Positions 1-46,457 of a DNA stretch of 46,457 bases are shown here, piece by piece; positions within the stretch are counted from its first letter, which is position 1, and each line of letters starts with the position of its first letter. The notes under the pieces are model-generated. The model was not told the origin of the DNA. It worked only from the letters and a program-made list of their open reading frames with translations, and searched no databases. The stretch covers positions 28,721 through 75,177 of the forward strand of contig CAZWCD010000001.1 of the NCBI GenBank assembly GCA_964632275.1, read 5' to 3'. The stretch is from an uncultured Thermodesulfobacteriota bacterium. Lineage in GTDB: Bacteria > Desulfobacterota > WTBG01. Made by a program: the position numbers and the translations under genes.

Positions 1-54
1 ATGGCCAGTGCTCCTCATAGTTTATATAACACCTGCCGCCCGCAAAAACTTGCT

Positions 55-669
55 TCAGGGTGCGTTGTAGGGTTTCAGCCGTTCCTTGAGGCTGCTCATG
101 GCGCGAAATATCAATGATTCAACCGCCGACACCGAACACCCCAGCGACCGGGCGATCTCACCGTAGGACAGCCCTTCAAAACGGAAGAGAATAACCGCCA
201 TGCGCTGCCGGTCGGGCAGTCCGGCGAGGGCGTGCTGAACCGCAGCCTTCAGTTCCTCCTGCTGCAGCCTTTGCTCGGCAGACACATCCTGCCCTGCCCC
301 TTGCGATGATTGATCAGCGACATCTGCCGCTGACAGGGCGGGGTCCAGGGCGCCGTCGTATTTATGCTTTTTCCGGCCGCGGTGGAAATTAAAACAGTGG
401 TTGGCGACAACCTTGTAGAGCCAGGTTTTGAACTGGGCGCGGGGCGCATAACTTCCCGCGGCCCGGTATATTTTTAGAAAAATATCCTGGGCCAGATCTT
501 CCGCTTCATGGTGCATGCCGGTATAGCGGTAGATCATCCGCATGACCGGCATCTGGTGCTTTTCCATTAAAAGTCTGAACGCACCGGTGTCACCCGATCC
601 CGCTTTGAGCATGAGCTGGTTGTCGGGATCAGCAAGGAAGCTGTTTTTATCGTTCCGTTTCCATCTCAC
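55..669 (-). CDS. ECF-type RNA polymerase sigma factor (sigma-70 family, group 4)
   Basis: 204-aa ORF. Region 2-like 'DLAQDIFLKIYRA...FKTWLYKVVANHC' and region 4 HTH 'LSYGEIARSLGCSVSAVESLIFRA'. Its 5' end overlaps the upstream acyltransferase ORF by 23 nt. Confidence 0.85.
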   Translation of the reverse strand: MRWKRNDKNSFLADPDNQLMLKAGSGDTGAFRLLMEKHQMPVMRMIYRYTGMHHEAEDLAQDIFLKIYRAAGSYAPRAQFKTWLYKVVANHCFNFHRGRKKHKYDGALDPALSAADVADQSSQGAGQDVSAEQRLQQEELKAAVQHALAGLPDRQRMAVILFRFEGLSYGEIARSLGCSVSAVESLIFRAMSSLKERLKPYNAP

Positions 670-1294
670 TTAACCGGGCTATCGCCTCCATGACCATGCG
701 GGTAAACGCCGGCGCCCCGTCCGCCTGCTCGGCATAGAGCGGGGTACCGATGGTAATGGTTACCCGCTTCCGCAGTTTTTCCCTTCCGTACACAATGCCA
801 ACGGGGACGAAGGGTATGGGCGCGGGGTATTTCTCCCGCTCCTGGAATGTAAGGATCATGCCGATCAACCGTGACTTCCCCTTCCCCATTACTCCGCGGT
901 AGTAGGTTCCCTCGGGGAAAAGGACCACCCGCTCCCCCTTTTTGAGAAGATCAGCAAGGCATCTGAAGGACTCCATGCTTTTTATCGGGGCCTGCCGGTT
1001 GAGGGGAATACCGCCGAGCGCCCGTAAAAAATGGCTTATTAAAGGGAACCTGAAAAGTTCCTGTTTGGCAATATAGTTAAGCTGCACCCCGGAAAAGGCA
1101 AGACCGATGAGCGGGATATCCGTCCAGTACTGGTGTTTGGGGAGAATGACCGCAGGCCCGGCATCAGGCAGGTTGTCTCTTCCGGACACCTCAAGGCGAT
1201 AGCAAACGGCGCACCAGCAGGGGACGATCACCTTCATGAGACCGTAGACAGCGTTCCTCACCGGAGATCCGGGCGGCATCAATGTGACTGTCAT
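647..1294 (-). CDS. 1-acyl-sn-glycerol-3-phosphate acyltransferase family protein (PlsC-like)
   Basis: 215-aa ORF with the acyltransferase H-x4-D motif ('HQYWTD') and the 'FPEGT' motif. Confidence 0.8.
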   Translation of the reverse strand: MTVTLMPPGSPVRNAVYGLMKVIVPCWCAVCYRLEVSGRDNLPDAGPAVILPKHQYWTDIPLIGLAFSGVQLNYIAKQELFRFPLISHFLRALGGIPLNRQAPIKSMESFRCLADLLKKGERVVLFPEGTYYRGVMGKGKSRLIGMILTFQEREKYPAPIPFVPVGIVYGREKLRKRVTITIGTPLYAEQADGAPAFTRMVMEAIARLSEMETER

Positions 1295-1365
1295 GGGCTT
1301 GGTTCCCCTTCTTCTGCGCTTGATGCTAAAACCTTTTATGGATGCATGTCAAGGAAATGTTTGTC

Positions 1366-1394
1366 TTGATTATTGCTGGAATTTTTTCTATAAT
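1366..1394 (+). promoter_or_regulatory. sigma-70-type promoter candidate for hrcA-grpE-dnaJ
   Basis: TTGATT (1366-1371), 17-nt spacer, TATAAT (1389-1394), about 120 nt upstream of the hrcA GTG start. Confidence 0.45.
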
Positions 1395-1514
1395 TAGTCA
1401 TGCACAAGCGAGTGCGTTTGCATCGCGCGTAAAGAAAAGTCCAGTTTTATCATATAATTGCCGGTGTTGCTTCCTGCGGCGGAACGGATGAACCGGTAAG
1501 GAGCTTGAGAGAAG

Positions 1515-2564
1515 GTGAACGAGTTTCTGCTTAATGATCGGGACAGGCAGATCCTGACCTCGGTGATCAATGAATATATTTTGACCGCGGAACCGGTGGG
1601 GTCACGCAACGTCTCCCGGCGCTATGACATCAACCTGAGCTCTGCAACCATACGGAATGTCATGTCCGACCTGGAGGAAATGGGGTTTCTTCACCAGCCC
1701 CACACATCCGCCGGCAGGATTCCCACCGAAAAAGGGCTGCGCTTCTACGTGGACAGCATATTGAAGGTAAAGAGCCTGGACCAGCGGGAGAAGGACCGCA
1801 TCAGGAAACAGTATAAATTTTCCGAACTGGAGGCGTCTGATCTTGTCAAACAGACATCGGAGGTGCTCTCGGTGCTTTCCCGCCACGTCAGCATTGTCTC
1901 AGCGCCGAAGCTGGTGGGCACGGTTCTCAAGCACATTGAATTTATCAAGATAAGCAGCAACCGCATTCTGGTGATCTTCGTTTCCCAGTCGGGATTTGTG
2001 CAGAACCGCATCATAGAAGATAAGGATGATATTGCCCAGTCCGAGCTGGACAAATATACCAATTATCTGAGTGAAGTGCTGGTGGGGGTGAGCCTGGAGC
2101 AGGTGCGCGGCAAAATTGCCGAGGAGATGAAAAATCAAAAGGCGGCCTATGACCGGCTACTCTCCCGGGCGCTGGAGTTGACGCAAAAGGTCTTCGGCAA
2201 GGAGAAAGAGCCGGAGCTTTTCATGGAGGGCCAGGTCAATCTGCTGGAGTGCCCGGAGTTTTCGGAAGCGGGAACCATGAAAACCATCCTCCAGGCCCTT
2301 GAGGAAAAGAAGCTGCTTTTGCATCTGCTGGACACGACCATGGGCGCCGAGGGCATACAGATATTCATCGGCTCGGAGGTTCCGGTCTCGGAAATGCAGA
2401 CCCTGAGCGTGATTACCTCGCCCTACCGGCACGGTGAGAAGGTGGTGGGCGCACTGGGGATTATCGGCCCCACCCGGATGAATTATCTGAAGCTGATACC
2501 GATCGTCGAATATTCAGCCCAGCTGCTTACCGAATTCTTCAATGGTAAAGGAAGCCAGTTATAA
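1515..2564 (+). CDS. hrcA: heat-inducible transcription repressor HrcA
   Basis: 349-aa ORF with GTG start. N-terminal winged-helix region 'RQILTSVINEYILTAEPVGSRNVSR', typical HrcA length, directly followed by grpE. Confidence 0.9.
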   Translation: MNEFLLNDRDRQILTSVINEYILTAEPVGSRNVSRRYDINLSSATIRNVMSDLEEMGFLHQPHTSAGRIPTEKGLRFYVDSILKVKSLDQREKDRIRKQYKFSELEASDLVKQTSEVLSVLSRHVSIVSAPKLVGTVLKHIEFIKISSNRILVIFVSQSGFVQNRIIEDKDDIAQSELDKYTNYLSEVLVGVSLEQVRGKIAEEMKNQKAAYDRLLSRALELTQKVFGKEKEPELFMEGQVNLLECPEFSEAGTMKTILQALEEKKLLLHLLDTTMGAEGIQIFIGSEVPVSEMQTLSVITSPYRHGEKVVGALGIIGPTRMNYLKLIPIVEYSAQLLTEFFNGKGSQL

Positions 2565-2578
2565 GAAGGAGTGTTTTT

Positions 2579-3187
2579 ATGACCAGGAAAAAGAATGACC
2601 ATGAAGCCGACAGACACGTGGAAGGCAGTGCTCAGGAAGCCGGAATGCCGGCGGATGAACCGGCAGGGGAGGAGACCGGTGCGCACGGCAAGCGGGCTGC
2701 GGTTAAGCACCTGCAGGAAGAGCTGAAAGCCAGGGAGGAGGAGGTCAAGAGCCTCAATGACCGGCTGCTGCGCACCCTGGCCGAGTTTGAAAATTACAAG
2801 AAGCGTTCCACCAAGGAAAAAAGCGAGCTGCTGCAATATGCCAATGACGAAATGAGCAGGGAGATGCTGCGGACCGTGGACACGCTTGAGCTCGCCATAA
2901 AGCACGCCCGTGAAGCCAACCAGGCGGAAGGCATCATTGAAGGCATTGAAATGACCCTGAAGCAGCTGCTCAAAAGCCTGGAGCGGTTTGGTGTCACCGG
3001 ATTTAATTCCCTGGGAGAAAAGTTTGATCCGAACCGGCACGAGGCGATGCTGCAGGTGGAAAGCGCAGACCATGAACCGAACACCATCATCGATGAGGCG
3101 CAGAAGGGTTATTTCCTGCGCGACCGGCTACTGCGCCCGGCCCAGGTTACGGTGACCCGGGAGCCGCAGGGCGTGGCGGAAGAATGA
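2579..3187 (+). CDS. grpE: nucleotide exchange factor GrpE
   Basis: 202-aa ORF. GrpE signatures 'LRTLAEFENYKKR' and 'FDPNRHEAM'. Starts 14 nt after hrcA. Confidence 0.92.
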   Translation: MTRKKNDHEADRHVEGSAQEAGMPADEPAGEETGAHGKRAAVKHLQEELKAREEEVKSLNDRLLRTLAEFENYKKRSTKEKSELLQYANDEMSREMLRTVDTLELAIKHAREANQAEGIIEGIEMTLKQLLKSLERFGVTGFNSLGEKFDPNRHEAMLQVESADHEPNTIIDEAQKGYFLRDRLLRPAQVTVTREPQGVAEE

Positions 3188-3435
3188 GCGGGGAGAGACA
3201 TCCGGAATCCGAAGCACGAAATGCAAAACAGTGCCAAAATCCAAATATCAAACGCTCAAAACTGCAACCTCGAAAATCATGAAGGGCGAAGCACGATGCA
3301 TGATACAGGATGCACGATGCAGGTCAAAGAAGCCCCGCTGACCCTGATCCCTGTACGCTGTTCTTTTGACCCTGCACCCTCCGCCCTGAACCCTGAACCC
3401 TTCTAACACTGTCAACTGAGTCCTGCCTCCTGCGT

Positions 3436-4503
3436 ATGCCTGCTTTCAAGCGCGATTATTATGAAATATTGGGCGTCCTTCCCACCGCAAGCCAGCGGGA
3501 AATACAACGAGCCTTTCGTCGCCTTGCCCTGCTGCATCATCCCGACCGCAATCCGCACGACCGCACATCCGAAGAGAAATTCAAGGAAATAGCCGAAGCA
3601 TACGCGATTTTAAACAATCCGCAGATGCGCAACTCCTATGATGAGCGAACCGCATCCGCCGCCGGTTCCGCTGACGAGTTCCGGCGCGCCGGCGCAAGCA
3701 GAGGTAATGGCGCAACGCCTTCCAATGAATTGCTGCGGGATGTTTTCCGGGATATCCTGGGCTATCCCATCAGGAGTCGACAGAAAGGAGCGAGGGGTGA
3801 AGATCTCAGGTATCACCTTTCCATTCCTTTTGAAGTCGCCGCGCTGGGCGGGCAGGTCGAAATAAACATACCCTATTACACCATGTGCCCGTCCTGCCAG
3901 GGACTCAGGACAAGGCCCGGCAACATCTTCAAGCAATGCCCCCGCTGCAAGGGAACGGGAACGACAAACGTGAAGCGGGGGAAGCGCAGCGCGGAAGCGG
4001 CGTGTAAACAATGCGGGGGGAAGGGAAAGGTTATACGAAAGCCCTGCATGTATTGCAAGGGGAAGGGCAGGCTAAAGCATCCCCGCCTGCTTGCCTTCAG
4101 CATTCCGCCCGGGGTGAGAACGGGCGCGCGGCTGAAGATGCTCAACCGGGGCAACCGGGGCACCAACGGAGGAGCGGCAGGCGACCTCTACATTGTGATC
4201 AATGTGAATCCCCATCCCTTGCTGGACCGGGAAGGGGATGATGTTGTGTTCCATCTTGCCATCAGCTTTTCCCAGGCGAGCCTTGGAGACCGGGTGACCG
4301 TGCCCACCCTCGACGGGGATGTGGTGATGGACATACCGCCCGGGACCCAGCCGGGTGAGATTCTGCGCCTTAAACAGCGGGGCATTCCCTCCGCCCGGGG
4401 CGCCGGGCGCGGTGATCAGCAGATCATCATCCAGGTAACCACACCCCCCAAATTAACCGCACGGCAACGAAGCCTGCTCAGGCAATTCGCCCGGATGGAT
4501 TAG
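3436..4503 (+). CDS. dnaJ: DnaJ-class molecular chaperone (J domain plus zinc finger)
   Basis: 355 aa. J domain with HPD ('LLHHPDRNP'). Four zinc-finger Cys pairs (CPSCQG, CPRCKGTG, CKQCGGKG, CMYCKGKG). C-terminal DnaJ substrate-binding region. The G/F-rich linker is short, so this could be a dnaJ paralog. Confidence 0.85.
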   Translation: MPAFKRDYYEILGVLPTASQREIQRAFRRLALLHHPDRNPHDRTSEEKFKEIAEAYAILNNPQMRNSYDERTASAAGSADEFRRAGASRGNGATPSNELLRDVFRDILGYPIRSRQKGARGEDLRYHLSIPFEVAALGGQVEINIPYYTMCPSCQGLRTRPGNIFKQCPRCKGTGTTNVKRGKRSAEAACKQCGGKGKVIRKPCMYCKGKGRLKHPRLLAFSIPPGVRTGARLKMLNRGNRGTNGGAAGDLYIVINVNPHPLLDREGDDVVFHLAISFSQASLGDRVTVPTLDGDVVMDIPPGTQPGEILRLKQRGIPSARGAGRGDQQIIIQVTTPPKLTARQRSLLRQFARMD

Positions 4504-4574
4504 CGGGCTGTTGCAAAACGCCCATCTGATGTGTGGCTAAAAAACCCCTTCCCTGTGAGCCTTGAAACAACCGG

Positions 4575-5330
4575 TCAGACCGCGTCCTCTGCCTCGCTTG
4601 CCTGTTCCGGTTTATTTTTTCTGCCGAAGACCCTGGCCACGATAACGCTTATTTCGTACAGCACGAGCAGGGGCGCTGCCATGAGGCACTGGCTGAAGAC
4701 ATCGGGCGGGGTGAGAACGGCGGCAACGATAAAGATGATGACGATGGCAAATTTTCTCTGCTGGCGGAGCATCCGCTCGGTTACCAGACCCAGCTTGGCA
4801 AGAAACAGTATGAACACCGGCAGCTCAAAAATGACGCCGAAGGCGAGCAGTATCTGGAACGCAAAGGAGAGATATTCTTTCATGGCCGGCAGGGGTTTCA
4901 GCGTGTCGGTGCTGTAGCTCATGAAAAATTTGAAGGAGAAGGGAAACACCACCAGGTAGCAGAAGGCGACCCCGGCAAAGAAGAGCAGGCTTGCGGAAAT
5001 GACGAAGGGAAAGACGTACTTTTTCTCATGATCGTACAAACCGGGGGCGACGAAGCACCAGATCTCCCAGAGAATGACCGGGCTGGCCAGGATCAGGCCC
5101 GCGTAGAATCCCAGCTTTAAGTAGACGACAAAGGCTTCGGTCAGGCCGGTAAAAATGAGCCAGCTTTCGGAAGGAAGCTGGTCTTTCAGCGGCTTCACCA
5201 GCAGGGCGAAAATATGTTCGGCAAAGTTGTAGGAGAGTAAAAATCCCGCGGCAACGGCGATGAGACAGATGATGATTCTCTTGCGGAGCTCTTCCAGGTG
5301 GCTGGTAAAGGGAATTTTTTCGTCGGCCAT
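4575..5330 (-). CDS. tatC: twin-arginine translocase subunit TatC
   Basis: 251-aa polytopic membrane ORF. N-terminal 'FTSHLEELRKR' TatC signature. Lies immediately downstream of a TatA/B-family gene. Confidence 0.92.
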   Translation of the reverse strand: MADEKIPFTSHLEELRKRIIICLIAVAAGFLLSYNFAEHIFALLVKPLKDQLPSESWLIFTGLTEAFVVYLKLGFYAGLILASPVILWEIWCFVAPGLYDHEKKYVFPFVISASLLFFAGVAFCYLVVFPFSFKFFMSYSTDTLKPLPAMKEYLSFAFQILLAFGVIFELPVFILFLAKLGLVTERMLRQQRKFAIVIIFIVAAVLTPPDVFSQCLMAAPLLVLYEISVIVARVFGRKNKPEQASEAEDAV

Positions 5331-5338
5331 GAACAGGA

Positions 5339-5629
5339 TCAGCCCTTGTCCTCTTTGTCAGTTGCTTCCGGAGCGGCCGCGGCCGGCGCATTCGAAGGTG
5401 CAGGCATGTCCTGCGTGGCCCTGGCCTGCCTGATTTCCTGCACCAGCCGGTCCCGCTCTTCCCGCAGACCGTTGATGTCCAGGTCTTCCTTCAAATCATC
5501 AGCGGCGCGTTTAAATTCACCGATGGCCCTTCCCAGCGCCCGCGCCAGGTCCGGCAGCTTCTTCGGCCCGATGACGATCAGGGCCACCACCAGGATCACG
5601 ATAACTTCCTGCATTCCGACGCCAAACAT
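5339..5629 (-). CDS. twin-arginine translocase TatA/TatB-family protein (TatB-like N-terminus)
   Basis: The ORF track starts at 5692. An RBS GAGGT plus ATG at 5629 gives '[42 protein letters not shown]', i.e. a TM helix, GP hinge and amphipathic helix. Glu8 resembles TatB. Ala/Pro-rich tail; 96 aa. Confidence 0.85.
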
Positions 5630-5855
5630 AACCGTACCTCTTCCCTCGACCAGGATAACACAATAACTATAACCTTTTCCCCGGGCTGTCAAGCTCTCTA
5701 TTGGATGAGTCCTTGTAATATAACGGCCGATCTGCTATAGTGCGCGCGAGCTGGAACAGCAACGCAGGGCCGGCCCATTGAAGCGCCCGGTATGCTCCCG
5801 GCAGCGCATCGCTCATCATCCCCGCAGTACAAAACCCATCAGGGAAAGGCACGGC

Positions 5856-6926
5856 ATGGCGCCCAAAACCGCGGTTGTCAAGGACCCCATATACCTCCAG
5901 CACCGAACCGGAGACTATCATCCCGAGAGCCACCACCGGCTGGAGGTGATTTATGATATGCTCAAGGAAACCAGTCTCCAGGGGAGGTTCGCCGAGATTG
6001 CGCCGCGACCGGCTACCGAGGCGGAACTGGAGCTCAATCATTCCCCGGACTATATTCAGCAGGTCGCCGGAACCGCGGGACGGGATTTTACCAGCCTGGA
6101 CCCCGACACCAGCACCTCCCCGCGCTCGTGGGAGGCCGCCCAGATGGCGGCGGGAGGGGTCATGGTGGCGATTGACCGGGTCATGCAGGGTGAGTTTGAC
6201 AGCTGCTTCGCGCTGGTCAGGCCGCCGGGCCACCACGCGGAAAAGAGCTGGGGAAAGGGTTTCTGCCTTTTCAATAACATCGCCATCGGCGCGCACTATG
6301 CGCTCAAGCAGTACGGCCTGGAGCGCATTTTGATCGTGGACTGGGACCTGCATCACGGCAACGGGACGCAGCATTCGTTTTATACTGACCCGCGGGTGCT
6401 GTTTTTTTCCACCCACCAGTATCCCTACTACCCGGGGAGCGGCAGCCTGGGTGAGGCGGGCGAGGGGCGCGGATTGGGGTTTACCGTGAATGTCCCTCTT
6501 TCCGGCGGACAGGGTGATGCAGACTTTCTGGAAATCTACCGGGTGCTGCTGAAGCCGCTGGCGCTTTCGTTCAAGCCGCAGCTGGTGCTGGTCTCGGCAG
6601 GCTATGACATCTATTTTGATGATCCCCTCGGCGGCATGGAAGTCACGCCCGAAGGTTTCGCGGCGATTACCGGCTGTATCATGGACCTTGCGCAGGCAAC
6701 CTGTCAGGGTAAAGTGGTGCTGAGCCTGGAAGGGGGGTATCATCTGGAAGGCCTGCGCAAATCGGTAAAAGCAACGATACAGCAGCTGGCGGGAGACGCC
6801 ATCGCCCAAGAGAAAAAGGTGGAAGGAAAAGTACTGGGCAGCACCGCCAAAATCATTGAGGCGGTGAGAAAGGTCCAGAAGGATTACTGGAAGTGTCTAT
6901 CGGGGGTGCAGGCTAAAAAAATGTAA
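5856..6926 (+). CDS. histone deacetylase / acetoin-utilization (AcuC) family deacetylase
   Basis: 'RPPGHHAE', 'VDWDLHHGNGTQ', 'FFSTHQYPYYPGSG' and 'EGGY' motifs. Start moved from 5778 to the ATG at 5856, which has an AAAGG RBS ('MAPKTAVVKDPIYLQH'). Confidence 0.85.
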   Translation: MAPKTAVVKDPIYLQHRTGDYHPESHHRLEVIYDMLKETSLQGRFAEIAPRPATEAELELNHSPDYIQQVAGTAGRDFTSLDPDTSTSPRSWEAAQMAAGGVMVAIDRVMQGEFDSCFALVRPPGHHAEKSWGKGFCLFNNIAIGAHYALKQYGLERILIVDWDLHHGNGTQHSFYTDPRVLFFSTHQYPYYPGSGSLGEAGEGRGLGFTVNVPLSGGQGDADFLEIYRVLLKPLALSFKPQLVLVSAGYDIYFDDPLGGMEVTPEGFAAITGCIMDLAQATCQGKVVLSLEGGYHLEGLRKSVKATIQQLAGDAIAQEKKVEGKVLGSTAKIIEAVRKVQKDYWKCLSGVQAKKM

Positions 6927-7094
6927 CCACGAAGAGCACGCAGGAAAAACTACAAAGCGCACGAAGGACGAAACCAAAACGTTATATATGACAATTCTCA
7001 GACGTGCATGCGCGACTGAGAATTGAAGAGTTCGGCGTTTTTGGTTGCTTTCTTCGTGTACTCATTCTTGGCTTTTTCTTCGTGCTTCGTGGTT
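6925..7094. repeat. compound inverted repeat (long imperfect hairpin) built from CACGAAG units; probable bidirectional terminator or REP/MITE-like element
   Basis: Left arm 6925-6981 and right arm 7036-7094 are imperfect reverse complements; the outer 10 bp AACCACGAAG/CTTCGTGGTT are perfect. There is an inner perfect 10-bp stem CAATTCTCAG (6992-7001) / CTGAGAATTG (7016-7025). The element sits between convergent genes and starts at the deacetylase stop codon. Confidence 0.7.
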
Positions 7095-7168
7095 GCTTTT
7101 CTTAGTTGGTGGTTAACAGGAATGCCTCATTCACCGACGACCGTGTACTGTAAACTGTTTTCCTCCTT

Positions 7169-8656
7169 CTACAGCTCGGAATTCACCCGGTATCCTCCCT
7201 GCGCCTTGTCGCGATACAGCACCTTATCCGCCTTGCGCACCAGCGTGTGTTCGTTTCCGATGAGATCACTGGTGATGTCGGCAACCCCGGTGCTTACCGA
7301 TATGGTATGGAATGAGCTGTCGATGCTGACCGGATGACTGCTGACGGTCTTTTTGAGCCGTTCGGCCAGGATTGCCGCTTCCTCCGCCCTGGTCTCCGGA
7401 AGTATGACGGCGAACTCATCACCGCCATACCGCGCCAGAAAATCAATATCCCGGATGGAACTCTGCAGCTGCGCCGCCAGCACTTTCAGCACGCTGTCGC
7501 CGGCTTCATGGCCATAGGTGTCGTTGATCGCCTTGAACCCGTCCACATCAAGCATGATCAGCGAGAGTGGTTTCTGGTATCGCTTGGACCGGCGCAGCTC
7601 CCGGTCCAGCACCTTCTGAAATGCCCGGCGATTGTAAATGCCGGTCAGCTCATCGGTGATGGCAAGCGACTGCACCTTCTGGTGCTCCGCGGCATTTTTC
7701 AGCGCCAGCGCCATTTGGTTGGCAATGGTTGAAATAAGCTGCATCTGGCTTCTGCCGGGCTTCTGTGCTCCGGTGAGTCCCATGATCCCCAGGACGTTGC
7801 CGGCTACCTGCAGCGGCAGAAACCGCGTGTTATCAACGGCCGGGAGCGTTTTTTCAGCATGCGCCCGGTGATGGCACTTTATTTTAATCACCCGGGTTTG
7901 CACATCGCCGGCATTCAGTTTTTTACCGCAATAGCGCGCGTATTCCCGGATGGCGTCGCCGGTGAGCTGTTCCACAATTTCAACCCGTATGGGCGCGGCG
8001 CAGGTGCACACGGTCAAGAACAGCTCCTCACCCAGCGCGTAGAAAAAGGTTACCAGATCATCAACAAAAAGCTCGTTGAACGTGCTGTTGACAACCTTCT
8101 CAATCATCTTGTGCGCATCAAGGGTGGAATTGATCTGAAGGCTGAGCTGATTGAGCAACGTGAGCTTTTGGTTGATTTTCTTGAGGGAGAGCTTTTCTTT
8201 CCGCAGCTTCTCACTCTGCCGTTTGAGCTCGCTGTTGGTTTTCTTCAACCTGCCGTCGATTTCCAGAATTTTGAGAAGCGCCCGCCTGCTTTCAAGTCCC
8301 TTATGGACAATCTCCCTCAACTGTTTGCGCTCGACCGGTTTGGTAATGAAACTGAAGGCCCCTTCCTGCATCGCCGATACCACCGATGCAAGGTCCGGTT
8401 TCGTCGCCATGCAAATGATGCAGCTCTTGCAGTTGGAAGACTGTATGTCCTTTAGGATGTCAATGCCGCTGAAAGCCGGCATTCTTTGCTCGATAAAAAT
8501 CAGATCAAAATCATCACAGCTCGTATGCAGCTTTTCAAGCGCCAGCCGTGAATCGGACGCTACCTCGACCTGAAGGCCCATGCTGGTAAGCGCCCGGGCC
8601 AATCTTCCCGTGCCTTGCAAATCATTATCGATGATCAGAACCCGATGTGCATCCAT
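7169..8656 (-). CDS. response-regulator receiver / GAF / GGDEF diguanylate cyclase
   Basis: 495 aa. N-terminal CheY-like receiver, a coiled-coil linker, a GAF-like middle region, and a C-terminal 'RYGGDEF' active site with an RxxD I-site ('RDID') five residues upstream. Confidence 0.9.
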   Translation of the reverse strand: MDAHRVLIIDNDLQGTGRLARALTSMGLQVEVASDSRLALEKLHTSCDDFDLIFIEQRMPAFSGIDILKDIQSSNCKSCIICMATKPDLASVVSAMQEGAFSFITKPVERKQLREIVHKGLESRRALLKILEIDGRLKKTNSELKRQSEKLRKEKLSLKKINQKLTLLNQLSLQINSTLDAHKMIEKVVNSTFNELFVDDLVTFFYALGEELFLTVCTCAAPIRVEIVEQLTGDAIREYARYCGKKLNAGDVQTRVIKIKCHHRAHAEKTLPAVDNTRFLPLQVAGNVLGIMGLTGAQKPGRSQMQLISTIANQMALALKNAAEHQKVQSLAITDELTGIYNRRAFQKVLDRELRRSKRYQKPLSLIMLDVDGFKAINDTYGHEAGDSVLKVLAAQLQSSIRDIDFLARYGGDEFAVILPETRAEEAAILAERLKKTVSSHPVSIDSSFHTISVSTGVADITSDLIGNEHTLVRKADKVLYRDKAQGGYRVNSEL

Positions 8657-9012
8657 TCCTCCCTCCTCCTATGATAATGGTATGCACAAGAGTCATCAGC
8701 ATATCGCATGCCATGATGAAACAATTGTTACAACGAGCATGGATATGCAGTGCCATTATTTTAACTACTGGTAATGAAATAATTTTTTTAGAAGGGGAAG
8801 CGAGGGGCGTGGTTTAGTAATATGTATGAATAATAGTCAAAAATATGTTGTGTGACAAAATTTTGACTATTCATTAGCTGTATTTATTTCAAAAGGGTAC
8901 AGATCGGAGTGGCACGTACCGGGGCGGGATGAAGGCGGACGCGATTTGAGCCTGCAGGTCCCCTGCCCCAAATAGTGTCATGTATGACATGCAACAAGTA
9001 AGAGTTCGATGG

Positions 9013-9297
9013 TCAATGGCGGGTCAGTTCGGCAATAACGAAATCCTGCAGTCCATCCTCGTAATCGAGCACCAGCCCCTCCAGTCTTGATGCCAGGTGT
9101 GCCTGGATAAGCAACAACTTCAGACCTTCATGGGTCTTTACCACAAAATCACCCCGCTTTTCTTGGTCCAGTATCAGGTCGAGCTGGCGCGGCGCCTTGG
9201 GGTTAACCGTGATCCGGATGGCCATGCACGGATCATGGGTGTTTTCATGCAGGGCTTCAACCAGTTTTTCCTTTGCCTGGGGTGTTACAATCAGCAT
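9013..9297 (-). CDS. HesB/IscA-fold small protein lacking the cluster-ligating cysteines
   Basis: 94 aa. The pattern 'IVTPQAKEKL...MAIRITV...LDLILDQEKRGDFVVKTHEGLKLLL...LEGLVLDY...FVI' follows the IscA/HesB fold pattern, but the C-terminal CGC motif is absent. Confidence 0.5.
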   Translation of the reverse strand: MLIVTPQAKEKLVEALHENTHDPCMAIRITVNPKAPRQLDLILDQEKRGDFVVKTHEGLKLLLIQAHLASRLEGLVLDYEDGLQDFVIAELTRH

Positions 9298-9573
9298 AGT
9301 GCCCTCCGTTCAGGAGTGTTCCCGTGCCCCGGTGTGAGCCGGGCAGGGAGCGCATCAAAGATGGGGATCTTTCCCGTAGCACTATTACCAATCGACCGCA
9401 GTCAATAAACCTTTAATCTTTTCTTCAAAACCGGTGTTTTTCTCAGGCGCGCAGCACGTGCTGCACGATCGTGCAAGGGAACAGCTGGGGAAAATCCTGA
9501 TTGAGGCGGGGATTGCACAAGAGAAGGGCTTTGCAGTGCTGTTCACAATATACGTTGATTCAGTCTTGTCCAC

Positions 9574-9722
9574 AAACGAGATTGCCGCGCGCAGTTTATC
9601 CTGAGCGAAAAACGAGATTCTCGCGTTGCTCAGAATGACTAGCGAAGGGCTCGCAACAACAAAATAAAACAATGACGCGCAAATAGGGTCGTTGCGAGGA
9701 GCATAAGCGACGAAGCAATCTC
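9574..9722. repeat. cluster of degenerate short GC-rich repeat copies (GAGATTGC.../...GCAATCTC type)
   Basis: AAACGAGATTGCCGCGCGC (9574-), AAACGAGATTCTCGCGTTGCTCAGAATGAC (9609-) and the inverted copy GTCGTTGCGAGGAGCATAAGCGACGAAGCAATCTC (9688-9722). GGCTCGCAACAAC at about 9648 pairs with GTCGTTGCGAGG. Confidence 0.55.
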
Positions 9723-9861
9723 ATTAAAAAAGTTTCATTAAATCAAAAATAATGATCTTGACTTGGACACTAATGACGTTGATCCTCTGAGCGCCTTGTA
9801 AAGCACCCATTCCCGGACCAATCAGATGAATACGCCGGCGCCTCATTCCGCCAGGCTCAAA

Positions 9862-10044
9862 TCACTGAAGGCTGTTGAAAAACTCCACCATGTCCTGTTC
9901 CGCTATAAACCATCTTCCCATTGCCTTCTGCCCGCGGAGTCTGCCCTGCTTTATATAATTTCTGATGGTCACGGTGGTCACGTTGAGCTTTTGCGAAAGC
10001 TCGGAGACCGAGTACAGTATTTGTCCGCTTATGGTGATTGCCAT
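9862..10044 (-). CDS. excisionase-family (MerR-like) helix-turn-helix DNA-binding protein
   Basis: 60 aa counted from the ATG at 10044 (RBS GAGAGG). 'YSVSELSQKLNVTTVTIRNYIKQGRLRGQKAMGRWFI' matches the HTH_17 / excisionase-type pattern. Confidence 0.65.
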   Translation of the reverse strand: MAITISGQILYSVSELSQKLNVTTVTIRNYIKQGRLRGQKAMGRWFIAEQDMVEFFNSLQ

Positions 10045-10287
10045 ACTGTTACCTCTCACTACTATTACCCCCCTTCTTTCGATAAAGAAAGAACATATTT
10101 CCTTAAAAAAAGCAACCCCCGGCGGGAATATGGTTGGGGGCAGAGCAATGACGTCATTTCCTCAGAGCCTGGATAAAATCGCTCTATGGCAAACAATTGC
10201 CCATCACCCCACGGAGGAGAAGAATGGGGCAATGGGCATTGTCTGGCATATCCGGTCCGCGGGGACCTGACCTCATCAGAAGGCGGA

Positions 10288-12030
10288 TCACCGCTCAATA
10301 AACGTTTTAAGGTGCTCGCTCCGGGCCGGGTGTCGCATTTTCTGCAGCGCTTTCGCTTCAATCTGCCGTATTCGTTCCCTGGTCACATCCATGTCCGTGC
10401 CGACTTCCTCGAGGGTGCAATCGGCCTTTTCGCCCAGACCGAATCGCATCCGCAAGACTTTTTCTTCCTTGGCGCTCAGGGTGGAAAGCAGCTTTTCGGT
10501 ATATTCCTGCAGGCTCTTGTAAATCGCCGCTTTCCCCGGAGAGTCACTTTTCCTGTCCTCGATGTAATCATCCAGTGAAGTGCCCCCTGCATTGCCCACC
10601 GGCTCCGCCAGCGAGAGCGGAGGTTTCGCAACCCGCAGGATGCGCAGCACCTTTTCCACCGGGATCTCGATCCTTTGGGCGATCTCTTCCGGCGTGGGCT
10701 CCCTGCCGGATTCCTGAACCAGCGTCCGCGACGCCTTGATCAGCCGGTTTATGGTTTCAATCATGTGCACGGGTATGCGTATGGTGCGCGCCTGGTCGGC
10801 AATGGCCCGGGTGATCGCCTGCCTGATCCACCAGGTGGCGTAGGTGCTGAACTTGTAGCCGCGCCGGTATTCAAATTTATCAACCGCCCTGATGAGCCCG
10901 ATGTTGCCCTCCTGGATGAGGTCGAGGAACTGCAGCCCCCGGTTGGTATATTTCTTGGCCAGGCTAACCACCAGGCGCAAATTTGCCCTGACCAGTTCAT
11001 CCTTTGCCACCCTGATCTTGATCTCCCCTTCTTCGATGGATTTCACCGCCTTTTTTAAACCGGGGGCGTCAAGGGTGCACTCGGCTTCAATGCGCCTGAT
11101 TTTATGCTGCGCATTGTGTATCCTCTGCTCATACTCCGGCACTTCAGGCGCCTGAACACCGGCAGACCGGTCCGGCTGCTTCTCCCGCTTCATGCCCTGT
11201 CTCAACTGCCTGCGACACTGCCTGATCTGCCCGAGCGACAAACCCGACTTCTCCACGCAGCGGGCAATCTCCCCTTCCGCCACTTCCAGTGCTTCAGCCA
11301 GCCGCTTTAATTTCTGGGTAATATGCCCGATCTGGCCCTTATGCAGATTAATGCCCTGGAGCAGGTTGACAATAGTTTCGCCGGTCTCATTGATGGTGCG
11401 CAGGAGCGCCCGCTGCCGGTTCACGGGTATGGTCTTTTGATCAAGCCGTCGCTTGAGCAGCGCTCTTTTCTGATCATACTTTTTGATCTTTTCGATCAAG
11501 CAGAGCACCTTGCGGGTATAGTACCCTTCATCAATTTCCATCTCATCATCGTCCAGCCCGTTGACAATCGCCCGCACGGAAATCTCGGCCGCCGTCAGCC
11601 GTTTTCCTATGCGTATAACTTCACTGACCGTCAGAGGGGTATTCACAATCACCCGCGCAATATCTCTTTCACCTTCCTCCACCCGCTTTACAATTTCAAC
11701 TTCCCGCTCCCGATCAATCAGCGATATGGGGCGGATCTGCTGCAGATACATCACCAGCGGATCGTCGGTTGATTCGGCAGATTCCGTCTCAAGCTCTTCT
11801 TCAGTATCTTCATCGAATTGCTCCGGGTTGTTTTGCCCGGCAGTCCATGAATTCTGCCCATTCCTCGTCCCGCCAGGGACGGTCAAATCCCGGTCATCGG
11901 CTCCCATAAGCAAATTATCAATCAAAACATTTTCCGGCAGGGAAACATCAGCGGGTTCATCCACCGCCAGTCCAGCAGAACCTTTCTTTACGGTCACAGA
12001 TTTGTCCCTTAGATTGGTTTGCTTTTTCAA
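10288..12030 (-). CDS. rpoD: RNA polymerase primary sigma factor RpoD
   Basis: Region 2 '[32 protein letters not shown]' and region 4.2 '[30 protein letters not shown]'. Start set to the TTG at 12030, preceded by AAGGAG 7 nt upstream. The 34 extra Cys/Tyr-rich codons in the ORF track look non-native. Confidence 0.93.
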
Positions 12031-12440
12031 GTAGCTGCTCCTTTTGATGTTAGGATTTATATGGGAGTGACAAACCCAACAATAAAGGTTGACGACATAG
12101 CAATAACATTCGTTAAGCAATCCTAATACCAAGAATATAATTTGTATTATTATTGGCTTTATAATAATTAAGATATTGATTTATATTGTTAATTATTAAG
12201 GTGTCGTAAAATCAAACTGGTGAATGAAGTACCCTGTTTTGCTCTTTTACGTCCATGAAAATCCCGCATTGTAAAAATGTTAGGAATAACAGTAGATTAC
12301 GCCTGCACCCTCGCGCACAAACCATGCATATCGAACCCCTGATTGCGTATATAGTTATTTTTAATGGGATAATTTTTTCAGATTCCCTGACATTGCCAAG
12401 AGGAAGCGGTGGCATCGATGATGTAAAAGGACTTATAAAT

Positions 12441-12468
12441 GTAAGGGCGACCGGCCGGTCGCCCTTAC
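12441..12468. terminator. perfect 14-bp-arm GC-rich palindrome (possible second or bidirectional terminator)
   Basis: GTAAGGGCGACCGG/CCGGTCGCCCTTAC with no spacer, in the rpoD / hdr-operon intergenic region. Confidence 0.35.
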
Positions 12469-12480
12469 ACGGTTTGCAAG

Positions 12481-12518
12481 AAATTAAAACCCCTCGAACC
12501 TATGGCAAGGTGAGGGGT
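12481..12518 (-). terminator. intrinsic terminator candidate for the hdr...moaD-like operon
   Basis: On the minus strand: ACCCCTC-ACCT-tgccat-AGGT-tc-GAGGGGT followed by TTTAATTTCTT. It lies about 160 nt downstream of the MoaD-like stop. Confidence 0.5.
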
Positions 12519-12679
12519 CTCAATATAAAGTGCGCATTCAGAAGAGAACGAGATTTCTTACCGCTGCTGTTTGTTGAAAAAGGTTATGCGGGGTTTAGGG
12601 TGCAGAACTCCTTGTTTTGCTTATTTCTTCCGGCTACCGTTTTCAATCTGCAATCCGCATTCCGAAATCCGCAATAATC

Positions 12680-12964
12680 TTATCCCCCGTCAAAGGGAAG
12701 CATGATGGTAACGGTATCGCCCGCTCGAAGCGGGGTGGAAAGATCCGCCACGGAACGGCAGGTTTTGTCATTGACCAGCATTAAAAAGGGAACAATCGCC
12801 CCGGTGGTTCTGTCCTTTATCTGACGCTCAAAGGCCTTCCCGTAGGCCCGGCACAAATCATCCAGCAGGTATCCCAGGGTGGCGTCGTCTTTCGTCTCAT
12901 GCTCAATTTCCGGTTTACCCACAATGTCCCGCAAAGTGGCAAAGGTTTTAATCTTCAGTTTCAT
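12680..12964 (-). CDS. MoaD/ThiS-family ubiquitin-like small protein (C-terminal Gly-Gly)
   Basis: 94 aa. 'MKLKIKTFATLRDIVG...' beta-grasp pattern, ending in '...TIMLPFDGG' as sulfur-carrier proteins do. Confidence 0.75.
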   Translation of the reverse strand: MKLKIKTFATLRDIVGKPEIEHETKDDATLGYLLDDLCRAYGKAFERQIKDRTTGAIVPFLMLVNDKTCRSVADLSTPLRAGDTVTIMLPFDGG

Positions 12965-13023
12965 CGGGATCTCCGCTCCGCCTGCTGTTCACCGCGTTTG
13001 TGATCGGTTGAAGCATCCATCCA

Positions 13024-14076
13024 TCAGGCCAGCCGGTCCGCCAGAAAGCTGGTGATGTCCTGCACCGCAACCTTAAACTCTTTCAGCGGGGGCTTCTCGT
13101 TCAGCACACAATTAAGGTGCGCCAGGCATTTGGTGCAGGCAGTCAGCAGTGTGGCCGCGCCGGTCTGCTCGGCCTCTTCAAGCTTCTTGACCAGAAGCGC
13201 CTTGGATTCGGTTGAACATCCAAGCCAGGCGGAGATGCCGCAGCACTGGCAGTCCTCGCGGCTGTTTTCCAGCTCGGCCACCCGCACTCCCTTCACCGAG
13301 GCGAGGAGGTTGCGCGGGGGATCAAAGACCTGCAGGTGCCTGCCCAGCCGGCAGGGATCGTGATAGGTGACCGTTCCCTCTCCCTTGAAGGAAAGCTTGC
13401 CGAGGTGGCGCTCCAGAAACTGGCTGATGTGCAGCACTTCGACATCCAGGGAATAGTCGACGGCAAAAGTGCGGGTGCATTCGGCGCAGCTGGCCACCAG
13501 GGTCTTGATGCCGCTCTCCTGAATCGCCCGGGTGTTGAGCCGGCGCAGCCCGTCAAATGCCTCCTGGTCGCCCTGCCACAGCTCGTCATGGCCGCAGCAC
13601 TTAAGGCCCATCACCCGCGGGGTCACCCCTGCCGCGTTCATCAGCTTTAATGCCGACTCCCCGATGGGGCGAAAGCTGGTGCCCACCTCCAGGAACGAAT
13701 CAAGAAAATCAATGCAGCCGGGGAAGTATCCCACCGGACTGGTGTCATCGCGCTCGCCCTTGAAATCGGTGGGCACGCCGCTCTTCCCGGGAAAGGTGAG
13801 CATCAGCCGGGAGACCAGATTGAACACCGACTTGTGGGCGATGCAGTCAACCTTCGGCTTCCGGCCCCGCCGCGCGTCTCGCATAAAATCGAGGTATCCC
13901 ACGCCCTGGGGACAGTACTGGGAGCACTGGCCGCAGGTCAGGCACGACCAGAGGTCGATCCCCTGCTGCGCCAGCAGCGTCTTTTCCAGGTCGCGACGGG
14001 GTGAATACTTGCTCACCAGCCGCTTGGGGCAGATGCCGGTGCAGAGGCCGCATTGATAACAGGATGTGATGCTCAT
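13024..14076 (-). CDS. HdrD-like Fe-S oxidoreductase (HdrC-type 2x[4Fe-4S] N-terminus fused to two CCG domains)
   Basis: 'CYQCGLCTGICP' and 'CLTCGQCSQYCP', then CCG motifs 'LKCCGHD' and 'CQCCGISAW'. Its start overlaps the upstream stop (ATGA at 14073-14076). Confidence 0.8.
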   Translation of the reverse strand: MSITSCYQCGLCTGICPKRLVSKYSPRRDLEKTLLAQQGIDLWSCLTCGQCSQYCPQGVGYLDFMRDARRGRKPKVDCIAHKSVFNLVSRLMLTFPGKSGVPTDFKGERDDTSPVGYFPGCIDFLDSFLEVGTSFRPIGESALKLMNAAGVTPRVMGLKCCGHDELWQGDQEAFDGLRRLNTRAIQESGIKTLVASCAECTRTFAVDYSLDVEVLHISQFLERHLGKLSFKGEGTVTYHDPCRLGRHLQVFDPPRNLLASVKGVRVAELENSREDCQCCGISAWLGCSTESKALLVKKLEEAEQTGAATLLTACTKCLAHLNCVLNEKPPLKEFKVAVQDITSFLADRLA

Positions 14077-15083
14077 GGTTTTATGTCACCTGCACATGCC
14101 CGTGCTTCGAGCGCGCTCGCGCTTGCCTCGGCCAGGCAGAGGGGAATGTCCTTCATGCCGCTGGCCGCACCCGCGACATAGACCCCCGCGGCGGTGGTGG
14201 TCACCGGTGGTTCCGCAATCGCAAAGAAGCCCAGGTCAGTGAGCGGCAGGTGGAATTGGGCCGCCAGCTCACCGGTCCCCGCCGGGGGAACTCCCCCGAT
14301 GGCAAGGACCACCAAATCGGACCGGAGCGTTTGTGATTCTCCGGTAAGGGTGTTTTCCAACTCAAGGGTTAGGCAGTCCTCTGAGGCAGTCACCCCGGAA
14401 ACGCGCGACCGTATAAACCGGATGCCCTGCTCCCGCGCCTCGGTATACAGGTGTTCGTAGAGGTACGGGGTGCGGATGTCCATGTAGAGAATGTTTATCT
14501 CGGCCCCGGGGTACAGCGCTTTTAATGCCAGGGCTTCTTTGATGGCATAGGTGCAGCAGAAGTATGAACAGTAGCGATTGGTCCTGCGGTCCCGCGATCC
14601 CACGCACTGCAGAAAGGAGATTCTCCCCGGCGCGGTTCCCTGCGATGGCCGCAGCACCCTGCCGTTACTCATCATCTCTTCCAGCTCAAAGGCAGTGATC
14701 ACGTCTTTCAGGCGTCCGTACCCGTACTCCTCAATGACCGCGGGGCCAAAGGGATCAAATCCGGTTGTCAGCACCACGCCGCGCACCTCAAGGGCAGCGC
14801 CGTTTCCTGACAGCTCTATGCGATAGCCGGACGGCAGCGCGGTCACCCGCGCTATCTGTCCGCCGGTTATCACCTCAATATTTTCTTTTGCGATCATGGT
14901 CCGGATGGCGTTGAGCAGATCGGCCGCCGAGTCCCCCTTCGGGAACAGCTTATGGAGGCGTCTCAATTTACCCCCCAGTTCTCCTTCCCGCTCCAGCAGC
15001 GTAACCCTGCCGCCCAGCCGGGAGAGATCCAGGGCCGCCTGCATTCCGGTAATCCCGCCGCCCACCACCAAAAAGCTATTCAT
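14073..15083 (-). CDS. hdrA: short HdrA-like FAD/Fe-S protein (paralog 2)
   Basis: 336 aa. 'LVVGGGITGMQAALDL' dinucleotide fold and the HdrA cluster signature 'FLQCVGSRD...YCSYFCCTYA'. Lacks the ferredoxin and N-terminal HdrA domains. Confidence 0.8.
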   Translation of the reverse strand: MNSFLVVGGGITGMQAALDLSRLGGRVTLLEREGELGGKLRRLHKLFPKGDSAADLLNAIRTMIAKENIEVITGGQIARVTALPSGYRIELSGNGAALEVRGVVLTTGFDPFGPAVIEEYGYGRLKDVITAFELEEMMSNGRVLRPSQGTAPGRISFLQCVGSRDRRTNRYCSYFCCTYAIKEALALKALYPGAEINILYMDIRTPYLYEHLYTEAREQGIRFIRSRVSGVTASEDCLTLELENTLTGESQTLRSDLVVLAIGGVPPAGTGELAAQFHLPLTDLGFFAIAEPPVTTTAAGVYVAGAASGMKDIPLCLAEASASALEARACAGDIKP

Positions 15084-15129
15084 GGCTTCCGTTTGTAATC
15101 CCGTCGCCTTCCCGGAGCAGACAATCTAC

Positions 15130-15999
15130 TCAGGCAGGCTTGCACTTTTCCAGCAGCGCGCTGGTTTTGATTTTATGCCCCGTGTCCAGCCCCAGCTCCT
15201 TCGCCGGGATGCCCAGCGCCAGGCCGAGCAGCTGGGTGTAAAACACCACCGGGGTGTTCAGAGTCTTGTTGAATTTTCGCTTGGCCATCACCTGCCCCAG
15301 GTCCAGCTGCCTGAAGCAGCCCGGGCAGTTGACAATGATGGCATCCACCGCCCCTTTCTGTTCCACCGCCTTCACCGCGAAGGCATAGGAGGAATCCTGG
15401 TTGTGCGGCAGCAGCAATGAGCCGCAGCAGTGCTCAAATCCCCGGGGCGGCACGGTGCGCGCGGTGGTCGCCTGCACCATGTCCTCCAGCTTGCGGGGAT
15501 AGGCCGCCTGGTCAAAATGGAGCACGTCGCTCGGCTTCACCAGGTGGCAGCCGTTGTGGCAGCCGATGGCGCAGCCGCTTAAGTCCAGCTTGTTCCGCTT
15601 CCTGATCGCCTCCAGCCCGATGACATCATAGAGTATCTGATGAAAGTGGTACACCCGGGCCTTTCCCTGCACGGCCAGGCCGATTTCCTTCAGGACGGCA
15701 TTGACCTTGTTGCGCACATCTTCCTGTTCCAGCTGATGGGCGGCCTTGCTCAGCGTCCCGAAGCAGCCGTTGCAAAGGGTTACGATGTCCAGGCCCCGGG
15801 CCTCGGCCAGGGCGATATTACGGGCGGCAAAGGCGAGCATGGTGAACCCGTCGATGGGTCCGGCCAGCACCCCGCAGCAGCCAAAATCCTCTATATCAGC
15901 GATGGAGATGTCCAGCTCCTTCATCACCGCCCGGGCCGACAGCTCGTAGTTGGGCGCCTGGAGCGGAATCACACATCCCGGATAAAAGGCGTAGCTCAT
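15130..15999 (-). CDS. hdrB: heterodisulfide reductase subunit B-like (two CCG domains)
   Basis: 289 aa. 'YAFYPGC...FGCCGV' and 'HCCGSLL' CCG-type motifs. Start abuts the hdrC stop. Confidence 0.85.
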   Translation of the reverse strand: MSYAFYPGCVIPLQAPNYELSARAVMKELDISIADIEDFGCCGVLAGPIDGFTMLAFAARNIALAEARGLDIVTLCNGCFGTLSKAAHQLEQEDVRNKVNAVLKEIGLAVQGKARVYHFHQILYDVIGLEAIRKRNKLDLSGCAIGCHNGCHLVKPSDVLHFDQAAYPRKLEDMVQATTARTVPPRGFEHCCGSLLLPHNQDSSYAFAVKAVEQKGAVDAIIVNCPGCFRQLDLGQVMAKRKFNKTLNTPVVFYTQLLGLALGIPAKELGLDTGHKIKTSALLEKCKPA

Positions 16000-16458
16000 T
16001 TACAATCCCTTGCTGAATCCGGTCAGCGCGGCAACCTTTTTATAGTCCTCGGAAACATTCTCCTTCAGGGGAGGGAGCCCGAAGGCCTGCCGCTGATTTC
16101 TGGCGGCGCTGGTGATCTCGCTGTTGCGGCCGCACTTGAGCAGTATTCGGTTCATGTCCTTGATCGATTCCGGCGCAAGACCTTTGGCATAGGCGATGTT
16201 GGTGGCCGCCTGCACCTGGTAGAGCGGCTTCACCTTTTGCGGACAGCGCTCATAACAGTTGTAGCAGGTGGTGCAGTACCAGAGTGCGGGATCGGCAAGG
16301 TCAATCTCCCCGTCCATGATCCGCTTCACGATGGCCCGGACATTAAATTCCGGCAGATAGCGGTTGACCGGGCACCCGCCGGTGCAGGTTCCGCACTGGT
16401 AGCACTCGTAGAGGTTATCGGTGCCGTAATACGTGTGCAGTTCGGGCCGCAGATCCAT
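16000..16458 (-). CDS. hdrC: heterodisulfide reductase subunit C-like (2x[4Fe-4S])
   Basis: 152 aa. 'CYQCGTCTGGCP' and 'CTTCYNCYERCP'. Confidence 0.85.
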   Translation of the reverse strand: MDLRPELHTYYGTDNLYECYQCGTCTGGCPVNRYLPEFNVRAIVKRIMDGEIDLADPALWYCTTCYNCYERCPQKVKPLYQVQAATNIAYAKGLAPESIKDMNRILLKCGRNSEITSAARNQRQAFGLPPLKENVSEDYKKVAALTGFSKGL

Positions 16459-16464
16459 ACCCGT

Positions 16465-17481
16465 CTACTCCTTGCAGATAATGGCCGCCTGTGCCGCGGC
16501 GGCCGTGCCCTCGGCCAGACAGGCCCGTATGTCCTTGGGGCCGCCGGCCGCGCCGGCCACAAAAACCCCTTTGGCCCGGGTAAACACCGGGGCCGGCTCA
16601 CAGGCAAAGAACCCTGATTCCTCGGTTGCAATCCCAAGCGTTTCGGCCATGGATGCCGCGTCGCGCGGAGGCTCCGCGCCGACCGAGAGAACCACCATGT
16701 CCGTCTCCATGAAGCGCAGCGCGCCGTCAAGGGTGTCCTCGTACTGAACGGTCAGCCCGCCGTTCTCCCGCCTGGGCCGCACCGCGGCGGGCTTGCTCCG
16801 GATGAAGCCGATGCCCTTGCGGCGGGCGGTTTCATACTCCAGCTCGGCGCAAAACGGGGTGCGAATGTCCATGTACAGCACCTCCACCCGGCAGCGGGGA
16901 ATCCGCTCCTTGACCTGCAGGGCCAGGTGAACCGCGTACATGCAGCAAAACGCGGAGCAGTAGGTGTGGGTGCGCAGCTCGCGCGAGCCGATGCACTGGA
17001 TGAAGGCCAGCGCGCCCGGCTGCTCGCCGTTTGAGTTTCTGAGCAACCTGTCCCCCTTGAGATTGTCCGCCAGCTCCACGGCGGTAATCACGTCCGGGTG
17101 CCTGCCGAACGCGTAGTGCTTCATGCCTGCGGGATTAAACGGGGTAAAGCCGGTGGCCAGAATGATCGAACGGCACTCCACCTCGCGTGTTCCCTCCGGG
17201 TTCTTGAGCGATGCCTTGAACCGGGGATAGGCACCCCCCAGCGAGATAATCTCGGTGCCGGTGAGCACGGTGACCCGGGATGAGGAAGCGATTGCCTGCG
17301 CCCGTTGTTCGATCAGTTCCGGGGCCGGCGTCCCGCCCCCGAAGGTTGCCCCCAGGGACTTGAGGTTGCCGCCCAACCGATCCTCGCGCTCCGCCAGGAT
17401 AACCGCTATTCCCACGCGCGCCAGGCTGGCTGCTGCCTGCAAACCGGTAATCCCGCCGCCCACCACAAGCACGCTACTCAC
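16465..17481 (-). CDS. hdrA: short HdrA-like FAD/Fe-S protein (paralog 1)
   Basis: 338 aa, GTG start. 'LVVGGGITGLQAAASL' and 'FIQCIGSRE...YCSAFCCMYA'. Its start overlaps the TAG of the read-through mvhD by 8 nt. Confidence 0.8.
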   Translation of the reverse strand: MSSVLVVGGGITGLQAAASLARVGIAVILAEREDRLGGNLKSLGATFGGGTPAPELIEQRAQAIASSSRVTVLTGTEIISLGGAYPRFKASLKNPEGTREVECRSIILATGFTPFNPAGMKHYAFGRHPDVITAVELADNLKGDRLLRNSNGEQPGALAFIQCIGSRELRTHTYCSAFCCMYAVHLALQVKERIPRCRVEVLYMDIRTPFCAELEYETARRKGIGFIRSKPAAVRPRRENGGLTVQYEDTLDGALRFMETDMVVLSVGAEPPRDAASMAETLGIATEESGFFACEPAPVFTRAKGVFVAGAAGGPKDIRACLAEGTAAAAQAAIICKE

Positions 17482-17908
17482 TGGCCGGCACTCCTTCCCG
17501 TTTCATGGGCCCCAGGCCCTTGAGATCTTCAGTAAAATCGCGCATCACCTCGGCGAACTTCCCCCCTTCCGAGGCGGATATCCACTCAAGGCGGAAGCGC
17601 GCCGTCTCGATGCCCATCTGCTCCAGATAGCGGGTGGCGTTCTTTATTCTTCTCTCGGCGTTATAATTACCATCCTGGTAATGACATTCGCCGAGGTGTC
17701 ACCCGGCCACCAGCACCCCGTCGGCGCCGTCGATGAACGCGCGCAGGATCATGGTGGGGTCGATGCGGCTCGAGCACATGACCCGGATGATCCGCGCCGT
17801 GGCGGGATACTGCAGTCGGCTCACGCCGGCCAGGTCGGCGCCGGCATAGCTGCACCAGTTGCAGCAGAACGCGACGATGCGGGGAGTGAAGTTGTGCTGT
17901 TCATTCAT
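17474..17908 (-). CDS. mvhD: MvhD-type (methyl-viologen-reducing hydrogenase delta) protein, probable selenoprotein (UGA at codon 70)
   Basis: ATG at 17908 ('[28 protein letters not shown]...'). In-frame TGA at 17699-17701. Read-through gives 74 more codons ('[13 protein letters not shown]...[17 protein letters not shown]') that align with the Cys-containing MvhD domain of 21855..24290. TAG at 17474-17476. This fills an otherwise empty 217-nt gap in the operon. Confidence 0.8.
17654..17695 (-). promoter_or_regulatory. SECIS-like stem-loop downstream of the mvhD UGA
   Basis: mRNA: UGA-CAC-CUCGGCG-AAUGUC-AUUACCA-GGA-UGGUAAU-UAUAA-CGCCGAG. Two perfect 7-bp helices separated by an internal loop. 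The structure starts 3 nt after the UGA and has a G-rich apical loop. Confidence 0.55.
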
Positions 17909-20900
17909 TGGATACCTTCTCCATCTTGACTGCTGCCTGATCAATCATTGCCTCTATCTGTTCGGTGGTGAAGTGGAGCGGGGAAATGGCTCCCACCGGA
18001 CAGGTCGCGGCGCAGGAACCGCACCCCTTGCAGGAGGCGGGGTTGATCGTCGCCTTGCGCGCATTGAATGCCAGGGACTCCAGACGCACCTTCCGGTCCT
18101 CCAGGCTGATCGCCCGGTAGGGGCAGACCTCTACGCACAGGCCGCACCCCTTGCAGCGCGTTTCATCGATGACCGATATGTTTGCCTCTGCCTCAACCTT
18201 TCCCCGGGCCAGCAGGATCCCGGCGCGCGAGCCCGCCGCATTGGCCTGGGCGATGGTCTCTTCGATGTGCTTGGGATAGTGGGCCATGCCGCAGAGAAAG
18301 ACGCCTTCGGTGGCAAAATCAACCGGGCGCAGCTTGACATGGGCCTCCAGGAAGAAACCTTCCTTGCTCAACGGGACCTTAAAAAGCTGACCCAGCTCCT
18401 TGTTGCTTTCCGGCGGCACGGTCGCCACTGAAAGCACCAGCAGGTCGGCTTCAAGGGAGAGCCGCGCATCAAGGAAGGGATCCCGGGCGCTGATCATCAG
18501 CCGGTCTCCATCAAAACCGGCCTCGGGTTTGTTCTGGAGGGTATAGCGGATAAACACCACCCCTGCGTCGCGCGCCTTCCGGTAATAGTCCTCCTTGAAT
18601 CCGTAGGTCATCATGTCGCGGTAGAGAACATAGACATTGACCTCCGGGTTGCGATCTTTCAGCGTCAGCGCGTTTTTTACCGCCTTGGTGCAGCATATCC
18701 GGCTGCAGTACGGGCGCTCCTCGCTGCGCGATCCCACGCACTGGATCATCACCACGTTTTTTGCCTGCTTGATCCGGGGGCTTTGTTTCTCCAGCTCGCC
18801 CTCCAGCTCTTTCTGGGTGAGGACGCGGCCGTCCTTTCCGTACCCGTATTCATCGGGCTTGAATTCCTGCGCCCCGCTGGCAATGATCGCCGCGCCGTGT
18901 TTGATCTCCACCGGTTCCTTCCCGCCCTTTAAGGCAACGGTTGAGGTGTAGCTTCCCACATATCCGGAGACCTTTTGGAGCTCGGCGCCGGTGTGCACGG
19001 TAATGCGGGGATGCTTCATCACCCGGTCGACGAGCGATGCCAGGTATTCCTGCACATCTGCGCCTTCCAGGGTGCTGTAAAGGGACCGTGCGGTGCCGCC
19101 GAGCTGCGCTTCCTTTTCCAGCAGGAAGACCGAAAAGCCCTGATCGGCAAGGTTGAGGGCGCTCACCATGCCGGCAATGCCCCCGCCGATAACCAGCGCG
19201 GAGGGATTGAGCTCCAGGGTAAGCCGCTTGAGCGGCACAATCAAGCCGGCCCGCGCCACCGCCATGCGCACCAGGTCCTTGGCCTTCTCGGTGGCGGCCG
19301 CTTTATCCTGCTGGTGCACCCAGCTGCACTGATCGCGGATGTTGGCCAGCTCAAACAGGTAGCGGTTCAGTCCCGCCTCCTGGATGGTTTCCTGAAAAAG
19401 CGGCTCGTGGGTGCGGGGCGAACATGAGGCAACGACCACCCGGTTGAGCTTGTGCTCGGCAATGAGCGCCTTGATTTTCTCCTGGGTATCCTGGGAGCAG
19501 CTGTAGAGGTTCTCTTCCGCGTACACCACGTTGGGAAGTTCCCGGGCAAGGGCAACCACCGATTTCACATCCACCACCGAACCGATATTGATGCCGCAGT
19601 GGCAGACAAACACACCGATGCGGGGGGTCTGCCCCGACACGTCCAACTCGGCGGGGAGCTTTTTCTCCTGCACCAGCATCTTGCGTGCGGGACTGAGCAG
19701 GGCCGCGGCAAGGCCGGCGGCGCCGCTTGACTGGGCCACCGTTTCCGGGATGTCCTTCGGCCCCTGGAAGAGGCCGGTCACAAAAATCCCCGGCTTGCTG
19801 GTATCGAGCGGGGAGAGCGTCCCCGAGCTGCAGAACCGGTGCTGGTTGAGATCAATCCCGAGCGCTGCGGCCAGCTCCCTGCTGCTCCGTGACGGCTCCA
19901 AGCCCACCGAGAGCACCACCAGCTCAAACTCCTCCTCCCGTATCTTTCCCTCTTCGCTGACGTACTTTATCAGGAGGTTGCGTGTATCCGGCAGCTCCTT
20001 GACCGACGATACATTGGAGGGAACAAAGCGTATGCCGTGCTTGTCCCGCGCCTCGGTGTAGTATGCGTCAAAGCCCTTGCCGTATGCCCGGATATCCATG
20101 TAAAAAATGGTGATGTCCATTGCCGACGCATGTTCCTTGGCAATGATCGACTCCTTCACCGCGTACATGCAGCACACCCCGGAGCAGTAGCCGTTGCCGT
20201 ACTGAAGGTCGCGCGAACCGACGCACTGGATGAAGGCGACGCGTTTGGGCTCGGCCTTGTCCGAAGGCCGCCGGACGTGTCCCTCATAGGGGCCCGAGGC
20301 CGAAAGCAGCCGCTCGAACTGGATGCTGGTGACCACGTTCTCGTAGCGGCCGTAGCCGAAGGGATATTTCCGGGCCGCATCGTATTCGTCAAACCCCGGC
20401 GACAGGATCACCGCGCCCACCGGGAGGTCCCGCACTTCCTCCTTCATCTCAAAGTTGACCGCCCCGGCCTTGCACACCTTGACGCAGAGCTGGCACTTGC
20501 CCTTGGTCAGGAAGCGGCAGTAGCGGGGATCGATGTGGTAGACATGGGGCACCGCCTGGGGATAGGGGATGGAGATCGCCCGGCGCTGGGAAAATCCCTC
20601 GTTGAACTCGTCGCTCACCTTCGAGGGGCATTTCTCGGCGCAGGCACCGCAGGCGACGCATTTGGCCGGGTCCACATAGGACGGCTTGCGCAGGACGGAA
20701 ACGGTGAAGTTGCCCGGCTCCCCGCTAATGCCGGTAATCTGTGAGTGGGTGAGGATTTCAATGTTGAGATGTCTGCCGCACTCCACCAGCTTGGGTGACA
20801 GGATGCACATGGAGCAGTCGTTGGTGGGAAAGGTCTTGTCCAGCTGGGCCATGGCGCCGCCAATGACCGGAGAGCGCTCCACCAGGTACACGAAGTACCC

Positions 20901-21005
20901 CGCGTCGGCCAGGTCCAGCGACGCCTGCACCCCGCCCACGCCCCCTCCCGCCACCAGGACGGATCCGACTATGGTGCGCTCCCGCGCCGCTTCCGGCTCT
21001 GTCAT
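17901..21005 (-). CDS. hdrA: large double-module HdrA-like flavo-iron-sulfur protein
   Basis: 1034 aa. Module 1 has '[17 protein letters not shown]', '[17 protein letters not shown]', 'FIQCVGSRD...[10 protein letters not shown]' and ferredoxin Cys motifs. The middle has '[14 protein letters not shown]'. Module 2 has '[16 protein letters not shown]' and '[23 protein letters not shown]'. The C-terminus carries '[12 protein letters not shown]' and '[12 protein letters not shown]'. Confidence 0.88.
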
Positions 21006-21198
21006 GCAGCAATCATCCTTCGGTGTGTGAACTGTAGGGTGTGCCTTAATGTGTTGAAATGCTTACAGTATAGCGGGCTGCGGCACAACAAATCGCCATC
21101 GGCAGCCGACACTCAAATCCTTGAGATGATTAACATGCTGCGCCCTTGACTGTCAAGTGCAATCAGAGCAGATAGAACAGACATTTCCGCAGCTTGGC

Positions 21199-21690
21199 TC
21201 AAAACGGGAAGGGTGTTTTCTTCTCTTCGGAACCGGCCGCTTCGGATGTCCCCCAGAACACAAAGCTGACCTTTTGCTCCTGTCCGGTTTCATTGATCAA
21301 TTCATCAAGCGTCATGGTGCCGGCAATGGAGCGGTCGAAAAGCAGGATTCCTTTTGCGGAAAATGCGTAGCGGTAGTGCTTTGTTTGTTTCATGACGGTG
21401 GCGGAAAAGTCCGCCGCGAACATAAGGCCGTCCCTCGTGTAGGTGCCGGAGGATTCCTTGAAGTCAACGCCGGGAATCTGTATCTCGAAGGCGTGGCCGT
21501 CGCTGAAGATAAAAAGGGATGAGGAAATGCTGTGGCCGGGAGAAAGGCTGAGAAAGCCGGTTGAAAACGTCAGGGGAACTGCTGCGCTGGTCCCTGCACT
21601 GCGGCCGCTCTCCTTCGAATCTGCCGCCGGACCCGCCGCAAGGGAACCGCTCTGCAATGCCAGCATCAACAGGCAGAGCAAGGTTCGCAT
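21199..21690 (-). CDS. hypothetical secreted protein
   Basis: Start set at 'MRTLLCLLMLALQSGSLAAGP' (signal-peptide-like). No motif that I recognise. Sits alone between two hdr gene sets, with gaps of about 165 nt and about 190 nt on either side. Confidence 0.45.
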   Translation of the reverse strand: MRTLLCLLMLALQSGSLAAGPAADSKESGRSAGTSAAVPLTFSTGFLSLSPGHSISSSLFIFSDGHAFEIQIPGVDFKESSGTYTRDGLMFAADFSATVMKQTKHYRYAFSAKGILLFDRSIAGTMTLDELINETGQEQKVSFVFWGTSEAAGSEEKKTPFPF

Positions 21691-21854
21691 GCAAACCGTA
21701 CCCGCGTGAGACCAGTGCGATTGCATATTCGCTGTCCGCGTGCATGTTTTGGGAGCACCAGTGATAGACTGGAAGGCAGATAATCTCGCAACGTGCCCTC
21801 CCCCGGCGCTTCAGCACCCTCACATTCCCCCGCTGCGGGCTGCGCACGCTGCGC

Positions 21855-24290
21855 TTACTGGGTGCCGAGCGCCTTGATGGTTTCTTCCACCTCCTGGTCG
21901 CTGACGCTCTGCCGCAGCGCATCCATGCGCTTCATGACCTCGGCAAACCGCACGCCTTCCGCCGCGCTGATCCACTCAAGCTGCAGCCGCTCCGTCCGCA
22001 TGCCCAGCGTTTCCATCTTCTTGTGGATTTTGGCCACGCGCTTTTCCGTCCAGTGATTGGCGTTGATATAGTGACAGTCGCCGATGTGACAGCCGCTCAC
22101 CAGGATGACCGGGGCGCCCTTGCTGAACCCGCGCCACACGAAATCCTCATCAACCCGGCCCGAGCACATGGTGCGGATAATCCGCGCATTGGGCGGATAC
22201 TGCAGCCGGGAGACACCGGCAAAGTCGGCGCCGGCGTAGGAGCACCAGTTGCAGGCAAAAACCAGCACCTTCTCCCGGGGGCGCTCAGCCAGCATTGCGT
22301 CGATCTGCCCGGTGATCTGCTCGTCGGTGTAGTGATTCATGATGATGGCGCCGAACGGACATTCGGCGGCGCAGGTGCCGCAGCCGGCGCAGGCCGCCGC
22401 CGTGACCACGGCGGGGGCCTTTTGCTTGGTGTTGACCGTGATCGCATTATAAGGACATACCTCCGCGCACTTGCCGCAGGACCGGCAGTGCTCCTCGACC
22501 ACGGTTGAAATGATGGGCTCGGCAGTGATTTCGCCCCGGTGCATGAGCCGGATGGCCCTGCCGGCGGCGGCGGAGGCCTGGGTCACCGATTCCTTGATGT
22601 CCTTGGGCCCTTCAGCGCAGCCCGCAAAAAAGACGCCCCGGGTGGCGGCATCAACCGGCTGCAGCTTGGGATGGGCTTCAAGAAAGAATCCGTCCGGCGT
22701 GAGCTGCAGCCCGAGCATCTCCTGCAGCCGGTGGGTTTCGGCCGCCGGCTGCACCCCCAGCGCAAGAACGAGCATGTCCAGGTCGTAGCGGTCAATCCTG
22801 CCGGTGGCGGTGTTCTCGACCGCGACCTGCAGGCTTCCGTCAGGCAGCTCCTTCACCGTCCCGGGAAGGCCGCGCAGGTAGTGAACGCCGAGGCGGCGGC
22901 TGCGCATGTACAGGTCCTCGAAGCCCTTGCCGAAGGCGCGGATGTCGATATAAAACACCTTGATGCTCATGTCCGGGTAATGCTCCTTGAGCATGAGGGT
23001 GCTTTTGATGGTGTTCATGCAGCAGATGTTGGAGCAGTAGGTCCCTCCATTGCGCAGCGAGCGCGACCCCACGCACTGGATGAATCCCACCGAGCCCGGC
23101 CTTTTGCGATCTGTCGGCCGCACCAGTTCGCCCTGGGTGGGCCCCCCCGCGTTAATCAGGCGCTCCAGTTCAATGCTGGTGACCACGTTTTCAAACCGGG
23201 TGTAGCCGTACTCGTCAAGCTCCGCCGGGTTGTAGGGCTCGACGCCGGTGGCCACCACGATGGTTCCCACCTGTTCGGTCAGCTCCTCGTCGGACATGTG
23301 AAAGTTGATGCAGTGCTTCTGGCAGACCTCCAGGCACTTCGCGCAGACCGCCGGATTGAAGCCGAGGCACTCCTGGCTGTTGATCATGTAGGAGGACGGC
23401 ACCGCCTGGGGAAAGGGCTTGAAAATCGCCCGGCGCGAGGAAAGCCCGGCATTGTACTCATCCGGCCGCACCACCGGGCAGACGTTCACGCAGTCCCCGC
23501 AGGAGGTGCACTCGCGCTCATCCACGTAGCGGGCGCGCTTGCGCAGGGTGATCTTAAAATTGCCGACCGAGCCCTTGACGTCGACCACCTCGGTGAGCGT
23601 GTACAGCTTGATGCGGGGATGTCGACCGACATCCGTCATTTTGGGACCGAGTATTCATATGGAGCAGTCCATGGTGGGAAAGGTCTTGTCCAGCTGCGCC
23701 ATCAGCCCGCCGATGGAGGGCTGCCGTTCCACCAGGACCACCTCGTAGCCGCTGTCGGCAAGGTCAAGGGCGGCCTGGATGCCGGAGACGCCCCCGCCGA
23801 TCACCATGGTGCGCCGGGTGAGCGGCAGCGTCTCCTCCTCGAGGCTGCAGAGCGCGGCGGCCCGGCTGACCGCCATTTTCACCAGGTCGATGGCCTTCAG
23901 GGTTGCGGCCCCGGGATCGTGCATGTGCACCCAGCTGCACTGCTCGCGCAGGTTCGCCATTTCCATAAGGTAGGGATTGAGCCCGGCGCTCTGCATCATC
24001 TTGCGAAAGGTGGGCTCATGCAGCCGGGGCGAGCATGACGCGACCACCACCCGGTTTATCTCCGCCTCTTCGATGTCTTTGGCTATTTCCGTCTGACCCG
24101 GGGTTGAGCACGCATAGGCGATGACCTTGGTCAGCACGACCCCCGGCTCGCCTGCAGCGGCTTCGGCAACGCGCGCGCAGTCAACCGTCTGGGCGATGTT
24201 CATGCCGCAGCGGCAGACAAAGACCCCGATGCGGGGTGATTGCGCCGATGCGGCGGTTGCCGGCGTCACCTGCTGGCTTTGCGTTTTCAT
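21855..24290 (-). CDS. hdrA: HdrA / MvhD fusion protein (QmoB-like architecture), probable selenoprotein (UGA at codon 212)
   Basis: Two ORF-track ORFs (23655..24362 and 21855..23639) are in the same frame and separated only by the TGA at 23655-23657. The joined sequence 'DKTFPTMDCSI-U-ILGPKMTDVGRH' parallels '[24 protein letters not shown]' in 17901..21005. Start at ATG 24290 (RBS AAGGA). The C-terminal MvhD domain reads '[16 protein letters not shown]...VSGCHIGDCHY'. Confidence 0.8.
23617..23634 (-). promoter_or_regulatory. SECIS-like hairpin downstream of the hdrA UGA
   Basis: mRNA: GGAUGUC-GGUC-GACAUCC, a 7-bp stem with a GGUC tetraloop. The loop GU lies about 30 nt 3' of the UGA. Confidence 0.45.
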
Positions 24291-24336
24291 ATCCGTTTTC
24301 CTTTTGCACGTAAAGAGTGACCCGCAACCGGTGGAC

Positions 24337-25914
24337 TTACTCCCACCTGATGGTCCGGGCAAGCACGCCGGTCAGATCCATCATCTCCATTGTGATATCG
24401 TTTCCCCTGAAGGGATCCTCCATGGCGCAGGTAAGATGAATCTGGCACTTGGGGCATGAGGTCACCAGCAGATCGCTGCCGGTTGCGCGGGCCTGCTCCA
24501 GTCGCTTGACCTGCAGCGCCTTGCTGTACGCGTCGCACCCGGTCCAGGCGCTGTTGCCGCAGCAGATTGAGGCGCGGCCGTGGTCCTGCATTTCCCTGAA
24601 GCTATCCTGCCCCAGCCGTTCAATCAGCCGGCGGGGCAAATCGGGCCGGCCGTCAAACCGGCTCAACCGGCACGAGTCCTGGAAGGTCATGGATCGGCCG
24701 AGCCGGCTGAAGGCAACTTTTCCCTTGCTGATCTCCCGGTCGAGCAGCTCGTAGAGATGAATCACCTCGACGCCGGTCTCGACGCCGAATGCCGGGTAAT
24801 CGTGCTTGAAGGTCCGGTAGCACTCGGGGCAGGACGTCACCACCTGCTTGATGCCCCGCGCGCGCAGGGCCTCCACGTTCAGCCGCGCCAGGCGCAAAAA
24901 ACTGTCGCGGTCGCCGGACCAGAGCAGATCATGGCCGCAGCACCGCTCATCGGAGAGCAGCGCCGGCCGCATATCGAAGAAATTTAACAGCCGCAGGCTA
25001 TCGGCCAGGATGTCCCGCGTGCGCAGGTTCAGGAAATTCTGAAAAAAGAAATCAAAAAATGCGGCGCAGCCGCCCCAGTAGAGCATGGTGCTGCTGGGGT
25101 CAACCGCGATGTCCGGGGGAAGCCAGTCCCACCGCCGCGGGGTCAGCCGCGGGGCAGCGAGCGTTCGCTGCAGCGTCTGGAAAAAGCCGGCATGAGCCTG
25201 GGCCGGGCGGTCGCCGCGGTAATCCAGCGATATGCGCAGGTCGCGGACAAATTCCGAAAAGCGAACCGCCGACGGGCACCGCTCGTAGCACATGCCGCAG
25301 GTCAGGCACGAGGCAACCGCATCCTTCACCGCGGGCGAATCGGTATCGCCGGCAATAATCGACGAAGCGAGCGAGCGGGGCGAAAACGCCTTTCCCGACA
25401 GCGACAGCGGGCATGCCGATGTGCACTTGCCGCAGTCCTGGCAGGCAAACACGTCGTGCCGCTGCACAATGCCGGTCAGCGGCTCCTCAACCGGCGCTTC
25501 CGGCGCGGATGCCGCAATCGGGGTTTTGCCCAGCGCGCGAATTTCCGCGGTGAACCGTTTGAGAAATGCCAGCATGCCCTCATGCTCGTCGGGCAGAAAG
25601 GTTTCAAAGCGCAGGCGCTCGCGGTTCAGGCCGAGCAGGCCGAGGATTTCGCGGGTGTTCCCGATGTTCTTCTCCGAGGTCTCGGTGCCGCTGCCGTAGC
25701 GGCAGGCGCCCGGCCGGCACCCGGCAAGGGCCACGCCGTCCGCGCCGAGCTCAAAGGCCTTCAGCAGCAGGGCCCGGTTGATGCGGCCGGCGCAGGGCAC
25801 CCGGACCGCCTTTATTTCATCGGGTATATCGGCGGCCTGCTCCTGCAGGGTATGAAAGGCCGAGTGCGGCCCCCAGTTGCACAGATAGAGCAGTATGGTA
25901 AACGTATCCTTCAT
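24337..25914 (-). CDS. MvhD-like domain fused to an HdrD-like (2x[4Fe-4S] + CCG domains) oxidoreductase
   Basis: Start set at ATG 25914, which forms an ATGA overlap with the upstream stop. N-terminus 'FTILLYLCNWGPHS...VPCAGRIN...LAGCRPGACRY', then 'CQDCGKCTSACP' and 'CLTCGMCYERCP', then CCG motifs 'RCCGHDL' and 'ICCGNSAW'. Confidence 0.8.
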   Translation of the reverse strand: MKDTFTILLYLCNWGPHSAFHTLQEQAADIPDEIKAVRVPCAGRINRALLLKAFELGADGVALAGCRPGACRYGSGTETSEKNIGNTREILGLLGLNRERLRFETFLPDEHEGMLAFLKRFTAEIRALGKTPIAASAPEAPVEEPLTGIVQRHDVFACQDCGKCTSACPLSLSGKAFSPRSLASSIIAGDTDSPAVKDAVASCLTCGMCYERCPSAVRFSEFVRDLRISLDYRGDRPAQAHAGFFQTLQRTLAAPRLTPRRWDWLPPDIAVDPSSTMLYWGGCAAFFDFFFQNFLNLRTRDILADSLRLLNFFDMRPALLSDERCCGHDLLWSGDRDSFLRLARLNVEALRARGIKQVVTSCPECYRTFKHDYPAFGVETGVEVIHLYELLDREISKGKVAFSRLGRSMTFQDSCRLSRFDGRPDLPRRLIERLGQDSFREMQDHGRASICCGNSAWTGCDAYSKALQVKRLEQARATGSDLLVTSCPKCQIHLTCAMEDPFRGNDITMEMMDLTGVLARTIRWE

Positions 25915-28900
25915 GGGTTGCTTCCCGCTTCCGAAGGCAGCAATGCCTCCTCCAGCACCCGTTCGAGAAACGCGTGGTTGCGGAACGGGCTGTCGGCGGC
26001 ATTCGAGGGGCAGACCGAAATGCAGTTGCCGCACCCTTTACACAGGGCGTCATCCACCGATGCCACCCAGCCGCCCACGCCGTTTTGTTTATAGCTTATG
26101 GCCTGATACGGGCAGTACCTGCTGCACCTGCCGCAGCCGCGGCAGATGCTCTCGTCCACCACCACGGTGAACCCGCGGCTCGATCGCGGACCCTGGGGCA
26201 TGCTCGCGGCGGCAAGCGCTGCCGCGGCGGCGCCGCGTTCGCGGTCGGACACCCTGATGCCCGCCGGATCGGCGATGTACAGTCCCGACACCGATGTCGT
26301 GCCCGGATACATGAACGGAACGCCCACGCGGCCCGCCTGCTGCATCGATGAAATGATGTCGCGCCCGGGCAGCTCGGCCTGGTAGATATGCTTTATCTCT
26401 TCAGCGGCCTTCGCGCTCATGATGACCGCTCCCGCCTGAATAAACTGATCGGCGCCGGCCCCATCCTGAAACAGCACCTGAAAATCCCCGAGCATGCCGC
26501 GCACGCCGGTTACCCGCGCGGCGCTGAAGCAGTGTATGCCGGGATGCCCGGCGGCATCCCCGTCTTCCGCCCGGTTGAACCAGAAGACCTCGTACCCCAT
26601 CTGCGCGAGCACCTGGGCGCTGTGCGCCGCGGCTTCGGAGCTGCCGATGACGGCGGTGGTAAAGTTGTAGTTTCGCGCCGGAGAGGGCAGCGGCTTTAAC
26701 ATCAGCGCCCGTTCAATGGAGCTGTCGATCAGCTCCCGGAAGCGGGCGAGCGCCCGCTCCGGATGCATGCGCGCCAGCCGCAGCACTTCGCCGCGCAGGT
26801 TGCACATTTCAACCATGGACCGGCTCACGCCGGTTCCGGTAAAGAGCGCGGCCTTGAGGCGGCTGCGCTGGTCGGTGCAGGAGCTGCAGACAAAATTGAG
26901 CGAGCAGCATGCGCATGAGGCAAGCACGACCCTGGTTATCCCCTTTTCCCGGATGGAGCGCAGAATGGCGGCAGCTCCTTCATCAATGCACGCGGCGGTG
27001 ACGCTTTCGGCGTGCACGATCCCCTCCCGCCGGGGCAGCTCATTAATAGAGGCGGTCATCTCCTCAAGCCAGCCGAGTGCGTCGTTGCAGCGGCAGGCAA
27101 AGACGCCGATGCGCATGTCGGATGACAGCGCCGGGCCGGGAGGTGAAAATGAAACGCTGTGCCCCTTGGACCGCTGCGGGCTTCCGCCCAGGATCATCAT
27201 CGCCCGTGAGGCGGCGGCAAAACCGCGCACCACCAGGGAAAGGGTGTCCGACCCCGCGCTTTTGGTATCGTAGGCCCTGATGACGTCTTCTCCGGATATG
27301 CGATGGCCCGCGGCGGGATCGGCGATAATCACCACCCCGGCATTTTCAACGACTTCACGGGCGGGCTCATCGTGGGTAATTGCGCCGATCTGCGAGCAGG
27401 CGGCGGCGCACTGCAGGCACTGTGAACAGATGCCGCACTGCAGGCACCGCTCCGCTTCCCGCGCGGCCTGGTCGGCGCTCAGCCCCTGAGCCACTTCACG
27501 AAAAGTCGTGCGCCTCGCTTCGGGATGCAGAACCGCCATTTCCTCGCGGGTAAGCCGCGGCGCAGCGGCGGGAATGGGCTGATAATCCCTTTCATCCGGC
27601 CTTTGCGGCGGCGGGGGCAGGAAGTCCTTCTTGAAAACCGTCTGCAGAATCGAGCGCGCTGCATTCCGTCCCGAGGCCATGGCCTCAACCACCGATGTCG
27701 GTCCGGTAACCGCATCCCCTCCAGCCATGATGCGGTTCAGACCGGTTTTCATCCGCTCATCGATTACCAGGTAGCCCTGCCGGTTTACCTGCAGCCCGGC
27801 GCCCGCCGTGGGCGTAAGCGGACCGGCCTGGCCGATGGCGACATAGGCCCGGTCAAATGAAAGCACCTGCTGCGTGCCCGCGGGATCGGTAACCGGCCAG
27901 GCAATGCCGTTTGCATCGGGCGGACCGGGGATGGTTGGAACGCAGCAGATCTGTTCAAGCGCGCTCCCTCCTCCCTTGAATGCGACCACGCGCAGTTTAT
28001 CCCGGATGGTGACGCCCTCCGCGATGGCATCGGACACCTCTTCAGGATCGGCGGGAATGGCGTCCCGCGCAAACCAGGACAGCACGGTTACCGCGGCGCC
28101 GAGCCGCACCAGGGCGCGGGCCAGATCGAAGGCGCTGTTGCCGTCTCCGATGACCGCAACCCTGCCCTGCACCTCGCTGATCTCGCCGCGGTACAGCCGG
28201 TTCAGCGCGGCAAGGCAGCCGTCAACCCCCTGCAGATCCTCACCGGGCACGCCCAGCTTCCGGTCGAGCCAGCTGCCCGTGGCCAGGACGAGGAAAGCGA
28301 ACTTTTTCAGCAGACCGTCAAGCCCGAGGGAAAGGTCAACCGGATGACCGGTCACCAGCTGTACGCCGAGGTCCTGTATGTAGCGCAGGTCCTGATCGAG
28401 AATGTCGTCCGGCAGCCGGTACCGTCCGATGCCATAGCGCAGCAGGCCGCCCGCGAGCGTTTCCTTTTCATACACCGTTACCTCGCAGCCGTTCCGGGCG
28501 AGCTCCGCGGCGGCGGCGAGTCCGGCGGGACCCGAGCCGACCACGGCGACTTCTGTTTTTGGCGAAGTAACCGGGGCCGGTCGGTCCGCGGCGGCGCCAT
28601 TGGTTACCGCCGCGCTGTCGGTGACAAAGCGCTTGAGCGTGCGAATCGCAACCGGCGCATCAATGTCGGAGCGCCGGCATGCCGCCTCGCAGGGATGGGT
28701 GCAGATGCGCCCGCAAATGCCGGGCAGCACGTTTTCCCGGCGGATCATCTCAAGCGCCTCGGCGTATTTGCCCGCCTGCACCAGCGCGATGTAGCCCTGC
28801 GCGTTCACGCCCAAGGGACAGCGCTCCTGACAGGGGGGCGTCTTGGCTTTTTCAATCCGCGCCCGGCCGGGAATACTCCGGCGGCTTGCAATGCGTATCG

Positions 28901-29291
28901 CTTTTTTCCCGTCGGGCAGGTTGACCGGACACGCTTCAAGACACCTGCCGCAGAGCGTGCATTTTTCGGGATCGACGAAGGTCTGCTGCGGGGTGATGCG
29001 CACGGTGAATCCCTGGGTGCTGTGCTTGATGGAGTTGACCGTGGCCGGCATAAAAAGCCTGATGCCGGGATTACGCAGAATACGGATCAGCCCGGGGCGG
29101 TGGGCGAAATTGAAGCGCACCCCCGAGGCAAGGCGCCACTCGTCGCGATAAAATTTCTCGTTCAGATCCGGCTCGCCGTCAACCAGGGCGACCGGCACGC
29201 CCAGCTCGCCGAGCTTGTTGGCCGCGGCGATGCCTGCCGGGGTTGCACCCAGAATCATGACCCGCTGCAGCCTGCTTTTTTTACGACTCAT
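25911..29291 (-). CDS. HdrL-like multidomain flavo-Fe-S oxidoreductase (HdrA-like + GltD/NfnB-like NAD(P)H domain + ferredoxin domains)
   Basis: 1126 aa. 'VMILGATPAGIAAANKL'. The GltD-type segment is 'CQERCPLGVNAQGYI...LPGICGRICTHPCEAACRR' plus 'VAVVGSGPAGLAAAAELA'. Also 'CLQCGICSQCLQC', 'RIGVFACRCNDALGW', and C-terminal 'CRGCGRCSRYCP' and 'CKGCGNCISVCP'. Its start forms an ATGA overlap with the upstream gamma-subunit gene. Confidence 0.8.
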   Translation of the reverse strand: MSRKKSRLQRVMILGATPAGIAAANKLGELGVPVALVDGEPDLNEKFYRDEWRLASGVRFNFAHRPGLIRILRNPGIRLFMPATVNSIKHSTQGFTVRITPQQTFVDPEKCTLCGRCLEACPVNLPDGKKAIRIASRRSIPGRARIEKAKTPPCQERCPLGVNAQGYIALVQAGKYAEALEMIRRENVLPGICGRICTHPCEAACRRSDIDAPVAIRTLKRFVTDSAAVTNGAAADRPAPVTSPKTEVAVVGSGPAGLAAAAELARNGCEVTVYEKETLAGGLLRYGIGRYRLPDDILDQDLRYIQDLGVQLVTGHPVDLSLGLDGLLKKFAFLVLATGSWLDRKLGVPGEDLQGVDGCLAALNRLYRGEISEVQGRVAVIGDGNSAFDLARALVRLGAAVTVLSWFARDAIPADPEEVSDAIAEGVTIRDKLRVVAFKGGGSALEQICCVPTIPGPPDANGIAWPVTDPAGTQQVLSFDRAYVAIGQAGPLTPTAGAGLQVNRQGYLVIDERMKTGLNRIMAGGDAVTGPTSVVEAMASGRNAARSILQTVFKKDFLPPPPQRPDERDYQPIPAAAPRLTREEMAVLHPEARRTTFREVAQGLSADQAAREAERCLQCGICSQCLQCAAACSQIGAITHDEPAREVVENAGVVIIADPAAGHRISGEDVIRAYDTKSAGSDTLSLVVRGFAAASRAMMILGGSPQRSKGHSVSFSPPGPALSSDMRIGVFACRCNDALGWLEEMTASINELPRREGIVHAESVTAACIDEGAAAILRSIREKGITRVVLASCACCSLNFVCSSCTDQRSRLKAALFTGTGVSRSMVEMCNLRGEVLRLARMHPERALARFRELIDSSIERALMLKPLPSPARNYNFTTAVIGSSEAAAHSAQVLAQMGYEVFWFNRAEDGDAAGHPGIHCFSAARVTGVRGMLGDFQVLFQDGAGADQFIQAGAVIMSAKAAEEIKHIYQAELPGRDIISSMQQAGRVGVPFMYPGTTSVSGLYIADPAGIRVSDRERGAAAAALAAASMPQGPRSSRGFTVVVDESICRGCGRCSRYCPYQAISYKQNGVGGWVASVDDALCKGCGNCISVCPSNAADSPFRNHAFLERVLEEALLPSEAGSNP

Positions 29292-29884
29292 GCCGTCTTC
29301 CCCGTCTTGTCGCCCGCTTTTTTATCGCGGGTCTTCATCGTGGCGACGCCGTAATCCCATCCCCGGGTAAAGGCCTTGCGGTTCAGCTCTTCCGTTCCCC
29401 GGGGGACCATGGATGTCACCGCATCCTCGGCCGCCTTCCGGGAAATGGCCTTGGCAACCGAGGCAAAAAAACCGAGCATGACGATATTGGCAATCATGGT
29501 GCGGCCCATCTCCTCGGCCATGCGTGTCGCGGGGATGCCGTAGCACTCCAGCCCGCAGTCGCCGGGCCGGACCAGGTCCTGTTCGATCAACAGCAGCGTG
29601 TCGCTTTTTGCCGACCCCGCGAATTTTTCAAACCCGCTCTGCGACATGGCGACAAGAATGTCAGGCCGCCGCACATAGGGATAGCGAATCGGGTCCGGCG
29701 AGACGATGACCTGCGCGCTGCAGAACCCGCCTCGCGACTCCGGCCCGTATGACTGCACCATGGTGCTTTCCCGGTGGTCGCCGATGGCTGCCGCCCGGCC
29801 GACAATGCTGCCGATGAGCACAATGCCCTGCCCGCCGAATCCGGTAAAAACAATTTCTCTTTTTTCCAACCGCGCTGCTGTCAT
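29288..29884 (-). CDS. 2-oxoacid:ferredoxin oxidoreductase, gamma subunit
   Basis: 198 aa. 'IVFTGFGGQGIVLIGSIVGRAA' is typical of the Por/Kor gamma family. Confidence 0.85.
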   Translation of the reverse strand: MTAARLEKREIVFTGFGGQGIVLIGSIVGRAAAIGDHRESTMVQSYGPESRGGFCSAQVIVSPDPIRYPYVRRPDILVAMSQSGFEKFAGSAKSDTLLLIEQDLVRPGDCGLECYGIPATRMAEEMGRTMIANIVMLGFFASVAKAISRKAAEDAVTSMVPRGTEELNRKAFTRGWDYGVATMKTRDKKAGDKTGKTA

Positions 29885-29959
29885 GACCGATTACCTGAGC
29901 GATACATGTTTGCTTGCTGCTTACAATGCCTTCGAGTTGTTGAAAGCAACCTGCGCAGG

Positions 29960-30799
29960 CTATTCCTTGCGGTACAGCCGGTCATACATATCCTGCCAGG
30001 TGGGTCGATCCTCGTCGATGAAGGTGCCCAGCACGATGCCTTTCTTCATATCCAGGGTCGCATCCGCGGGACTGATGCCGTTTTTGATCAGGGTGCGGTT
30101 CTGGTAAATGGCCAGGGTGTCAAGCGGCTTTTCCTTGTTTCTGCGGCCGTAGTTCACCGGGCAGGGGGAAAGCACTTCGATAAAGGAGAACCCCTTGCGC
30201 TGCAGGCAGCGCACGATCGATTCCTTGATGTCGCGGGTGTGCAGGATGGTCCAGCGCGCGACATAGGTGGCCCCGGACGCCCAGGCAAGCAACGGCAGGT
30301 TGAAGGGAGACTCCGGGTTGCCCGAGGGCGTGGTGGTGGTCCGCGCCTGGCTGGGGGTTGTGGCCGCAACCTGCCCGCCGGTCATGCCGTAGTTCAGGTT
30401 GTTGATGCAGATGACGGTCATGTCGATGTTGCGCCGGGCGGCATGAATGAAATGATTGCCGCCGATGGCAAACAGGTCTCCGTCGCCGCTGAAGACAATC
30501 ATGTTGAGCGCGGGATTGGCGACCTTCATGCCGGTGGCAAAGGGGATTGCCCTCCCGTGGGTGGTGTGAAAGGAGTCCATTTTCGCGTAACCGGCGCCGC
30601 GCCCCGAGCAGCCGATGCCGGATACCATCACCGTTTTGTCCACATCAACCCCGCTGGCCTTGATTGCCTGGAGGCATGAGGAAAAGGCGGTCCCGATGCC
30701 GCAACCCGGACACCATATGTGCGGCATGCGATCGGTGCGCAGCAGGTCATCCAGCGGATGCACCATCTCGCGGTTCCGGTTGTCAAGCTTTTCAGCCAT
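29960..30799 (-). CDS. 2-oxoacid:ferredoxin oxidoreductase, beta (TPP-binding) subunit
   Basis: 279 aa. 'WCPGCGIGT', 'SGIGCSGR' and the 'GDGD' TPP-binding region. Overlaps the end of the alpha subunit gene by 8 nt. Confidence 0.9.
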   Translation of the reverse strand: MAEKLDNRNREMVHPLDDLLRTDRMPHIWCPGCGIGTAFSSCLQAIKASGVDVDKTVMVSGIGCSGRGAGYAKMDSFHTTHGRAIPFATGMKVANPALNMIVFSGDGDLFAIGGNHFIHAARRNIDMTVICINNLNYGMTGGQVAATTPSQARTTTTPSGNPESPFNLPLLAWASGATYVARWTILHTRDIKESIVRCLQRKGFSFIEVLSPCPVNYGRRNKEKPLDTLAIYQNRTLIKNGISPADATLDMKKGIVLGTFIDEDRPTWQDMYDRLYRKE

Positions 30800-31952
30800 G
30801 GGGTGAGAAGGCCTCCCGGATGGTTTTCACTGCGTCATCGGGGGAGATGATGGTTCCCCCCGCATGTCCGACCAGAACGGCGGGGACCCTGCCCCCGGCG
30901 CAGCGCTCAACCTCAAGATGCATCTGCCCCAAGTTTATCTCCACCGTCACAAATCCCCTGACCCGCGCGGCCAGCTCCCGTATCTGCTTTTCCGGAAACG
31001 GCCATACCGTGATCAGCCGCAGCATGCCCGCCTTGATGCCTTCGCGCCGCGCATCCTCAACCGCGGCGAACCCGGTGCGCGCCGAGCACCCGTATGAAAT
31101 GATGGCAATCTCGGCATCGTCAAGCATGAATGCCTCGGTGCGGACGATGGCATCAAGGTTGTTCCGGATTTTTCCGGTTATCCGGTTCAGCATGGCCGCG
31201 TGCGCCTCGGCATGCATGGCCGGGTAGCCCTGCTCGTCGTGGGTGAGCCCGGTAATGTGCACACGATAGCCGTCTCCCGCAGCAGGCATGGGGGCGATGC
31301 CCCCCGGCCCGGCCAAAAACGGCCGGAATCGCTCCTTTGATCCTGAAGGCTTTGTGCGAAACGCGGTTTTTATCTTTTTCGCGTCGGGAATGACCACCCG
31401 CTCGCTCATGTGCCCCACGATCTCATCGGTCATCACCAGCACCGGAACGCGGTAGGTTTCGGAGAGATTGAAGGCATCAATGGTTTGGTAAAATATTTCC
31501 TGCGGCGACATGGGGGCCAGCGCGATGATTTCATACGGGCCGTGCGAACCCCACCGCGCCTGCATCATATCGCCCTGGGCGCCGAGCGTCGGGAGGCCGG
31601 TCGAGGGCCCACCCCGCTGCACGTTGACGATGACACAGGGGGTTTCGGTGCAGAGACCGAGCCCCAGGTTTTCCATCATCAGGCTGAAGCCGGGGCCGGA
31701 GGTGGCGGTCATGCTCTTGACCCCTGCCCAGGAACCGCCGAGCACGGCGGCGATGGCGGCGATCTCATCCTCCATCTGGATATAGGTGCCGCCCACCTCG
31801 GGAAGGCGCTCGGCCAGGTGCTCGGCCACTTCAGTTGCCGGAGTGATGGGATAGCCCGCGAAAAATCTGCATCCTGCGGCAACGGCGCCTTCGGCGCAGG
31901 CCTCATCTCCGGTCATAAAGTGCTCGCCGGTAAGCACGGTCTTGTCCGCCAT
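30792..31952 (-). CDS. 2-oxoacid:ferredoxin oxidoreductase, alpha subunit
   Basis: 386 aa. 'GDEACAEGAVAAGCRFFAGYPITPATE...MEDEIAAIAAVLGGSWAG...TSGPGFSLM'. Confidence 0.9.
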   Translation of the reverse strand: MADKTVLTGEHFMTGDEACAEGAVAAGCRFFAGYPITPATEVAEHLAERLPEVGGTYIQMEDEIAAIAAVLGGSWAGVKSMTATSGPGFSLMMENLGLGLCTETPCVIVNVQRGGPSTGLPTLGAQGDMMQARWGSHGPYEIIALAPMSPQEIFYQTIDAFNLSETYRVPVLVMTDEIVGHMSERVVIPDAKKIKTAFRTKPSGSKERFRPFLAGPGGIAPMPAAGDGYRVHITGLTHDEQGYPAMHAEAHAAMLNRITGKIRNNLDAIVRTEAFMLDDAEIAIISYGCSARTGFAAVEDARREGIKAGMLRLITVWPFPEKQIRELAARVRGFVTVEINLGQMHLEVERCAGGRVPAVLVGHAGGTIISPDDAVKTIREAFSPHG

Positions 31953-31961
31953 AATTACCTC

Positions 31962-32309
31962 TTACGCTTGCTCCGGGCGATGGTGTTCGAAAAATGGCGC
32001 CTTGTCATTGGATTCAGGTGCGCGGGTTTTTTCACCGCTGGGATCTTCAATTGAATAGATGGCAAATTCAGGGCAAATAATTTCGCAATAATGACAATTT
32101 ACACATTCATGGGGAAGTGCCGCATGGGGAGGATGATACCCCTTTTTATTGAATTTATCTGAAACCTCAAGCACGTTTTTGGGGCAGAAATTGATGCAGT
32201 ATCCGCACCCCTTGCATCTCTCTTCTAATATAAATACAATACCCCTTTTAACTTCAATGCTTCCAGAATCAAGGGGTACCCTCCAGAAATCCATGGACCC
32301 TTCTCCCAA
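31962..32309 (-). CDS. 2-oxoacid:ferredoxin oxidoreductase, delta (2x[4Fe-4S] ferredoxin) subunit
   Basis: 115 aa (the start could instead be the ATG at 32294). 'CKGCGYCINFCP' and 'CVNCHYCEIICP'. The delta-alpha-beta-gamma order resembles oorDABC-type operons. Confidence 0.85.
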   Translation of the reverse strand: MGEGSMDFWRVPLDSGSIEVKRGIVFILEERCKGCGYCINFCPKNVLEVSDKFNKKGYHPPHAALPHECVNCHYCEIICPEFAIYSIEDPSGEKTRAPESNDKAPFFEHHRPEQA

Positions 32310-32362
32310 AAAATCTAAAGATCATTATTCTGTTCGTGTTGTCGCAGGTTAATTATTCGTCT

Positions 32363-32370
32363 ATTATACA
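32363..32370 (-). promoter_or_regulatory. extended -10 promoter element candidate for the kor-hdr supercluster
   Basis: The minus strand reads TGTATAAT (TGn + TATAAT) about 55 nt upstream of the delta-subunit start, in an AT-rich divergent region. I could not identify a clear -35. Confidence 0.35.
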
Positions 32371-32652
32371 GAAAAAGTCAACCACATTTTTTAAAAGGCT
32401 GACTTTTTGATAATACCCCCCAATTTTTTGCGGGGGGATGAGATTATATATGGATTATGCAATCAAGGAGCATAATAACAAACAGTGTATTGAGGTCAAC
32501 CAATTGCAGGGCGCTGATTTCACAGATGAATGTAGTTTCATTTCATTCTGGTTGGAGGTGAATTGAAATAGCGTCTTGACAGTACGGTGGAAAAGACATA
32601 GAAAGACGGCAAATAGAATGATGTTTCTTAAATATTTCATAGTGAGCCCTTT

Positions 32653-33426
32653 ATGCCTGAGGTGCTGATCGAGAACAAGTGTTGTTACTATGGCTTATCC
32701 TGGCGCGCCCCCGAAAGCGGGCCGGCGGCGGTGTGCATTCACGGCTCCGGCTCGGACGGCATTGTCTGGTCATATCAGCTGAGCCGGTTGAGCAGCCGCT
32801 ACCGGATCATCGTTCCCGACCTGCCCGGTCACGGCAGGTCCGAGGGCCTGCCCCTCGACTCGGTGCCGGCATACGCCGCGTGGCTTGAACAATTCTGTTG
32901 CGCGCTTCATCTGGACACGTTTTTTCTGCTGGGCCATTCCCTCGGCGGTGCGGTTGTCCAGGAATACGCCCGCAGCCATCCGCAGCGGGTTCGGGGCATG
33001 GTGCTGGTTGCAACCGGAACTCGCTTTATGCTGTCACGCAGCTATCAGGAGCAGTGCGAAAGCGGTGTGCGGCCCCGGGATGACGTCGCTGCCGATGGAG
33101 AAAACCAGGCAGGGCCGTTTCAAGAAGGCTACGAACTGCTGCGCAGCCAGTGCAGCAGGGCCTTGCATGAGGACCTGATGGCGGCCGCACGGTTTGACAG
33201 CTCGCAATGGGTCGGCTCGCTTGAAGCCCCGGCGCTGGTTATCTGGGGAAACCGGGATGCGATCACCCGGCAGGGTCTGCCCGAAGAGCTGGCCGGGAAA
33301 CTGCCCCGGGGCCGGCTGCGGGTCATTGAAGGCGCCGGCCACGTGGTCATGATTGATGCGCGAGATGAATTTAACCGGCTGGTTGCTGAGTTCATCGAGC
33401 AGCACCGCACGGCGGCCGGAGCATGA
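32653..33426 (+). CDS. alpha/beta-fold hydrolase (BioH/MenH-like esterase or thioesterase)
   Basis: 257 aa. 'VCIHGSGSDG...VPDLPGHGRSEG', nucleophile elbow 'GHSLGG', and C-terminal 'GAGHVVMID'. Confidence 0.85.
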   Translation: MPEVLIENKCCYYGLSWRAPESGPAAVCIHGSGSDGIVWSYQLSRLSSRYRIIVPDLPGHGRSEGLPLDSVPAYAAWLEQFCCALHLDTFFLLGHSLGGAVVQEYARSHPQRVRGMVLVATGTRFMLSRSYQEQCESGVRPRDDVAADGENQAGPFQEGYELLRSQCSRALHEDLMAAARFDSSQWVGSLEAPALVIWGNRDAITRQGLPEELAGKLPRGRLRVIEGAGHVVMIDARDEFNRLVAEFIEQHRTAAGA

Positions 33427-34097
33427 CGGCACCGGCGACCGATCCCCCGACCATTCAAACCTTATTTCCCGACTGCGTCTCCACCAGTTGCTGCAGGATC
33501 GCGGAAGCGGAGGATACCCTTGATCCCGGGGAGCATGCCGCCATTGCGCATGCGGTTGCCGGGCGCCGGCAGGAGTTCATGGCGGGCAGGCATTGCGCCC
33601 GCCGGGCGCTGCAGCAATTGGGGATCGCCCCCGGCCCCCTGCGCAAACGATCCGATGGCTCCATCGCCTGGCCTGAAGGTATTGTCGGTGCGGTATCCCA
33701 CAGCCACATCTGGTGCGGTGCGGCTGTTGCCCGGAGATCTGACGTCGCCGGTATCGGGCTTGACACGGAAACCATCGCTCGCGTTGGAGAAAAACTCTGG
33801 CGCCGGATCCTGACGCCGGAGGAGCGCAGCTGGATTGCCGGGCAGCCGGCGTCAGAGATGCAGCAATGGGCGGCGCTCGTTTTCAGCGCCAAAGAAGCCC
33901 TCTACAAATGCATAGCAGCGCTTGTTCTGCCAAGAATCGGCTTTATGGACGCCGTCATCGTTCCCGGCCCGCCGTCGCAGTCTTTCACGGTGCGCCTGAA
34001 TGAGCCGGTCGCTGCACAGCTTCCCCGGGGACTGGGCCTGCGGGGCCGTTTCTTCTTTTATACCGGCTCGGTCTTCACCGGACTGGTGCTGGCCTGA
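33423..34097 (+). CDS. 4'-phosphopantetheinyl transferase (Sfp/EntD type)
   Basis: 224 aa. 'WPEGIVGAVSHSH...GIGLDTE' and 'FSAKEALYK' motifs. ATGA start/stop overlap with the hydrolase gene. Confidence 0.8.
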   Translation: MTAPATDPPTIQTLFPDCVSTSCCRIAEAEDTLDPGEHAAIAHAVAGRRQEFMAGRHCARRALQQLGIAPGPLRKRSDGSIAWPEGIVGAVSHSHIWCGAAVARRSDVAGIGLDTETIARVGEKLWRRILTPEERSWIAGQPASEMQQWAALVFSAKEALYKCIAALVLPRIGFMDAVIVPGPPSQSFTVRLNEPVAAQLPRGLGLRGRFFFYTGSVFTGLVLA

Positions 34098-34223
34098 AGC
34101 GCCTGATACGGAGCTTTTCAGTTGACATTTTAAGGCGGCTATTCTAGTGTCGTGTCTTCAAAACTCATCATTATAGACCAGCAATAAACCCGTCGTTGCA
34201 AGAATTGTTTTAAAAGGAGGTAG

Positions 34224-35165
34224 ATGCGAATGGCGAAATGGGCTTTTCTTTTTCCGGGACAGGGTTCGCAGTATGTGGGCATGGGCAAGGATCTCAAGGA
34301 TAATTTCAAAGCAGCCGCGGATGTTTTTGCGGAGGCGAACGAGGCCCTGCATGAAGATCTGGCCAAACTCTGCTTTGAAGGTCCCGAGGACGACCTGAAA
34401 CTGACGCGAAACACCCAGCCGGCGATCCTGACGGTGAGCATTGCGGCGCTGCGCGTTTTGCAGGCCGAGGCGAATCTTACTCCCGCCATGGCGGCGGGAC
34501 ACAGCCTGGGTGAGTACAGCGCGCTGGTTGCCGCCGGGGCGCTGCGGTTTGCCGACGCAGTGGCCATCGTGCGCCAGCGGGGAACGTTCATGCAGGAGGC
34601 GGTTCCGGTCGGCGTGGGCGGCATGGCGGCGGTGCTGGGCATGGAGACCGATCAGCTGGAGCAGATCTGCAACGAGAGCGCCGAGGGCCAGTGCGTGGCG
34701 CCGGCCAATTACAACTGCCCGGGCCAGATTGTCATTTCCGGGCACATGGAGGCGGTCCAGCGGGCTGCGGCAAAGGCTGAAGCCGCGGGCGCCAAAAAAG
34801 TGGTCATGCTGCCGGTCAGCGCACCGTTCCACAGCGCGCTGATGAAGCCGGCCGCCGAGAAGCTGGGCAAGGCGCTTGAATCGATCGCGGTGCAGGAGCT
34901 GAAGACACCGGTGCTGTCAAATGTCGAGGCGGATTTTTATCCCTCATCGAAAGAGGTGAAGCGGCTGCTTACCGAGCAGGTTGACCATCCGGTACGCTGG
35001 ATAGAAGAAATGGAAAAGATGATTCGGGAAGGGGTGGACAATTGCGTTGAGATCGGACCGGGCAAGGTGCTGAACGGCCTGGTGCGCAAGATAAGCCGCG
35101 CAACCAAAATCCAGTCCGTTGAAAACCCTGAGAGCATCAAGGAGTTTGTGGCAGGATTAAAATAG
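34224..35165 (+). CDS. fabD: malonyl-CoA:ACP transacylase
   Basis: 313 aa. 'FLFPGQGSQYVGMG', active-site 'GHSLGEYSAL', and 'VSAPFHSALM'. Confidence 0.9.
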   Translation: MRMAKWAFLFPGQGSQYVGMGKDLKDNFKAAADVFAEANEALHEDLAKLCFEGPEDDLKLTRNTQPAILTVSIAALRVLQAEANLTPAMAAGHSLGEYSALVAAGALRFADAVAIVRQRGTFMQEAVPVGVGGMAAVLGMETDQLEQICNESAEGQCVAPANYNCPGQIVISGHMEAVQRAAAKAEAAGAKKVVMLPVSAPFHSALMKPAAEKLGKALESIAVQELKTPVLSNVEADFYPSSKEVKRLLTEQVDHPVRWIEEMEKMIREGVDNCVEIGPGKVLNGLVRKISRATKIQSVENPESIKEFVAGLK

Positions 35166-35201
35166 AATGCCGCAAAAAAGTGTTCCGCGGCGAGCGCGTG
35201 T

Positions 35202-35234
35202 AAAAAAACCGGCCCCCGAAACGGGGCCGGTTTT
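35202..35234. terminator. bidirectional intrinsic terminator between fabD and the ACP-like gene
   Basis: AAAAAAA-CCGGCCCC-cgaaac-GGGGCCGG-TTTT. The A-run and T-run flank a GC stem between convergent genes. Confidence 0.75.
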
Positions 35235-35257
35235 CTGCGTCAGGATTGTGCGGGGGC

Positions 35258-35503
35258 CTACTGGTCAGCCATCATCTTCACCACCAGGTCAACCGCCTGG
35301 TTAAAGGTCTTGACTTTATCCTGTTCATCCTCGTCAAAAAACAGGGACCACTCGTCTTCACACATGGTGAAAAACTCAAGCCGTCCCGATGAGCTCAGTC
35401 CCTGATCCCGCATTGAGGCGTCCGGGTTTATCTCTGCCACCTTGTTGGCCATGGCCCTTTTGAGGAAGCCCATCATTTTGTCCGCTAGTTCCTGTCGTTC
35501 CAT
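35258..35503 (-). CDS. acyl-carrier-protein-like small acidic protein (putative)
   Basis: 81 aa, acidic. 'DQGLSSSGRLEFF' resembles the D-x-G-x-D-S-L phosphopantetheine attachment region of carrier proteins. Starts 50 nt downstream of the aldehyde dehydrogenase gene. Confidence 0.45.
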   Translation of the reverse strand: MERQELADKMMGFLKRAMANKVAEINPDASMRDQGLSSSGRLEFFTMCEDEWSLFFDEDEQDKVKTFNQAVDLVVKMMADQ

Positions 35504-35553
35504 GGTTGTCTCCTTATCCGTGCGATTTTCGCTCGTACTATAATAATTCTATC

Positions 35554-36939
35554 TTACTTCCCGTATTTATCCCAGTGGGATTTGAATAGGGCGTTTTCAT
35601 CGGGCTTGTTTTCCGGAATCGGCGAGGATACCCAGGTGTAGTTGACCATGTGCTTCCAGGTGATGTTTTCCGAGACAATGTTGTTGCCCCAAGTGCCGCA
35701 GCTTAAGGACATGGTAAAGGGCATGCCGTTGGTAAAGGATCCGCTGTTGGCAAGGCACTGCGGCTGCCGGACCATCATCCGGCTGACATGGGCCATTTCC
35801 GCCAGCTCTTTGATCCGGGCCTCATTGGTGCTGTGGATGCTGCAGCAGTGGCCTTCGCCGCGCACGGTCAGGATCTTTTTCAGGTAATCGAGCGCCTCGC
35901 TGAAGGCGGTGAATTTCCACAGGGTGATGACCGGGGACAGCTTCTCGTCGGCAAACTTTTCCGTGCTGACCGGATTCTCCCCGATCACCATGAGGAAGGT
36001 GGTGCTTTCCGGAACGGTGATGCCGGCGAGCTCGGCGATTTTTTTGGCTGACCGCGCCACCACCTTGTCGTTGATGTGTTCGCCGTCCGGCCAGATCGCC
36101 GCTTTCAGCTTCGCTTTTTCTTCCGGCGAGCACAGGTAGCCGCCCCGGGCCTTGAAGCCGGCCAGCATGCCGTCCCATTGTGAGGCATGGATGACCGCCG
36201 AATTTTCCGCCGAACAGGAGGTGGCATTGTCAAAGGTTTTGCTCAGGAATATTTTTTCCGCGGCGTCGTTGACGTCGGCGGTTTCGTCAATAATGCTTAC
36301 CGAGTTGCCGGCCCCGACGCCGTAGGCAGGCTTGCCGCTTGAGTAGGCCGCCTTCACCGACTGGGTGCCGCCGGTTGAGATTACCAGGTCGGCCGCAGCC
36401 ATCAGCGCCTGAATGTCCTCAATGTAGGGCCGTTCCATAACCTGCAGCAGATCCACCGGCGCGCCGACTTTCTCCAGCCCCTTGCGCATGAAATCAACCG
36501 CCAGCGTGCTGCAGCGCCGGGCGATCATGTGCGGAGCAAAAATAATGGCGTTGCGCGTTTTCAGGGCGAAGACGCCCTTCACCATCGGGGTGGCGGTGGG
36601 GTTGGTGCACGGGGTCGGCGCAAAGATGACGCCGACCGGCTTGATCACCTTGAAAATGCCCTTGGCTTTGTCCTCGTCGACGATGCCGGTGGTCTTCACG
36701 CCGGCCATGTCCCGCAGCGCCCCCAGCACCTTGTTGCGGTGCTTGGCCAGCTTGTTTTCATAGACCCCCATCTTGGTTTCCTTGACTGCCATGTCCGCGC
36801 ATTTGGCGGCGTTTTCAGGCTTGATCGCCTCCCAGGCGGCAGCCAACACCATTTCATCAACTTTTTCCTGGGGCCAGTGTTCCACGACGGCCTGGGCCGT
36901 GCGCGCCTTGTCCAGCAGTTGTTGCAGTTCTTCCTTCAT
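35554..36939 (-). CDS. acylating (CoA-dependent type) aldehyde dehydrogenase, SucD/EutE/AdhE-N family
   Basis: Start set to ATG 36939 (RBS GGGAGG). 'FDNATSCSAENS' is the catalytic Cys region and 'LSCGTWGNNIVSENIT' is the C-terminal family motif. 461 aa. Confidence 0.85.
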   Translation of the reverse strand: MKEELQQLLDKARTAQAVVEHWPQEKVDEMVLAAAWEAIKPENAAKCADMAVKETKMGVYENKLAKHRNKVLGALRDMAGVKTTGIVDEDKAKGIFKVIKPVGVIFAPTPCTNPTATPMVKGVFALKTRNAIIFAPHMIARRCSTLAVDFMRKGLEKVGAPVDLLQVMERPYIEDIQALMAAADLVISTGGTQSVKAAYSSGKPAYGVGAGNSVSIIDETADVNDAAEKIFLSKTFDNATSCSAENSAVIHASQWDGMLAGFKARGGYLCSPEEKAKLKAAIWPDGEHINDKVVARSAKKIAELAGITVPESTTFLMVIGENPVSTEKFADEKLSPVITLWKFTAFSEALDYLKKILTVRGEGHCCSIHSTNEARIKELAEMAHVSRMMVRQPQCLANSGSFTNGMPFTMSLSCGTWGNNIVSENITWKHMVNYTWVSSPIPENKPDENALFKSHWDKYGK

Positions 36940-37423
36940 GATGCCTCCCTGCGTGTTAGAATGTTTCCCCTCGGACAGCACGCTGCTGCCATGCTTCAGC
37001 GGCGGCCTGCACCGTCCCTGCGCGCCGTCAGTTCCCCGTTGATTGAGGAAAACCGATTCCTTTCATCATAATGCAAGCGGACCGGGAATGTCGCGGGATG
37101 TCCCGCGCGCATCCCGAAGCGCTGAGCCGGTGATCGATATGGAAGGTAAAAGCACGCAATCGCTGGTTTGAAAGCAGCGGTCGGCAGGGAAGACAGCGCA
37201 TTGCAGCAATGCCGCCCTTGTCCGTCAGCTGTGTATGCTTTCTACGCCTCTCCCGGCACCGTGCACATCCTGCATGATCGGGTCAATAATGAGTTAACTC
37301 ATTTTTATTTTTATATATACGCAGGAAACGCATATGTCAAGAATTAAAAAACGGGGCTTCGCCGCTCTGCGGGGGCCCTGAGGAAGGCGCAGCACGCCTG
37401 CCACCGGCTGGTTTAGTCCAACT

Positions 37424-37452
37424 TTGCCTTGATAAACAGGGGCGCATATGCT
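37424..37452 (+). promoter_or_regulatory. sigma-70-type promoter candidate for leuS
   Basis: TTGCCT, 17-nt spacer, TATGCT, about 80 nt upstream of the leuS start. Confidence 0.3.
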
Positions 37453-37529
37453 AGAAAAACAACCGTTCAGGAAAGGCATGCTGTATCCCTGATCACCCGG
37501 TTAACCCCATGGGAGCGAGACGAAAGCTG

Positions 37530-40109
37530 ATGGCCGAACCCTACACGCCGCATGAGATTGAGCAGAAGTGGCAGCAGCGCTGGGAGCAGACCCGCGCCTA
37601 CCACGTGAGCGAGAACGCTGATGCGAAAAAGTACTATCTGCTCGAAATGTTCCCCTACCCGTCGGGCCGCATCCACATGGGGCACGTCAGAAACTATTCC
37701 ATCGGGGATGTCATCGCCCGCTACAAGATGATGCAGGGCTATAACGTCCTCCATCCCATGGGATGGGATGCCTTCGGCATGCCGGCGGAAAACGCCGCCC
37801 TGGAACGGGGCATCCACCCGGCACAATGGACCTACGATAACATTGCCTACATGAAGGCCCAGCTGAAACGGATGGGATTCAGCTACGACTGGGAGCGGGA
37901 GATCGCCACCTGCGACCAGCTCTATTACAAATGGGAGCAGTGGCTCTTCCTGCGCATGTATGAGCGGGACCTGGTCTACCGGAAGAAATCGCTTGTCAAC
38001 TGGTGCGGCAAATGCCAGACGGTTCTGGCCAACGAGCAGGTGGAGGGCGGCGCATGCTGGCGCTGCGGCTCCGAGGTGACCCAGAAGGAGCTGGACGGGT
38101 GGTTTTTCAGGATCACCCGGTACGCCGAGGAGCTGCTCGACTGCTGTGACCGGCTCACCGGCTGGCCCGAACGGGTCATTGCCATGCAGAAGAACTGGAT
38201 CGGCAGGAGCATCGGGACGGAGATTGATTTTCCGGTGGAGGGGCGCGCGCAGCCCATAACCGTGTTTACCACCAGGCCGGACACCCTTTTCGGGGCAACC
38301 TTCATGAGCCTGGCGCCGGAAAACCCGCTGGCGCTCGAGCTTGCCCGCGGCACCGGGCAGGCGCAGGCAGTTCAGGCCTTCGTGGAGAAGGTGATCAGGC
38401 AGGATAAAATTGTCCGTTCCGCCGAGGACCTGGAAAAGGAAGGGGTGTTTACCGGCGCCTACTGCATCAATCCGGTTACCCAGCGCAGAATGCCCATCTT
38501 CGTTGCCAACTTCGTGCTCATGGAATACGGGACGGGGGCGGTGATGGCGGTTCCAACCCATGACCAGCGGGACTTCGAGTTTGCCGCCAAGTATGGCCTG
38601 GAACGCATCGTGGTCATCCAGCCCGAAGGGAAGCAGCTCCAAGCGGAAGGCATGTCCGAGGCCTACCTGGACGACGGAATTATGGTCAATTCCGAACCAT
38701 TCAACGGTATGCACAACCGGAAGGCCATGGATGCCATTAGTGATCACCTGGAAACAACCGGCCAGGGCAGGCGGACGGTCAATTACCGCCTCAAAGACTG
38801 GGGCATCTCGCGGCAGCGCTACTGGGGAAATCCCATCCCCTTCATCCATTGCCCTGCCTGCGGAACCGTGCCCGTCCCCGACGAACAGCTCCCGGTCATT
38901 TTGCCGCGGGAAATAGAAATCAAGGAGCTGGGCGGATCGCCCCTCAAACAGTGCGCCGCATTCGTCACTACCGGCTGTCCCCGCTGCGGCGGCGCTGCGT
39001 TACGGGAAACCGACACCATGGACACCTTTGTGGAGTCCTCCTGGTATTTTGCCCGCTATGCCTGCCCCGGCCACGATCGCTCTCCGTTGGACCGGACGGC
39101 GGTTGACTACTGGATGCCGGTTGATCAATACGTGGGAGGCATCGAGCATGCCGTTTTGCATCTGCTCTATGCCCGGTTCTTCACCAAGGTCCTGCGGGAC
39201 ATGGGACTGGTGGGGGTTGACGAGCCCTTCACCAACCTCCTCACCCAGGGCATGGTCTGCAAGGAAACGCTGCGCTGCGAGGCGCACGGGTGGCTGTACC
39301 CTGAAGAGGCGGACCAGGGCCTTTGCAAACAATGCGGCAAGCCGGTCACCGTCGGCCGCATTGAGAAGATGTCCAAAACCACCAGAAACATTGTCGATCC
39401 CCAGACCCTCATCGACCAGTACGGCGCCGACACCGCCCGCCTGTTCTGCCTCTTCGCCTCACCGCCTGAAAAAGACCTGGACTGGAACGAGCAGGGGGTG
39501 GAAGGGGCGTTCCGGTTTCTCAACCGCGTCTGGAGAATGACGGTTGATCACCTCGACCGGCTCAAGCCGGTCAAACCGTTCAGCGGTGCGGCGCCCGCCG
39601 ACCCGGACCTGCGGAAGCTGCGGCTGAAAACCCACGCCACCATCAGGAAGGTGACCGGTGACATCGAAGACCGCTTTCACTTCAATACCGCCATCAGCGC
39701 GGTCATGGAACTGGTCAACGCCGTCTACCAGCTGGACATCGCCGCCGTCCGCGACGCAACGGCGCTTGCGGTCATCAAGGAGGCCGTGGAGGCGGTGATC
39801 ATGCTGCTTGCCCCGATGGTTCCCCACCTGGCGGAAGAGCTCTGGGAACGCCTGGGCAACCGGGGAAGCATTTTTACCGCCCCCTGGCCCGCCCATGACC
39901 CTGCGGCCATCGTTGAGGACGAGATAACCATTGTGGTCCAGGTGAACGGCAAGCTGCGGAGCAACGTCCTGGTGCCGGCTGACGCCACCGCTGACGAGAT
40001 ACAAACGCGGGTGCTGGCCGACGGCACGCTGCAAAAATGGGTTGCGGGCGCCGAGATCAAAAAAGTGATCGTGGTGCCGGGAAAGCTGGTTAATATCGTG
40101 GTGAAATGA
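37530..40109 (+). CDS. leuS: leucyl-tRNA synthetase
   Basis: '[18 protein letters not shown]' N-terminus, HIGH motif ('[13 protein letters not shown]') and KMSKS motif ('EKMSKTTRN'). Start moved from 37509 to 37530 by homology of the N-terminus. Confidence 0.95.
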
Positions 40110-40116
40110 GGTCATC

Positions 40117-40632
40117 GTGAAACGAGCAGCGGCGGCAACGGTAGCTATGGTTATGTTCTGCCTGGCGGGGTGCGGCTACCATTTCATCGGCCAGGAAAGC
40201 GGCGCATTGTCAGGCATTCACACCATCGCCGTACCCTACTTCGTCAACAAGAGCTTTGAGCCCGGGCTGGAGCGCTACGTGACCGAGGCCCTGGTGGATG
40301 AATTTGTGAAAAGCAAATTTGTCAGGGTGGTGGACGAGTCGGAGGCGGATGCGGTGCTCCGGGGACGCATCGATGAATTCAGCGAGTCGGTCATTTCCTA
40401 TGACCGTGACGACCGGGCACTTGAATACCGCACCCGGGTATCCCTTGATATCACCCTGGAACGAAATGACACGGCGGAAGTCCTCTGGCGGAACAAGGGA
40501 CTTTATCATTTCGAGGAGTACACGGTATCGTCCGACCTGGCCACCACCGAAGCCAATAAGAAAATTGCCCTGCAAATGACCGCCGCCGAACTGGCGGAGC
40601 GCATTCACGACAGCATAATTGAGGGATTTTAA
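40117..40632 (+). CDS. lptE: LPS-assembly lipoprotein LptE (RlpB)
   Basis: 171 aa, GTG start. Lipobox 'FCLAGC'. Conserved leuS-lptE-holA gene order. Confidence 0.8.
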   Translation: MKRAAAATVAMVMFCLAGCGYHFIGQESGALSGIHTIAVPYFVNKSFEPGLERYVTEALVDEFVKSKFVRVVDESEADAVLRGRIDEFSESVISYDRDDRALEYRTRVSLDITLERNDTAEVLWRNKGLYHFEEYTVSSDLATTEANKKIALQMTAAELAERIHDSIIEGF

Positions 40633-40638
40633 AGTCCG

Positions 40639-41628
40639 ATGAAGCCCCTGGAGCTGCAGAAGGAGCTGGAAAAGGGAGCCATCGCCCCGCTGTATCTGTT
40701 GTACGGGGACGATGTTTTCTTGATTGACCGGACGGTGGACCAGCTCAAAACGCTGCTGGTCGATCCCCGCGCCGCAAGCTTTAATTGCTCCCTCTATTAT
40801 GGAGGGGAAAGCGAACCCCGCCAGGTCATCACCACAGCCCAGACGCTTCCGCTGGCCGGCAAGCGCCGGCTGGTGGTGGTGCGGGAAGCCGACCAGCTCA
40901 AATCATCATGGAAGGAGTTTGCGACCTACTTCGAACACCCCCTCGCTTCCACCTGCCTGGTCTTCTGTTCCGGCGTTTCAACGCTCAAGGCGGACATCAC
41001 CTCCCTGTTCAAGAAAAACGGCGCGGCGGTACGGTTTTATCATCCCTTCAGCAGCGAAATGCCGGAGTGGATCCGGAGAATGGCCGGGGAGCGCCATAAG
41101 AAGATAAGCAGGGAAGCGGTGGCGCTGCTGGGGGAATCCCTGGAAAATGACCTGCAGCGCATATCCAATGAGCTGGAGAAGATTGCCCTCTACGCAGGTG
41201 AACGGAATGTCATCGAACGGGAGGATGTGGAGGCGGTGATCACCGCGGTCAGGCAGGTAAGCGTCTTCAGCCTGACCGACAGCCTTGGCGGAAAGAACCG
41301 GGTTCAGGCACTCTCGATATTGCAGCGTCTCCTGGAAGCGGGTGAACCTCCCCTGAAAATCCTCGGCATGATCGCACGCCACTACCGGTTAATGGCGCGG
41401 GGGGGGGAGATGGTGCACAACGGCATGGCGGCACCCGAGGCGGGGAAGCAGCTGGGCATCAGCACTTTTCATCTCAAGGGGTTTGCCCGACAGGTGGAAA
41501 CCTTTGCGCCGAAGCAGACGCAAAACTACTTCAGCATTCTCTTTCAGTCGGAAAGAAAGCTCAAATCAAGCAGGATCAGCGAGAAAATTATTCTGGAGGA
41601 TGCGGTCGCCCGTTTGTGCGCCCTCTGA
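40639..41628 (+). CDS. holA: DNA polymerase III delta subunit
   Basis: 329 aa. 'APLYLLYGDDVFLI' N-terminus, and its position after lptE. Confidence 0.88.
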   Translation: MKPLELQKELEKGAIAPLYLLYGDDVFLIDRTVDQLKTLLVDPRAASFNCSLYYGGESEPRQVITTAQTLPLAGKRRLVVVREADQLKSSWKEFATYFEHPLASTCLVFCSGVSTLKADITSLFKKNGAAVRFYHPFSSEMPEWIRRMAGERHKKISREAVALLGESLENDLQRISNELEKIALYAGERNVIEREDVEAVITAVRQVSVFSLTDSLGGKNRVQALSILQRLLEAGEPPLKILGMIARHYRLMARGGEMVHNGMAAPEAGKQLGISTFHLKGFARQVETFAPKQTQNYFSILFQSERKLKSSRISEKIILEDAVARLCAL

Positions 41629-41655
41629 GAGACCGCGAAACGGCGACGGCCGCGT

Positions 41656-41925
41656 TCAGACGGCGAGCTGTTTGTTAACCCTTTTGGTAAGGCGGGATAT
41701 CCTGCGCGCGGCTGTCTTCTTGCGCATGACGCCCTTGGAGGCAGCCCTGCTTATGGTGGAGATGACCTTCTTTAATGCCGGCACACTCTCTTCCCGGTTC
41801 TTTTTCTCCAGGACGGTGCTGAGATTCTTAATCCCGGTCTTGACCGATGATTTGATCGCCCGGTTATGCTGGTAGCGCTTTTTGTTCTGCCTCGCTCTTT
41901 TTTCCGCGGATTTATGTCTGATCAT
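41656..41925 (-). CDS. rpsT: 30S ribosomal protein S20
   Basis: 89 aa, basic. 'HKSAEKRARQNKKRYQHNRAIKSSVKT'. Confidence 0.93.
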   Translation of the reverse strand: MIRHKSAEKRARQNKKRYQHNRAIKSSVKTGIKNLSTVLEKKNREESVPALKKVISTISRAASKGVMRKKTAARRISRLTKRVNKQLAV

Positions 41926-41981
41926 TCTTGTCTCGTCTCCTGGCCGTTAAATAGGGGGCTAATCTATCATTTCTTCTCAAG

Positions 41982-42599
41982 ATGTCAAGAACTTTTTATC
42001 CGCTTCCCGACGCGGGCATGGGGCCTGCAACCATGAAATCGTCAATGGACGGTAACGACCGCGCCCATGATCGCTTGTCATGCGTTGTATTCAAGACCGC
42101 CATCGGCTGGTGCGGTCTGGTCATGGCACAGGGAAAAGTACGCAGGCTCTCTATTGGATATGCATCGCCAGGTCAGCTCAAACGACACCTCAGAAATGCC
42201 TTTGGTGACGACATTTGTTTCAAGCAGTCGACTGCAATGAAATTGATCATACAAAAGCTCAAGCGCTTCTGTTCCGGGCAGAAGGTCTCTTTGAGCCGCG
42301 TCCCGATGGACTGGTCATCACTCACCCCGTTTCAGCGGAAGGTGCTGCGGGCTGCCGCCCGGATTCCCTCTGGATCGGTTGATACCTACGGCGGGCTTGC
42401 CCGAAAGATAGGAGCGCCCCGCAGCGCACGGGCGGTGGGAAATGCCCTGGGCCGAAACCCCTTCCCCCTGCTCATTCCCTGTCACCGCATCATCAAGGAC
42501 GACGGGAGCATCGGCGGCTTCTCGGCTCCCCGGGGAATAAAATTAAAAAGCACATTGTTAATCATGGAGCGGTTGGCAACGGCCGGATCGTCCAAATAG
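41982..42599 (+). CDS. ogt: methylated-DNA--protein-cysteine methyltransferase
   Basis: 'TPFQRKVLRAAARIPSGSVDTYGGLA' and active-site 'IPCHRII'. The true start may be one of the internal ATGs in 'MGPATMKSSM'. Confidence 0.85.
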   Translation: MSRTFYPLPDAGMGPATMKSSMDGNDRAHDRLSCVVFKTAIGWCGLVMAQGKVRRLSIGYASPGQLKRHLRNAFGDDICFKQSTAMKLIIQKLKRFCSGQKVSLSRVPMDWSSLTPFQRKVLRAAARIPSGSVDTYGGLARKIGAPRSARAVGNALGRNPFPLLIPCHRIIKDDGSIGGFSAPRGIKLKSTLLIMERLATAGSSK

Positions 42600-42676
42600 A
42601 AAAAATGCAACACATGAAAATTTCAAACAAATTCGAGTTGATAATAAAACGACAAGCGTATAAAAAGAAAAATATC

Positions 42677-42706
42677 TTGACAAATAAAGCTATTTATCAA
42701 TATAAT
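42677..42706 (+). promoter_or_regulatory. near-consensus sigma-70 promoter for the Cys-rich repeat protein gene
   Basis: TTGACA (42677-42682), 18-nt spacer, TATAAT (42701-42706) in an AT-rich region. Implies a leader of about 190 nt. Confidence 0.5.
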
Positions 42707-42900
42707 ATGCTAGATTGATTTGATTTTTCCCTTTCAGATTATCAGAAAAGTTAGATGCAAAACAAATAAAAAATGATCTGCCTTGGTCCAATTAAAATGC
42801 TCATTAAAAACTTATGAATCACATTACCTGAAAGGAGGTGAGGGTACCGTTCTATTCATTTTCAATCCGGTTCAATTCTAATCATGGAGGAGGTAGAAAG

Positions 42901-45900
42901 ATGAAAAAGCTTTCAGTTGTATTAATGTTCGGTCTTGTCATGGGGCTTATGGCAGGCCCGGCCTTTGCCCAGAGCTATTGCCAGGACGTTCTGGAAACAG
43001 GCAATCCCGGCGGAAGGACAACCGGTCTCAAAACATGCGATACGGTAAATCCGGAAACCCTCAATCCGGGGGATACGTTTTCCATTGACATCTGGGCAAC
43101 CGAAATACCTGAGCCGATTATCTCGAGCGGATTTGAGATGTTCTACAATCCTGCCCAGGTGAGTCTCCTCAGCGTTCAGGCGTATGACGGCGTTGACATC
43201 GCCGGCGGCCCCTGGGATGGAACGGCCACCCTCAAGATACCTGATGCATATGGACCGGGGTCCTTCGTCCTGGCCGTGGTGCAGTTAGGCACCTGCCCGG
43301 TACCCGATGCGGGCGGTGACGTTATCGTCGCCAAGCTAACCTTCCAGTGCCTGGCAAACGGCAGCAGTGGGATTGGCGTCAAGGGAATAGACGGCTTTGA
43401 CACAACCGTCGGTTGTACCAGCGGCGTCGTCTATGATGCTCCAATGGGTACCAATACGCTCACCGTTACCCAGGGATCAGACGGCTGCACCACCAATGAA
43501 GAGTGCAGCGACGGCATTTACTGCAATGGTGCCGAGACCTGCAACATCGGTAGCGGCGAGTGCCAGCCCGGAACCGCGGTTGTCTGCAATGATGCGATTG
43601 CCTGCACCACCGATTCCTGCAATGAAACCACCGACAGCTGTGATTACATCCCCAACAACGCGGCCTGTAATGATGGGGCTTACTGTAATGGCGCCGAAGT
43701 GTGCACGGCAAGCGGTTGCGCGCCCGGAACGCCGGTCAGCTGCCCCGACGATGGATTGTTCTGCAACGGCACCCCGTCCTGTAACGAAACAACGGATTCC
43801 TGCCAGAGCAGCGGTGCTCCCTGCACGCCGCCCGAAGTGTGCAACGAGGATACGGACACCTGCGCTGTGGTCGGATGCAGCACGGATGAAGAATGCAGCG
43901 ATGGTTCGTTCTGCTCCGGCGTTGAGACCTGCAATACCAACACCGGGCAGTGCCAGGCCGGAACGGCGGTCAATTGCAATGACAGCATTGACTGCACCAT
44001 CGACTCCTGTAATGAAGGTTTGGACCGATGCGACAACACCCCCAGCGACGCGGCCTGCAGCGATGGCCTGTTCTGCAATGGCAACGAGGTCTGCGATGCG
44101 CAGAACGGCTGTCTCGATGGAACGCCGGCAGATTGCGCAGATGACGGCGCATTCTGCAACGGCACCGAATCCTGTGACGAGGCCGCCGATTCCTGCGTCA
44201 GCAGCGGCAACCCCTGTACCCCGGGGACCGTTTGCAACGAGGAAACAAACGGCTGTGATCAGCCGCCGGGATGTGAAGTGGATGAAGAATGCGATAACGG
44301 ACTGTTCTGCGACGGCGCGGAAAGGTGTGTTGACGGCACCTGCCAGCCCGGAACGGCAGTCAATTGCGACGATGAAGTTGCCTGCACCACTGATTCATGT
44401 AACGAGGCAACGGATAGCTGTGATCATGCTTCCGACAACGCAGTCTGCAGCGACGGCAATTTCTGCAACGGAAACGAGATCTGCGATGCGGTGAACGGCT
44501 GCCTGCCCGGGGAAGCGGTGAGCTGCGCAGACGACGGATTGTTCTGCAACGGCACCGAGTCCTGCAATGAGGCCGCCGATTCCTGCCAGAGCAGCGGCGA
44601 TCCCTGTCCGCAGGGCACGGTTTGCAATGAGGCTACCGACGCCTGCGACGAAATCCCGGTGGAAGGCTGCACCTCCAACGCGGAATGCGATGACGGCAAC
44701 TTCTGCAACGGCAAGGAAAAATGCAGCGTTTCGTACAAACAATCGGGCGGAACGCCTCAGCCACCGGTTCCCGGCGTCTGCGTAGCCGGAACGCCGGTTG
44801 ATTGCAACGACGGAGTGGACTGCACTATCGATTCCTGCAATGAGGCCAAGGACGCGTGCGATCACGCCCCCGACAATGCGGTCTGCGATGACGGGAATTT
44901 CTGCAACGGAAATGAGGTCTGCGCTCCTGATTCCATCATGTCCATTGCAACGCAGGAGAGCAGCGGCAGCATGAGCGGTTGCAAGGCCGGTGCAGCAGTC
45001 ATCTGCCAGGATAACGGGTTGTTCTGCGACGGTATCGAGTCCTGCAATGAAGCCAAGGATTCCTGCACCAGCAGCGGCAATCCCTGCACCCCGGACGTAA
45101 CGGTGTGCAACGAAAAAACCGACACCTGCGACCCGGTGGGCGGCTGCACCTCTGACAAAGAATGCGATGACGGCATTTTCTGCAACGGCAAGGAAACCTG
45201 TAATGCCTACGTAAAGGCGACCGGCACCAACCCGCCGGTTACCGGCGTCTGCCAGGACGGAATTCCGGTTGATTGCAGCGACGGCCTTGACTGCACCATT
45301 GATTCCTGTAACGAGGAGAAGGACGCGTGTGATCACGCTCCGGACAATGCGGTCTGCGACGACGGCGATTTCTGCAACGGAAACGAGATTTGCGATCCGT
45401 TAAAGGGCTGCCAGGATGGCGCAGCCGTCAGCTGCCCGGATAACGGGTTGTTCTGTGACGGTACCGAGTCCTGCAATGAGGCCGATGATTCATGCCAGAG
45501 CAGCGGCAATCCCTGTACCCCGGGCGTCACGGTGTGCAATGAGAAAACTGACACCTGCGACCCGGTGGGCGGCTGCACCGCTGACAAAGAATGCGATGAC
45601 GGCATTTTCTGCAACGGCAAAGAAACCTGTAATGCCTATGCAAAGGCAACCGGCACCAACCCACCGGTTACCGGGGTATGCCAGTCCGGCATTCCGGTTG
45701 ACTGCAACGACGGTGTGGACTGCACCATGGATTCCTGCAACGAGGATACCGACAGCTGCGTGAATACCGCGGACGATGCCTATTGTCCGGATGACGGCAA
45801 GTTCTGCAACGGCACCGAGTCCTGCGATGCCGAACAGGGCTGCATCTCTACGGGCAATCCCTGCGCAGCCGGAACGGTGTGCAATGAGGAGAAAGACTCC

Positions 45901-46368
45901 TGCGAAGTGAAGGAGATCACCGTTAAGATGGATATCAAGCCCGGATCCTGCCCGAACCCGCTCAACCTGAAGAGCAAAGGGGTGCTGCCGGTCGCCATCC
46001 TCGGGTCAAAGGACTTTAATGTAAAGGACATCGACCCGGCGACCATCATGCTCAGCAGGGAGGGCATCCCCGGAGGAGTGGCTCCCATTCGCTACAATTA
46101 TGCGGATGTTGCCACGCCTTTCGAGGGTGAGCTCTGTGACTGCAACCGCCTCTATGGCGATGGGTACAAGGATCTGACGCTTAAGTTCAAGAAAACAGAG
46201 GTTATCAGCGAGCTGCTGCTTGCGGAGGTGGCCGGTGAAACGGTTCCGCTCACCATTACCTTCAGCCTCAAGCAGGACAAAGGCGGCGCGGACTATTCTG
46301 CCGAAGACTGTCTGAAAATCCTTAAGAAGAAGGAAAAGAAGATTAAGTTCCGGCGCGACAAGAAGTAA
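42901..46368 (+). CDS. large secreted cysteine-rich repeat protein (signal peptide, cohesin-like N-domain, about six 130-160-aa Cys-rich modules, C-terminal beta-rich domain, Lys-rich tail)
   Basis: Start at ATG 42901 after a GGAGGAGG RBS. Signal peptide 'MKKLSVVLMFGLVMGLMAGPAFAQ'. 'GDTFSIDIWA...GFEMFYNPAQVSLLSV' is cohesin-like. Repeated 'C.DG.FCNG.E.C ... DSCNE..D.C' units. Confidence 0.85.
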   Translation: MKKLSVVLMFGLVMGLMAGPAFAQSYCQDVLETGNPGGRTTGLKTCDTVNPETLNPGDTFSIDIWATEIPEPIISSGFEMFYNPAQVSLLSVQAYDGVDIAGGPWDGTATLKIPDAYGPGSFVLAVVQLGTCPVPDAGGDVIVAKLTFQCLANGSSGIGVKGIDGFDTTVGCTSGVVYDAPMGTNTLTVTQGSDGCTTNEECSDGIYCNGAETCNIGSGECQPGTAVVCNDAIACTTDSCNETTDSCDYIPNNAACNDGAYCNGAEVCTASGCAPGTPVSCPDDGLFCNGTPSCNETTDSCQSSGAPCTPPEVCNEDTDTCAVVGCSTDEECSDGSFCSGVETCNTNTGQCQAGTAVNCNDSIDCTIDSCNEGLDRCDNTPSDAACSDGLFCNGNEVCDAQNGCLDGTPADCADDGAFCNGTESCDEAADSCVSSGNPCTPGTVCNEETNGCDQPPGCEVDEECDNGLFCDGAERCVDGTCQPGTAVNCDDEVACTTDSCNEATDSCDHASDNAVCSDGNFCNGNEICDAVNGCLPGEAVSCADDGLFCNGTESCNEAADSCQSSGDPCPQGTVCNEATDACDEIPVEGCTSNAECDDGNFCNGKEKCSVSYKQSGGTPQPPVPGVCVAGTPVDCNDGVDCTIDSCNEAKDACDHAPDNAVCDDGNFCNGNEVCAPDSIMSIATQESSGSMSGCKAGAAVICQDNGLFCDGIESCNEAKDSCTSSGNPCTPDVTVCNEKTDTCDPVGGCTSDKECDDGIFCNGKETCNAYVKATGTNPPVTGVCQDGIPVDCSDGLDCTIDSCNEEKDACDHAPDNAVCDDGDFCNGNEICDPLKGCQDGAAVSCPDNGLFCDGTESCNEADDSCQSSGNPCTPGVTVCNEKTDTCDPVGGCTADKECDDGIFCNGKETCNAYAKATGTNPPVTGVCQSGIPVDCNDGVDCTMDSCNEDTDSCVNTADDAYCPDDGKFCNGTESCDAEQGCISTGNPCAAGTVCNEEKDSCEVKEITVKMDIKPGSCPNPLNLKSKGVLPVAILGSKDFNVKDIDPATIMLSREGIPGGVAPIRYNYADVATPFEGELCDCNRLYGDGYKDLTLKFKKTEVISELLLAEVAGETVPLTITFSLKQDKGGADYSAEDCLKILKKKEKKIKFRRDKK
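43483..45910 (+). repeat. in-frame tandem coding repeats (module starts about 43483, 43873, 44269, 44665, 45142, 45571)
   Basis: Module periods are 390, 396, 396, 477 and 429 nt. The last two modules keep 30-nt and 40-nt identical runs (45121-45150 = 45550-45579; 45152-45191 = 45581-45620). Confidence 0.85.
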
Positions 46369-46400
46369 GTCGGGCTGACCGGAAGAGCACCGTACGCAAC

Positions 46401-46432
46401 AAAGGGCTGACAGCAACGGCTGTCAGCCCTTT
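46401..46432 (+). terminator. intrinsic terminator after the Cys-rich protein gene
   Basis: AAAGGGCTGACAGC-aacg-GCTGTCAGCCCTTT, a perfect 14-bp stem 33 nt after the stop. The U-tract is short. Confidence 0.65.
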
Positions 46433-46457
46433 GCGTTGACTAATTATTCTTGACAAT

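Follow-up and report, generated by a model that had tools for sequence, protein, structure and literature searches.

Does a MoaD/ThiS-like protein encoded at the end of an hdr operon carry sulfur for the Hdr proteins, or has its gene come to lie there by another route? The question is raised by a window of 46,457 nucleotides (the whole stretch of DNA analysed here) from an uncultured Thermodesulfobacteriota genome, in which the initial annotation, made from the sequence alone, described an eight-gene cluster closing with a small Gly-Gly protein and suggested that a protein-bound sulfur species could be the substrate or partner of the CCG-domain proteins. For the substrate of non-methanogen Hdr-like complexes, a protein devoted to carrying sulfur would have offered a direct clue. 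We consider it likely that the 94 aa protein is instead a MoaD linked to the aldehyde:ferredoxin oxidoreductase (AOR), i.e., a tungsten-cofactor sulfur carrier, left stranded beside the hdr genes by deletions.

The cluster itself was upheld as described. All eight genes are co-directional on the minus strand, running from position 21005 to 12680 in the order given in Table 1, and by their coordinates three neighbouring pairs overlap (by 8, 8, and 4 nt), one pair abuts, and three are separated by 6, 46, and 59 nt. Strong hairpins were likewise confirmed downstream of the last gene alone: the pair found there has a joint dG of -51.4 kcal/mol (z -8.8) with none of 200 shuffles folding equally well, while a consensus terminator scan inside the cluster returned 14 weak matches vs. 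9.3 +/- 3.0 expected, i.e., chance level. A sigma-70 consensus scan detected no promoter-like site in the 59 nt spacer or before the first HdrA gene, and an Rfam search of positions 12100-21300 returned no family at gathering score. An assembly artefact could be ruled out, because the identical arrangement, including the 59 nt gap, is found in two independent NCBI MAG assemblies as well as in short Logan and ENA contigs. The seven hdr genes and moaD are still probably read as one transcript.

Table 1. Features of the hdr-moaD region, listed in the direction of transcription (positions are those of the window).
Feature	Coordinates	Strand	Supporting evidence
Conserved intergenic element 5' of the first hdr gene, likely promoter/operator region	21114..21157	-	alignment with congener G001
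Double-module HdrA, 1034 aa, C-terminal 2x[4Fe-4S] domain	17901..21005	-	NF040770 HdrA2, 1039 bits
MvhD	17474..17908	-	PF02662, 123/123 positions, E 8e-56 with TGA read as U
Short HdrA, 338 aa, FAD domain only	16465..17481	-	Pyr_redox_2 and related Pfam matches only
HdrC, 152 aa	16000..16458	-	TIGR03290, E 3e-31; Fer4 dicluster
HdrB, 289 aa, two CCG domains	15130..15999	-	PF02754 x2; TIGR03288, E 7e-67, 289/290 positions
Second short HdrA, 336 aa	14073..15083	-	end-to-end with 349 aa short HdrA 6tjr, E 2e-44; NF040770, E 6e-74
HdrD-like protein, 350 aa, HdrC-type dicluster fused to two CCG domains	13024..14076	-	PF02754 x2, Fer4_8/9
59 nt HdrD/MoaD spacer, a deletion scar	12965..13023	-	c2 3' remnant at 12965-12998
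MoaD-type beta-grasp protein, 94 aa, ending in PFDGG	12680..12964	-	PF02597 and TIGR01687 above cut-off
Hairpin pair, likely operon terminator	12439..12524	-	two strong hairpins; UUUUAAUUU directly after the first

The components of an HdrABC/MvhD-type module are all present among the seven hdr products, i.e., two-CCG HdrB and HdrD-like proteins, an HdrC dicluster, an HdrA flavoprotein, and MvhD, and the models TIGR03288, TIGR03290, NF040770, and PF02662 all match, with the NCBIfam equivalog scores of the Hdr proteins all below cut-off. The double-module HdrA aligns with the HdrA of PDB entries 8rvu and 5odc over three stretches (E ~1e-205), and the first of the two short proteins was named HdrA by its likeness to the second, its paralogue. 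The MvhD frame contains a TGA at 17699-17701 (translation "...VAG*HLGECHY..."), which is probably a selenocysteine codon. Together, these genes specify an HdrA/MvhD/HdrBC/HdrD-type flavin/iron-sulfur redox module, one that would be wired to AOR in relatives.

The eighth product belongs with the MoaD/ThiS beta-grasp sulfur carriers by its profile matches, its fold, its C-terminal Gly-Gly, and the presence of an E1 in the genome. PF02597 matches at 36.8 bits (cut-off 22.5, E 5.7e-9) and TIGR01687 (moaD_arch) at 61 bits (cut-off 49.5). The AF2 model has a pLDDT of 91.4 that falls to ~50 in the last residues, a flexible C-terminal tail, and Foldseek retrieved SAMP1 (3po0, TM 0.80) and also MoaD (6jbz and 1fm0). 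The PFDGG end, including G93 and G94, shows no variation across 17 orthologues (32-89% identity), and sequences of this type were found only in uncultured Thermodesulfobacteriota MAGs and one Aminicenantes-labelled MAG. A protein homologue search returned only close relatives (at least 62% identity), which are unnamed or called "MoaD family protein", and the genomic context was read for four of them. That moaD might be a decaying remnant was ruled out: its frame is intact, every conserved residue is present, and its dN/dS against congeners is 0.12-0.15, indicating purifying selection.

Co-occurrence of this gene with hdr clusters in related genomes, which the initial annotation had proposed to look for, was not the prevailing pattern: the orthologous MoaD genes lie mostly beside a tungsten-type AOR and a small ferredoxin-like gene, not beside hdr genes. 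Orthologues at 45-89% identity were found in 26 genomes of the uncultured Thermodesulfobacteriota class, so that the MoaD-like gene spans the class, whereas orthologues of the HdrD-like protein (at least 72% identity) are confined to a single family, f1. The small 2x[4Fe-4S] gene, here called c2, is directly upstream of MoaD in 18 of the 26 genomes. A tungsten-type AOR (identified by PF02730 and PF01314) is also in the same cluster as MoaD in 18, starting no more than 20 nt downstream of MoaD in 11 and, in 7 others, lying upstream of it within one co-directional cluster; the order c2-MoaD-AOR is found in 10. Even the MoaD paralogues of genome G011 (30-33%) are located 60-67 nt from AOR genes. 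The full locus, WD40-Fer4-AOR-FeS-Hdr genes-c2-MoaD, is present in G001, G005, G008, and G012, which represent four genera and two families, and wherever Hdr genes occur on a contig of sufficient length, AOR is found at the head of the cluster. AOR without nearby hdr genes accompanies the orthologues of families f4 and f6, of G003 and G007, and of the Aminicenantes-labelled MAG. Several observations do stand against an AOR-linked reading. MoaD is kept beside Hdr-type genes in seven genomes (families f1 and f3), HdrD-like, c2, and MoaD genes are consecutive in metagenome contigs, and the window, which also lacks the c2 block, contains no AOR gene, so that the AOR link is one of orthology and is not local. 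We would like to note that the ancestral AOR was also considered as a possible BamB, and this was rejected (1aor, E 2e-176, and 9mqx, E 2e-181, vs. BamB 4z3w, E 8e-60).

How, then, did the HdrD-like and MoaD genes come to adjoin? In the congener G001 they are separated by 7.3 kb holding six genes, the last of which, c2, reaches 17 nt into moaD. In the window, the 34 nt ahead of the moaD start codon are identical at 30 positions to the 3' coding end of the G001 c2 gene. As judged from this alignment, the HdrD/MoaD adjacency is a deletion product, because part of the lost c2, its 3' end, survives in the spacer. G002 has the two genes adjoining as in the window. In G003 the deletion is reciprocal, and 38 codons of HdrA remain between its AOR block and c2-MoaD. 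The other end of the cluster tells of a further loss. The conserved element that precedes the first hdr gene, in which a CTTGAC-A-GTCAAG palindrome and a TTGACA box are found, matches at 40 of 43 nt the spacer between hyp175 and WD40 at the head of the AOR locus of G001; it was recognised by this alignment and not by the promoter scan, and it stands directly before HdrA in the window because the WD40-Fer4-AOR-FeS block is missing.

We propose that the ancestral place of MoaD was the tail of a long co-directional locus (WD40, Fer4, AOR, FeS protein, Hdr-type electron-transfer genes, c2, MoaD). One deletion in the lineage of the window removed the WD40-Fer4-AOR-FeS head and another the block ending in c2, and the remainder is the old upstream region, the seven hdr genes, and moaD. 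Because deletions set moaD beside the hdr genes in this way, its product is probably not an Hdr substrate. The C-terminal Gly-Gly would presumably be adenylated by the single ThiF/MoeB-type E1 of the genome and then converted to a thiocarboxylate, from which the pyranopterin of the tungsten cofactor in AOR-family enzymes would receive its dithiolene sulfurs. Such an E1, for which the initial annotation had suggested a search elsewhere in the genome, is indeed encoded on contig C86 (PF00899, E 5e-68) and has an N-terminal Ub-like domain. No second stand-alone ThiS/MoaD-family gene was detected in the genome, in which MoaC and MoeA were found and the AOR C-terminal domain was matched 19 times. 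MoaE (PF02391), the canonical MoaD partner, was found neither in this genome (87.8% complete) nor in its congeners G001-G003 (G001 being 98% complete), and a family-specific MoaE query taken from family member G009 gave no match in these four either; incompleteness or divergence may account for this. Because MoaE was not found in the genus, a classical MPT synthase is not demonstrated, which likewise weighs against the AOR-linked reading, and a tungsten-enzyme-rich genus with no detectable MoaE is a second lead in its own right.

The suggestion that the MoaD-like protein is the substrate or partner of the CCG proteins is not supported, and what the initial annotation had itself named as refuting it was largely observed. 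Against it stand the deletion-made adjacency, the orthologues beside AOR, several of them with no hdr genes nearby, the restriction of the HdrD-like protein to one family, and the AOR genes that, on sufficiently long contigs, head the clusters that do have Hdr genes; a literature search for a MoaD-Hdr link also found no relevant paper. In its explicit form, the protein would ferry sulfur, as thiocarboxylate or persulfide, to or from the CCG sites of HdrB or the HdrD-like protein and thus be the protein-bound Hdr substrate. We regard this as very unlikely, even with moaD being co-directional with the HdrD-like gene, 59 nt from it and with no strong hairpin between, with the same adjacency in G002 and the HdrD-like-c2-MoaD contigs, and with purifying selection on moaD persisting after the loss of AOR in cis. 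The match of the short HdrA to that of the sulfur-oxidiser sHdr (6tjr) also belongs on this side, and sHdr presumably acts on a protein-bound sulfur or lipoate. A related idea is that moaD was kept with the hdr genes after the loss of AOR and c2 as it also serves Hdr-type CCG proteins, in which case a protein thiocarboxylate or persulfide would be the non-methanogen Hdr substrate and Hdr/CCG proteins might even replace MoaE in sulfur handling; we find this most improbable. The initial annotation was right to allow equally for an unrelated cofactor-biosynthesis gene.

Two further explanations leave the Hdr proteins aside, and both could draw on the failure to find MoaE in the genus. The protein might be a SAMP/Urm1-like dual-function modifier, acting in protein conjugation or tRNA thiolation via a single E1, and not dedicated to tungsten. 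Haloferax SAMP1 is its best structural match, but MoaD and SAMP1 folds are barely separable, and the SAMP1 model NF041918 (E 3e-10) reaches 40 bits vs. a cut-off of 60, whereas moaD_arch is above its own. Synteny links the gene to AOR and not to JAMM proteases, E1, or tRNA-thiolation genes, and we consider this proposal exceedingly doubtful. The other explanation, that the protein helps apo-AOR to assemble as a non-catalytic factor or chaperone and lacks sulfur-carrier chemistry, its Gly-Gly an inherited relic, is likewise very improbable. In 10 of the 26 genomes MoaD is flanked by c2 and AOR, which would suit such a role; the invariance of the PFDGG end across such divergent orthologues, the E1 in the genome, and the selection holding moaD here with neither AOR nor c2 in cis speak against it.

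On this comparative evidence, the apparent MoaD-Hdr lead arose because of gene loss, and tracing it to that source should keep a mis-annotation from spreading. Of greater use is the conserved ~20-gene superoperon of this lineage, which combines a genuine AOR with HdrA/MvhD/HdrBC-type modules and points to a coupling of aldehyde/acid redox chemistry with electron bifurcation of the Hdr type.

Compared with known systems, the hdr genes resemble methanogen HdrABC-MvhD (5odc, 8rvu) in their HdrA FAD/Fe-S flavoprotein, MvhD (here probably with Sec), HdrC, and two-CCG HdrB, and differ from it in the tandem double HdrA, the two extra short HdrAs, the fused HdrD-like protein, the lack of a hydrogenase, and the host, a Thermodesulfobacteriota MAG and not a methanogen. 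As with Bam(DEF) of class II benzoyl-CoA reductase, relatives cluster an Hdr module with an AOR-family tungsten enzyme, though theirs is a true AOR and not BamB. The ~340 aa short HdrA, end-to-end with 6tjr, and the two HdrC/B-type units recall sHdr of sulfur oxidisers; the gene order, in contrast, is A-C-B-A-(CB fused) vs. C1-B1-A-hyp-C2-B2 in sHdr, full-length HdrA and MvhD are also present here, and no lipoyl/biotinyl-type domain (Pfam) of the sHdr-LbpA kind was found in any of the eight products.

The MoaD-type protein shares its fold, length class, GG terminus, and moaD_arch score with MoaD of molybdopterin synthase (MoaD2-MoaE2; 1fm0, 6jbz) and archaeal MoaD/SAMP1 (TIGR01687; 3po0, 2m19). 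It differs from these in that its genus has no detectable MoaE and its gene is outside any moa operon. The closest likeness is to AOR-linked MoaD proteins, whose genes were described in a "tungsten cofactor biosynthesis" neighbourhood by Iyer, Burroughs and Aravind in 2006 (PMC1779556), and to AorD/AorE of Aromatoleum aromaticum (compared here by description), as all are small MoaD-type beta-grasp proteins with a GG end and with orthologues beside AOR and a 4Fe-4S ferredoxin-like gene. The purified enzyme does not contain the MoaD-like products of aorD and aorE as subunits (PMC6365974), and the MoaD of the window is likewise not expected to be an enzyme subunit. Adding Aromatoleum aorDE gave recombinant AOR a higher specific activity and, when tungstate was also supplemented, near-full tungsten occupancy (PMC9295118). 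What sets the window apart is that its AOR and ferredoxin-like genes have been deleted, so that moaD follows an HdrD-like gene, and that its product has the distinctive PFDGG end. AOR-linked MoaD has been a known kind since 2006, to which the gene in the window probably adds a further member.

Open reading frame listing and translation of the minus strand across 21005-12680 recovered eight genes, all running in the same direction (see the table below). The initial annotation had described this stretch as an eight-gene hdr operon ending in a MoaD/ThiS-like protein with a Gly-Gly terminus, and its gene calls and gene order held up, with the identical order, including the 59-nt gap before the last gene, found in two independent NCBI MAG assemblies. 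The junctions calculated from the coordinates also agree with that description, i.e., three overlapping pairs (8, 8, and 4 nt), a single abutting pair, and three pairs with gaps between them (6, 46, and 59 nt), as does the placement of terminator-like hairpins after the last gene: two strong hairpins lie at approximately 12439-12524, with a U-run after the first (dG -51.4 kcal/mol, z -8.8), while matches within the cluster are weak and do not exceed the number expected by chance. The in-frame TGA of mvhD falls at a conserved Cys-type residue position (VAG-U-HLGECHY, the U being a stop in the plain translation). Public gene calls cut mvhD down to 69 aa. The hdr genes form a variant Hdr module: HdrBC is accompanied by a tandem HdrA, a MvhD that probably contains selenocysteine, a pair of short HdrAs, and an HdrD-like fusion protein.

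Coordinates of the eight genes and their immediate neighbors in the window
Feature	Position	Strand	Details
175-aa gene	21199-21726		upstream of double HdrA; no family match
HdrA double module	17901-21005	-	1034 aa; NF040770, 1039 bits; PDB 8rvu and 5odc, E ~1e-205, three stretches
MvhD	17474-17908	-	PF02662, whole model, E 8e-56 with in-frame TGA 17699-17701 taken as selenocysteine
Short HdrA	16465-17481	-	
HdrC	16000-16458	-	
HdrB	15130-15999	-	two CCG stretches; TIGR03288, E 7e-67
Second short HdrA	14073-15083	-	end-to-end alignment with short HdrA structure 6tjr, E 2e-44
HdrD-like	13024-14076	-	HdrC-type dicluster and two CCG stretches
MoaD-like	12680-12964	-	94 aa; C-terminus PFDGG; PF02597 passed; TIGR01687 (moaD_arch) passed, 61 bits vs 49.5
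rpoD	10288-12132		downstream of MoaD-like gene

Beyond the 175-aa gene lies a second Hdr-type set, made up of a Sec-containing HdrA-MvhD fusion, an MvhD-HdrD fusion, and a 1126-aa GltD-like protein, and behind it sit 2-oxoacid:ferredoxin oxidoreductase genes. The genome itself (G000), a MAG with 87.8% completeness, comprises 3.07 Mb over 320 contigs, and its relatives are labeled as uncultured Thermodesulfobacteriota or "delta proteobacterium".

We searched 61 related genomes for orthologues of the MoaD-like gene, and up to 20 kb around each was surveyed by tblastn and ORF clustering, with clusters named using Pfam and NCBIfam. Orthologues (45-89% identity, all in one class) were present in 26 genomes, and in 18 of these the gene directly upstream was c2, a small 2x[4Fe-4S] ferredoxin-like gene of 107-116 aa. 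A tungsten-type aldehyde:ferredoxin oxidoreductase (AOR) gene (AFOR_N + AFOR_C, about 606-647 aa) starts no more than 20 nt downstream of the MoaD-like gene in 11 of the 26, which belong to families f4 and f6 plus an Aminicenantes-labeled MAG and have the order c2-MoaD-AOR; 7 further genomes have an AOR upstream, as part of one co-directional cluster with the MoaD-like gene. Two MoaD paralogues in one relative (G011; 30-33% identity) also lie 60-67 nt from AOR genes. In the four genomes of genus g25, the MoaD-like gene has no AOR or hdr gene next to it. The initial annotation had suggested that a protein-bound sulfur species might be the substrate or partner of the CCG-domain proteins; against this link, Hdr-type genes occur in the MoaD-like cluster of only 7 of the 26 genomes, which belong to families f1 and f3. 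HdrD-like orthologues (at least 72% identity) are confined to family f1. In two loci from other lineages (L106 and L110) and one ENA contig, the MoaD-like gene is followed by genes for an Sfp-type PPTase, FabD, and an aldehyde dehydrogenase; the same set lies at 32653-36939 in the window, which indicates that the region has been rearranged.

A fuller version of the locus was read in four relatives representing four genera and two families: G001 (L071 + L034; same genus as the window, 98% complete), G005 (L072 + L037), G008 (L112 + L039), and G012 (L111 + L043). In all four, the locus begins with a hyp175 gene, a WD40 protein, a Fer4 protein, an AOR, and a four-cluster FeS protein, followed by the double-module HdrA and MvhD. 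G001, G005, and G008 continue with short HdrA, HdrC, HdrB, short HdrA, and HdrD-like genes, a position occupied in G012 by an unassigned 3.3-kb stretch instead. Next come an HdrC-like gene, a 996-aa HdrA-like gene, MvhD, a GltD-like gene, and a 294-aa gene, and the locus closes with c2 and MoaD, then rpoD in G001 and G005; rpoD was not seen downstream of MoaD in G012, and the G008 contig ends there. This superoperon of about 20 genes is conserved in all four relatives, the window being a version with the AOR head deleted. The AOR of the ancestral locus is a genuine AOR by its best matches (9mqx, E 2e-181; P. furiosus 1aor, 2e-176; Aromatoleum AorB 8c0z, 2e-165). BamB was considered as its identity and rejected, 4z3w reaching only 8e-60 against 2e-181 for 9mqx. 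The arrangement suggests coupling of an AOR to Hdr-type electron-bifurcation modules.

Two spacers of the window's hdr region retain pieces of the longer locus. The WD40-Fer4-AOR-FeS block (4.5 kb) is missing, but a 43-nt element (21114-21157) survives in the 194-nt spacer before HdrA; it is identical at 40 of 43 positions to sequence between hyp175 and WD40 in G001, i.e., the upstream region of the AOR locus. A perfect palindrome (CTTGAC-A-GTCAAG) within the element overlaps a TTGACA box, and the element may serve as an operator or promoter. The 59-nt spacer between the HdrD-like and MoaD-like genes consists of the sequence just past the HdrD-like stop plus 34 nt (12965-12998) matching the 3' coding end of G001 c2 at 30 of 34 positions; in G001, c2 and moaD overlap by 17 nt, and HdrD-like and MoaD are separated by 7.3 kb and six genes. 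These traces mark the adjacency in the window as derived, a product of deletion. The congener G002 has the same adjacency, and one metagenome lineage has the order HdrD-like-c2-MoaD. In another congener, G003, the order hyp175-WD40-Fer4-AOR-FeS leads into 38 codons left over from the double HdrA (L073:2034-2147, 76% identical to residues 163-200) and from there into c2-MoaD-rpoD. The leftover is the scar of a loss of hdr genes, reciprocal to the deletion in the window.

The MoaD-like gene is intact, keeps all invariant family residues, and is under purifying selection (dN/dS 0.12-0.15 versus congeners). Its AF2 model (pLDDT 91.4) has a MoaD/SAMP1 beta-grasp fold with a floppy GG tail, and Foldseek retrieved SAMP1 (3po0, TM 0.80) and the MPT-synthase MoaD structures 6jbz, 1fm0, and 5mpo. 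G000 yielded no other stand-alone ThiS/MoaD-family gene, whereas G001 and G002 each have an additional ThiS gene of 79 aa adjoining ThiF (directly upstream of thiF in G001). A MoeB/ThiF-type E1, which the initial annotation had proposed seeking elsewhere in the genome, was found on contig C86 (L002:1486-2535, minus strand); it is the single one in G000, and fused to its N-terminus is a Ub/ThiS-like domain (PF14451) that corresponds to the separate 79-aa protein of G001. G000 and its congeners G001-G003 all have MoaC and MoeA. No MoaE (PF02391) turned up in these four genomes of the genus, one of them 98% complete, so the canonical MoaD partner is missing or unrecognizable, and the pterin synthase large subunit may have been replaced or have diverged beyond recognition. 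Each of the four genomes has 10 to 25 or more AOR C-terminal domain matches, and several relatives have 25 or more; the 19 in G000 amount to a tungsten-oxidoreductase repertoire that is unusually large given the small genome size.

That the MoaD-like protein is a substrate of the Hdr proteins now seems highly improbable: its sole support was the adjacency of the MoaD-like and HdrD-like genes, which the deletion scars and the distribution of orthologues account for, and the Hdr-substrate reading is thereby explained away. A SAMP/Urm1-like modifier is also very unlikely, for although SAMP1 is the best structural match, the SAMP1 model score is under the cut-off and the synteny is unsuitable. We likewise doubt very strongly that the protein is a pure AOR chaperone without sulfur chemistry, as the GG end is invariant in the family and the gene is kept in the window without an AOR in cis.

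The MoaD-like protein is instead quite likely a MoaD-type sulfur carrier that serves tungsten-cofactor synthesis and is linked to AOR, a link that comes from orthology rather than from local genes in the window. Deletions left it at the end of the hdr operon, and transcription from the old upstream region probably still includes it. MoaD-type genes beside AORs have been proposed to make molybdopterin for the AOR tungsten cofactor (PMC1779556). The aorD and aorE genes of Aromatoleum aromaticum encode MoaD-like proteins that the purified enzyme lacks (PMC6365974); recombinant AOR gained specific activity when aorDE were added, and its tungsten content reached near-full occupancy when tungstate was supplied as well (PMC9295118). 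The synteny of the orthologues matches this published work, and set against AOR-linked MoaD, a known kind, the window's MoaD-like gene would be a further member.

Follow-up and report, generated by a model that had tools for sequence, protein, structure and literature searches.

An in-frame UGA in a stand-alone mvhD gene of an uncultured Desulfobacterota bacterium is very probably a selenocysteine codon followed by a SECIS-like hairpin

Introduction

Does the TGA at which a short mvhD gene appears to end in an uncultured Desulfobacterota bacterium terminate translation, or is it decoded as selenocysteine (Sec)? The question arises in a 46,457-nt stretch of DNA, analyzed here in full and hereafter referred to as the window, in which mechanical ORF calling stops at a TGA on the minus strand (17699-17701). 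A first-pass annotation of this DNA, made from the letters alone, had proposed that the codon specifies Sec and had rated the observation as mainly an annotation catch.

The family itself is well documented. FrhD (=MvhD), with 19 bacterial selenoproteins, stands third in one published table (PMC1794560), four Sec-MvhD genes lie beside hdrA/hdrL in Desulfobacterium autotrophicum (PMC2702500), and a further family table that includes MvhD selenoproteins is accompanied by rules for bacterial SECIS elements (bSECIS; PMC13188914). These three sources bear out the earlier statement that MvhD/VhuD ("FrhD") is an established selenoprotein family, in bacteria as well as archaea, and we agree that a long-established family makes this mainly a matter of annotation.

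Results

The reading frame continues past the TGA

On the minus strand, the frame runs from an ATG (17908-17906) to the TGA (17701-17699) and from there through 74 sense codons to a TAG (17476-17474). The first-pass annotation had described the break at the TGA, an un-called gap of 217 nt behind it (17698-17482), and a 74-codon read-through that ends with a TAG and overlaps the following gene, from its GTG start (17481-17479), by 8 nt; we recovered all of these on the sequence at the same positions. At the other end there is likewise an 8-nt overlap, here between the mvhD ATG and the stop of hdrA upstream, a TGA at 17903-17901 (ATGAATGA). The ORF lister called 81 aa from a TTG at 17944. We favor ATG 17908 as the start because the N-termini of homologues support that site. 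Counted from this ATG, the complete gene (17474-17908, minus strand) encodes 69 residues, Sec, and 74 further residues, so that the proposed change of the gene model from 81 to 144 aa stands, with a full-length domain after read-through. Downstream of the TGA we found neither a start codon nor a ribosome-binding site, the first Met lying 27 codons on.

The UGA falls on a near-invariant cysteine

The read-through product matched the Pfam FlpD/MvhD family (PF02662) over positions 1-123 of the 123-position profile with 187.8 bits (cut-off 22.3; E 8e-56), an end-to-end match that was obtained only with read-through. Its NCBIfam VhuD score of 138.8 bits (E 1.1e-40) is below that model's strict 215-bit cut-off, and by these profile scores we therefore assign the product to the PF02662 family, outside the VhuD equivalog. 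The PDB MvhD chains 5odc_D and 8rvu_F align with residues 6-139 without a gap across the UGA (E about 1e-54).

We aligned the read-through product with the MvhD domain of a paralog in the window (21855-22280) and with homologues, 12 from databases among those aligned. The UGA column is Cys in all 14 of the 14 other sequences, which confirms the column-for-column match with the in-window paralog noted earlier. The codon sits on the near-invariant Cys of G-C-H-x-G-x-C-H-Y, here G-U-H-L-G-E-C-H-Y with Sec at position 70, and C16, C19, C45, U70, and C75 correspond in the alignment to Cys13/16/42/67/72 of PDB MvhD.

The TGA and the downstream frame recur in relatives

We scanned 185,579 species genomes with a pattern that selected for TGA by design and so measures recurrence rather than Sec/Cys frequency; at least 120 loci in at least 120 species matched. 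Among the matches listed, every one is a genuine MvhD gene in which this column is TGA; those not cut by an end have about 70-76 or more open codons downstream, and the taxa represented are Desulfobacterota, Syntrophomonadaceae, Desulforudis, Pelotomaculum, Dehalococcoidia, Planctomycetota, and Cloacimonadota. The window protein is 52-63% identical in aa sequence to the Sec forms among these matches. In the closest metagenomic relatives (76-99% aa identity), 18 of 19 loci contain the motif, and all 18 carry both the TGA and the same apical hairpin; one of these relatives, L121 on contig JAEAMF010000458.1, shares 98% DNA identity over 6.4 kb. More distant copies (about 60-70% aa identity) have TGC or TGT in 60/62 cases and TGA in 2/62. 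The gene's own clade (L121-L139) is slightly closer, at about 70%, to Cys-type homologues, of which the named ones are mostly archaeal. The hdrA synteny around mvhD is kept in the relatives.

The first-pass annotation had named orthologues ending at the TGA without downstream conservation as an outcome that would speak against its reading. We found the opposite, the downstream frame being open in every close relative, with stops confined to the last few codons of the tail. Each comparison with a relative at ≤92% aa identity shows 12-29 synonymous codon changes in this region, and the three closest relatives show 2-6; such an accumulation in an open frame indicates that the region is translated.

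These observations bear on the possibility that the TGA is a true stop, belonging to a pseudogene or split gene with a 69-81-aa N-terminal fragment or standing in for TGC or TGT through a sequencing or assembly error. Mechanical ORF calling does end there, and the Sec machinery is not seen within the window, both as this explanation would have it. Against it, the same TGA recurs in at least 120 genomes and in 18 relatives (76-99% aa identity) whose sequences were assembled independently, the 74 open codons behind it show mainly synonymous or conservative changes and complete a Pfam domain, translation has no evident place to restart (as described above), and the N-terminal fragment alone would be without two conserved Cys. 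We regard a true stop as hardly credible; the pseudogene and error readings are largely refuted by the recurrence of TGA and open frame in relatives.

A SECIS-like hairpin follows the UGA

Beginning 3 nt past the UGA, the transcript can form CUCGGCG-AAUGUC-AUUACCA-GGA-UGGUAAU-UAUAA-CGCCGAG, the hairpin to which the first-pass annotation had drawn attention. This stem-loop (17654-17695, minus strand), with lower stem CUCGGCG/CGCCGAG, middle stem UGU/AUA, and upper stem AUUACCA/UGGUAAU, is the minimum-free-energy (MFE) structure at -20 kcal/mol, compared to -9.9 +/- 2.6 kcal/mol for dinucleotide shuffles (z = -3.85); 1 of 200 shuffles folded as well. Its presumed SelB-binding part is the apical mini-hairpin AUUACCA-GGA-UGGUAAU (17666-17682, minus strand), whose codons include His76 CAU, Tyr77 UAC, Gly80 GGU, and Asn81 AAU.

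Published bSECIS rules call for an apical loop of 3-9 nt with a G in its first two positions, an upper stem of 4-16 bp, a distance of 16-37 nt from the UGA, and an MFE of -7.5 kcal/mol or lower (PMC13188914). Checked with our own script for these rules rather than with bSECISearch itself, the window hairpin has a 3-nt GGA loop (17673-17675), a 7-bp stem, a spacing of 23 nt, and its MFE of -20 kcal/mol, all within the limits. An Rfam search of the whole window at gathering thresholds gave no hit, and at E<=10 the single match in 17400-18000 was a spurious lncRNA on the other strand. We do not count the missing match against the bSECIS reading.

The apical hairpin appears to be maintained as RNA

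Synonymous codon choice within the hairpin differs between Sec and Cys forms of the gene. His is encoded by CAT in 100/118 Sec forms but 20/60 Cys forms, Gly by GGT in 100/118 versus 6/60, and Asn by AAT in 114/118 versus 20/60; GGT makes up 8% of Gly codons in the window's own genes. Local folding energy over columns 14-42 averages -6.7 kcal/mol in Sec forms and -2.8 kcal/mol in Cys forms (Mann-Whitney p 1.5e-23), statistics in which the interrelated Sec forms are not phylogenetically independent. We found bSECIS geometry in 117/118 and 20/20 Sec forms compared to 21/60 Cys forms, the 60 Cys copies being mostly without the hairpin. Of the genome Sec forms, 101/118 preserve the apical stem columns, and in close relatives the apical hairpin is identical.

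Three hairpin solutions occupy the same place: CAUUACC...GGUAAU, UGCCACUA-UGK-UAGUGGCA, and GCCACUA...UGGUGGC. The family's SECIS apical hairpin is seen written into the His-Tyr-x-x-Gly-Asn codons, in three registers across phyla.

For the covariance-model check on the minus strand that the first-pass annotation had called for, we built a model (R1) from 118 other sequences, leaving the window out. The window site scored 67.8 bits (E 1.5e-16), the Cys paralog 26.2 bits, and a third MvhD-like domain 5 bits; R1 is mostly a sequence model, and its score serves us solely to set the Sec site against the Cys paralog. The RNAalifold consensus of the 118 Sec-form segments contains only 4 pairs because the three registers are superimposed. 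In whole-structure covariation, the percentage of paired positions and the covariation score exceed all shuffles, and pairs with double changes (n=5) and extra pair types, the measures least prone to phylogenetic artefact, were no better than shuffles in the 118 sequences. Classical pair covariation is weak because the apical stem is almost invariant in most lineages, and so the RNA argument rests on the synonymous-site and Sec-versus-Cys contrasts. The lower stem shows some compensatory changes (pairs 8-47, 9-46, and 12-43 across the 118 sequences); it is kept in the window and the nearest relatives and lost at 80-85% identity, and we therefore claim conservation for the apical part only. Taken on codon choice and predicted folding, this part of the hairpin appears to be under selection as RNA, beyond the needs of the protein.

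The mvhD gene lies among hdr genes, one of which has a second in-frame UGA

Directly upstream of mvhD is an hdrA-like gene of 1034 aa (17901-21005, minus strand) that combines two flavin/Rossmann modules with ferredoxin domains (NCBIfam HdrA2, 1039 bits in 3 stretches; Pfam) and has Cys at its own CxxC site, DCSMC. ORF listing and profile matches place downstream of mvhD a 338-aa HdrA-like flavoprotein gene with the GTG start (16465-17481, minus strand), hdrC-like (16000-16458) and hdrB-like (15130-15999) genes, a second small HdrA-like gene (14073-15083), and an HdrD-like gene (13024-14076). A paralogous hdrA-mvhD fusion (21855-24290, minus strand), recognized by Pfam and six-frame scanning, contains a second in-frame UGA.

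The six-frame scan of the window for TGA codons flanked both before and after by 50 or more open codons gave many matches, of which only 17701-17699 and 23657-23655 lie in recognizable genes at a Cys-aligned column. The second UGA, in the context ...FPTMDCSI-U-ILGPK..., falls on the second Cys of DCSMC when aligned with the upstream paralog and matches the CxxU site listed for HdrA (PMC13188914). The fusion's MvhD domain has Cys (TGT) at the column of the mvhD UGA. Past the hdrA UGA by 27 nt is a candidate hairpin, GGAUGUC-GGUC-GACAUCC (23617-23634, minus strand), proposed from bSECIS geometry and context; its 7-bp stem and GGUC loop fit the rules, and the 63-nt segment folds no more stably than its shuffles (z -0.03). 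The corrected fusion model has 211 aa, Sec, and 599 aa, 811 aa in total. A second UGA at the HdrA CxxU site suggests, from the alignments, that the organism decodes Sec. We found no selA, selB, selD, or tRNA-Sec gene within the 46-kb window. Homology of the window's LeuRS assigns the organism to Desulfobacterota/'Deltaproteobacteria', the level to which the placement is resolved; this group is rich in Sec users.

The same scan bears on an alternative genetic code in which UGA would be a sense codon (Trp or Gly) throughout. Only two in-gene UGAs occur, both at Cys-aligned sites of known selenoprotein families, homologues carry Cys at the column and neither Trp nor Gly, and both the GC content of 58% and the taxon, Desulfobacterota, speak against such a code. 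It is refuted by the UGA stops of ordinary neighboring operon genes, such as that of hdrA at 17903-17901, and we consider it vanishingly improbable.

Discussion

We conclude that 17908-17474 on the minus strand is very probably one gene for a 144-aa MvhD/VhuD-type [2Fe-2S] subunit, with the UGA at 17701-17699 decoded as Sec. By analogy to the established bacterial pathway, the mvhD mRNA 3' of the UGA would fold into the stem-loop with its apical AUUACCA-GGA-UGGUAAU part 23 nt downstream, SelB-GTP carrying Sec-tRNA(Sec) would bind this apical hairpin, and in this way Sec would reach the ribosomal A site, competing there with release factor 2. This apical part is located within the coding sequence, in the codons for His76, Tyr77, Gln78, Asp79, Gly80, and Asn81, and because it is made of coding codons their synonymous positions are held fixed.

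The same SECIS/SelB-type machinery might instead insert Cys at the UGA, by a Cys-accepting tRNA(Sec)-like tRNA or by mis-acylation under selenium shortage. Some Desulfobacterota insert Cys at UGA in a SelB-dependent manner, and sequence does not separate Sec from Cys, as all of the evidence presented here bears on recoding rather than on the identity of the residue. However, the family is documented as a selenoprotein family (PMC1794560, PMC2702500, PMC13188914), and a costly UGA and hairpin kept in at least 120 species argue for a residue that TGC cannot supply. We consider Cys insertion highly unlikely and infer Sec insertion, with SelB binding, at mvhD.

Sec70 would replace the Cys immediately before His71 and Glu74. 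The first-pass annotation had called this a metal-ligand-type Cys, which is probably right by elimination: MvhD Cys16 (C19 here) is named as an extra, non-ligand Cys in a study that treats Cys16, His68, and Asp71 of MvhD (PMC13580544), and with five conserved Cys this leaves C16, C45, U70, and C75 for the [2Fe-2S] cluster. In our alignment, a divergent in-window MvhD paralog keeps exactly the four conserved Cys other than Cys16. Beyond the naming of Cys16 as the additional one (PMC13580544), we found no literature directly naming the four [2Fe-2S] ligands of MvhD. Sec70, by elimination one of these four, would face the CxxC/CxxU pair of HdrA, on the route of electrons from the MvhD cluster to the bifurcating FAD. 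We hypothesize that Sec70 may ligate the MvhD cluster through a Se-Fe bond, beside His71/Glu74 facing HdrA CxxC/CxxU, a proposal for and against which we see the balance as even. If true, the many bacterial lineages with the Sec70 form would be a natural series for selenium tuning of Hdr-type bifurcation, bearing on the hand-over from one-electron to two-electron transfer. The Hdr complexes of this organism, in which different paralogs would place Sec on one or the other side of the MvhD-to-FAD gap, would join that series.

The 8-nt overlaps on both sides suggest that mvhD is translationally coupled to the tandem-HdrA gene and to the HdrA/HdrC/HdrB-like set, and such coupling would make its product the adaptor subunit in a cytoplasmic Hdr-type complex for flavin-based electron bifurcation. 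The corrected model replaces a 69/81-aa fragment and a 217-nt "gap" by one 144-aa selenoprotein, and the fusion needs the same treatment. Automatic callers truncate Sec genes, here with the loss of two conserved MvhD Cys, and truncated calls distort the metabolic reconstruction of Hdr-type bifurcating complexes in uncultured Desulfobacterota.

The hairpin resembles the bacterial paradigm, the E. coli fdhF SECIS, in being an in-ORF stem-loop directly 3' of the UGA with a small G-first loop at a fixed distance; there is no sequence similarity between the two, and binding of the window element by SelB is presumed. Archaeal VhuD (Methanococcales) and MvhD (Methanothermobacter/Methanothermococcus, PDB 5ODC) are homologous over the whole length (E about 1e-54) and would, judging from sequence, share the adaptor role, with a [2Fe-2S] cluster feeding HdrA. 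Archaeal VhuD is likewise a selenoprotein, in which Sec occupies up to two positions (PMC13188914). In archaea, Sec insertion depends on a 3' UTR SECIS and a different elongation factor, whereas the element here is of bacterial type, immediately after the UGA, and unlike in the archaeal systems no large or small subunit of an Mvh/Vhu hydrogenase is found within the window.

BamF of the class II benzoyl-CoA reductase of Geobacter metallireducens is an MvhD-fold [2Fe-2S] selenoprotein that works with a fused double-HdrA, BamE (bioRxiv 10.64898/2026.04.10.717634), and in a similar way a 1034-aa tandem HdrA is encoded directly upstream of the window mvhD. BamF is more than 100 aa longer, and its Sec19 is the extra non-ligand Cys of CxxC, whereas the window protein has Cys at 19 and Sec at 70; unlike the BamF system, the window has no BamB/C-type tungsten subunit. 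In the window protein, Sec occupies the position of the presumed cluster-ligand Cys, as opposed to the Cys19 site in BamF.

Among the closest known counterparts are the deltaproteobacterial Sec-MvhD proteins ("FrhD", COG1908 / PF02662; mvhD1/2/3/5 of Desulfobacterium autotrophicum HRM2; multiple copies in Syntrophobacter fumaroxidans), which belong to the same family. As here, they are stand-alone proteins of about 140 aa encoded directly after an hdrA/hdrL gene, with an in-frame UGA and, within the coding sequence, a SECIS hairpin (PMC2702500, PMC1794560). The G-U-H-x-G-x-C-H-Y column is common to at least 120 species genomes, including those of Desulfosarcina widdelii, Desulfosudis oleivorans, and Desulfospira joergensenii. 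Descriptions of Sec-MvhD next to hdrA date from 2006-2009 onward, so the window gene is nothing new in kind: its family and Sec site are already known in sulfate-reducing and syntrophic bacteria, which makes it an annotation catch and not a discovery, and apart from sequence identity and the Cys-type affinity of its clade nothing distinguishes it from these deltaproteobacterial relatives.

Structure of the mvhD gene and its read-through product

On the minus strand, the mvhD frame opens at ATG 17908, which homologue N-termini favour over the TTG at 17944 taken by the ORF lister, and its start shares nucleotides with the TGA that ends the hdrA-like gene upstream, within ATGAATGA. The frame meets a TGA at 17701-17699. 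Past this codon, in a stretch of 217 nt that had been left un-called, 74 in-frame sense codons lead to a TAG at 17476-17474, which overlaps the GTG start of the next gene (17481) by 8 nt. The frame, gap, read-through and overlap described in the first-pass annotation were all reproduced from the sequence.

For comparison with Pfam, Cys was put in place of the UGA in the 144-aa product. The product covers positions 1-123 of the 123 in the PF02662 (FlpD/MvhD) profile (E 8e-56), and the solved MvhD chains 5odc_D and 8rvu_F align without gaps to its residues 6-139 (E about 1e-54). Upon alignment with 12 homologues and the two other MvhD-like domains of the window, the UGA column is the Cys of G-C-H-x-G-x-C-H-Y. 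Every other sequence keeps Cys there, bearing out the proposal that the UGA falls on a conserved Cys.

Conservation of the UGA and the downstream frame

We scanned species-representative genomes with the pattern G-A-x6-G-TGA-H-x-G-x-C-H-Y, which requires the TGA and was checked on the window. At least 120 loci matched, and all 120 listed are genuine MvhD genes that carry TGA at the position-70 column (hereafter Sec forms, as opposed to Cys forms with TGC or TGT). In loci that are not truncated, the downstream reading frame is open and conserved for about 70-76 codons or more. Hosts among the matches listed include many Desulfobacterota, Syntrophomonadaceae, Desulforudis, Pelotomaculum, Dehalococcoidia, Planctomycetota, Cloacimonadota and others.

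The MvhD protein, used as a query against metagenomes, returned 80 loci. The motif is present in 18 of the closest 19 (76-99% aa), with TGA in 18/18; more distant copies (about 60-70% aa, n=62) carry TGC or TGT in 60 cases and TGA in 2. One close relative, L121, has the same gene order as the window and is 98% identical to it in DNA across 6.4 kb. The frame past the TGA remains open in close relatives, and codons differ synonymously from the window at 12-29 positions in relatives of ≤92% aa identity and at 2-6 in the three closest. Because of this open frame and these synonymous differences, the sequence past the UGA looks like a translated region.

The hairpin after the UGA

The RNA past the UGA folds as CUCGGCG..UGU.AUUACCA-GGA-UGGUAAU.AUA.CGCCGAG, the same fold that the first-pass annotation gave, with an MFE of -20 kcal/mol compared to -9.9 +/- 2.6 for dinucleotide shuffles (z = -3.85). 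The bacterial SECIS consensus in a 2026 review has an apical loop of 3-9 nt with G within its first two positions, an upper stem of 4-16 bp, a UGA-to-loop spacing of 16-37 nt and an MFE <= -7.5 kcal/mol (PMC13188914). With its GGA loop, 7-bp upper stem, 23-nt spacing and this energy, the mvhD hairpin agrees with 4/4 published rules. The SECIS geometry was found in 117/118 genome and 20/20 metagenome Sec forms and in only 21/60 Cys forms; 8/60 Cys forms have both this geometry and a hairpin energy of -4 kcal/mol or better.

The apical stem is composed of the codons for His76-Tyr77-x-x-Gly80-Asn81. Sec forms (n=118) use CAT in 100, GGT in 100 and AAT in 114, compared to 20, 6 and 20 of the 60 Cys forms; among the window's own genes, just 8% of Gly codons are GGT. 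The 63-nt hairpin segment has 43% GC vs 58% for the window, and mean local folding energy over columns 14-42 is -6.7 kcal/mol in Sec forms vs -2.8 in Cys forms (p 1.5e-23).

In an alignment of the genome-scan loci (L001-L120), three hairpin registers occupy the same place (columns 16-36) at different codon positions: CAUUACC-NGGAN-GGUAAU in most lineages, the window included; UGCCACUA-UGK-UAGUGGCA, seen in sequences of Firmicutes type and some others; and, in Smithella-like sequences, GCCACUA...UGGUGGC, whose loop is larger. The register follows lineage and residues 78-79 (L/Q-E/D, V/G-S, I-S). Pairwise covariation is weak because the main hairpin version is nearly invariant in sequence, and an RNAalifold consensus of the Sec-form segments recovered no more than four base pairs; the RNA argument therefore draws on the contrast at synonymous sites and on the existence of alternative registers. 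A covariance model trained on the 118 other Sec-form segments, leaving the window out, gave 67.8 bits (E 1.5e-16) at the mvhD site, 26.2 bits at the Cys-type paralog in the hdrA-mvhD fusion gene (22029-22091) and 5 bits at the third MvhD-like domain, in ORF 24337..26034. The lower stem is common to the nearest relatives and decays at 80-85% identity; only the apical part of the hairpin is conserved.

We consider it very probable that 17908-17474 (minus) is a UGA-recoded MvhD gene, with the small remainder divided between insertion of Cys at this codon, a real stop codon and an exotic genetic code.

Probable Sec decoding and the possible role of Sec70

The established route of bacterial Sec insertion at a UGA relies on binding of the hairpin by SelB together with Sec-tRNA(Sec). 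By analogy, this complex would bind the apical hairpin and put in Sec at the mvhD UGA (Sec70), and without selenium, termination there would yield a 69-aa fragment. The window holds no tRNA genes and no selA, selB or selD.

A second in-frame UGA lies at 23657-23655 (minus) in gene 21855-24290, where reading through it merges ORFs 23655..24362 and 21855..23639 to give a single 811-aa HdrA-MvhD fusion, another gene-model correction. Its surroundings read ...KTFPTMDCSI-U-ILGPKM..., and in an alignment with the paralogous HdrA the UGA takes the place of the second Cys of its DCSMC motif. CxxU is the Sec site recorded for HdrA selenoproteins (PMC13188914), and by this alignment the second UGA is that known site. 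A hairpin 27 nt past it (23634-23617, minus; GGAUGUC-GGUC-GACAUCC, 7-bp stem, GGUC loop) is no more stable than shuffles. By its LeuRS relatives, the organism belongs with uncultured Desulfobacterota/'Deltaproteobacteria', the group that has yielded the largest selenoproteomes described in bacteria, with Sec-HdrA and Sec-MvhD in multiple copies (PMC1794560, PMC2702500). The HdrA CxxU site and this placement indirectly favour Sec decoding by the organism.

The MvhD family has five conserved Cys (16, 19, 45, 70 and 75 in our numbering). Since the equivalent of C19, Cys16 of MvhD, has been termed an 'additional' Cys (PMC13580544), Sec70 may, by elimination, be a [2Fe-2S] cluster ligand. The divergent MvhD-like domain of ORF 24337..26034 retains C16, C45, C70 and C75 and has Gly at position 19, which agrees with position 19 as a non-ligand and Sec70 as a ligand. 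MvhD His68 and Asp71 (here His71 and Glu74) face the HdrA Cys202/Cys205 pair at the interface (PMC13580544).

Other genes of the window

The 565-aa protein of 24337-26034 (minus) joins its N-terminal MvhD-like domain to ferredoxin and CCG (HdrD/GlpC-like) domains and weakly matches NCBIfam 'diclust_near_Sec'. The HdrA upstream of mvhD (17901-21005, minus) is a tandem protein of 1034 aa whose FAD/Rossmann modules lie at residues 13-53 and 603-640; it resembles BamE, the fused double-HdrA subunit of class II benzoyl-CoA reductase. The window lacks a tungsten subunit of the BamB/C type. Between both hdr/mvhD clusters lies a 175-aa ORF (21199-21726, minus) that has a hydrophobic N-terminus and matches nothing in Pfam. 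An ORF of 1176 aa (42838-46368, plus) begins with what looks like a signal peptide and contains numerous Cys-rich tandem repeats, with motifs including C-x-DG-x-FCNG-x-E-x-C and DSCNE. Pfam gave no match to it even at E 0.01, and it may encode a secreted or surface repeat protein. The stretch 8657-10287 (about 1.6 kb, from a GGDEF response-regulator gene to rpoD) contains no ORF >130 aa, Rfam match or tRNA.

Comparison with known Sec-containing proteins

In BamF of Geobacter, the structurally described bacterial case, Sec is at position 19 (bioRxiv 10.64898/2026.04.10.717634), whereas the window MvhD is predicted to have it at 70. An MvhD homologue from the genome scan (L085:438-500 and upstream) has two in-frame TGAs, LCTW-U-AYA at position 19 and G-U-H at position 70, suggesting that both family Sec positions can co-occur in one bacterial protein.

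The first-pass annotation placed the gene in an established selenoprotein family, and the literature agrees: Sec-containing MvhD, there called FrhD, stands third in the 2006 bacterial selenoprotein family table with 19 members (PMC1794560), and the 2009 annotation of Desulfobacterium autotrophicum includes four Sec-MvhD copies beside hdrA/hdrL (PMC2702500). Its interpretation of the UGA as a probable Sec codon is supported, and its view of the finding as mainly an annotation catch was also correct. The window mvhD shares family, site, genomic context and SECIS type with these known proteins; Sec-MvhD of this kind is already known, and the window gene is an annotation correction.

Follow-up and report, generated by a model that had tools for sequence, protein, structure and literature searches.

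HdrA is an established selenoprotein family, as an earlier note on this DNA had stated and as the literature confirms. In HdrA of M. maripaludis, selenocysteine (Sec) has been reported at position 197, and the Cys197/Sec197 residue of methanogen HdrA has been described in two ways, either as a ligand with which one protomer coordinates the N-terminal [4Fe-4S] cluster of the other, or as one half of a Cys-Sec redox pair leading from the cluster to the bifurcating FAD. For Methanosarcina and A. fulgidus, HdrA proteins fused to MvhD have been documented. For bacterial Sec insertion, the published bSECIS model allows a loop of 3-9 nt, a stem of 4-16 bp and a minimum free energy (MFE) of -7.5 kcal/mol or lower, with a G in the first two loop positions and a distance of 16-37 nt between UGA and loop (PMC13188914). 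Here we describe a gene in the stretch of DNA analysed, 46,457 nucleotides long and hereafter called the window, in which codon 212, a UGA, is very probably decoded as selenocysteine within a single hdrA2 reading frame.

Two ORFs on the minus strand (23655..24362 and 21855..23639) share a common frame and are split by the TGA at 23655-23657 and five sense codons, exactly as the earlier note had read them. The joined frame runs from ATG 24290 to the TAA at 21855-21857 and comprises 811 codons and the stop. The HdrA part of the 811-aa product consists of an N-terminal Fe-S domain, a FAD/thioredoxin-reductase-like domain, and inserted and C-terminal ferredoxin domains, and MvhD is fused to this part; Pfam recognised FAD/Pyr_redox, Fer4 and FlpD in the joined product. 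Moreover, the product is collinear with residues 2-651 of 5odc_A across the junction (755 bits, E = 8e-226) and also aligns with 5odc_D. It scores 1172.3 bits against the HdrA2 family of NCBIfam (NF040770), covering model positions 1-776 of 777 with protein residues 20-801, and the cut-off of 1100 is passed by the whole joined product only. The proposed composition of HdrA plus MvhD was thus recovered by Pfam, by collinear alignment to a solved HdrA and by NCBIfam. Both halves are conserved among orthologues, with median identities of 64% and 73.5%. As judged from these sequence comparisons, the two ORFs constitute one hdrA2 gene predicted to encode an HdrA-MvhD fusion flavo-iron-sulfur protein of 811 residues (Table 1). 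In the fused MvhD domain, the position known for Sec in MvhD is a Cys (VSGCHIGDCHY). HdrA2, a name that refers to CoB-CoM heterodisulfide reductase, is used here as a family label.

Table 1. Features of the putative Sec-type hdrA2 locus, in window coordinates.
Feature	Coordinates	Strand	Basis
hdrA2 gene, predicted selenoprotein	21855..24290	-	Translation, Pfam, 5odc_A/5odc_D alignment, NCBIfam NF040770
MvhD (FlpD) domain, C-terminal, residues 675-790	21921..22268	-	PF02662 E = 6e-46; aligns with MvhD chains 5odc_D and 9sw2_D
Putative SECIS hairpin, 7-bp stem GGAUGUC/GACAUCC, GGUC loop at 23624-23627	23617..23634	-	bSECIS model, RNAalifold, covariation
Five sense codons ATA CTC GGT CCC AAA (ILGPK), from the UGA to ATG 23639	23640..23654	-	Comparison of 79 sequences
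In-frame UGA, residue 212, last position of C209-S-I-U212	23655..23657	-	TGA in 78/80 orthologues
Shine-Dalgarno-like AAGGAAA, 6-12 nt 5' of ATG 24290	24297..24303	-	Read from sequence
Upstream partner gene, MvhD domain fused to HdrC/HdrB-like (CCG) domain	24337..25914	-	Pfam FlpD, Fer4, CCG; NCBIfam

The column occupied by the UGA was compared across orthologues from the best 80 species-level genomes other than the source. The codon is TGA in 78 of these and TGC or TGT in the other two, and Cys stands at this column in 103/103 full-length database homologues retrieved. Isolates with an orthologue include Desulfosarcina variabilis, Desulfocicer vacuolatum DSM 3385, Desulfoprunum benzoelyticum and Desulfocarbo indianensis. 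Alignment to the solved protein places the column on Cys197 of 5odc_A, the HdrA of M. thermolithotrophicus. The UGA thus takes the place of the second Cys of the C-S-x-C motif, as had been proposed, and the parallel that the earlier note had drawn to the large HdrA of the window is exact. That note had also named a genuine split of the orthologues at this point as grounds for refutation; such a split was looked for and did not occur, and a Sec/Cys pair was found at the codon instead. The position of the TGA is far beyond chance, since it joins halves that are collinear with one solved protein and recurs at the identical codon in the 78 orthologues, which together with the window gene are referred to below as Sec-type genes (n = 79). 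The internal UGA almost certainly codes for selenocysteine.

The hairpin downstream of the UGA has the sequence and the spacing that had been claimed for it. Its stem begins 20 nt and its loop 27 nt past the UGA, and with a 4-nt GGUC loop, a 7-bp stem and a folding energy of -9.4 kcal/mol it lies within every limit of the bSECIS model. As a single sequence the hairpin is weakly unusual (z = -1.27 against shuffles in a 31-nt context and z = -0.10 in a 71-nt context), and the window contains 1605 TGA trinucleotides, of which 53 (3.3%) precede an equally good model-compliant hairpin; the single sequence is not convincing on its own, and it is the comparative data that make the hairpin convincing. 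The structure is kept in 79/79 Sec-type genes with an invariant GGUC loop, and 97.8% of the stem cells in the Sec-type alignment are paired. RNAalifold returned the hairpin as the sole consensus structure, with support limited to a 6-bp core, and a conserved lower helix sought with the same program was not found. At pair 29-36, CG occurs in 46 genes, UA in 25 and UG in 8, with no mismatch, and switching among these three states accounts for at least 16 changes on the tree. A scan against Rfam gave no match for the whole window at gathering thresholds or for a 161-nt region at E <= 10, and was uninformative.

The codons that form the hairpin behave differently in Sec-type and Cys-type genes. 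Only in the Sec-type genes are the codons GAT, GYC, GGT and CAT held fixed at their synonymous sites, and the choice of Val or Ala is coupled to a synonymous Arg codon. The loop Gly is encoded by GGT in all 79 Sec-type genes; for the Gly seven codons upstream all four codons are in use. In contrast, of 13 Cys-type genes whose peptide is the same, two have GGT, the Arg, His and Val/Ala codons are variable, and 7/7 pairs are formed in a single gene; the Cys-type variants include GGAC and GGCA loops. These alignments show that selection acts on the hairpin RNA specifically in the Sec-type genes. The 79 Sec-type and 13 Cys-type genes, sharing the same peptide, amount to a natural experiment on the minimal needs of a bacterial SECIS, which according to this data set are a stem of 6 bp and a GGUC loop that is invariant and begins 27 nt after the UGA.

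If the TGA were a true stop, the locus would yield two polypeptides assembling as a split HdrA, an N-terminal HdrA fragment of 211 aa and a protein of 594 aa whose translation restarts at ATG 23639. Gene callers do annotate the locus as two ORFs, the 16 closest database proteins are fragments of 593-606 aa beginning at the Met of ATG 23639, a 3.1-kb Logan contig (run SRR8925802) encoding an identical C-terminal protein carries the same split annotation, and split or rearranged HdrA genes exist in Deltaproteobacteria. However, the five codons between the UGA and ATG 23639 show zero amino-acid changes among the 79 Sec-type sequences, with a third-position entropy of 1.0-1.7 bits. Since the changes in these genes are synonymous only, the ILGPK codons are under selection as translated sequence, which is unexpected for an untranslated spacer. 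Inspection of the sequence 5' of ATG 23639 revealed no Shine-Dalgarno site comparable to that of ATG 24290, the stop would fall exactly on a cofactor-related Cys column (Cys in two orthologues and the 103 homologues), and it would be followed by a conserved hairpin specific to Sec-type genes; termination with restart is therefore very unlikely. A nonsense mutation or an error of sequencing or assembly is less probable still, even though a single-base change from TGC or TGT to TGA would suffice. The TGA recurs in 78 genomes that belong to different species and were assembled independently, the independent Logan contig encodes the same split protein, and purifying selection persists on both halves, so that the comparative data effectively refute a pseudogene or an artefact.

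Read-through of the UGA by insertion of a different amino acid, for example Cys or Trp through near-cognate suppression, or through a reassigned UGA, with the hairpin merely stimulating, is likewise highly improbable. Some Cys insertion at Sec codons takes place under selenium limitation in other systems, and the Sec machinery was not found within the window: ARAGORN detected no tRNA-Sec, nor a tRNA of any kind, in the 46 kb, and selA, selB and selD were absent among the large ORFs of the window searched with NCBIfam, the other large ORFs being assigned to RpoD, a GGDEF response regulator, an aldehyde dehydrogenase, LeuRS and 2-oxoacid:ferredoxin oxidoreductase subunits. Against this, UGA serves as an ordinary stop close by. 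The hdrA2 gene itself is terminated by TGA in 32 orthologues, and the HdrL and 1034-aa HdrA genes of the window also end in TGA, so UGA still means stop and a reassigned code was ruled out. Furthermore, the column is the documented Sec position of HdrA, and the hairpin fits a SelB-type SECIS model with an invariant G-G/U loop start. The mvhD gene, 6 kb away in the window, is a second UGA/SECIS-like gene, with its UGA on the known, classical MvhD Sec column and a strong downstream fold (-20 kcal/mol, z = -5.05); the presence of this gene indicates that the host probably decodes Sec.

With codon 212 read as selenocysteine, decoding most likely follows the established bacterial mechanism. SelB carrying Sec-tRNA(Sec) would bind the hairpin 20 nt downstream as the ribosome nears the UGA and would deliver Sec there in competition with release factor 2, after which translation would proceed via ILGPKM... 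to the TAA at 21855. The Sec presumably inserted at codon 212 would close the C-x-x-U motif of the FAD-binding thioredoxin-reductase-like domain. We also put forward, as a tentative and on balance doubtful proposal, that HdrA2 of Desulfobacterota and neighbouring phyla has Sec by default and Cys by exception (Sec in 78 of the best 80 species-level genomes), a state hidden in the protein databases because each entry retrieved is cut off at the Met six codons past the UGA, and that the Sec212 selenolate may in addition ligate the N-terminal [4Fe-4S] cluster of the partner protomer in trans. If true, the site of electron bifurcation would hold a Sec-ligated Fe-S cluster instead of a thiol/selenol redox pair.

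The neighbouring genes encode homologues of HdrL, an MvhD-HdrCB fusion, HdrA, MvhD, HdrC and HdrB as well as 2-oxoacid:ferredoxin oxidoreductase subunits. The MvhD-HdrCB fusion gene lies directly upstream of hdrA2; its likely start is ATG 25914, which overlaps the HdrL stop as ATGA. In 71/80 orthologous loci a homologue of this partner precedes the hdrA2 orthologue directly and in the same orientation, and the alignments begin at ORF residues 38-47. Most likely, HdrA2 works together with this conserved MvhD-HdrCB-like protein. The cluster with HdrL and 2-oxoacid:ferredoxin oxidoreductase points to a complex for flavin-based electron bifurcation or confurcation in an anaerobe of the Desulfobacterota type.

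The hdrA2 gene adds one more member to a selenoprotein family that is already known and leaves the known picture of HdrA selenoproteins unchanged in kind. It should be annotated as a single selenoprotein gene, and it would make part of the cytoplasmic electron-transfer machinery of the organism dependent on selenium. Because the closest public entries are fragments of 593-606 aa and the U residue occurs in none of the 120 database proteins retrieved, metabolic reconstructions based on domains miss an intact bifurcating HdrA2.

Compared with the Sec-HdrA of Methanococcales (M. maripaludis with Sec197, M. jannaschii), the window gene belongs to the same family and has its predicted Sec at the same column, within a C-x-x-U motif of the FAD domain in both. 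In contrast, archaeal Sec insertion relies on a SECIS in the 3'-UTR, whereas the SECIS of the window gene would lie inside the reading frame, immediately behind the UGA, and archaeal HdrA has about 650 aa with VhuD/MvhD as a separate protein, whereas MvhD is fused here. The partner subunits and the physiological acceptor would also differ, the host being a sulfate-reducer-type bacterium presumably devoid of CoM-S-S-CoB. The end-to-end architecture is shared with the HdrA2 of Methanosarcina and Archaeoglobus covered by NF040770, but the full-length HdrA2 database members retrieved all have Cys where the window gene and its 78 orthologues would have Sec. Comparable as well are the Sec-HdrA of Deltaproteobacteria (Syntrophobacter fumaroxidans, Syntrophus aciditrophicus, and hdrA1/hdrA2 of Desulfobacterium autotrophicum HRM2), which by their descriptions represent the same bacterial family with an in-ORF SECIS and, as here, occur in Hdr/MvhD-rich clusters of selenoprotein-rich anaerobes. 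The neighbourhood of HdrL and oxoacid:ferredoxin oxidoreductase in the window resembles the HdrAL/POR cluster Sfum_0012-0018. In D. autotrophicum, however, MvhD and the HdrA domains are reported to be encoded by separate genes that lie together, whereas the window gene encodes one polypeptide.

QmoB is a flavoprotein that is related to HdrA and ends in an MvhD-like domain, and the term QmoB-like used in the earlier note holds as an analogy of architecture. It fails as an identity, and membership in QmoB was ruled out, since the best family of the full-length protein is HdrA2, with NF040770 above its cut-off, and the neighbours are other than qmoA, qmoC and aprAB, leaving no qmoABC/aprAB context. 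For the RNA element, the nearest reference is the E. coli fdhF SECIS and the bSECISearch model, which share with the window hairpin an in-ORF stem-loop just after the UGA and a small apical loop starting with G-G/U. The two hairpins have no sequence similarity, and that of the window has a short perfect stem of 6-7 bp with a tetraloop, without a conserved lower helix. In fdhF the spacing between UGA and stem is about 11 nt; the 20-nt gap of the window hairpin is longer than this and lies within the range of the published model.

The two open reading frames (ORFs) that an earlier note had joined across a UGA into one selenoprotein gene lie, exactly as described, in the same frame on the minus strand, with a single TGA and five codons (ATA CTC GGT CCC AAA) between them. 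Translation from the ATG at 24290, which has AAGGAAA upstream and lies 46 nt past the stop of the upstream gene, gave 811 codons with one internal stop and a TAA end, in agreement with the 811-aa joined product proposed. A Shine-Dalgarno-like sequence was looked for upstream of the internal ATG at 23639 and none was found. The two ORFs are one gene, here called hdrA2(Sec), and their separation is an annotation artefact repeated across the retrieved public entries.

Features of the hdrA2(Sec) locus and genes of the surrounding cluster
Feature	Coordinates	Strand	Remarks
N-part ORF	23655..24362	minus	stop TGA 23657..23655
C-part ORF	21855..23639	minus	same frame, start 18 nt after TGA
Hairpin GGAUGUC-GGUC-GACAUCC	23634..23617	minus	20 nt after UGA, present in minimum-free-energy fold
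Cluster 1: 2-oxoacid:ferredoxin oxidoreductase alpha, beta, gamma (three genes)	31952..29288	minus	directly upstream of HdrL/HdrA2 genes
Cluster 2: HdrL-type protein		minus	1126 aa, GltD-like + HdrA-like
Cluster 3: MvhD-HdrC/B-like fusion		minus	
Cluster 4: hdrA2(Sec)	24290..21855	minus	811 codons
Cluster 5: orphan ORF	21199-21726	minus	175 aa
Cluster 6: 1034-aa double HdrA	17901-21005	minus	
Cluster 7: mvhD(Sec)	17908..17474	minus	144 aa, in-frame UGA 17701..17699
Cluster 8: short HdrA-like flavoprotein		minus	
Cluster 9: HdrC		minus	
Cluster 10: HdrB		minus	
Cluster 11: another short HdrA-like protein		minus	
Cluster 12: HdrD-like protein		minus	

According to Pfam, the joined protein consists of a FAD/pyridine-nucleotide-disulfide oxidoreductase N-part, a single Fer4, a 2x[4Fe-4S] ferredoxin and an FlpD/MvhD domain (residues 675-790), in that order. 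Residues 17-668 align with residues 2-651 of 5odc_A, the HdrA of Methanothermococcus thermolithotrophicus in a solved structure, in an unbroken alignment (755 bits, E = 8e-226) that crosses the UGA without interruption, and residues 673-789 align with the MvhD chain 5odc_D. The NCBIfam model for HdrA2, an HdrA-MvhD fusion (NF040770), was matched over positions 1-776 of 777 with 1172.3 bits, compared to a curated cut-off of 1100; by this score and its gene neighbourhood, the joined protein is HdrA2. Of the "QmoB-like HdrA+MvhD" product suggested earlier, the HdrA+MvhD architecture is thus upheld by Pfam and the 5odc chains, but since the NF040770 score and the neighbouring genes point to HdrA2, "QmoB-like" holds only as an architectural analogy.

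The UGA stands on a Sec/Cys column. It aligns to Cys197 of 5odc_A, in [18 protein letters not shown], and replaces the second Cys of the CSxC motif, as the earlier note had read it. In a 2022 comparative study drawing on a crystal structure, Cys197 in the thioredoxin-reductase domain of one HdrA protomer serves the other protomer as a ligand of its N-terminal [4Fe-4S] cluster (PMC9012536), and a 2026 cryo-EM study of Hdr-Vhu-Fwd of M. maripaludis found a cysteine beside HdrA Sec197, which lies between FAD and the N-terminal cluster A3 and may form a selenylsulfide (PMC13518236). Judging from the alignment count and the numbering in both papers, the two residues numbered 197 are very probably equivalent. 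HdrA has been listed among bacterial selenoprotein families since 2006, with multiple Sec copies in Syntrophobacter fumaroxidans, Syntrophus aciditrophicus and others (PMC1794560), and hdrA genes with Sec occur in Desulfobacterium autotrophicum (PMC2702500), so the family was rightly taken to be an established one.

From a one-genome-per-species scan, the best 80 of 598 relatives were kept; these are 62-79% identical, nearly all span residues 1-808, and mostly belong to Desulfobacterota; a few come from bins that bear the label Aminicenantes, Planctomycetota or Abyssobacteria. Among these best 80, the codon at the column is TGA in 78 and TGC or TGT in two, and both halves are complete in 78 loci; the N-half has a median identity of 64% to the window gene, the C-half 73.5%. 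Cys occupies this column in every one of the 103 full-length homologues from the protein database, which are about 800-820 aa long and in several cases carry the name HdrA2, and U was present in none of the retrieved entries. The 16 closest database relatives (77-91% identity) are fragments of 593-606 aa, all starting at the Met six codons past the UGA, and a Logan contig with an identical C-terminal protein is split the same way. TGA also terminates the same gene in 32 orthologues among the best 80, indicating that UGA is an ordinary stop in these genomes except at this one position; in the window, TGA ends the HdrL and 1034-aa HdrA genes.

Across the Sec-type genes (the window gene and 78 orthologues with TGA, n = 79), the five codons that separate the UGA from the Met encode the same amino acids in all 79, with a third-position entropy of 1.0-1.7 bits. 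Translated sequence is expected to show such a pattern, an intergenic stretch from a stop to a restart codon is not; the codons 3' of the UGA are translated.

The hairpin predicted in the earlier note about 20 nt downstream of the UGA was recovered with the expected sequence and distance. The published bacterial SECIS model describes a 4-16-bp stem capped by an apical loop of 3-9 nt, a G within the first two loop positions that is usually followed by G or U, a UGA-to-loop spacing of 16-37 nt and a folding energy no higher than -7.5 kcal/mol (PMC13188914), and the window hairpin agrees with all four features (4-nt GGUC loop, 7-bp stem, 27-nt spacing, -9.4 kcal/mol). The window is G+C-rich, an equally good hairpin follows 3.3% of its 1605 TGA trinucleotides, and the z-score against shuffles was -1.27; Rfam gave no match in the window. 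The fit of a single hairpin is weak evidence, whereas the comparative evidence is strong. RNAalifold predicted the hairpin as the sole structure in the 79 Sec-type sequences, with standard pairs in 97.8% of pair cells compared to 24-58% when the partner was slid by 1-3 columns. Third-position entropy in the hairpin codons GAT, G[T/C]C, GGT and CAT is 0-0.1 bits, as opposed to 0.8-1.95 bits in neighbouring codons. The loop Gly codon is GGT in 79/79 genes, and the Gly seven codons upstream is encoded by GGT (38), GGG (36), GGC (3) or GGA (2). One pair covaries (C-G in 46 genes, U-A in 25, U-G in 8, C-A in none), its 5' base being the second position of a Val/Ala codon and its 3' base a synonymous third position, in an Arg codon. 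When mapped on a neighbour-joining tree of the remainder of the protein, this pair shows at least 16 changes of state, at least 11 of them between the C-G and the U-A/U-G classes, so the covariation does not go back to a single inherited event.

As a control we used 13 Cys-type genes, comprising metagenome-contig genes for the same peptide with a Cys codon and the two Cys orthologues. Here the loop Gly codon is GGT in 2/13, Arg is encoded by CGG, CGA, CGT, AGA or AGG and His by CAT or CAC, the third base of Val/Ala is any of the four, and all seven pairs are formed in a single gene. Since Cys-type genes for the same peptide vary at these sites, the RNA constraint is tied to the UGA and not to peptide or codon usage, and the downstream hairpin is under Sec-specific selection. 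At the SECIS position of one Cys-type gene (TGT; L081, positions 4280-4345, plus strand, of metagenome contig Ga0101944_10008857), the hairpin GAUGCC-GGUC-GGCAUC is essentially intact, and another (L091) retains the GGUC loop. The L081 hairpin looks like a fossil SECIS left by a recent Sec-to-Cys conversion, a kind of relic described before (PMC1794560).

A further in-frame UGA lies in mvhD, at the column where Sec is known in MvhD/FrhD (VLVAG-U-HLGECHY), and is followed by a two-helix SECIS-like fold (-20 kcal/mol, z = -5.05, 0/200 shuffles as stable) with lower stem CUCGGCG/CGCCGAG, upper stem AUUACCA/UGGUAAU and loop GGA. This UGA and its predicted fold indirectly support Sec decoding in this genome. 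There are no tRNA genes in the window, and SelA, SelB and SelD are absent from its other large ORFs.

A genuine stop, leaving a split HdrA, is very unlikely in view of the spacer codons conserved as coding sequence and the Sec/Cys pattern. Read-through that inserts a different amino acid, or a reassigned code, is equally improbable given the normal TGA stops and the SelB-type element, and a pseudogene or sequencing error has the smallest chance of all, the same TGA being found in 78 independent genomes. With Sec insertion as the preferred reading, SelB with Sec-tRNA(Sec) would bind the GGUC hairpin and deliver Sec at the UGA, as in the established bacterial pathway. Sec212 of C209-x-x-U212 could then either ligate the N-terminal [4Fe-4S] cluster of the partner protomer or form a redox-active selenylsulfide beside the bifurcating FAD, both of these roles having been described for the archaeal residue (PMC13518236, PMC9012536).

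Selenoprotein family, Sec position and recoding mode were all known before. The novelty is limited: the window gene and its many orthologues represent the fused HdrA2 type in its Sec form, this form is split in every retrieved public entry, and its SECIS, a minimal hairpin, is very uniform and bears a selection signature that is well controlled. hdrA2(Sec) helps annotation and supplies a data set on the SECIS, and holds no surprise for the specialist.

In 71 of the 80 orthologous loci (best 80 of 598), hdrA2 has the MvhD-HdrCB fusion gene directly 5' of it, so the two form a conserved module. The HdrL stop (TGA 25913-25911) overlaps the likely MvhD-HdrCB start (ATG 25914-25912) as ATGA on the minus strand, which suggests translational coupling of these genes, and the listed 565-aa ORF (GTG 26034) is about 40 codons too long, since orthologue alignments begin further in. 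The 175-aa ORF that separates hdrA2 from the large hdrA, on the minus strand like both, has an N-terminus that is hydrophobic and signal-peptide-like; it has no Pfam hit on record and no tblastn match in the 80 orthologous loci (best 80 of 598), is called as a gene on an independent Logan contig too, and looks like an orphan inserted into a cluster that is otherwise conserved. Elsewhere in the window, a 1176-aa ORF (42838-46368, plus strand) and an overlapping pair of ~380-aa ORFs on opposite strands (5667-6926) had no NCBIfam match at E <= 1e-8. The mvhD ATG (17908) falls within the end of the 1034-aa HdrA gene, whose product contains two HdrA units with complementary parts in one chain: unit 1 begins at the FAD-binding GGGVGG, without the N-terminal Fe-S domain, and keeps the C-S-M-C (Cys197) motif, and unit 2 has an N-terminal-type domain ahead ([13 protein letters not shown]...) and is without the DKTFPTxDCSxC motif. 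The same complementarity of Cys197 and N-terminal domain has been described, with the domain order reversed, for HdrA fusions in ANME archaea and Moorella (PMC9012536), and the grouping of HdrA/HdrL with an oxoacid:ferredoxin oxidoreductase is similar to the HdrAL/POR cluster of S. fumaroxidans (Sfum_0012-0018).

Follow-up and report, generated by a model that had tools for sequence, protein, structure and literature searches.

A conserved block of 2-oxoacid oxidoreductase and heterodisulfide reductase-type genes as a candidate electron-bifurcating system

Introduction

A 46,457-nt stretch of contig CAZWCD010000001.1 (GCA_964632275.1; hereafter the window), from an uncultured Thermodesulfobacteriota bacterium (GTDB WTBG01), carries the genes of a four-subunit 2-oxoacid:ferredoxin oxidoreductase (OFOR; here Kor) that run directly into genes related to heterodisulfide reductase (Hdr). 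An earlier note, made from the DNA letters, had read this arrangement as one transcription unit, and possibly one complex, of the electron-bifurcating kind. Here we ask whether these genes belong together and, if so, what they are likely to encode.

Results and discussion

Gene order and junctions

Seven genes, korD, korA, korB, korG, hdrL, mvhD-hdrD, and Sec-hdrA-mvhD, follow one another in the same direction on the minus strand (Table 1), and the genes and coordinates named in the earlier note were all recovered. Direct reading bore out the ATGA overlaps of korG with hdrL (29288-29291) and of hdrL with mvhD-hdrD (25911-25914), and the coordinates gave the 46-nt spacing between mvhD-hdrD and hdrA. 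The genes korD and korA are 9 nt apart, korA and korB overlap by 8 nt, and korB and korG are separated by 75 nt. The korD start is backed by an N-terminus, MxYWRxPLD, that is conserved in 16 homologues. For hdrL, an alternative stored gene call (P0001) begins 11 codons downstream and gives 1115 aa; on sequence grounds we favour the overlapping ATG, because the N-terminal residues are kept in homologues and 48 of 57 loci have an ATG or GTG right at the korG stop. Two putative promoters, TTGACC-16-TATTAT (32499-32472) and TTGACT-18-AATAAT (32381-32352), fall inside the gap of ~340 nt between korD and a divergent gene at 32653. After the block, the window also holds a second, unrelated hdr operon (12680-21005).

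Table 1. Features of the kor-hdr block, in positions of the window.
Feature	Coordinates	Strand	Remarks
AT-rich leader, two sigma-70-like promoter matches	32352..32499	-	upstream of korD; consensus matches only
korD	31962..32294	-	delta subunit, 110 aa; ORF 31962-32309, start set to ATG 32294
korA	30792..31952	-	alpha subunit, 386 aa
korB	29960..30799	-	beta subunit, 279 aa
korG	29288..29884	-	gamma subunit, 198 aa
hdrL, short form	25911..29291	-	1126 aa
mvhD-hdrD fusion	24337..25914	-	525 aa
hdrA-mvhD fusion with selenocysteine	21855..24290	-	811 aa; final gene of conserved block
Sec codon of hdrA, in-frame TGA	23655..23657	-	

Conservation of the block

The linkage of kor to hdrL, whose loss in relatives would by the earlier note have spoken against its reading, was followed through 54 named public loci with the short HdrL form, with counts limited to loci that had enough upstream or downstream DNA. 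All four kor genes were upstream in 42 of 42 such loci, and downstream MvhD/HdrD was present in 38 of 38 and Sec-HdrA in 37 of 38. The order kor-hdrL-mvhD/hdrD-hdrA was kept in all eight relatives with a full-length homologue, at HdrL identities from 81% to 31%. The holders were labelled Desulfobacterota (many orders) and Chloroflexota, with one truncated locus labelled Ca. Abyssobacteria; Desulfonema limicola, D. ishimotonii, and strain NaphS2 are cultured examples. Across 57 loci, the korG stop and the hdrL start overlapped by 4 nt in 30 and by 1 nt in 8, and stood 1-3 nt apart in 10, which places the two signals within 4 nt of each other in 48 loci, and this was retained at ~30% HdrL identity. 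The linkage itself held down to ~30% HdrL identity and in two phyla. No locus examined with the long HdrL form (about 1410-1495 aa) had kor upstream.

This genome is rich in hdr-like genes, the second hdr operon among them, and that is the one observation that would suit redox genes without a functional tie having come together by chance where genes are dense. However, order and spacing are repeated across phyla among unrelated flanks, and in other genomes the second hdr operon does not stay beside the block, which also indicates that the synteny method separates conserved from accidental neighbours. We therefore regard chance adjacency without a functional link as extremely improbable; the arrangement, seen wherever a related locus extends far enough, is far beyond chance. 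The flanks are genome-specific (sensor kinase, AzlC, M56 peptidase, FGGY kinase, aldehyde dehydrogenase), so the block moves as a unit. Judged from gene order, the seven genes form one inherited unit, and its intact recurrence in at least two phyla suggests that it probably encodes one electron-bifurcating machine.

The Kor subunits

KorD contains Fer4_7/Fer4 domains with two [4Fe-4S] motifs, and its best NCBIfam matches, OGOR_delta and OorD, both scored under their cut-offs. KorA matched POR_N (6e-71), PFOR_II, and NF006412 ('2-oxoacid:acceptor oxidoreductase subunit alpha'; 568 bits, cut-off 411), and has a YPITP motif at residues 34-38; the closest solved chains were 1yd7 (4.9e-116), 8ys5 ('2-oxoglutarate synthase'), and 6n2n. 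KorB is predicted to be the beta subunit with thiamine diphosphate and a [4Fe-4S] cluster: it has a TPP_enzyme_C domain (1e-32) and a GDG-x26-NN motif at residue 105, and Cys30, Cys33, Cys64, and Cys213 are taken as the cluster ligands. Its best NCBIfam match was the OorB-type PRK09628 (241 bits, under cut-off). KorG matched PF01558 (POR, 1.7e-29), and KorG homologues of Desulfobacterota share a conserved Lys/Arg-rich C-terminal tail. The 2-oxoacid couple of Kor would most likely be 2-oxoglutarate/succinyl-CoA.

The block-linked KorA is a distinct paralogue, with other Kor paralogues at most 50% identical to it. Among 40 relatives searched, nine genomes had a KorA of at least 60% identity, and HdrL was downstream in eight; in the ninth, the KorA match lay at a contig end and HdrL was not found. 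These results bear on a second explanation, that Kor and the Hdr-type proteins are co-regulated and physically separate enzymes. Kor would then make or use free reduced ferredoxin, HdrL-MvhD/HdrD-HdrA would be a bifurcating complex linked to ferredoxin, NAD(P)H, and a disulfide, like FlxABCD-HdrABC, and the operon would only balance their amounts. KorD indeed looks like a standard delta subunit and carries no extra domain, no Kor-HdrL fusion protein was present among the best 120 homologues, and most known OFORs work with soluble ferredoxin or flavodoxin. The genome has five further OFOR loci, so ferredoxin-mediated coupling is feasible too. However, those other loci could themselves serve the ferredoxin pool, the block has no ferredoxin gene, the linked Kor paralogue was never seen apart from HdrL in the genomes searched, and the stop/start overlap of korG and hdrL persists in distant homologues. 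We consider separate enzymes unlikely.

The HdrL short form

HdrL had been described as a combination of HdrA-like, GltD/NfnB-like NAD(P)H, and ferredoxin domains. The NAD(P)H-FAD module (residues 143-632, NfnB/StnC type) stands up well: its FAD motif GSGPAG and NAD(P)H motif GDGNSA are invariant across the family, and residues 151-628 matched the solved chains 9bov, 8oh5, 9n5u, 4ylf, and 5jca at 1e-62 to 1e-87. In Foldseek, an AF2 model (pLDDT 82.9, pTM 0.78) matched best StnC and, in NfnABC, the subunit with the NfnB-like module. A [4Fe-4S] motif precedes the module (Cys111-121), and a ferredoxin domain with two [4Fe-4S] motifs ends the protein (residues 1043-1100; solved HdrA chains matched residues 992-1109). 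The HdrA-like domain survives only in part, as a Rossmann piece at residues 9-100, a homologue of the HdrA N-terminal domain with extra Cys at 727-830, and a second Rossmann piece at 878-1020. The FAD motifs of both Rossmann pieces have decayed and the segment with the Cys197/Sec motif is missing. By these motifs the HdrA-like portion is a degenerate scaffold, the NfnB/StnC-type module is likely the sole flavin site of HdrL, and an HdrA-type bifurcating flavin is therefore to be expected only in the downstream Sec-HdrA. All five solved relatives have the NADPH motif YRR(T) after the NAD(P)H Rossmann strand, where HdrL instead reads SWFA.

MvhD-HdrD and Sec-HdrA

The fusion protein MvhD-HdrD comprises FlpD/MvhD (3e-31), Fer4_17/Fer4_8, and CCG domains, the last in two stretches. 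There are four Cys in its MvhD part and two CxxCxxCxxxC motifs, and both CCG motifs of its HdrD part are complete (C283..C325-C326-G..C362xxC365 and C415..C451-C452-G..C487xxC490). In more distant homologues, MvhD and HdrD are encoded by separate genes. The next two open reading frames (23655-24362 and 21855-23639) merge into a single HdrA2 match once the in-frame TGA is read as selenocysteine, with 1172 bits against NF040770 (cut-off 1100). The selenocysteine is residue 212, in DKTFPTMDCSI-U, a position that we take to be that of Cys197 in methanogen HdrA, and hdrA is split at the same place in the public loci. The parts expected of a bifurcating module, namely 2-oxoacid/ferredoxin chemistry, a pyridine-nucleotide site, and a CCG-type disulfide site, are thus real, with intact cofactor motifs in Kor, in the NAD(P)H-FAD module of HdrL, and in HdrD.

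A complete Sec-HdrA also bears on a third explanation, a non-bifurcating 2-oxoacid:NAD(P)+ oxidoreductase in which HdrL would hand Kor electrons downhill to NAD(P)+, and HdrD and HdrA would give them another downhill exit, to a disulfide, with nothing to couple the two energetically. Enzymes of this kind are known: the five-subunit phenylglyoxylate dehydrogenase PadEFGHI works with NAD+ and the Kor of Azoarcus with NADP+. The NCBIfam families of NADH-dependent OFORs (PadE/G/I) match the Kor subunits weakly. The only intact flavin site of HdrL is of the GltD/NfnB type, which works without bifurcation in glutamate synthase and dihydropyrimidine dehydrogenase, and electrons at ~-500 mV can reduce NAD(P)+ and a disulfide alike without coupling. 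However, among solved chains HdrL comes closest to bifurcating ones, the subunits StnC and those of NfnABC (1e-78 to 1e-87, against 1e-41 for GltD), and Sec-HdrA, whose known role is bifurcation, would be superfluous in such an enzyme and is nonetheless kept nearly throughout. This explanation seems to us improbable.

Proposed electron-bifurcating system

The explanation to which we give most weight, at about even confidence, is that the seven genes encode one electron-transfer system, a flavin-based electron-bifurcating (in reverse, confurcating) enzyme that links NAD(P)H, a disulfide, and a 2-oxoacid couple. HdrL would be the pyridine-nucleotide module: hydride would pass between its FAD and NAD(P)H (probably NADH), and the FAD would feed a chain of iron-sulfur clusters. 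The [2Fe-2S] domains of MvhD would relay electrons to the flavin of Sec-HdrA, from which the high-potential branch would run to the two non-cubane clusters of HdrD and to disulfide reduction. The low-potential branch, with no release to free ferredoxin, would pass via KorD to Kor, the paralogue dedicated to this system. Overall, the enzyme would catalyse 2 NAD(P)H + RS-SR + acyl-CoA + CO2 <-> 2 NAD(P)+ + 2 RSH + 2-oxoacid + CoA.

The redox spacing fits bifurcation, with the 2-oxoacid couple at ~-500 mV, NAD(P)H at ~-320 mV, and the disulfide at high potential, as known from Mvh-Hdr, Flx-Hdr, and Nfn. The HdrL module is homologous to those that carry the flavin in NfnAB, StnABC, and NfnABC, bifurcating enzymes of solved structure, which points the same way. 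Since HdrL and HdrA provide two candidate bifurcating flavins, the actual wiring may differ from this scheme; we infer the physical association, electron route, substrates, and direction of the system. The usual bacterial Hdr substrate is DsrC, and a search of this genome (87.8% complete) turned up neither dsrA nor DsrC, so that substrate is not available as an explanation.

Comparison with known systems

The MvhADG-HdrABC complex and the Fdh-Hdr-Fmd supercomplex of methanogens (5odc, 7bkb) resemble the proposed system in HdrA flavin bifurcation, a relay through the [2Fe-2S] cluster of MvhD, and a CCG-type disulfide site. In the Fmd supercomplex, low-potential electrons are channelled directly to the CO2-fixing enzyme via ferredoxin-like domains, and by analogy Kor may be supplied likewise. 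However, an NAD(P)H flavoprotein here takes the place of the hydrogenase or formate dehydrogenase as donor module, HdrB and HdrC appear as a single HdrD that is fused to MvhD, CO2 would be fixed by a thiamine-diphosphate OFOR, and the disulfide cannot be CoM-S-S-CoB. NfnAB, StnABC, and NfnABC share FAD, NAD(P)H, and cluster motifs with HdrL, whereas the present system has no NfnA partner and embeds the module in an HdrA-like scaffold. FlxABCD-HdrABC of Desulfovibrio is an NADH-dependent Hdr, with NADH as the proposed bifurcation donor, a disulfide and ferredoxin as acceptors, and DsrC as the assumed substrate; its NADH module is FlxA/NuoF-like, unlike the NfnB-like module of HdrL, and it has no OFOR attached.

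HdrL of Desulfobacterium autotrophicum HRM2 is also a large HdrA/glutamate-synthase-type fusion with an NADH-binding site and mvhD as the next gene, proposed as the NADH entry to Hdr chemistry, and has dsr or fdh genes as neighbours (Strittmatter et al. 2009, PMC2702500). We take this classical HdrL to be the long form, which matches only residues 1-657 of the present protein, a short form with degenerate HdrA flavin sites. The HdrA-NfnB fusions HdrA9-11 of ANME-1 archaea have an NfnB-like insertion of ~500 residues inside the inserted ferredoxin domain of HdrA (Chadwick et al. 2022, PMC9012536), as the present HdrL has its module between the Cys111-121 and Cys616-632 motifs. However, the archaeal proteins are reported to retain the HdrA FAD residues, whereas HdrL has lost the HdrA-type FAD and Cys197 motifs, and OFOR genes beside HdrA9-11 were not reported in that study.

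The only published mention of such a block that we found is one line on Syntrophobacter fumaroxidans, with neither a conservation analysis nor a function. There, the 'HdrAL/POR' cluster Sfum_0012-0018 (seven locus tags) is described in one sentence as a heterodisulfide reductase of the HdrA/HdrL type that goes together with a 2-oxoacid (pyruvate):ferredoxin oxidoreductase, termed POR, and was detected in no proteome condition (Sedano-Nunez et al. 2018, PMC5947623). Like the present block, it combines Hdr with an oxidoreductase for a 2-oxoacid in seven genes, and we infer that it is the counterpart; its non-detection in the proteomes would then count against the proposed system. The block described here also occurs in five Syntrophobacteraceae MAGs, with HdrL identities of 52-55%. 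The kor-hdr block is probably an uncharacterised electron-bifurcating machine.

Organization of the kor-hdrL gene block

The block comprises seven genes in the same orientation on the minus strand, running from 32309 to 21855 of the window. The earlier note, which had proposed a coupled kor-hdrL-mvhD-hdrD unit, gave two ATGA overlaps and a gap of 46 nt, and these matched exactly on re-reading. The start of korD is most likely ATG 32294 rather than TTG 32309, as judged from 16 homologues that open with 'MxYWRxPLD' at this ATG. The stored gene call for HdrL (P0001, 1115 aa) places the start 11 codons inside the open reading frame (window 29258–29291). Because the first 11 residues are conserved and other genomes, as a rule, have an ATG or GTG directly adjoining the korG stop, ATG 29291 is favoured and the korG/hdrL overlap is taken as real. 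korD is preceded by an AT-rich gap of 340 nt that contains sigma-70-like promoter matches. A terminator scan gave 11 matches against 12.1 expected, no more than chance, and all inside coding sequence.

Genes of the block (window positions) and segments of the HdrL protein (residues)
Feature	Position	Strand	Content
korD	31962-32294	-	two [4Fe-4S] motifs
korA	30792-31952	-	POR_N, PFOR_II, YPITP motif
korB	29960-30799	-	thiamine-diphosphate motif GDG..NN, four Cys
korG	29288-29884	-	PF01558
hdrL	25911-29291	-	1126 aa
mvhD-hdrD	24337-25914	-	525 aa
hdrA-mvhD	21855-24290	-	in-frame TGA at 23655-23657
HdrL	9-100		Rossmann-like piece, homologue of start of HdrA flavin domain
HdrL	111-121		one CxxCxxCxxxC motif
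HdrL	143-632		NfnB-type module: invariant FAD motif GSGPAG, NAD(P)H motif GDGNSA, Cys-rich end 616-632
HdrL	727-830		homologue of HdrA N-terminal cluster domain, four extra Cys
HdrL	878-1020		second Rossmann-like piece
HdrL	1043-1100		ferredoxin domain, two [4Fe-4S] motifs, like HdrA C-terminus

In the window, an open reading frame for a putative acylating aldehyde dehydrogenase (35554-36981) lies about 3 kb before the start of the block, and at one public locus (L056) an aldehyde dehydrogenase gene (3028-4311) adjoins the block on its upstream side. Two instances do not suffice to claim a link.

Conservation and distribution of the block

The earlier note had made its proposal depend on conservation of the kor-hdrL linkage in relatives, and the linkage was conserved in all eight related genomes with full-length HdrL and in every short-form locus with enough upstream DNA. 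Full-length HdrL homologues, with identities from 81% to 31%, were found in eight of 40 related genomes. The kor genes lay upstream of HdrL in each of the eight (in one, G002, as korG, korB and the end of korA before the contig ended), mvhD/hdrD lay downstream in each, and hdrA was also present where the contig reached. A species-level scan with one genome per species yielded 80 loci, of which 54 had the short full-length HdrL form. Among these short-form loci, korD, korA, korB and korG were all present in 42 of 42 with at least 3.4 kb of upstream sequence, and MvhD/HdrD in 38 of 38 with at least 4.5 kb downstream. The selenocysteine HdrA-MvhD fusion (Sec-HdrA) was directly next in 37 of the latter 38 and further on in the remaining one (L068). 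The korG stop and hdrL start, compared in 57 loci, overlapped by 4 nt in 30 and by 1 nt in 8, and were separated by 1–3 nt in 10. Such synteny counts exclude chance adjacency of the block genes, an explanation that we consider extremely improbable.

A second hdr operon follows the block in the window (12680-21005, with tandem HdrA, Sec-MvhD and HdrBC-like genes) and was considered as a possible member. It was absent 3' of hdrA in all 43 loci reaching that far. Since this operon adjoins the block nowhere but in the window, the conserved unit is exactly seven genes. The genes flanking the block, compared by Pfam annotation of the loci, were unrelated between genomes, and this heterogeneity ruled them out as a clue to the substrate.

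Holders of the block labelled as Desulfobacterota included Desulfobacterales (among them Desulfonema limicola), Syntrophobacterales, Desulfatiglandales, Desulfarculus and Syntrophaceae, with the proviso that MAG labels may be imprecise. The block was also present in five Chloroflexota/Anaerolineae MAGs, with one copy on a 704-kb contig, and a single truncated locus in Ca. Abyssobacteria contained kor and then the beginning of hdrL. Among 401 genomes drawn evenly from across the phylum, 42 (~1 in 10) had a single copy of the C-terminal half of HdrL. A congeneric genome with 98% completeness gave no HdrL match at E <= 1e-100, and the only Kor paralogue was 48% identical. The block is an accessory, patchily distributed unit, with the caveat that absences were scored on incomplete genomes. 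Given short HdrL in about one tenth of the sampled genomes of the phylum and in several Chloroflexota, it may be relevant to how energy is budgeted in anoxic habitats with a low energy supply. Among cultured organisms, the protein database names Desulfonema ishimotonii, D. limicola and strain NaphS2 as holders, which makes the function of the block directly testable.

In four loci (L011 and L012, from relatives G033 and G034, and L029 and L058), korA, korB, hdrL and mvhD-hdrD were split into pieces in different frames with high protein similarity. In relatives assembled into few long contigs, these splits look like long-read indel errors rather than pseudogenes.

A dedicated 2-oxoacid oxidoreductase

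All four subunits of a 2-oxoacid:ferredoxin oxidoreductase (OFOR) were recognizable. The alpha subunit contained the POR_N and PFOR_II domains with the YPITP motif, and scored 568 bits with NF006412 (cut-off 411). The beta subunit matched TPP_enzyme_C (1e-32), with GDG at residue 105 followed by NN, and with Cys30, 33, 64 and 213 for a [4Fe-4S] cluster. Gamma and delta subunits were also present, and the order D-A-B-G is that of the Kor/OorDABC type. The Oor models were the best specific matches for alpha, beta and delta, all below cut-off, and a generic model scored higher for gamma (OorA 391 bits against a cut-off of 579, OorB 241 against 364, with OorC and OGOR_delta likewise below). The closest solved chains were of the KGOR/OGOR type. 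Taken together, the gene order, the sub-threshold Oor matches and the nearest solved chains favour 2-oxoglutarate as the likeliest candidate for the acid used by this Kor.

A KorA search of the 40 relatives separated two classes. Sequences with 60–75% identity occurred in nine genomes, and HdrL was downstream in eight of them; the ninth copy lay at a contig end in a genome that was 76% complete. The second class, with at most 50% identity, had no linkage to HdrL in these relatives. By this sequence comparison, the Kor of the block is a dedicated paralogue, and the window's own genome has six OFOR alpha loci in total. At one Syntrophaceae locus (L059), a second OFOR alpha/beta pair (2570-4691) lay directly upstream of the kor-hdrL block.

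In the Chloroflexota/Anaerolineae block, korB and korG were fused into one gene of 525–527 aa (L070:2778-4361, L075:6396-7973). Two loci with a Desulfobacteraceae/Desulfobacterales label, L069 and L071, had the same fusion. L070 and L075 also had two tandem HdrL paralogues (L070:4433-7705 and 7839-11207) before mvhD, hdrD and Sec-hdrA. No KorG-HdrL fusion occurred among the best 120 HdrL homologues, which were all 1108–1158 aa, and the corresponding open reading frames of L075 were also separate. Kor and the Hdr proteins could be distinct enzymes encoded in one operon and linked by ferredoxin, as the ordinary appearance of KorD and the absence of such fusions would allow, but this arrangement fits poorly with a dedicated Kor paralogue and with the conserved stop/start overlap of korG and hdrL, and we regard it as rather unlikely.

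The C-terminus of KorG (window 29288-29340) is a Lys/Arg-rich tail with the consensus 'LKGRxKKAxGxxG', here 'MKTRDKKAGDKTGKTA', which is kept in the Desulfobacterota block and absent from the Chloroflexota block. This tail could be a putative docking peptide.

Architecture of HdrL

Four sources gave the layout of HdrL: Pfam domains, a sequence search of the PDB, BLASTP comparison with both HdrA proteins encoded in the window, and an alignment of 29 sequences. A single polypeptide unites segments homologous to HdrA with ferredoxin domains and an NAD(P)H module of the GltD/NfnB type, and the following gene begins with an MvhD domain. The order of segments within HdrL is the arrangement described by Chadwick et al. 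(PMC9012536). The NfnB/GltD-type module (Fer4_20 and Pyr_redox_2) carries glycine motifs for both FAD and NAD(P)H, in which G252, G254, G257, G382, G384 and A387 were invariant in the 29 sequences. It was closest to the matching parts of NfnABC and StnABC, solved enzymes that bifurcate electrons (9bov, 8oh5, 9n5u; 1e-78 to 1e-87), followed by NfnB (1e-62) and GltD (1e-41). The AF2 model of HdrL (pLDDT 82.9) had the same NfnABC/StnABC enzymes as its best fold matches.

The 'HdrA-like domain' described in the earlier note was borne out only in part. Segments homologous to HdrA are present, but the features of the bifurcating HdrA flavoprotein are lost: the GxGxxG fold motif reads GATPAG and GSSEAA in the two halves, and the 'DKTFPTxDCSxC' segment with Cys197 is missing from both. 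Only G15 and G883 of the HdrA-like motif positions were invariant in the family. As both HdrA-like pieces lack GxGxxG and 'GG..DKTFPTxDCSxC', HdrL probably binds a single flavin, of the NfnB type, and the rest of the protein is probably an HdrA-shaped iron-sulfur scaffold. Four extra invariant cysteines (C795, C796, C802 and C805) lie within residues 793–805 (window 25911-26810), where HdrA has none. One possibility is that they replace in cis the Cys197 ligand which a partner protein provides to HdrA; another is that they bind an additional cluster.

A 'YRR(T)' segment, which we take to bind the 2'-phosphate of NADPH, occurs in each of the five solved relatives. HdrL reads 'SWFA' here, and distant homologues read 'GIE' or 'CWR'. 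The different sequence hints at NADH rather than NADPH as the nucleotide, or at a relaxed specificity.

A long HdrL form of ~1410–1495 aa, found in Pelotomaculum, Desulfacinum and Dehalococcoidia, among others, matched only residues 1–657 of the window HdrL and was never preceded by kor. A complex prediction for KorD, KorG and HdrL residues 1–650 scored 0.01, which speaks neither for nor against association.

HdrD, Sec-HdrA and the disulfide

The MvhD-HdrD fusion contained four cysteines in its MvhD domain, two ferredoxin-type motifs (CxxCxxCxxxC) and two complete CCG motifs (Cx(n)CCGx(n)CxxC). With both CCG motifs complete, the disulfide-reducing site known from HdrB is intact in HdrD. The more distant homologues encode MvhD and HdrD separately, in two genes. 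The last protein of the block, Sec-HdrA, scored 1172 bits with the HdrA model NF040770 (cut-off 1100) when TGA was read as U, and 'DCSI-U' was found at residue 212. Its selenocysteine presumably occupies the Cys197 position of HdrA.

DsrC is the usual proposal for the disulfide of bacterial Hdr systems. Neither dsrA nor DsrC was found in the window's genome, a 3.07-Mb MAG that is 87.8% complete, so that their absence is not proven. DsrC is therefore not supported as the disulfide of the block, and sulfate reduction may not be part of the host's metabolism. The same genome has acetyl-CoA synthase (CdhC) and many hdr-like genes.

The block could instead encode a plain 2-oxoacid:NAD(P)+ oxidoreductase resembling PadEFGHI, with an extra disulfide outlet. 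Retention of a complete Sec-HdrA in 37 of 38 loci is left unexplained by such an enzyme, which we consider unlikely.

Possible mechanism and comparison with known systems

The conserved and tightly spaced block, the dedicated Kor paralogue, the NAD(P)H flavin module of the bifurcating Nfn/Stn kind, the complete HdrA, the complete CCG site and the two MvhD relay domains were all read from sequence. From these features, we infer that the proteins of the block form one electron-transfer system, probably a bifurcating one of the Hdr type to which a new module has been joined. In such a system, NAD(P)H (about -320 mV) would be the middle partner and the disulfide the high-potential partner, while the couple of 2-oxoacid and acyl-CoA + CO2 (about -500 mV) would be the low-potential partner, reached via KorD and not through free ferredoxin. 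The system might drive reductive carboxylation or, in the opposite direction, confurcate electrons from the 2-oxoacid and from thiols onto NAD(P)+. One speculative and doubtful version of the former is a ferredoxin-free, bifurcation-driven 2-oxoacid synthase, in which the Hdr flavin would split NAD(P)H electrons between the disulfide and KorD for reductive carboxylation of an acyl-CoA, for example of succinyl-CoA to 2-oxoglutarate.

The HdrL protein type dates from the genome paper of D. autotrophicum (PMC2702500). Our literature search found an earlier mention of the kor-hdrL cluster only in the S. fumaroxidans proteome paper (PMC5947623), where one sentence reports 'HdrAL/POR (Sfum_0012-0018)' as undetected. 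The search returned no paper on kor-hdrL conservation and no description of short and long HdrL forms, degenerate HdrA sites or a dedicated Kor paralogue.

A thiamine-dependent 2-oxoacid oxidoreductase joined to an Hdr system would be a new coupling, with a direct tie between the NAD(P)H and thiol/disulfide pools and a central carbon step, the interconversion of 2-oxoacid and acyl-CoA + CO2. In Hdr-type bifurcating enzymes, the known donor modules are hydrogenase, formate dehydrogenase, F420 or NADH, and the known low-potential acceptor is free ferredoxin, or formylmethanofuran dehydrogenase in methanogens. The proposed scheme parallels MvhADG-HdrABC, with HdrL replacing the hydrogenase. It also parallels the methanogen Hdr-Fmd supercomplex, with Kor replacing formylmethanofuran dehydrogenase. 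If the 2-oxoacid synthase reading were true, the block would represent a novel means of meeting the energy cost of CO2 fixation at one step and a bacterial counterpart of that methanogen supercomplex.
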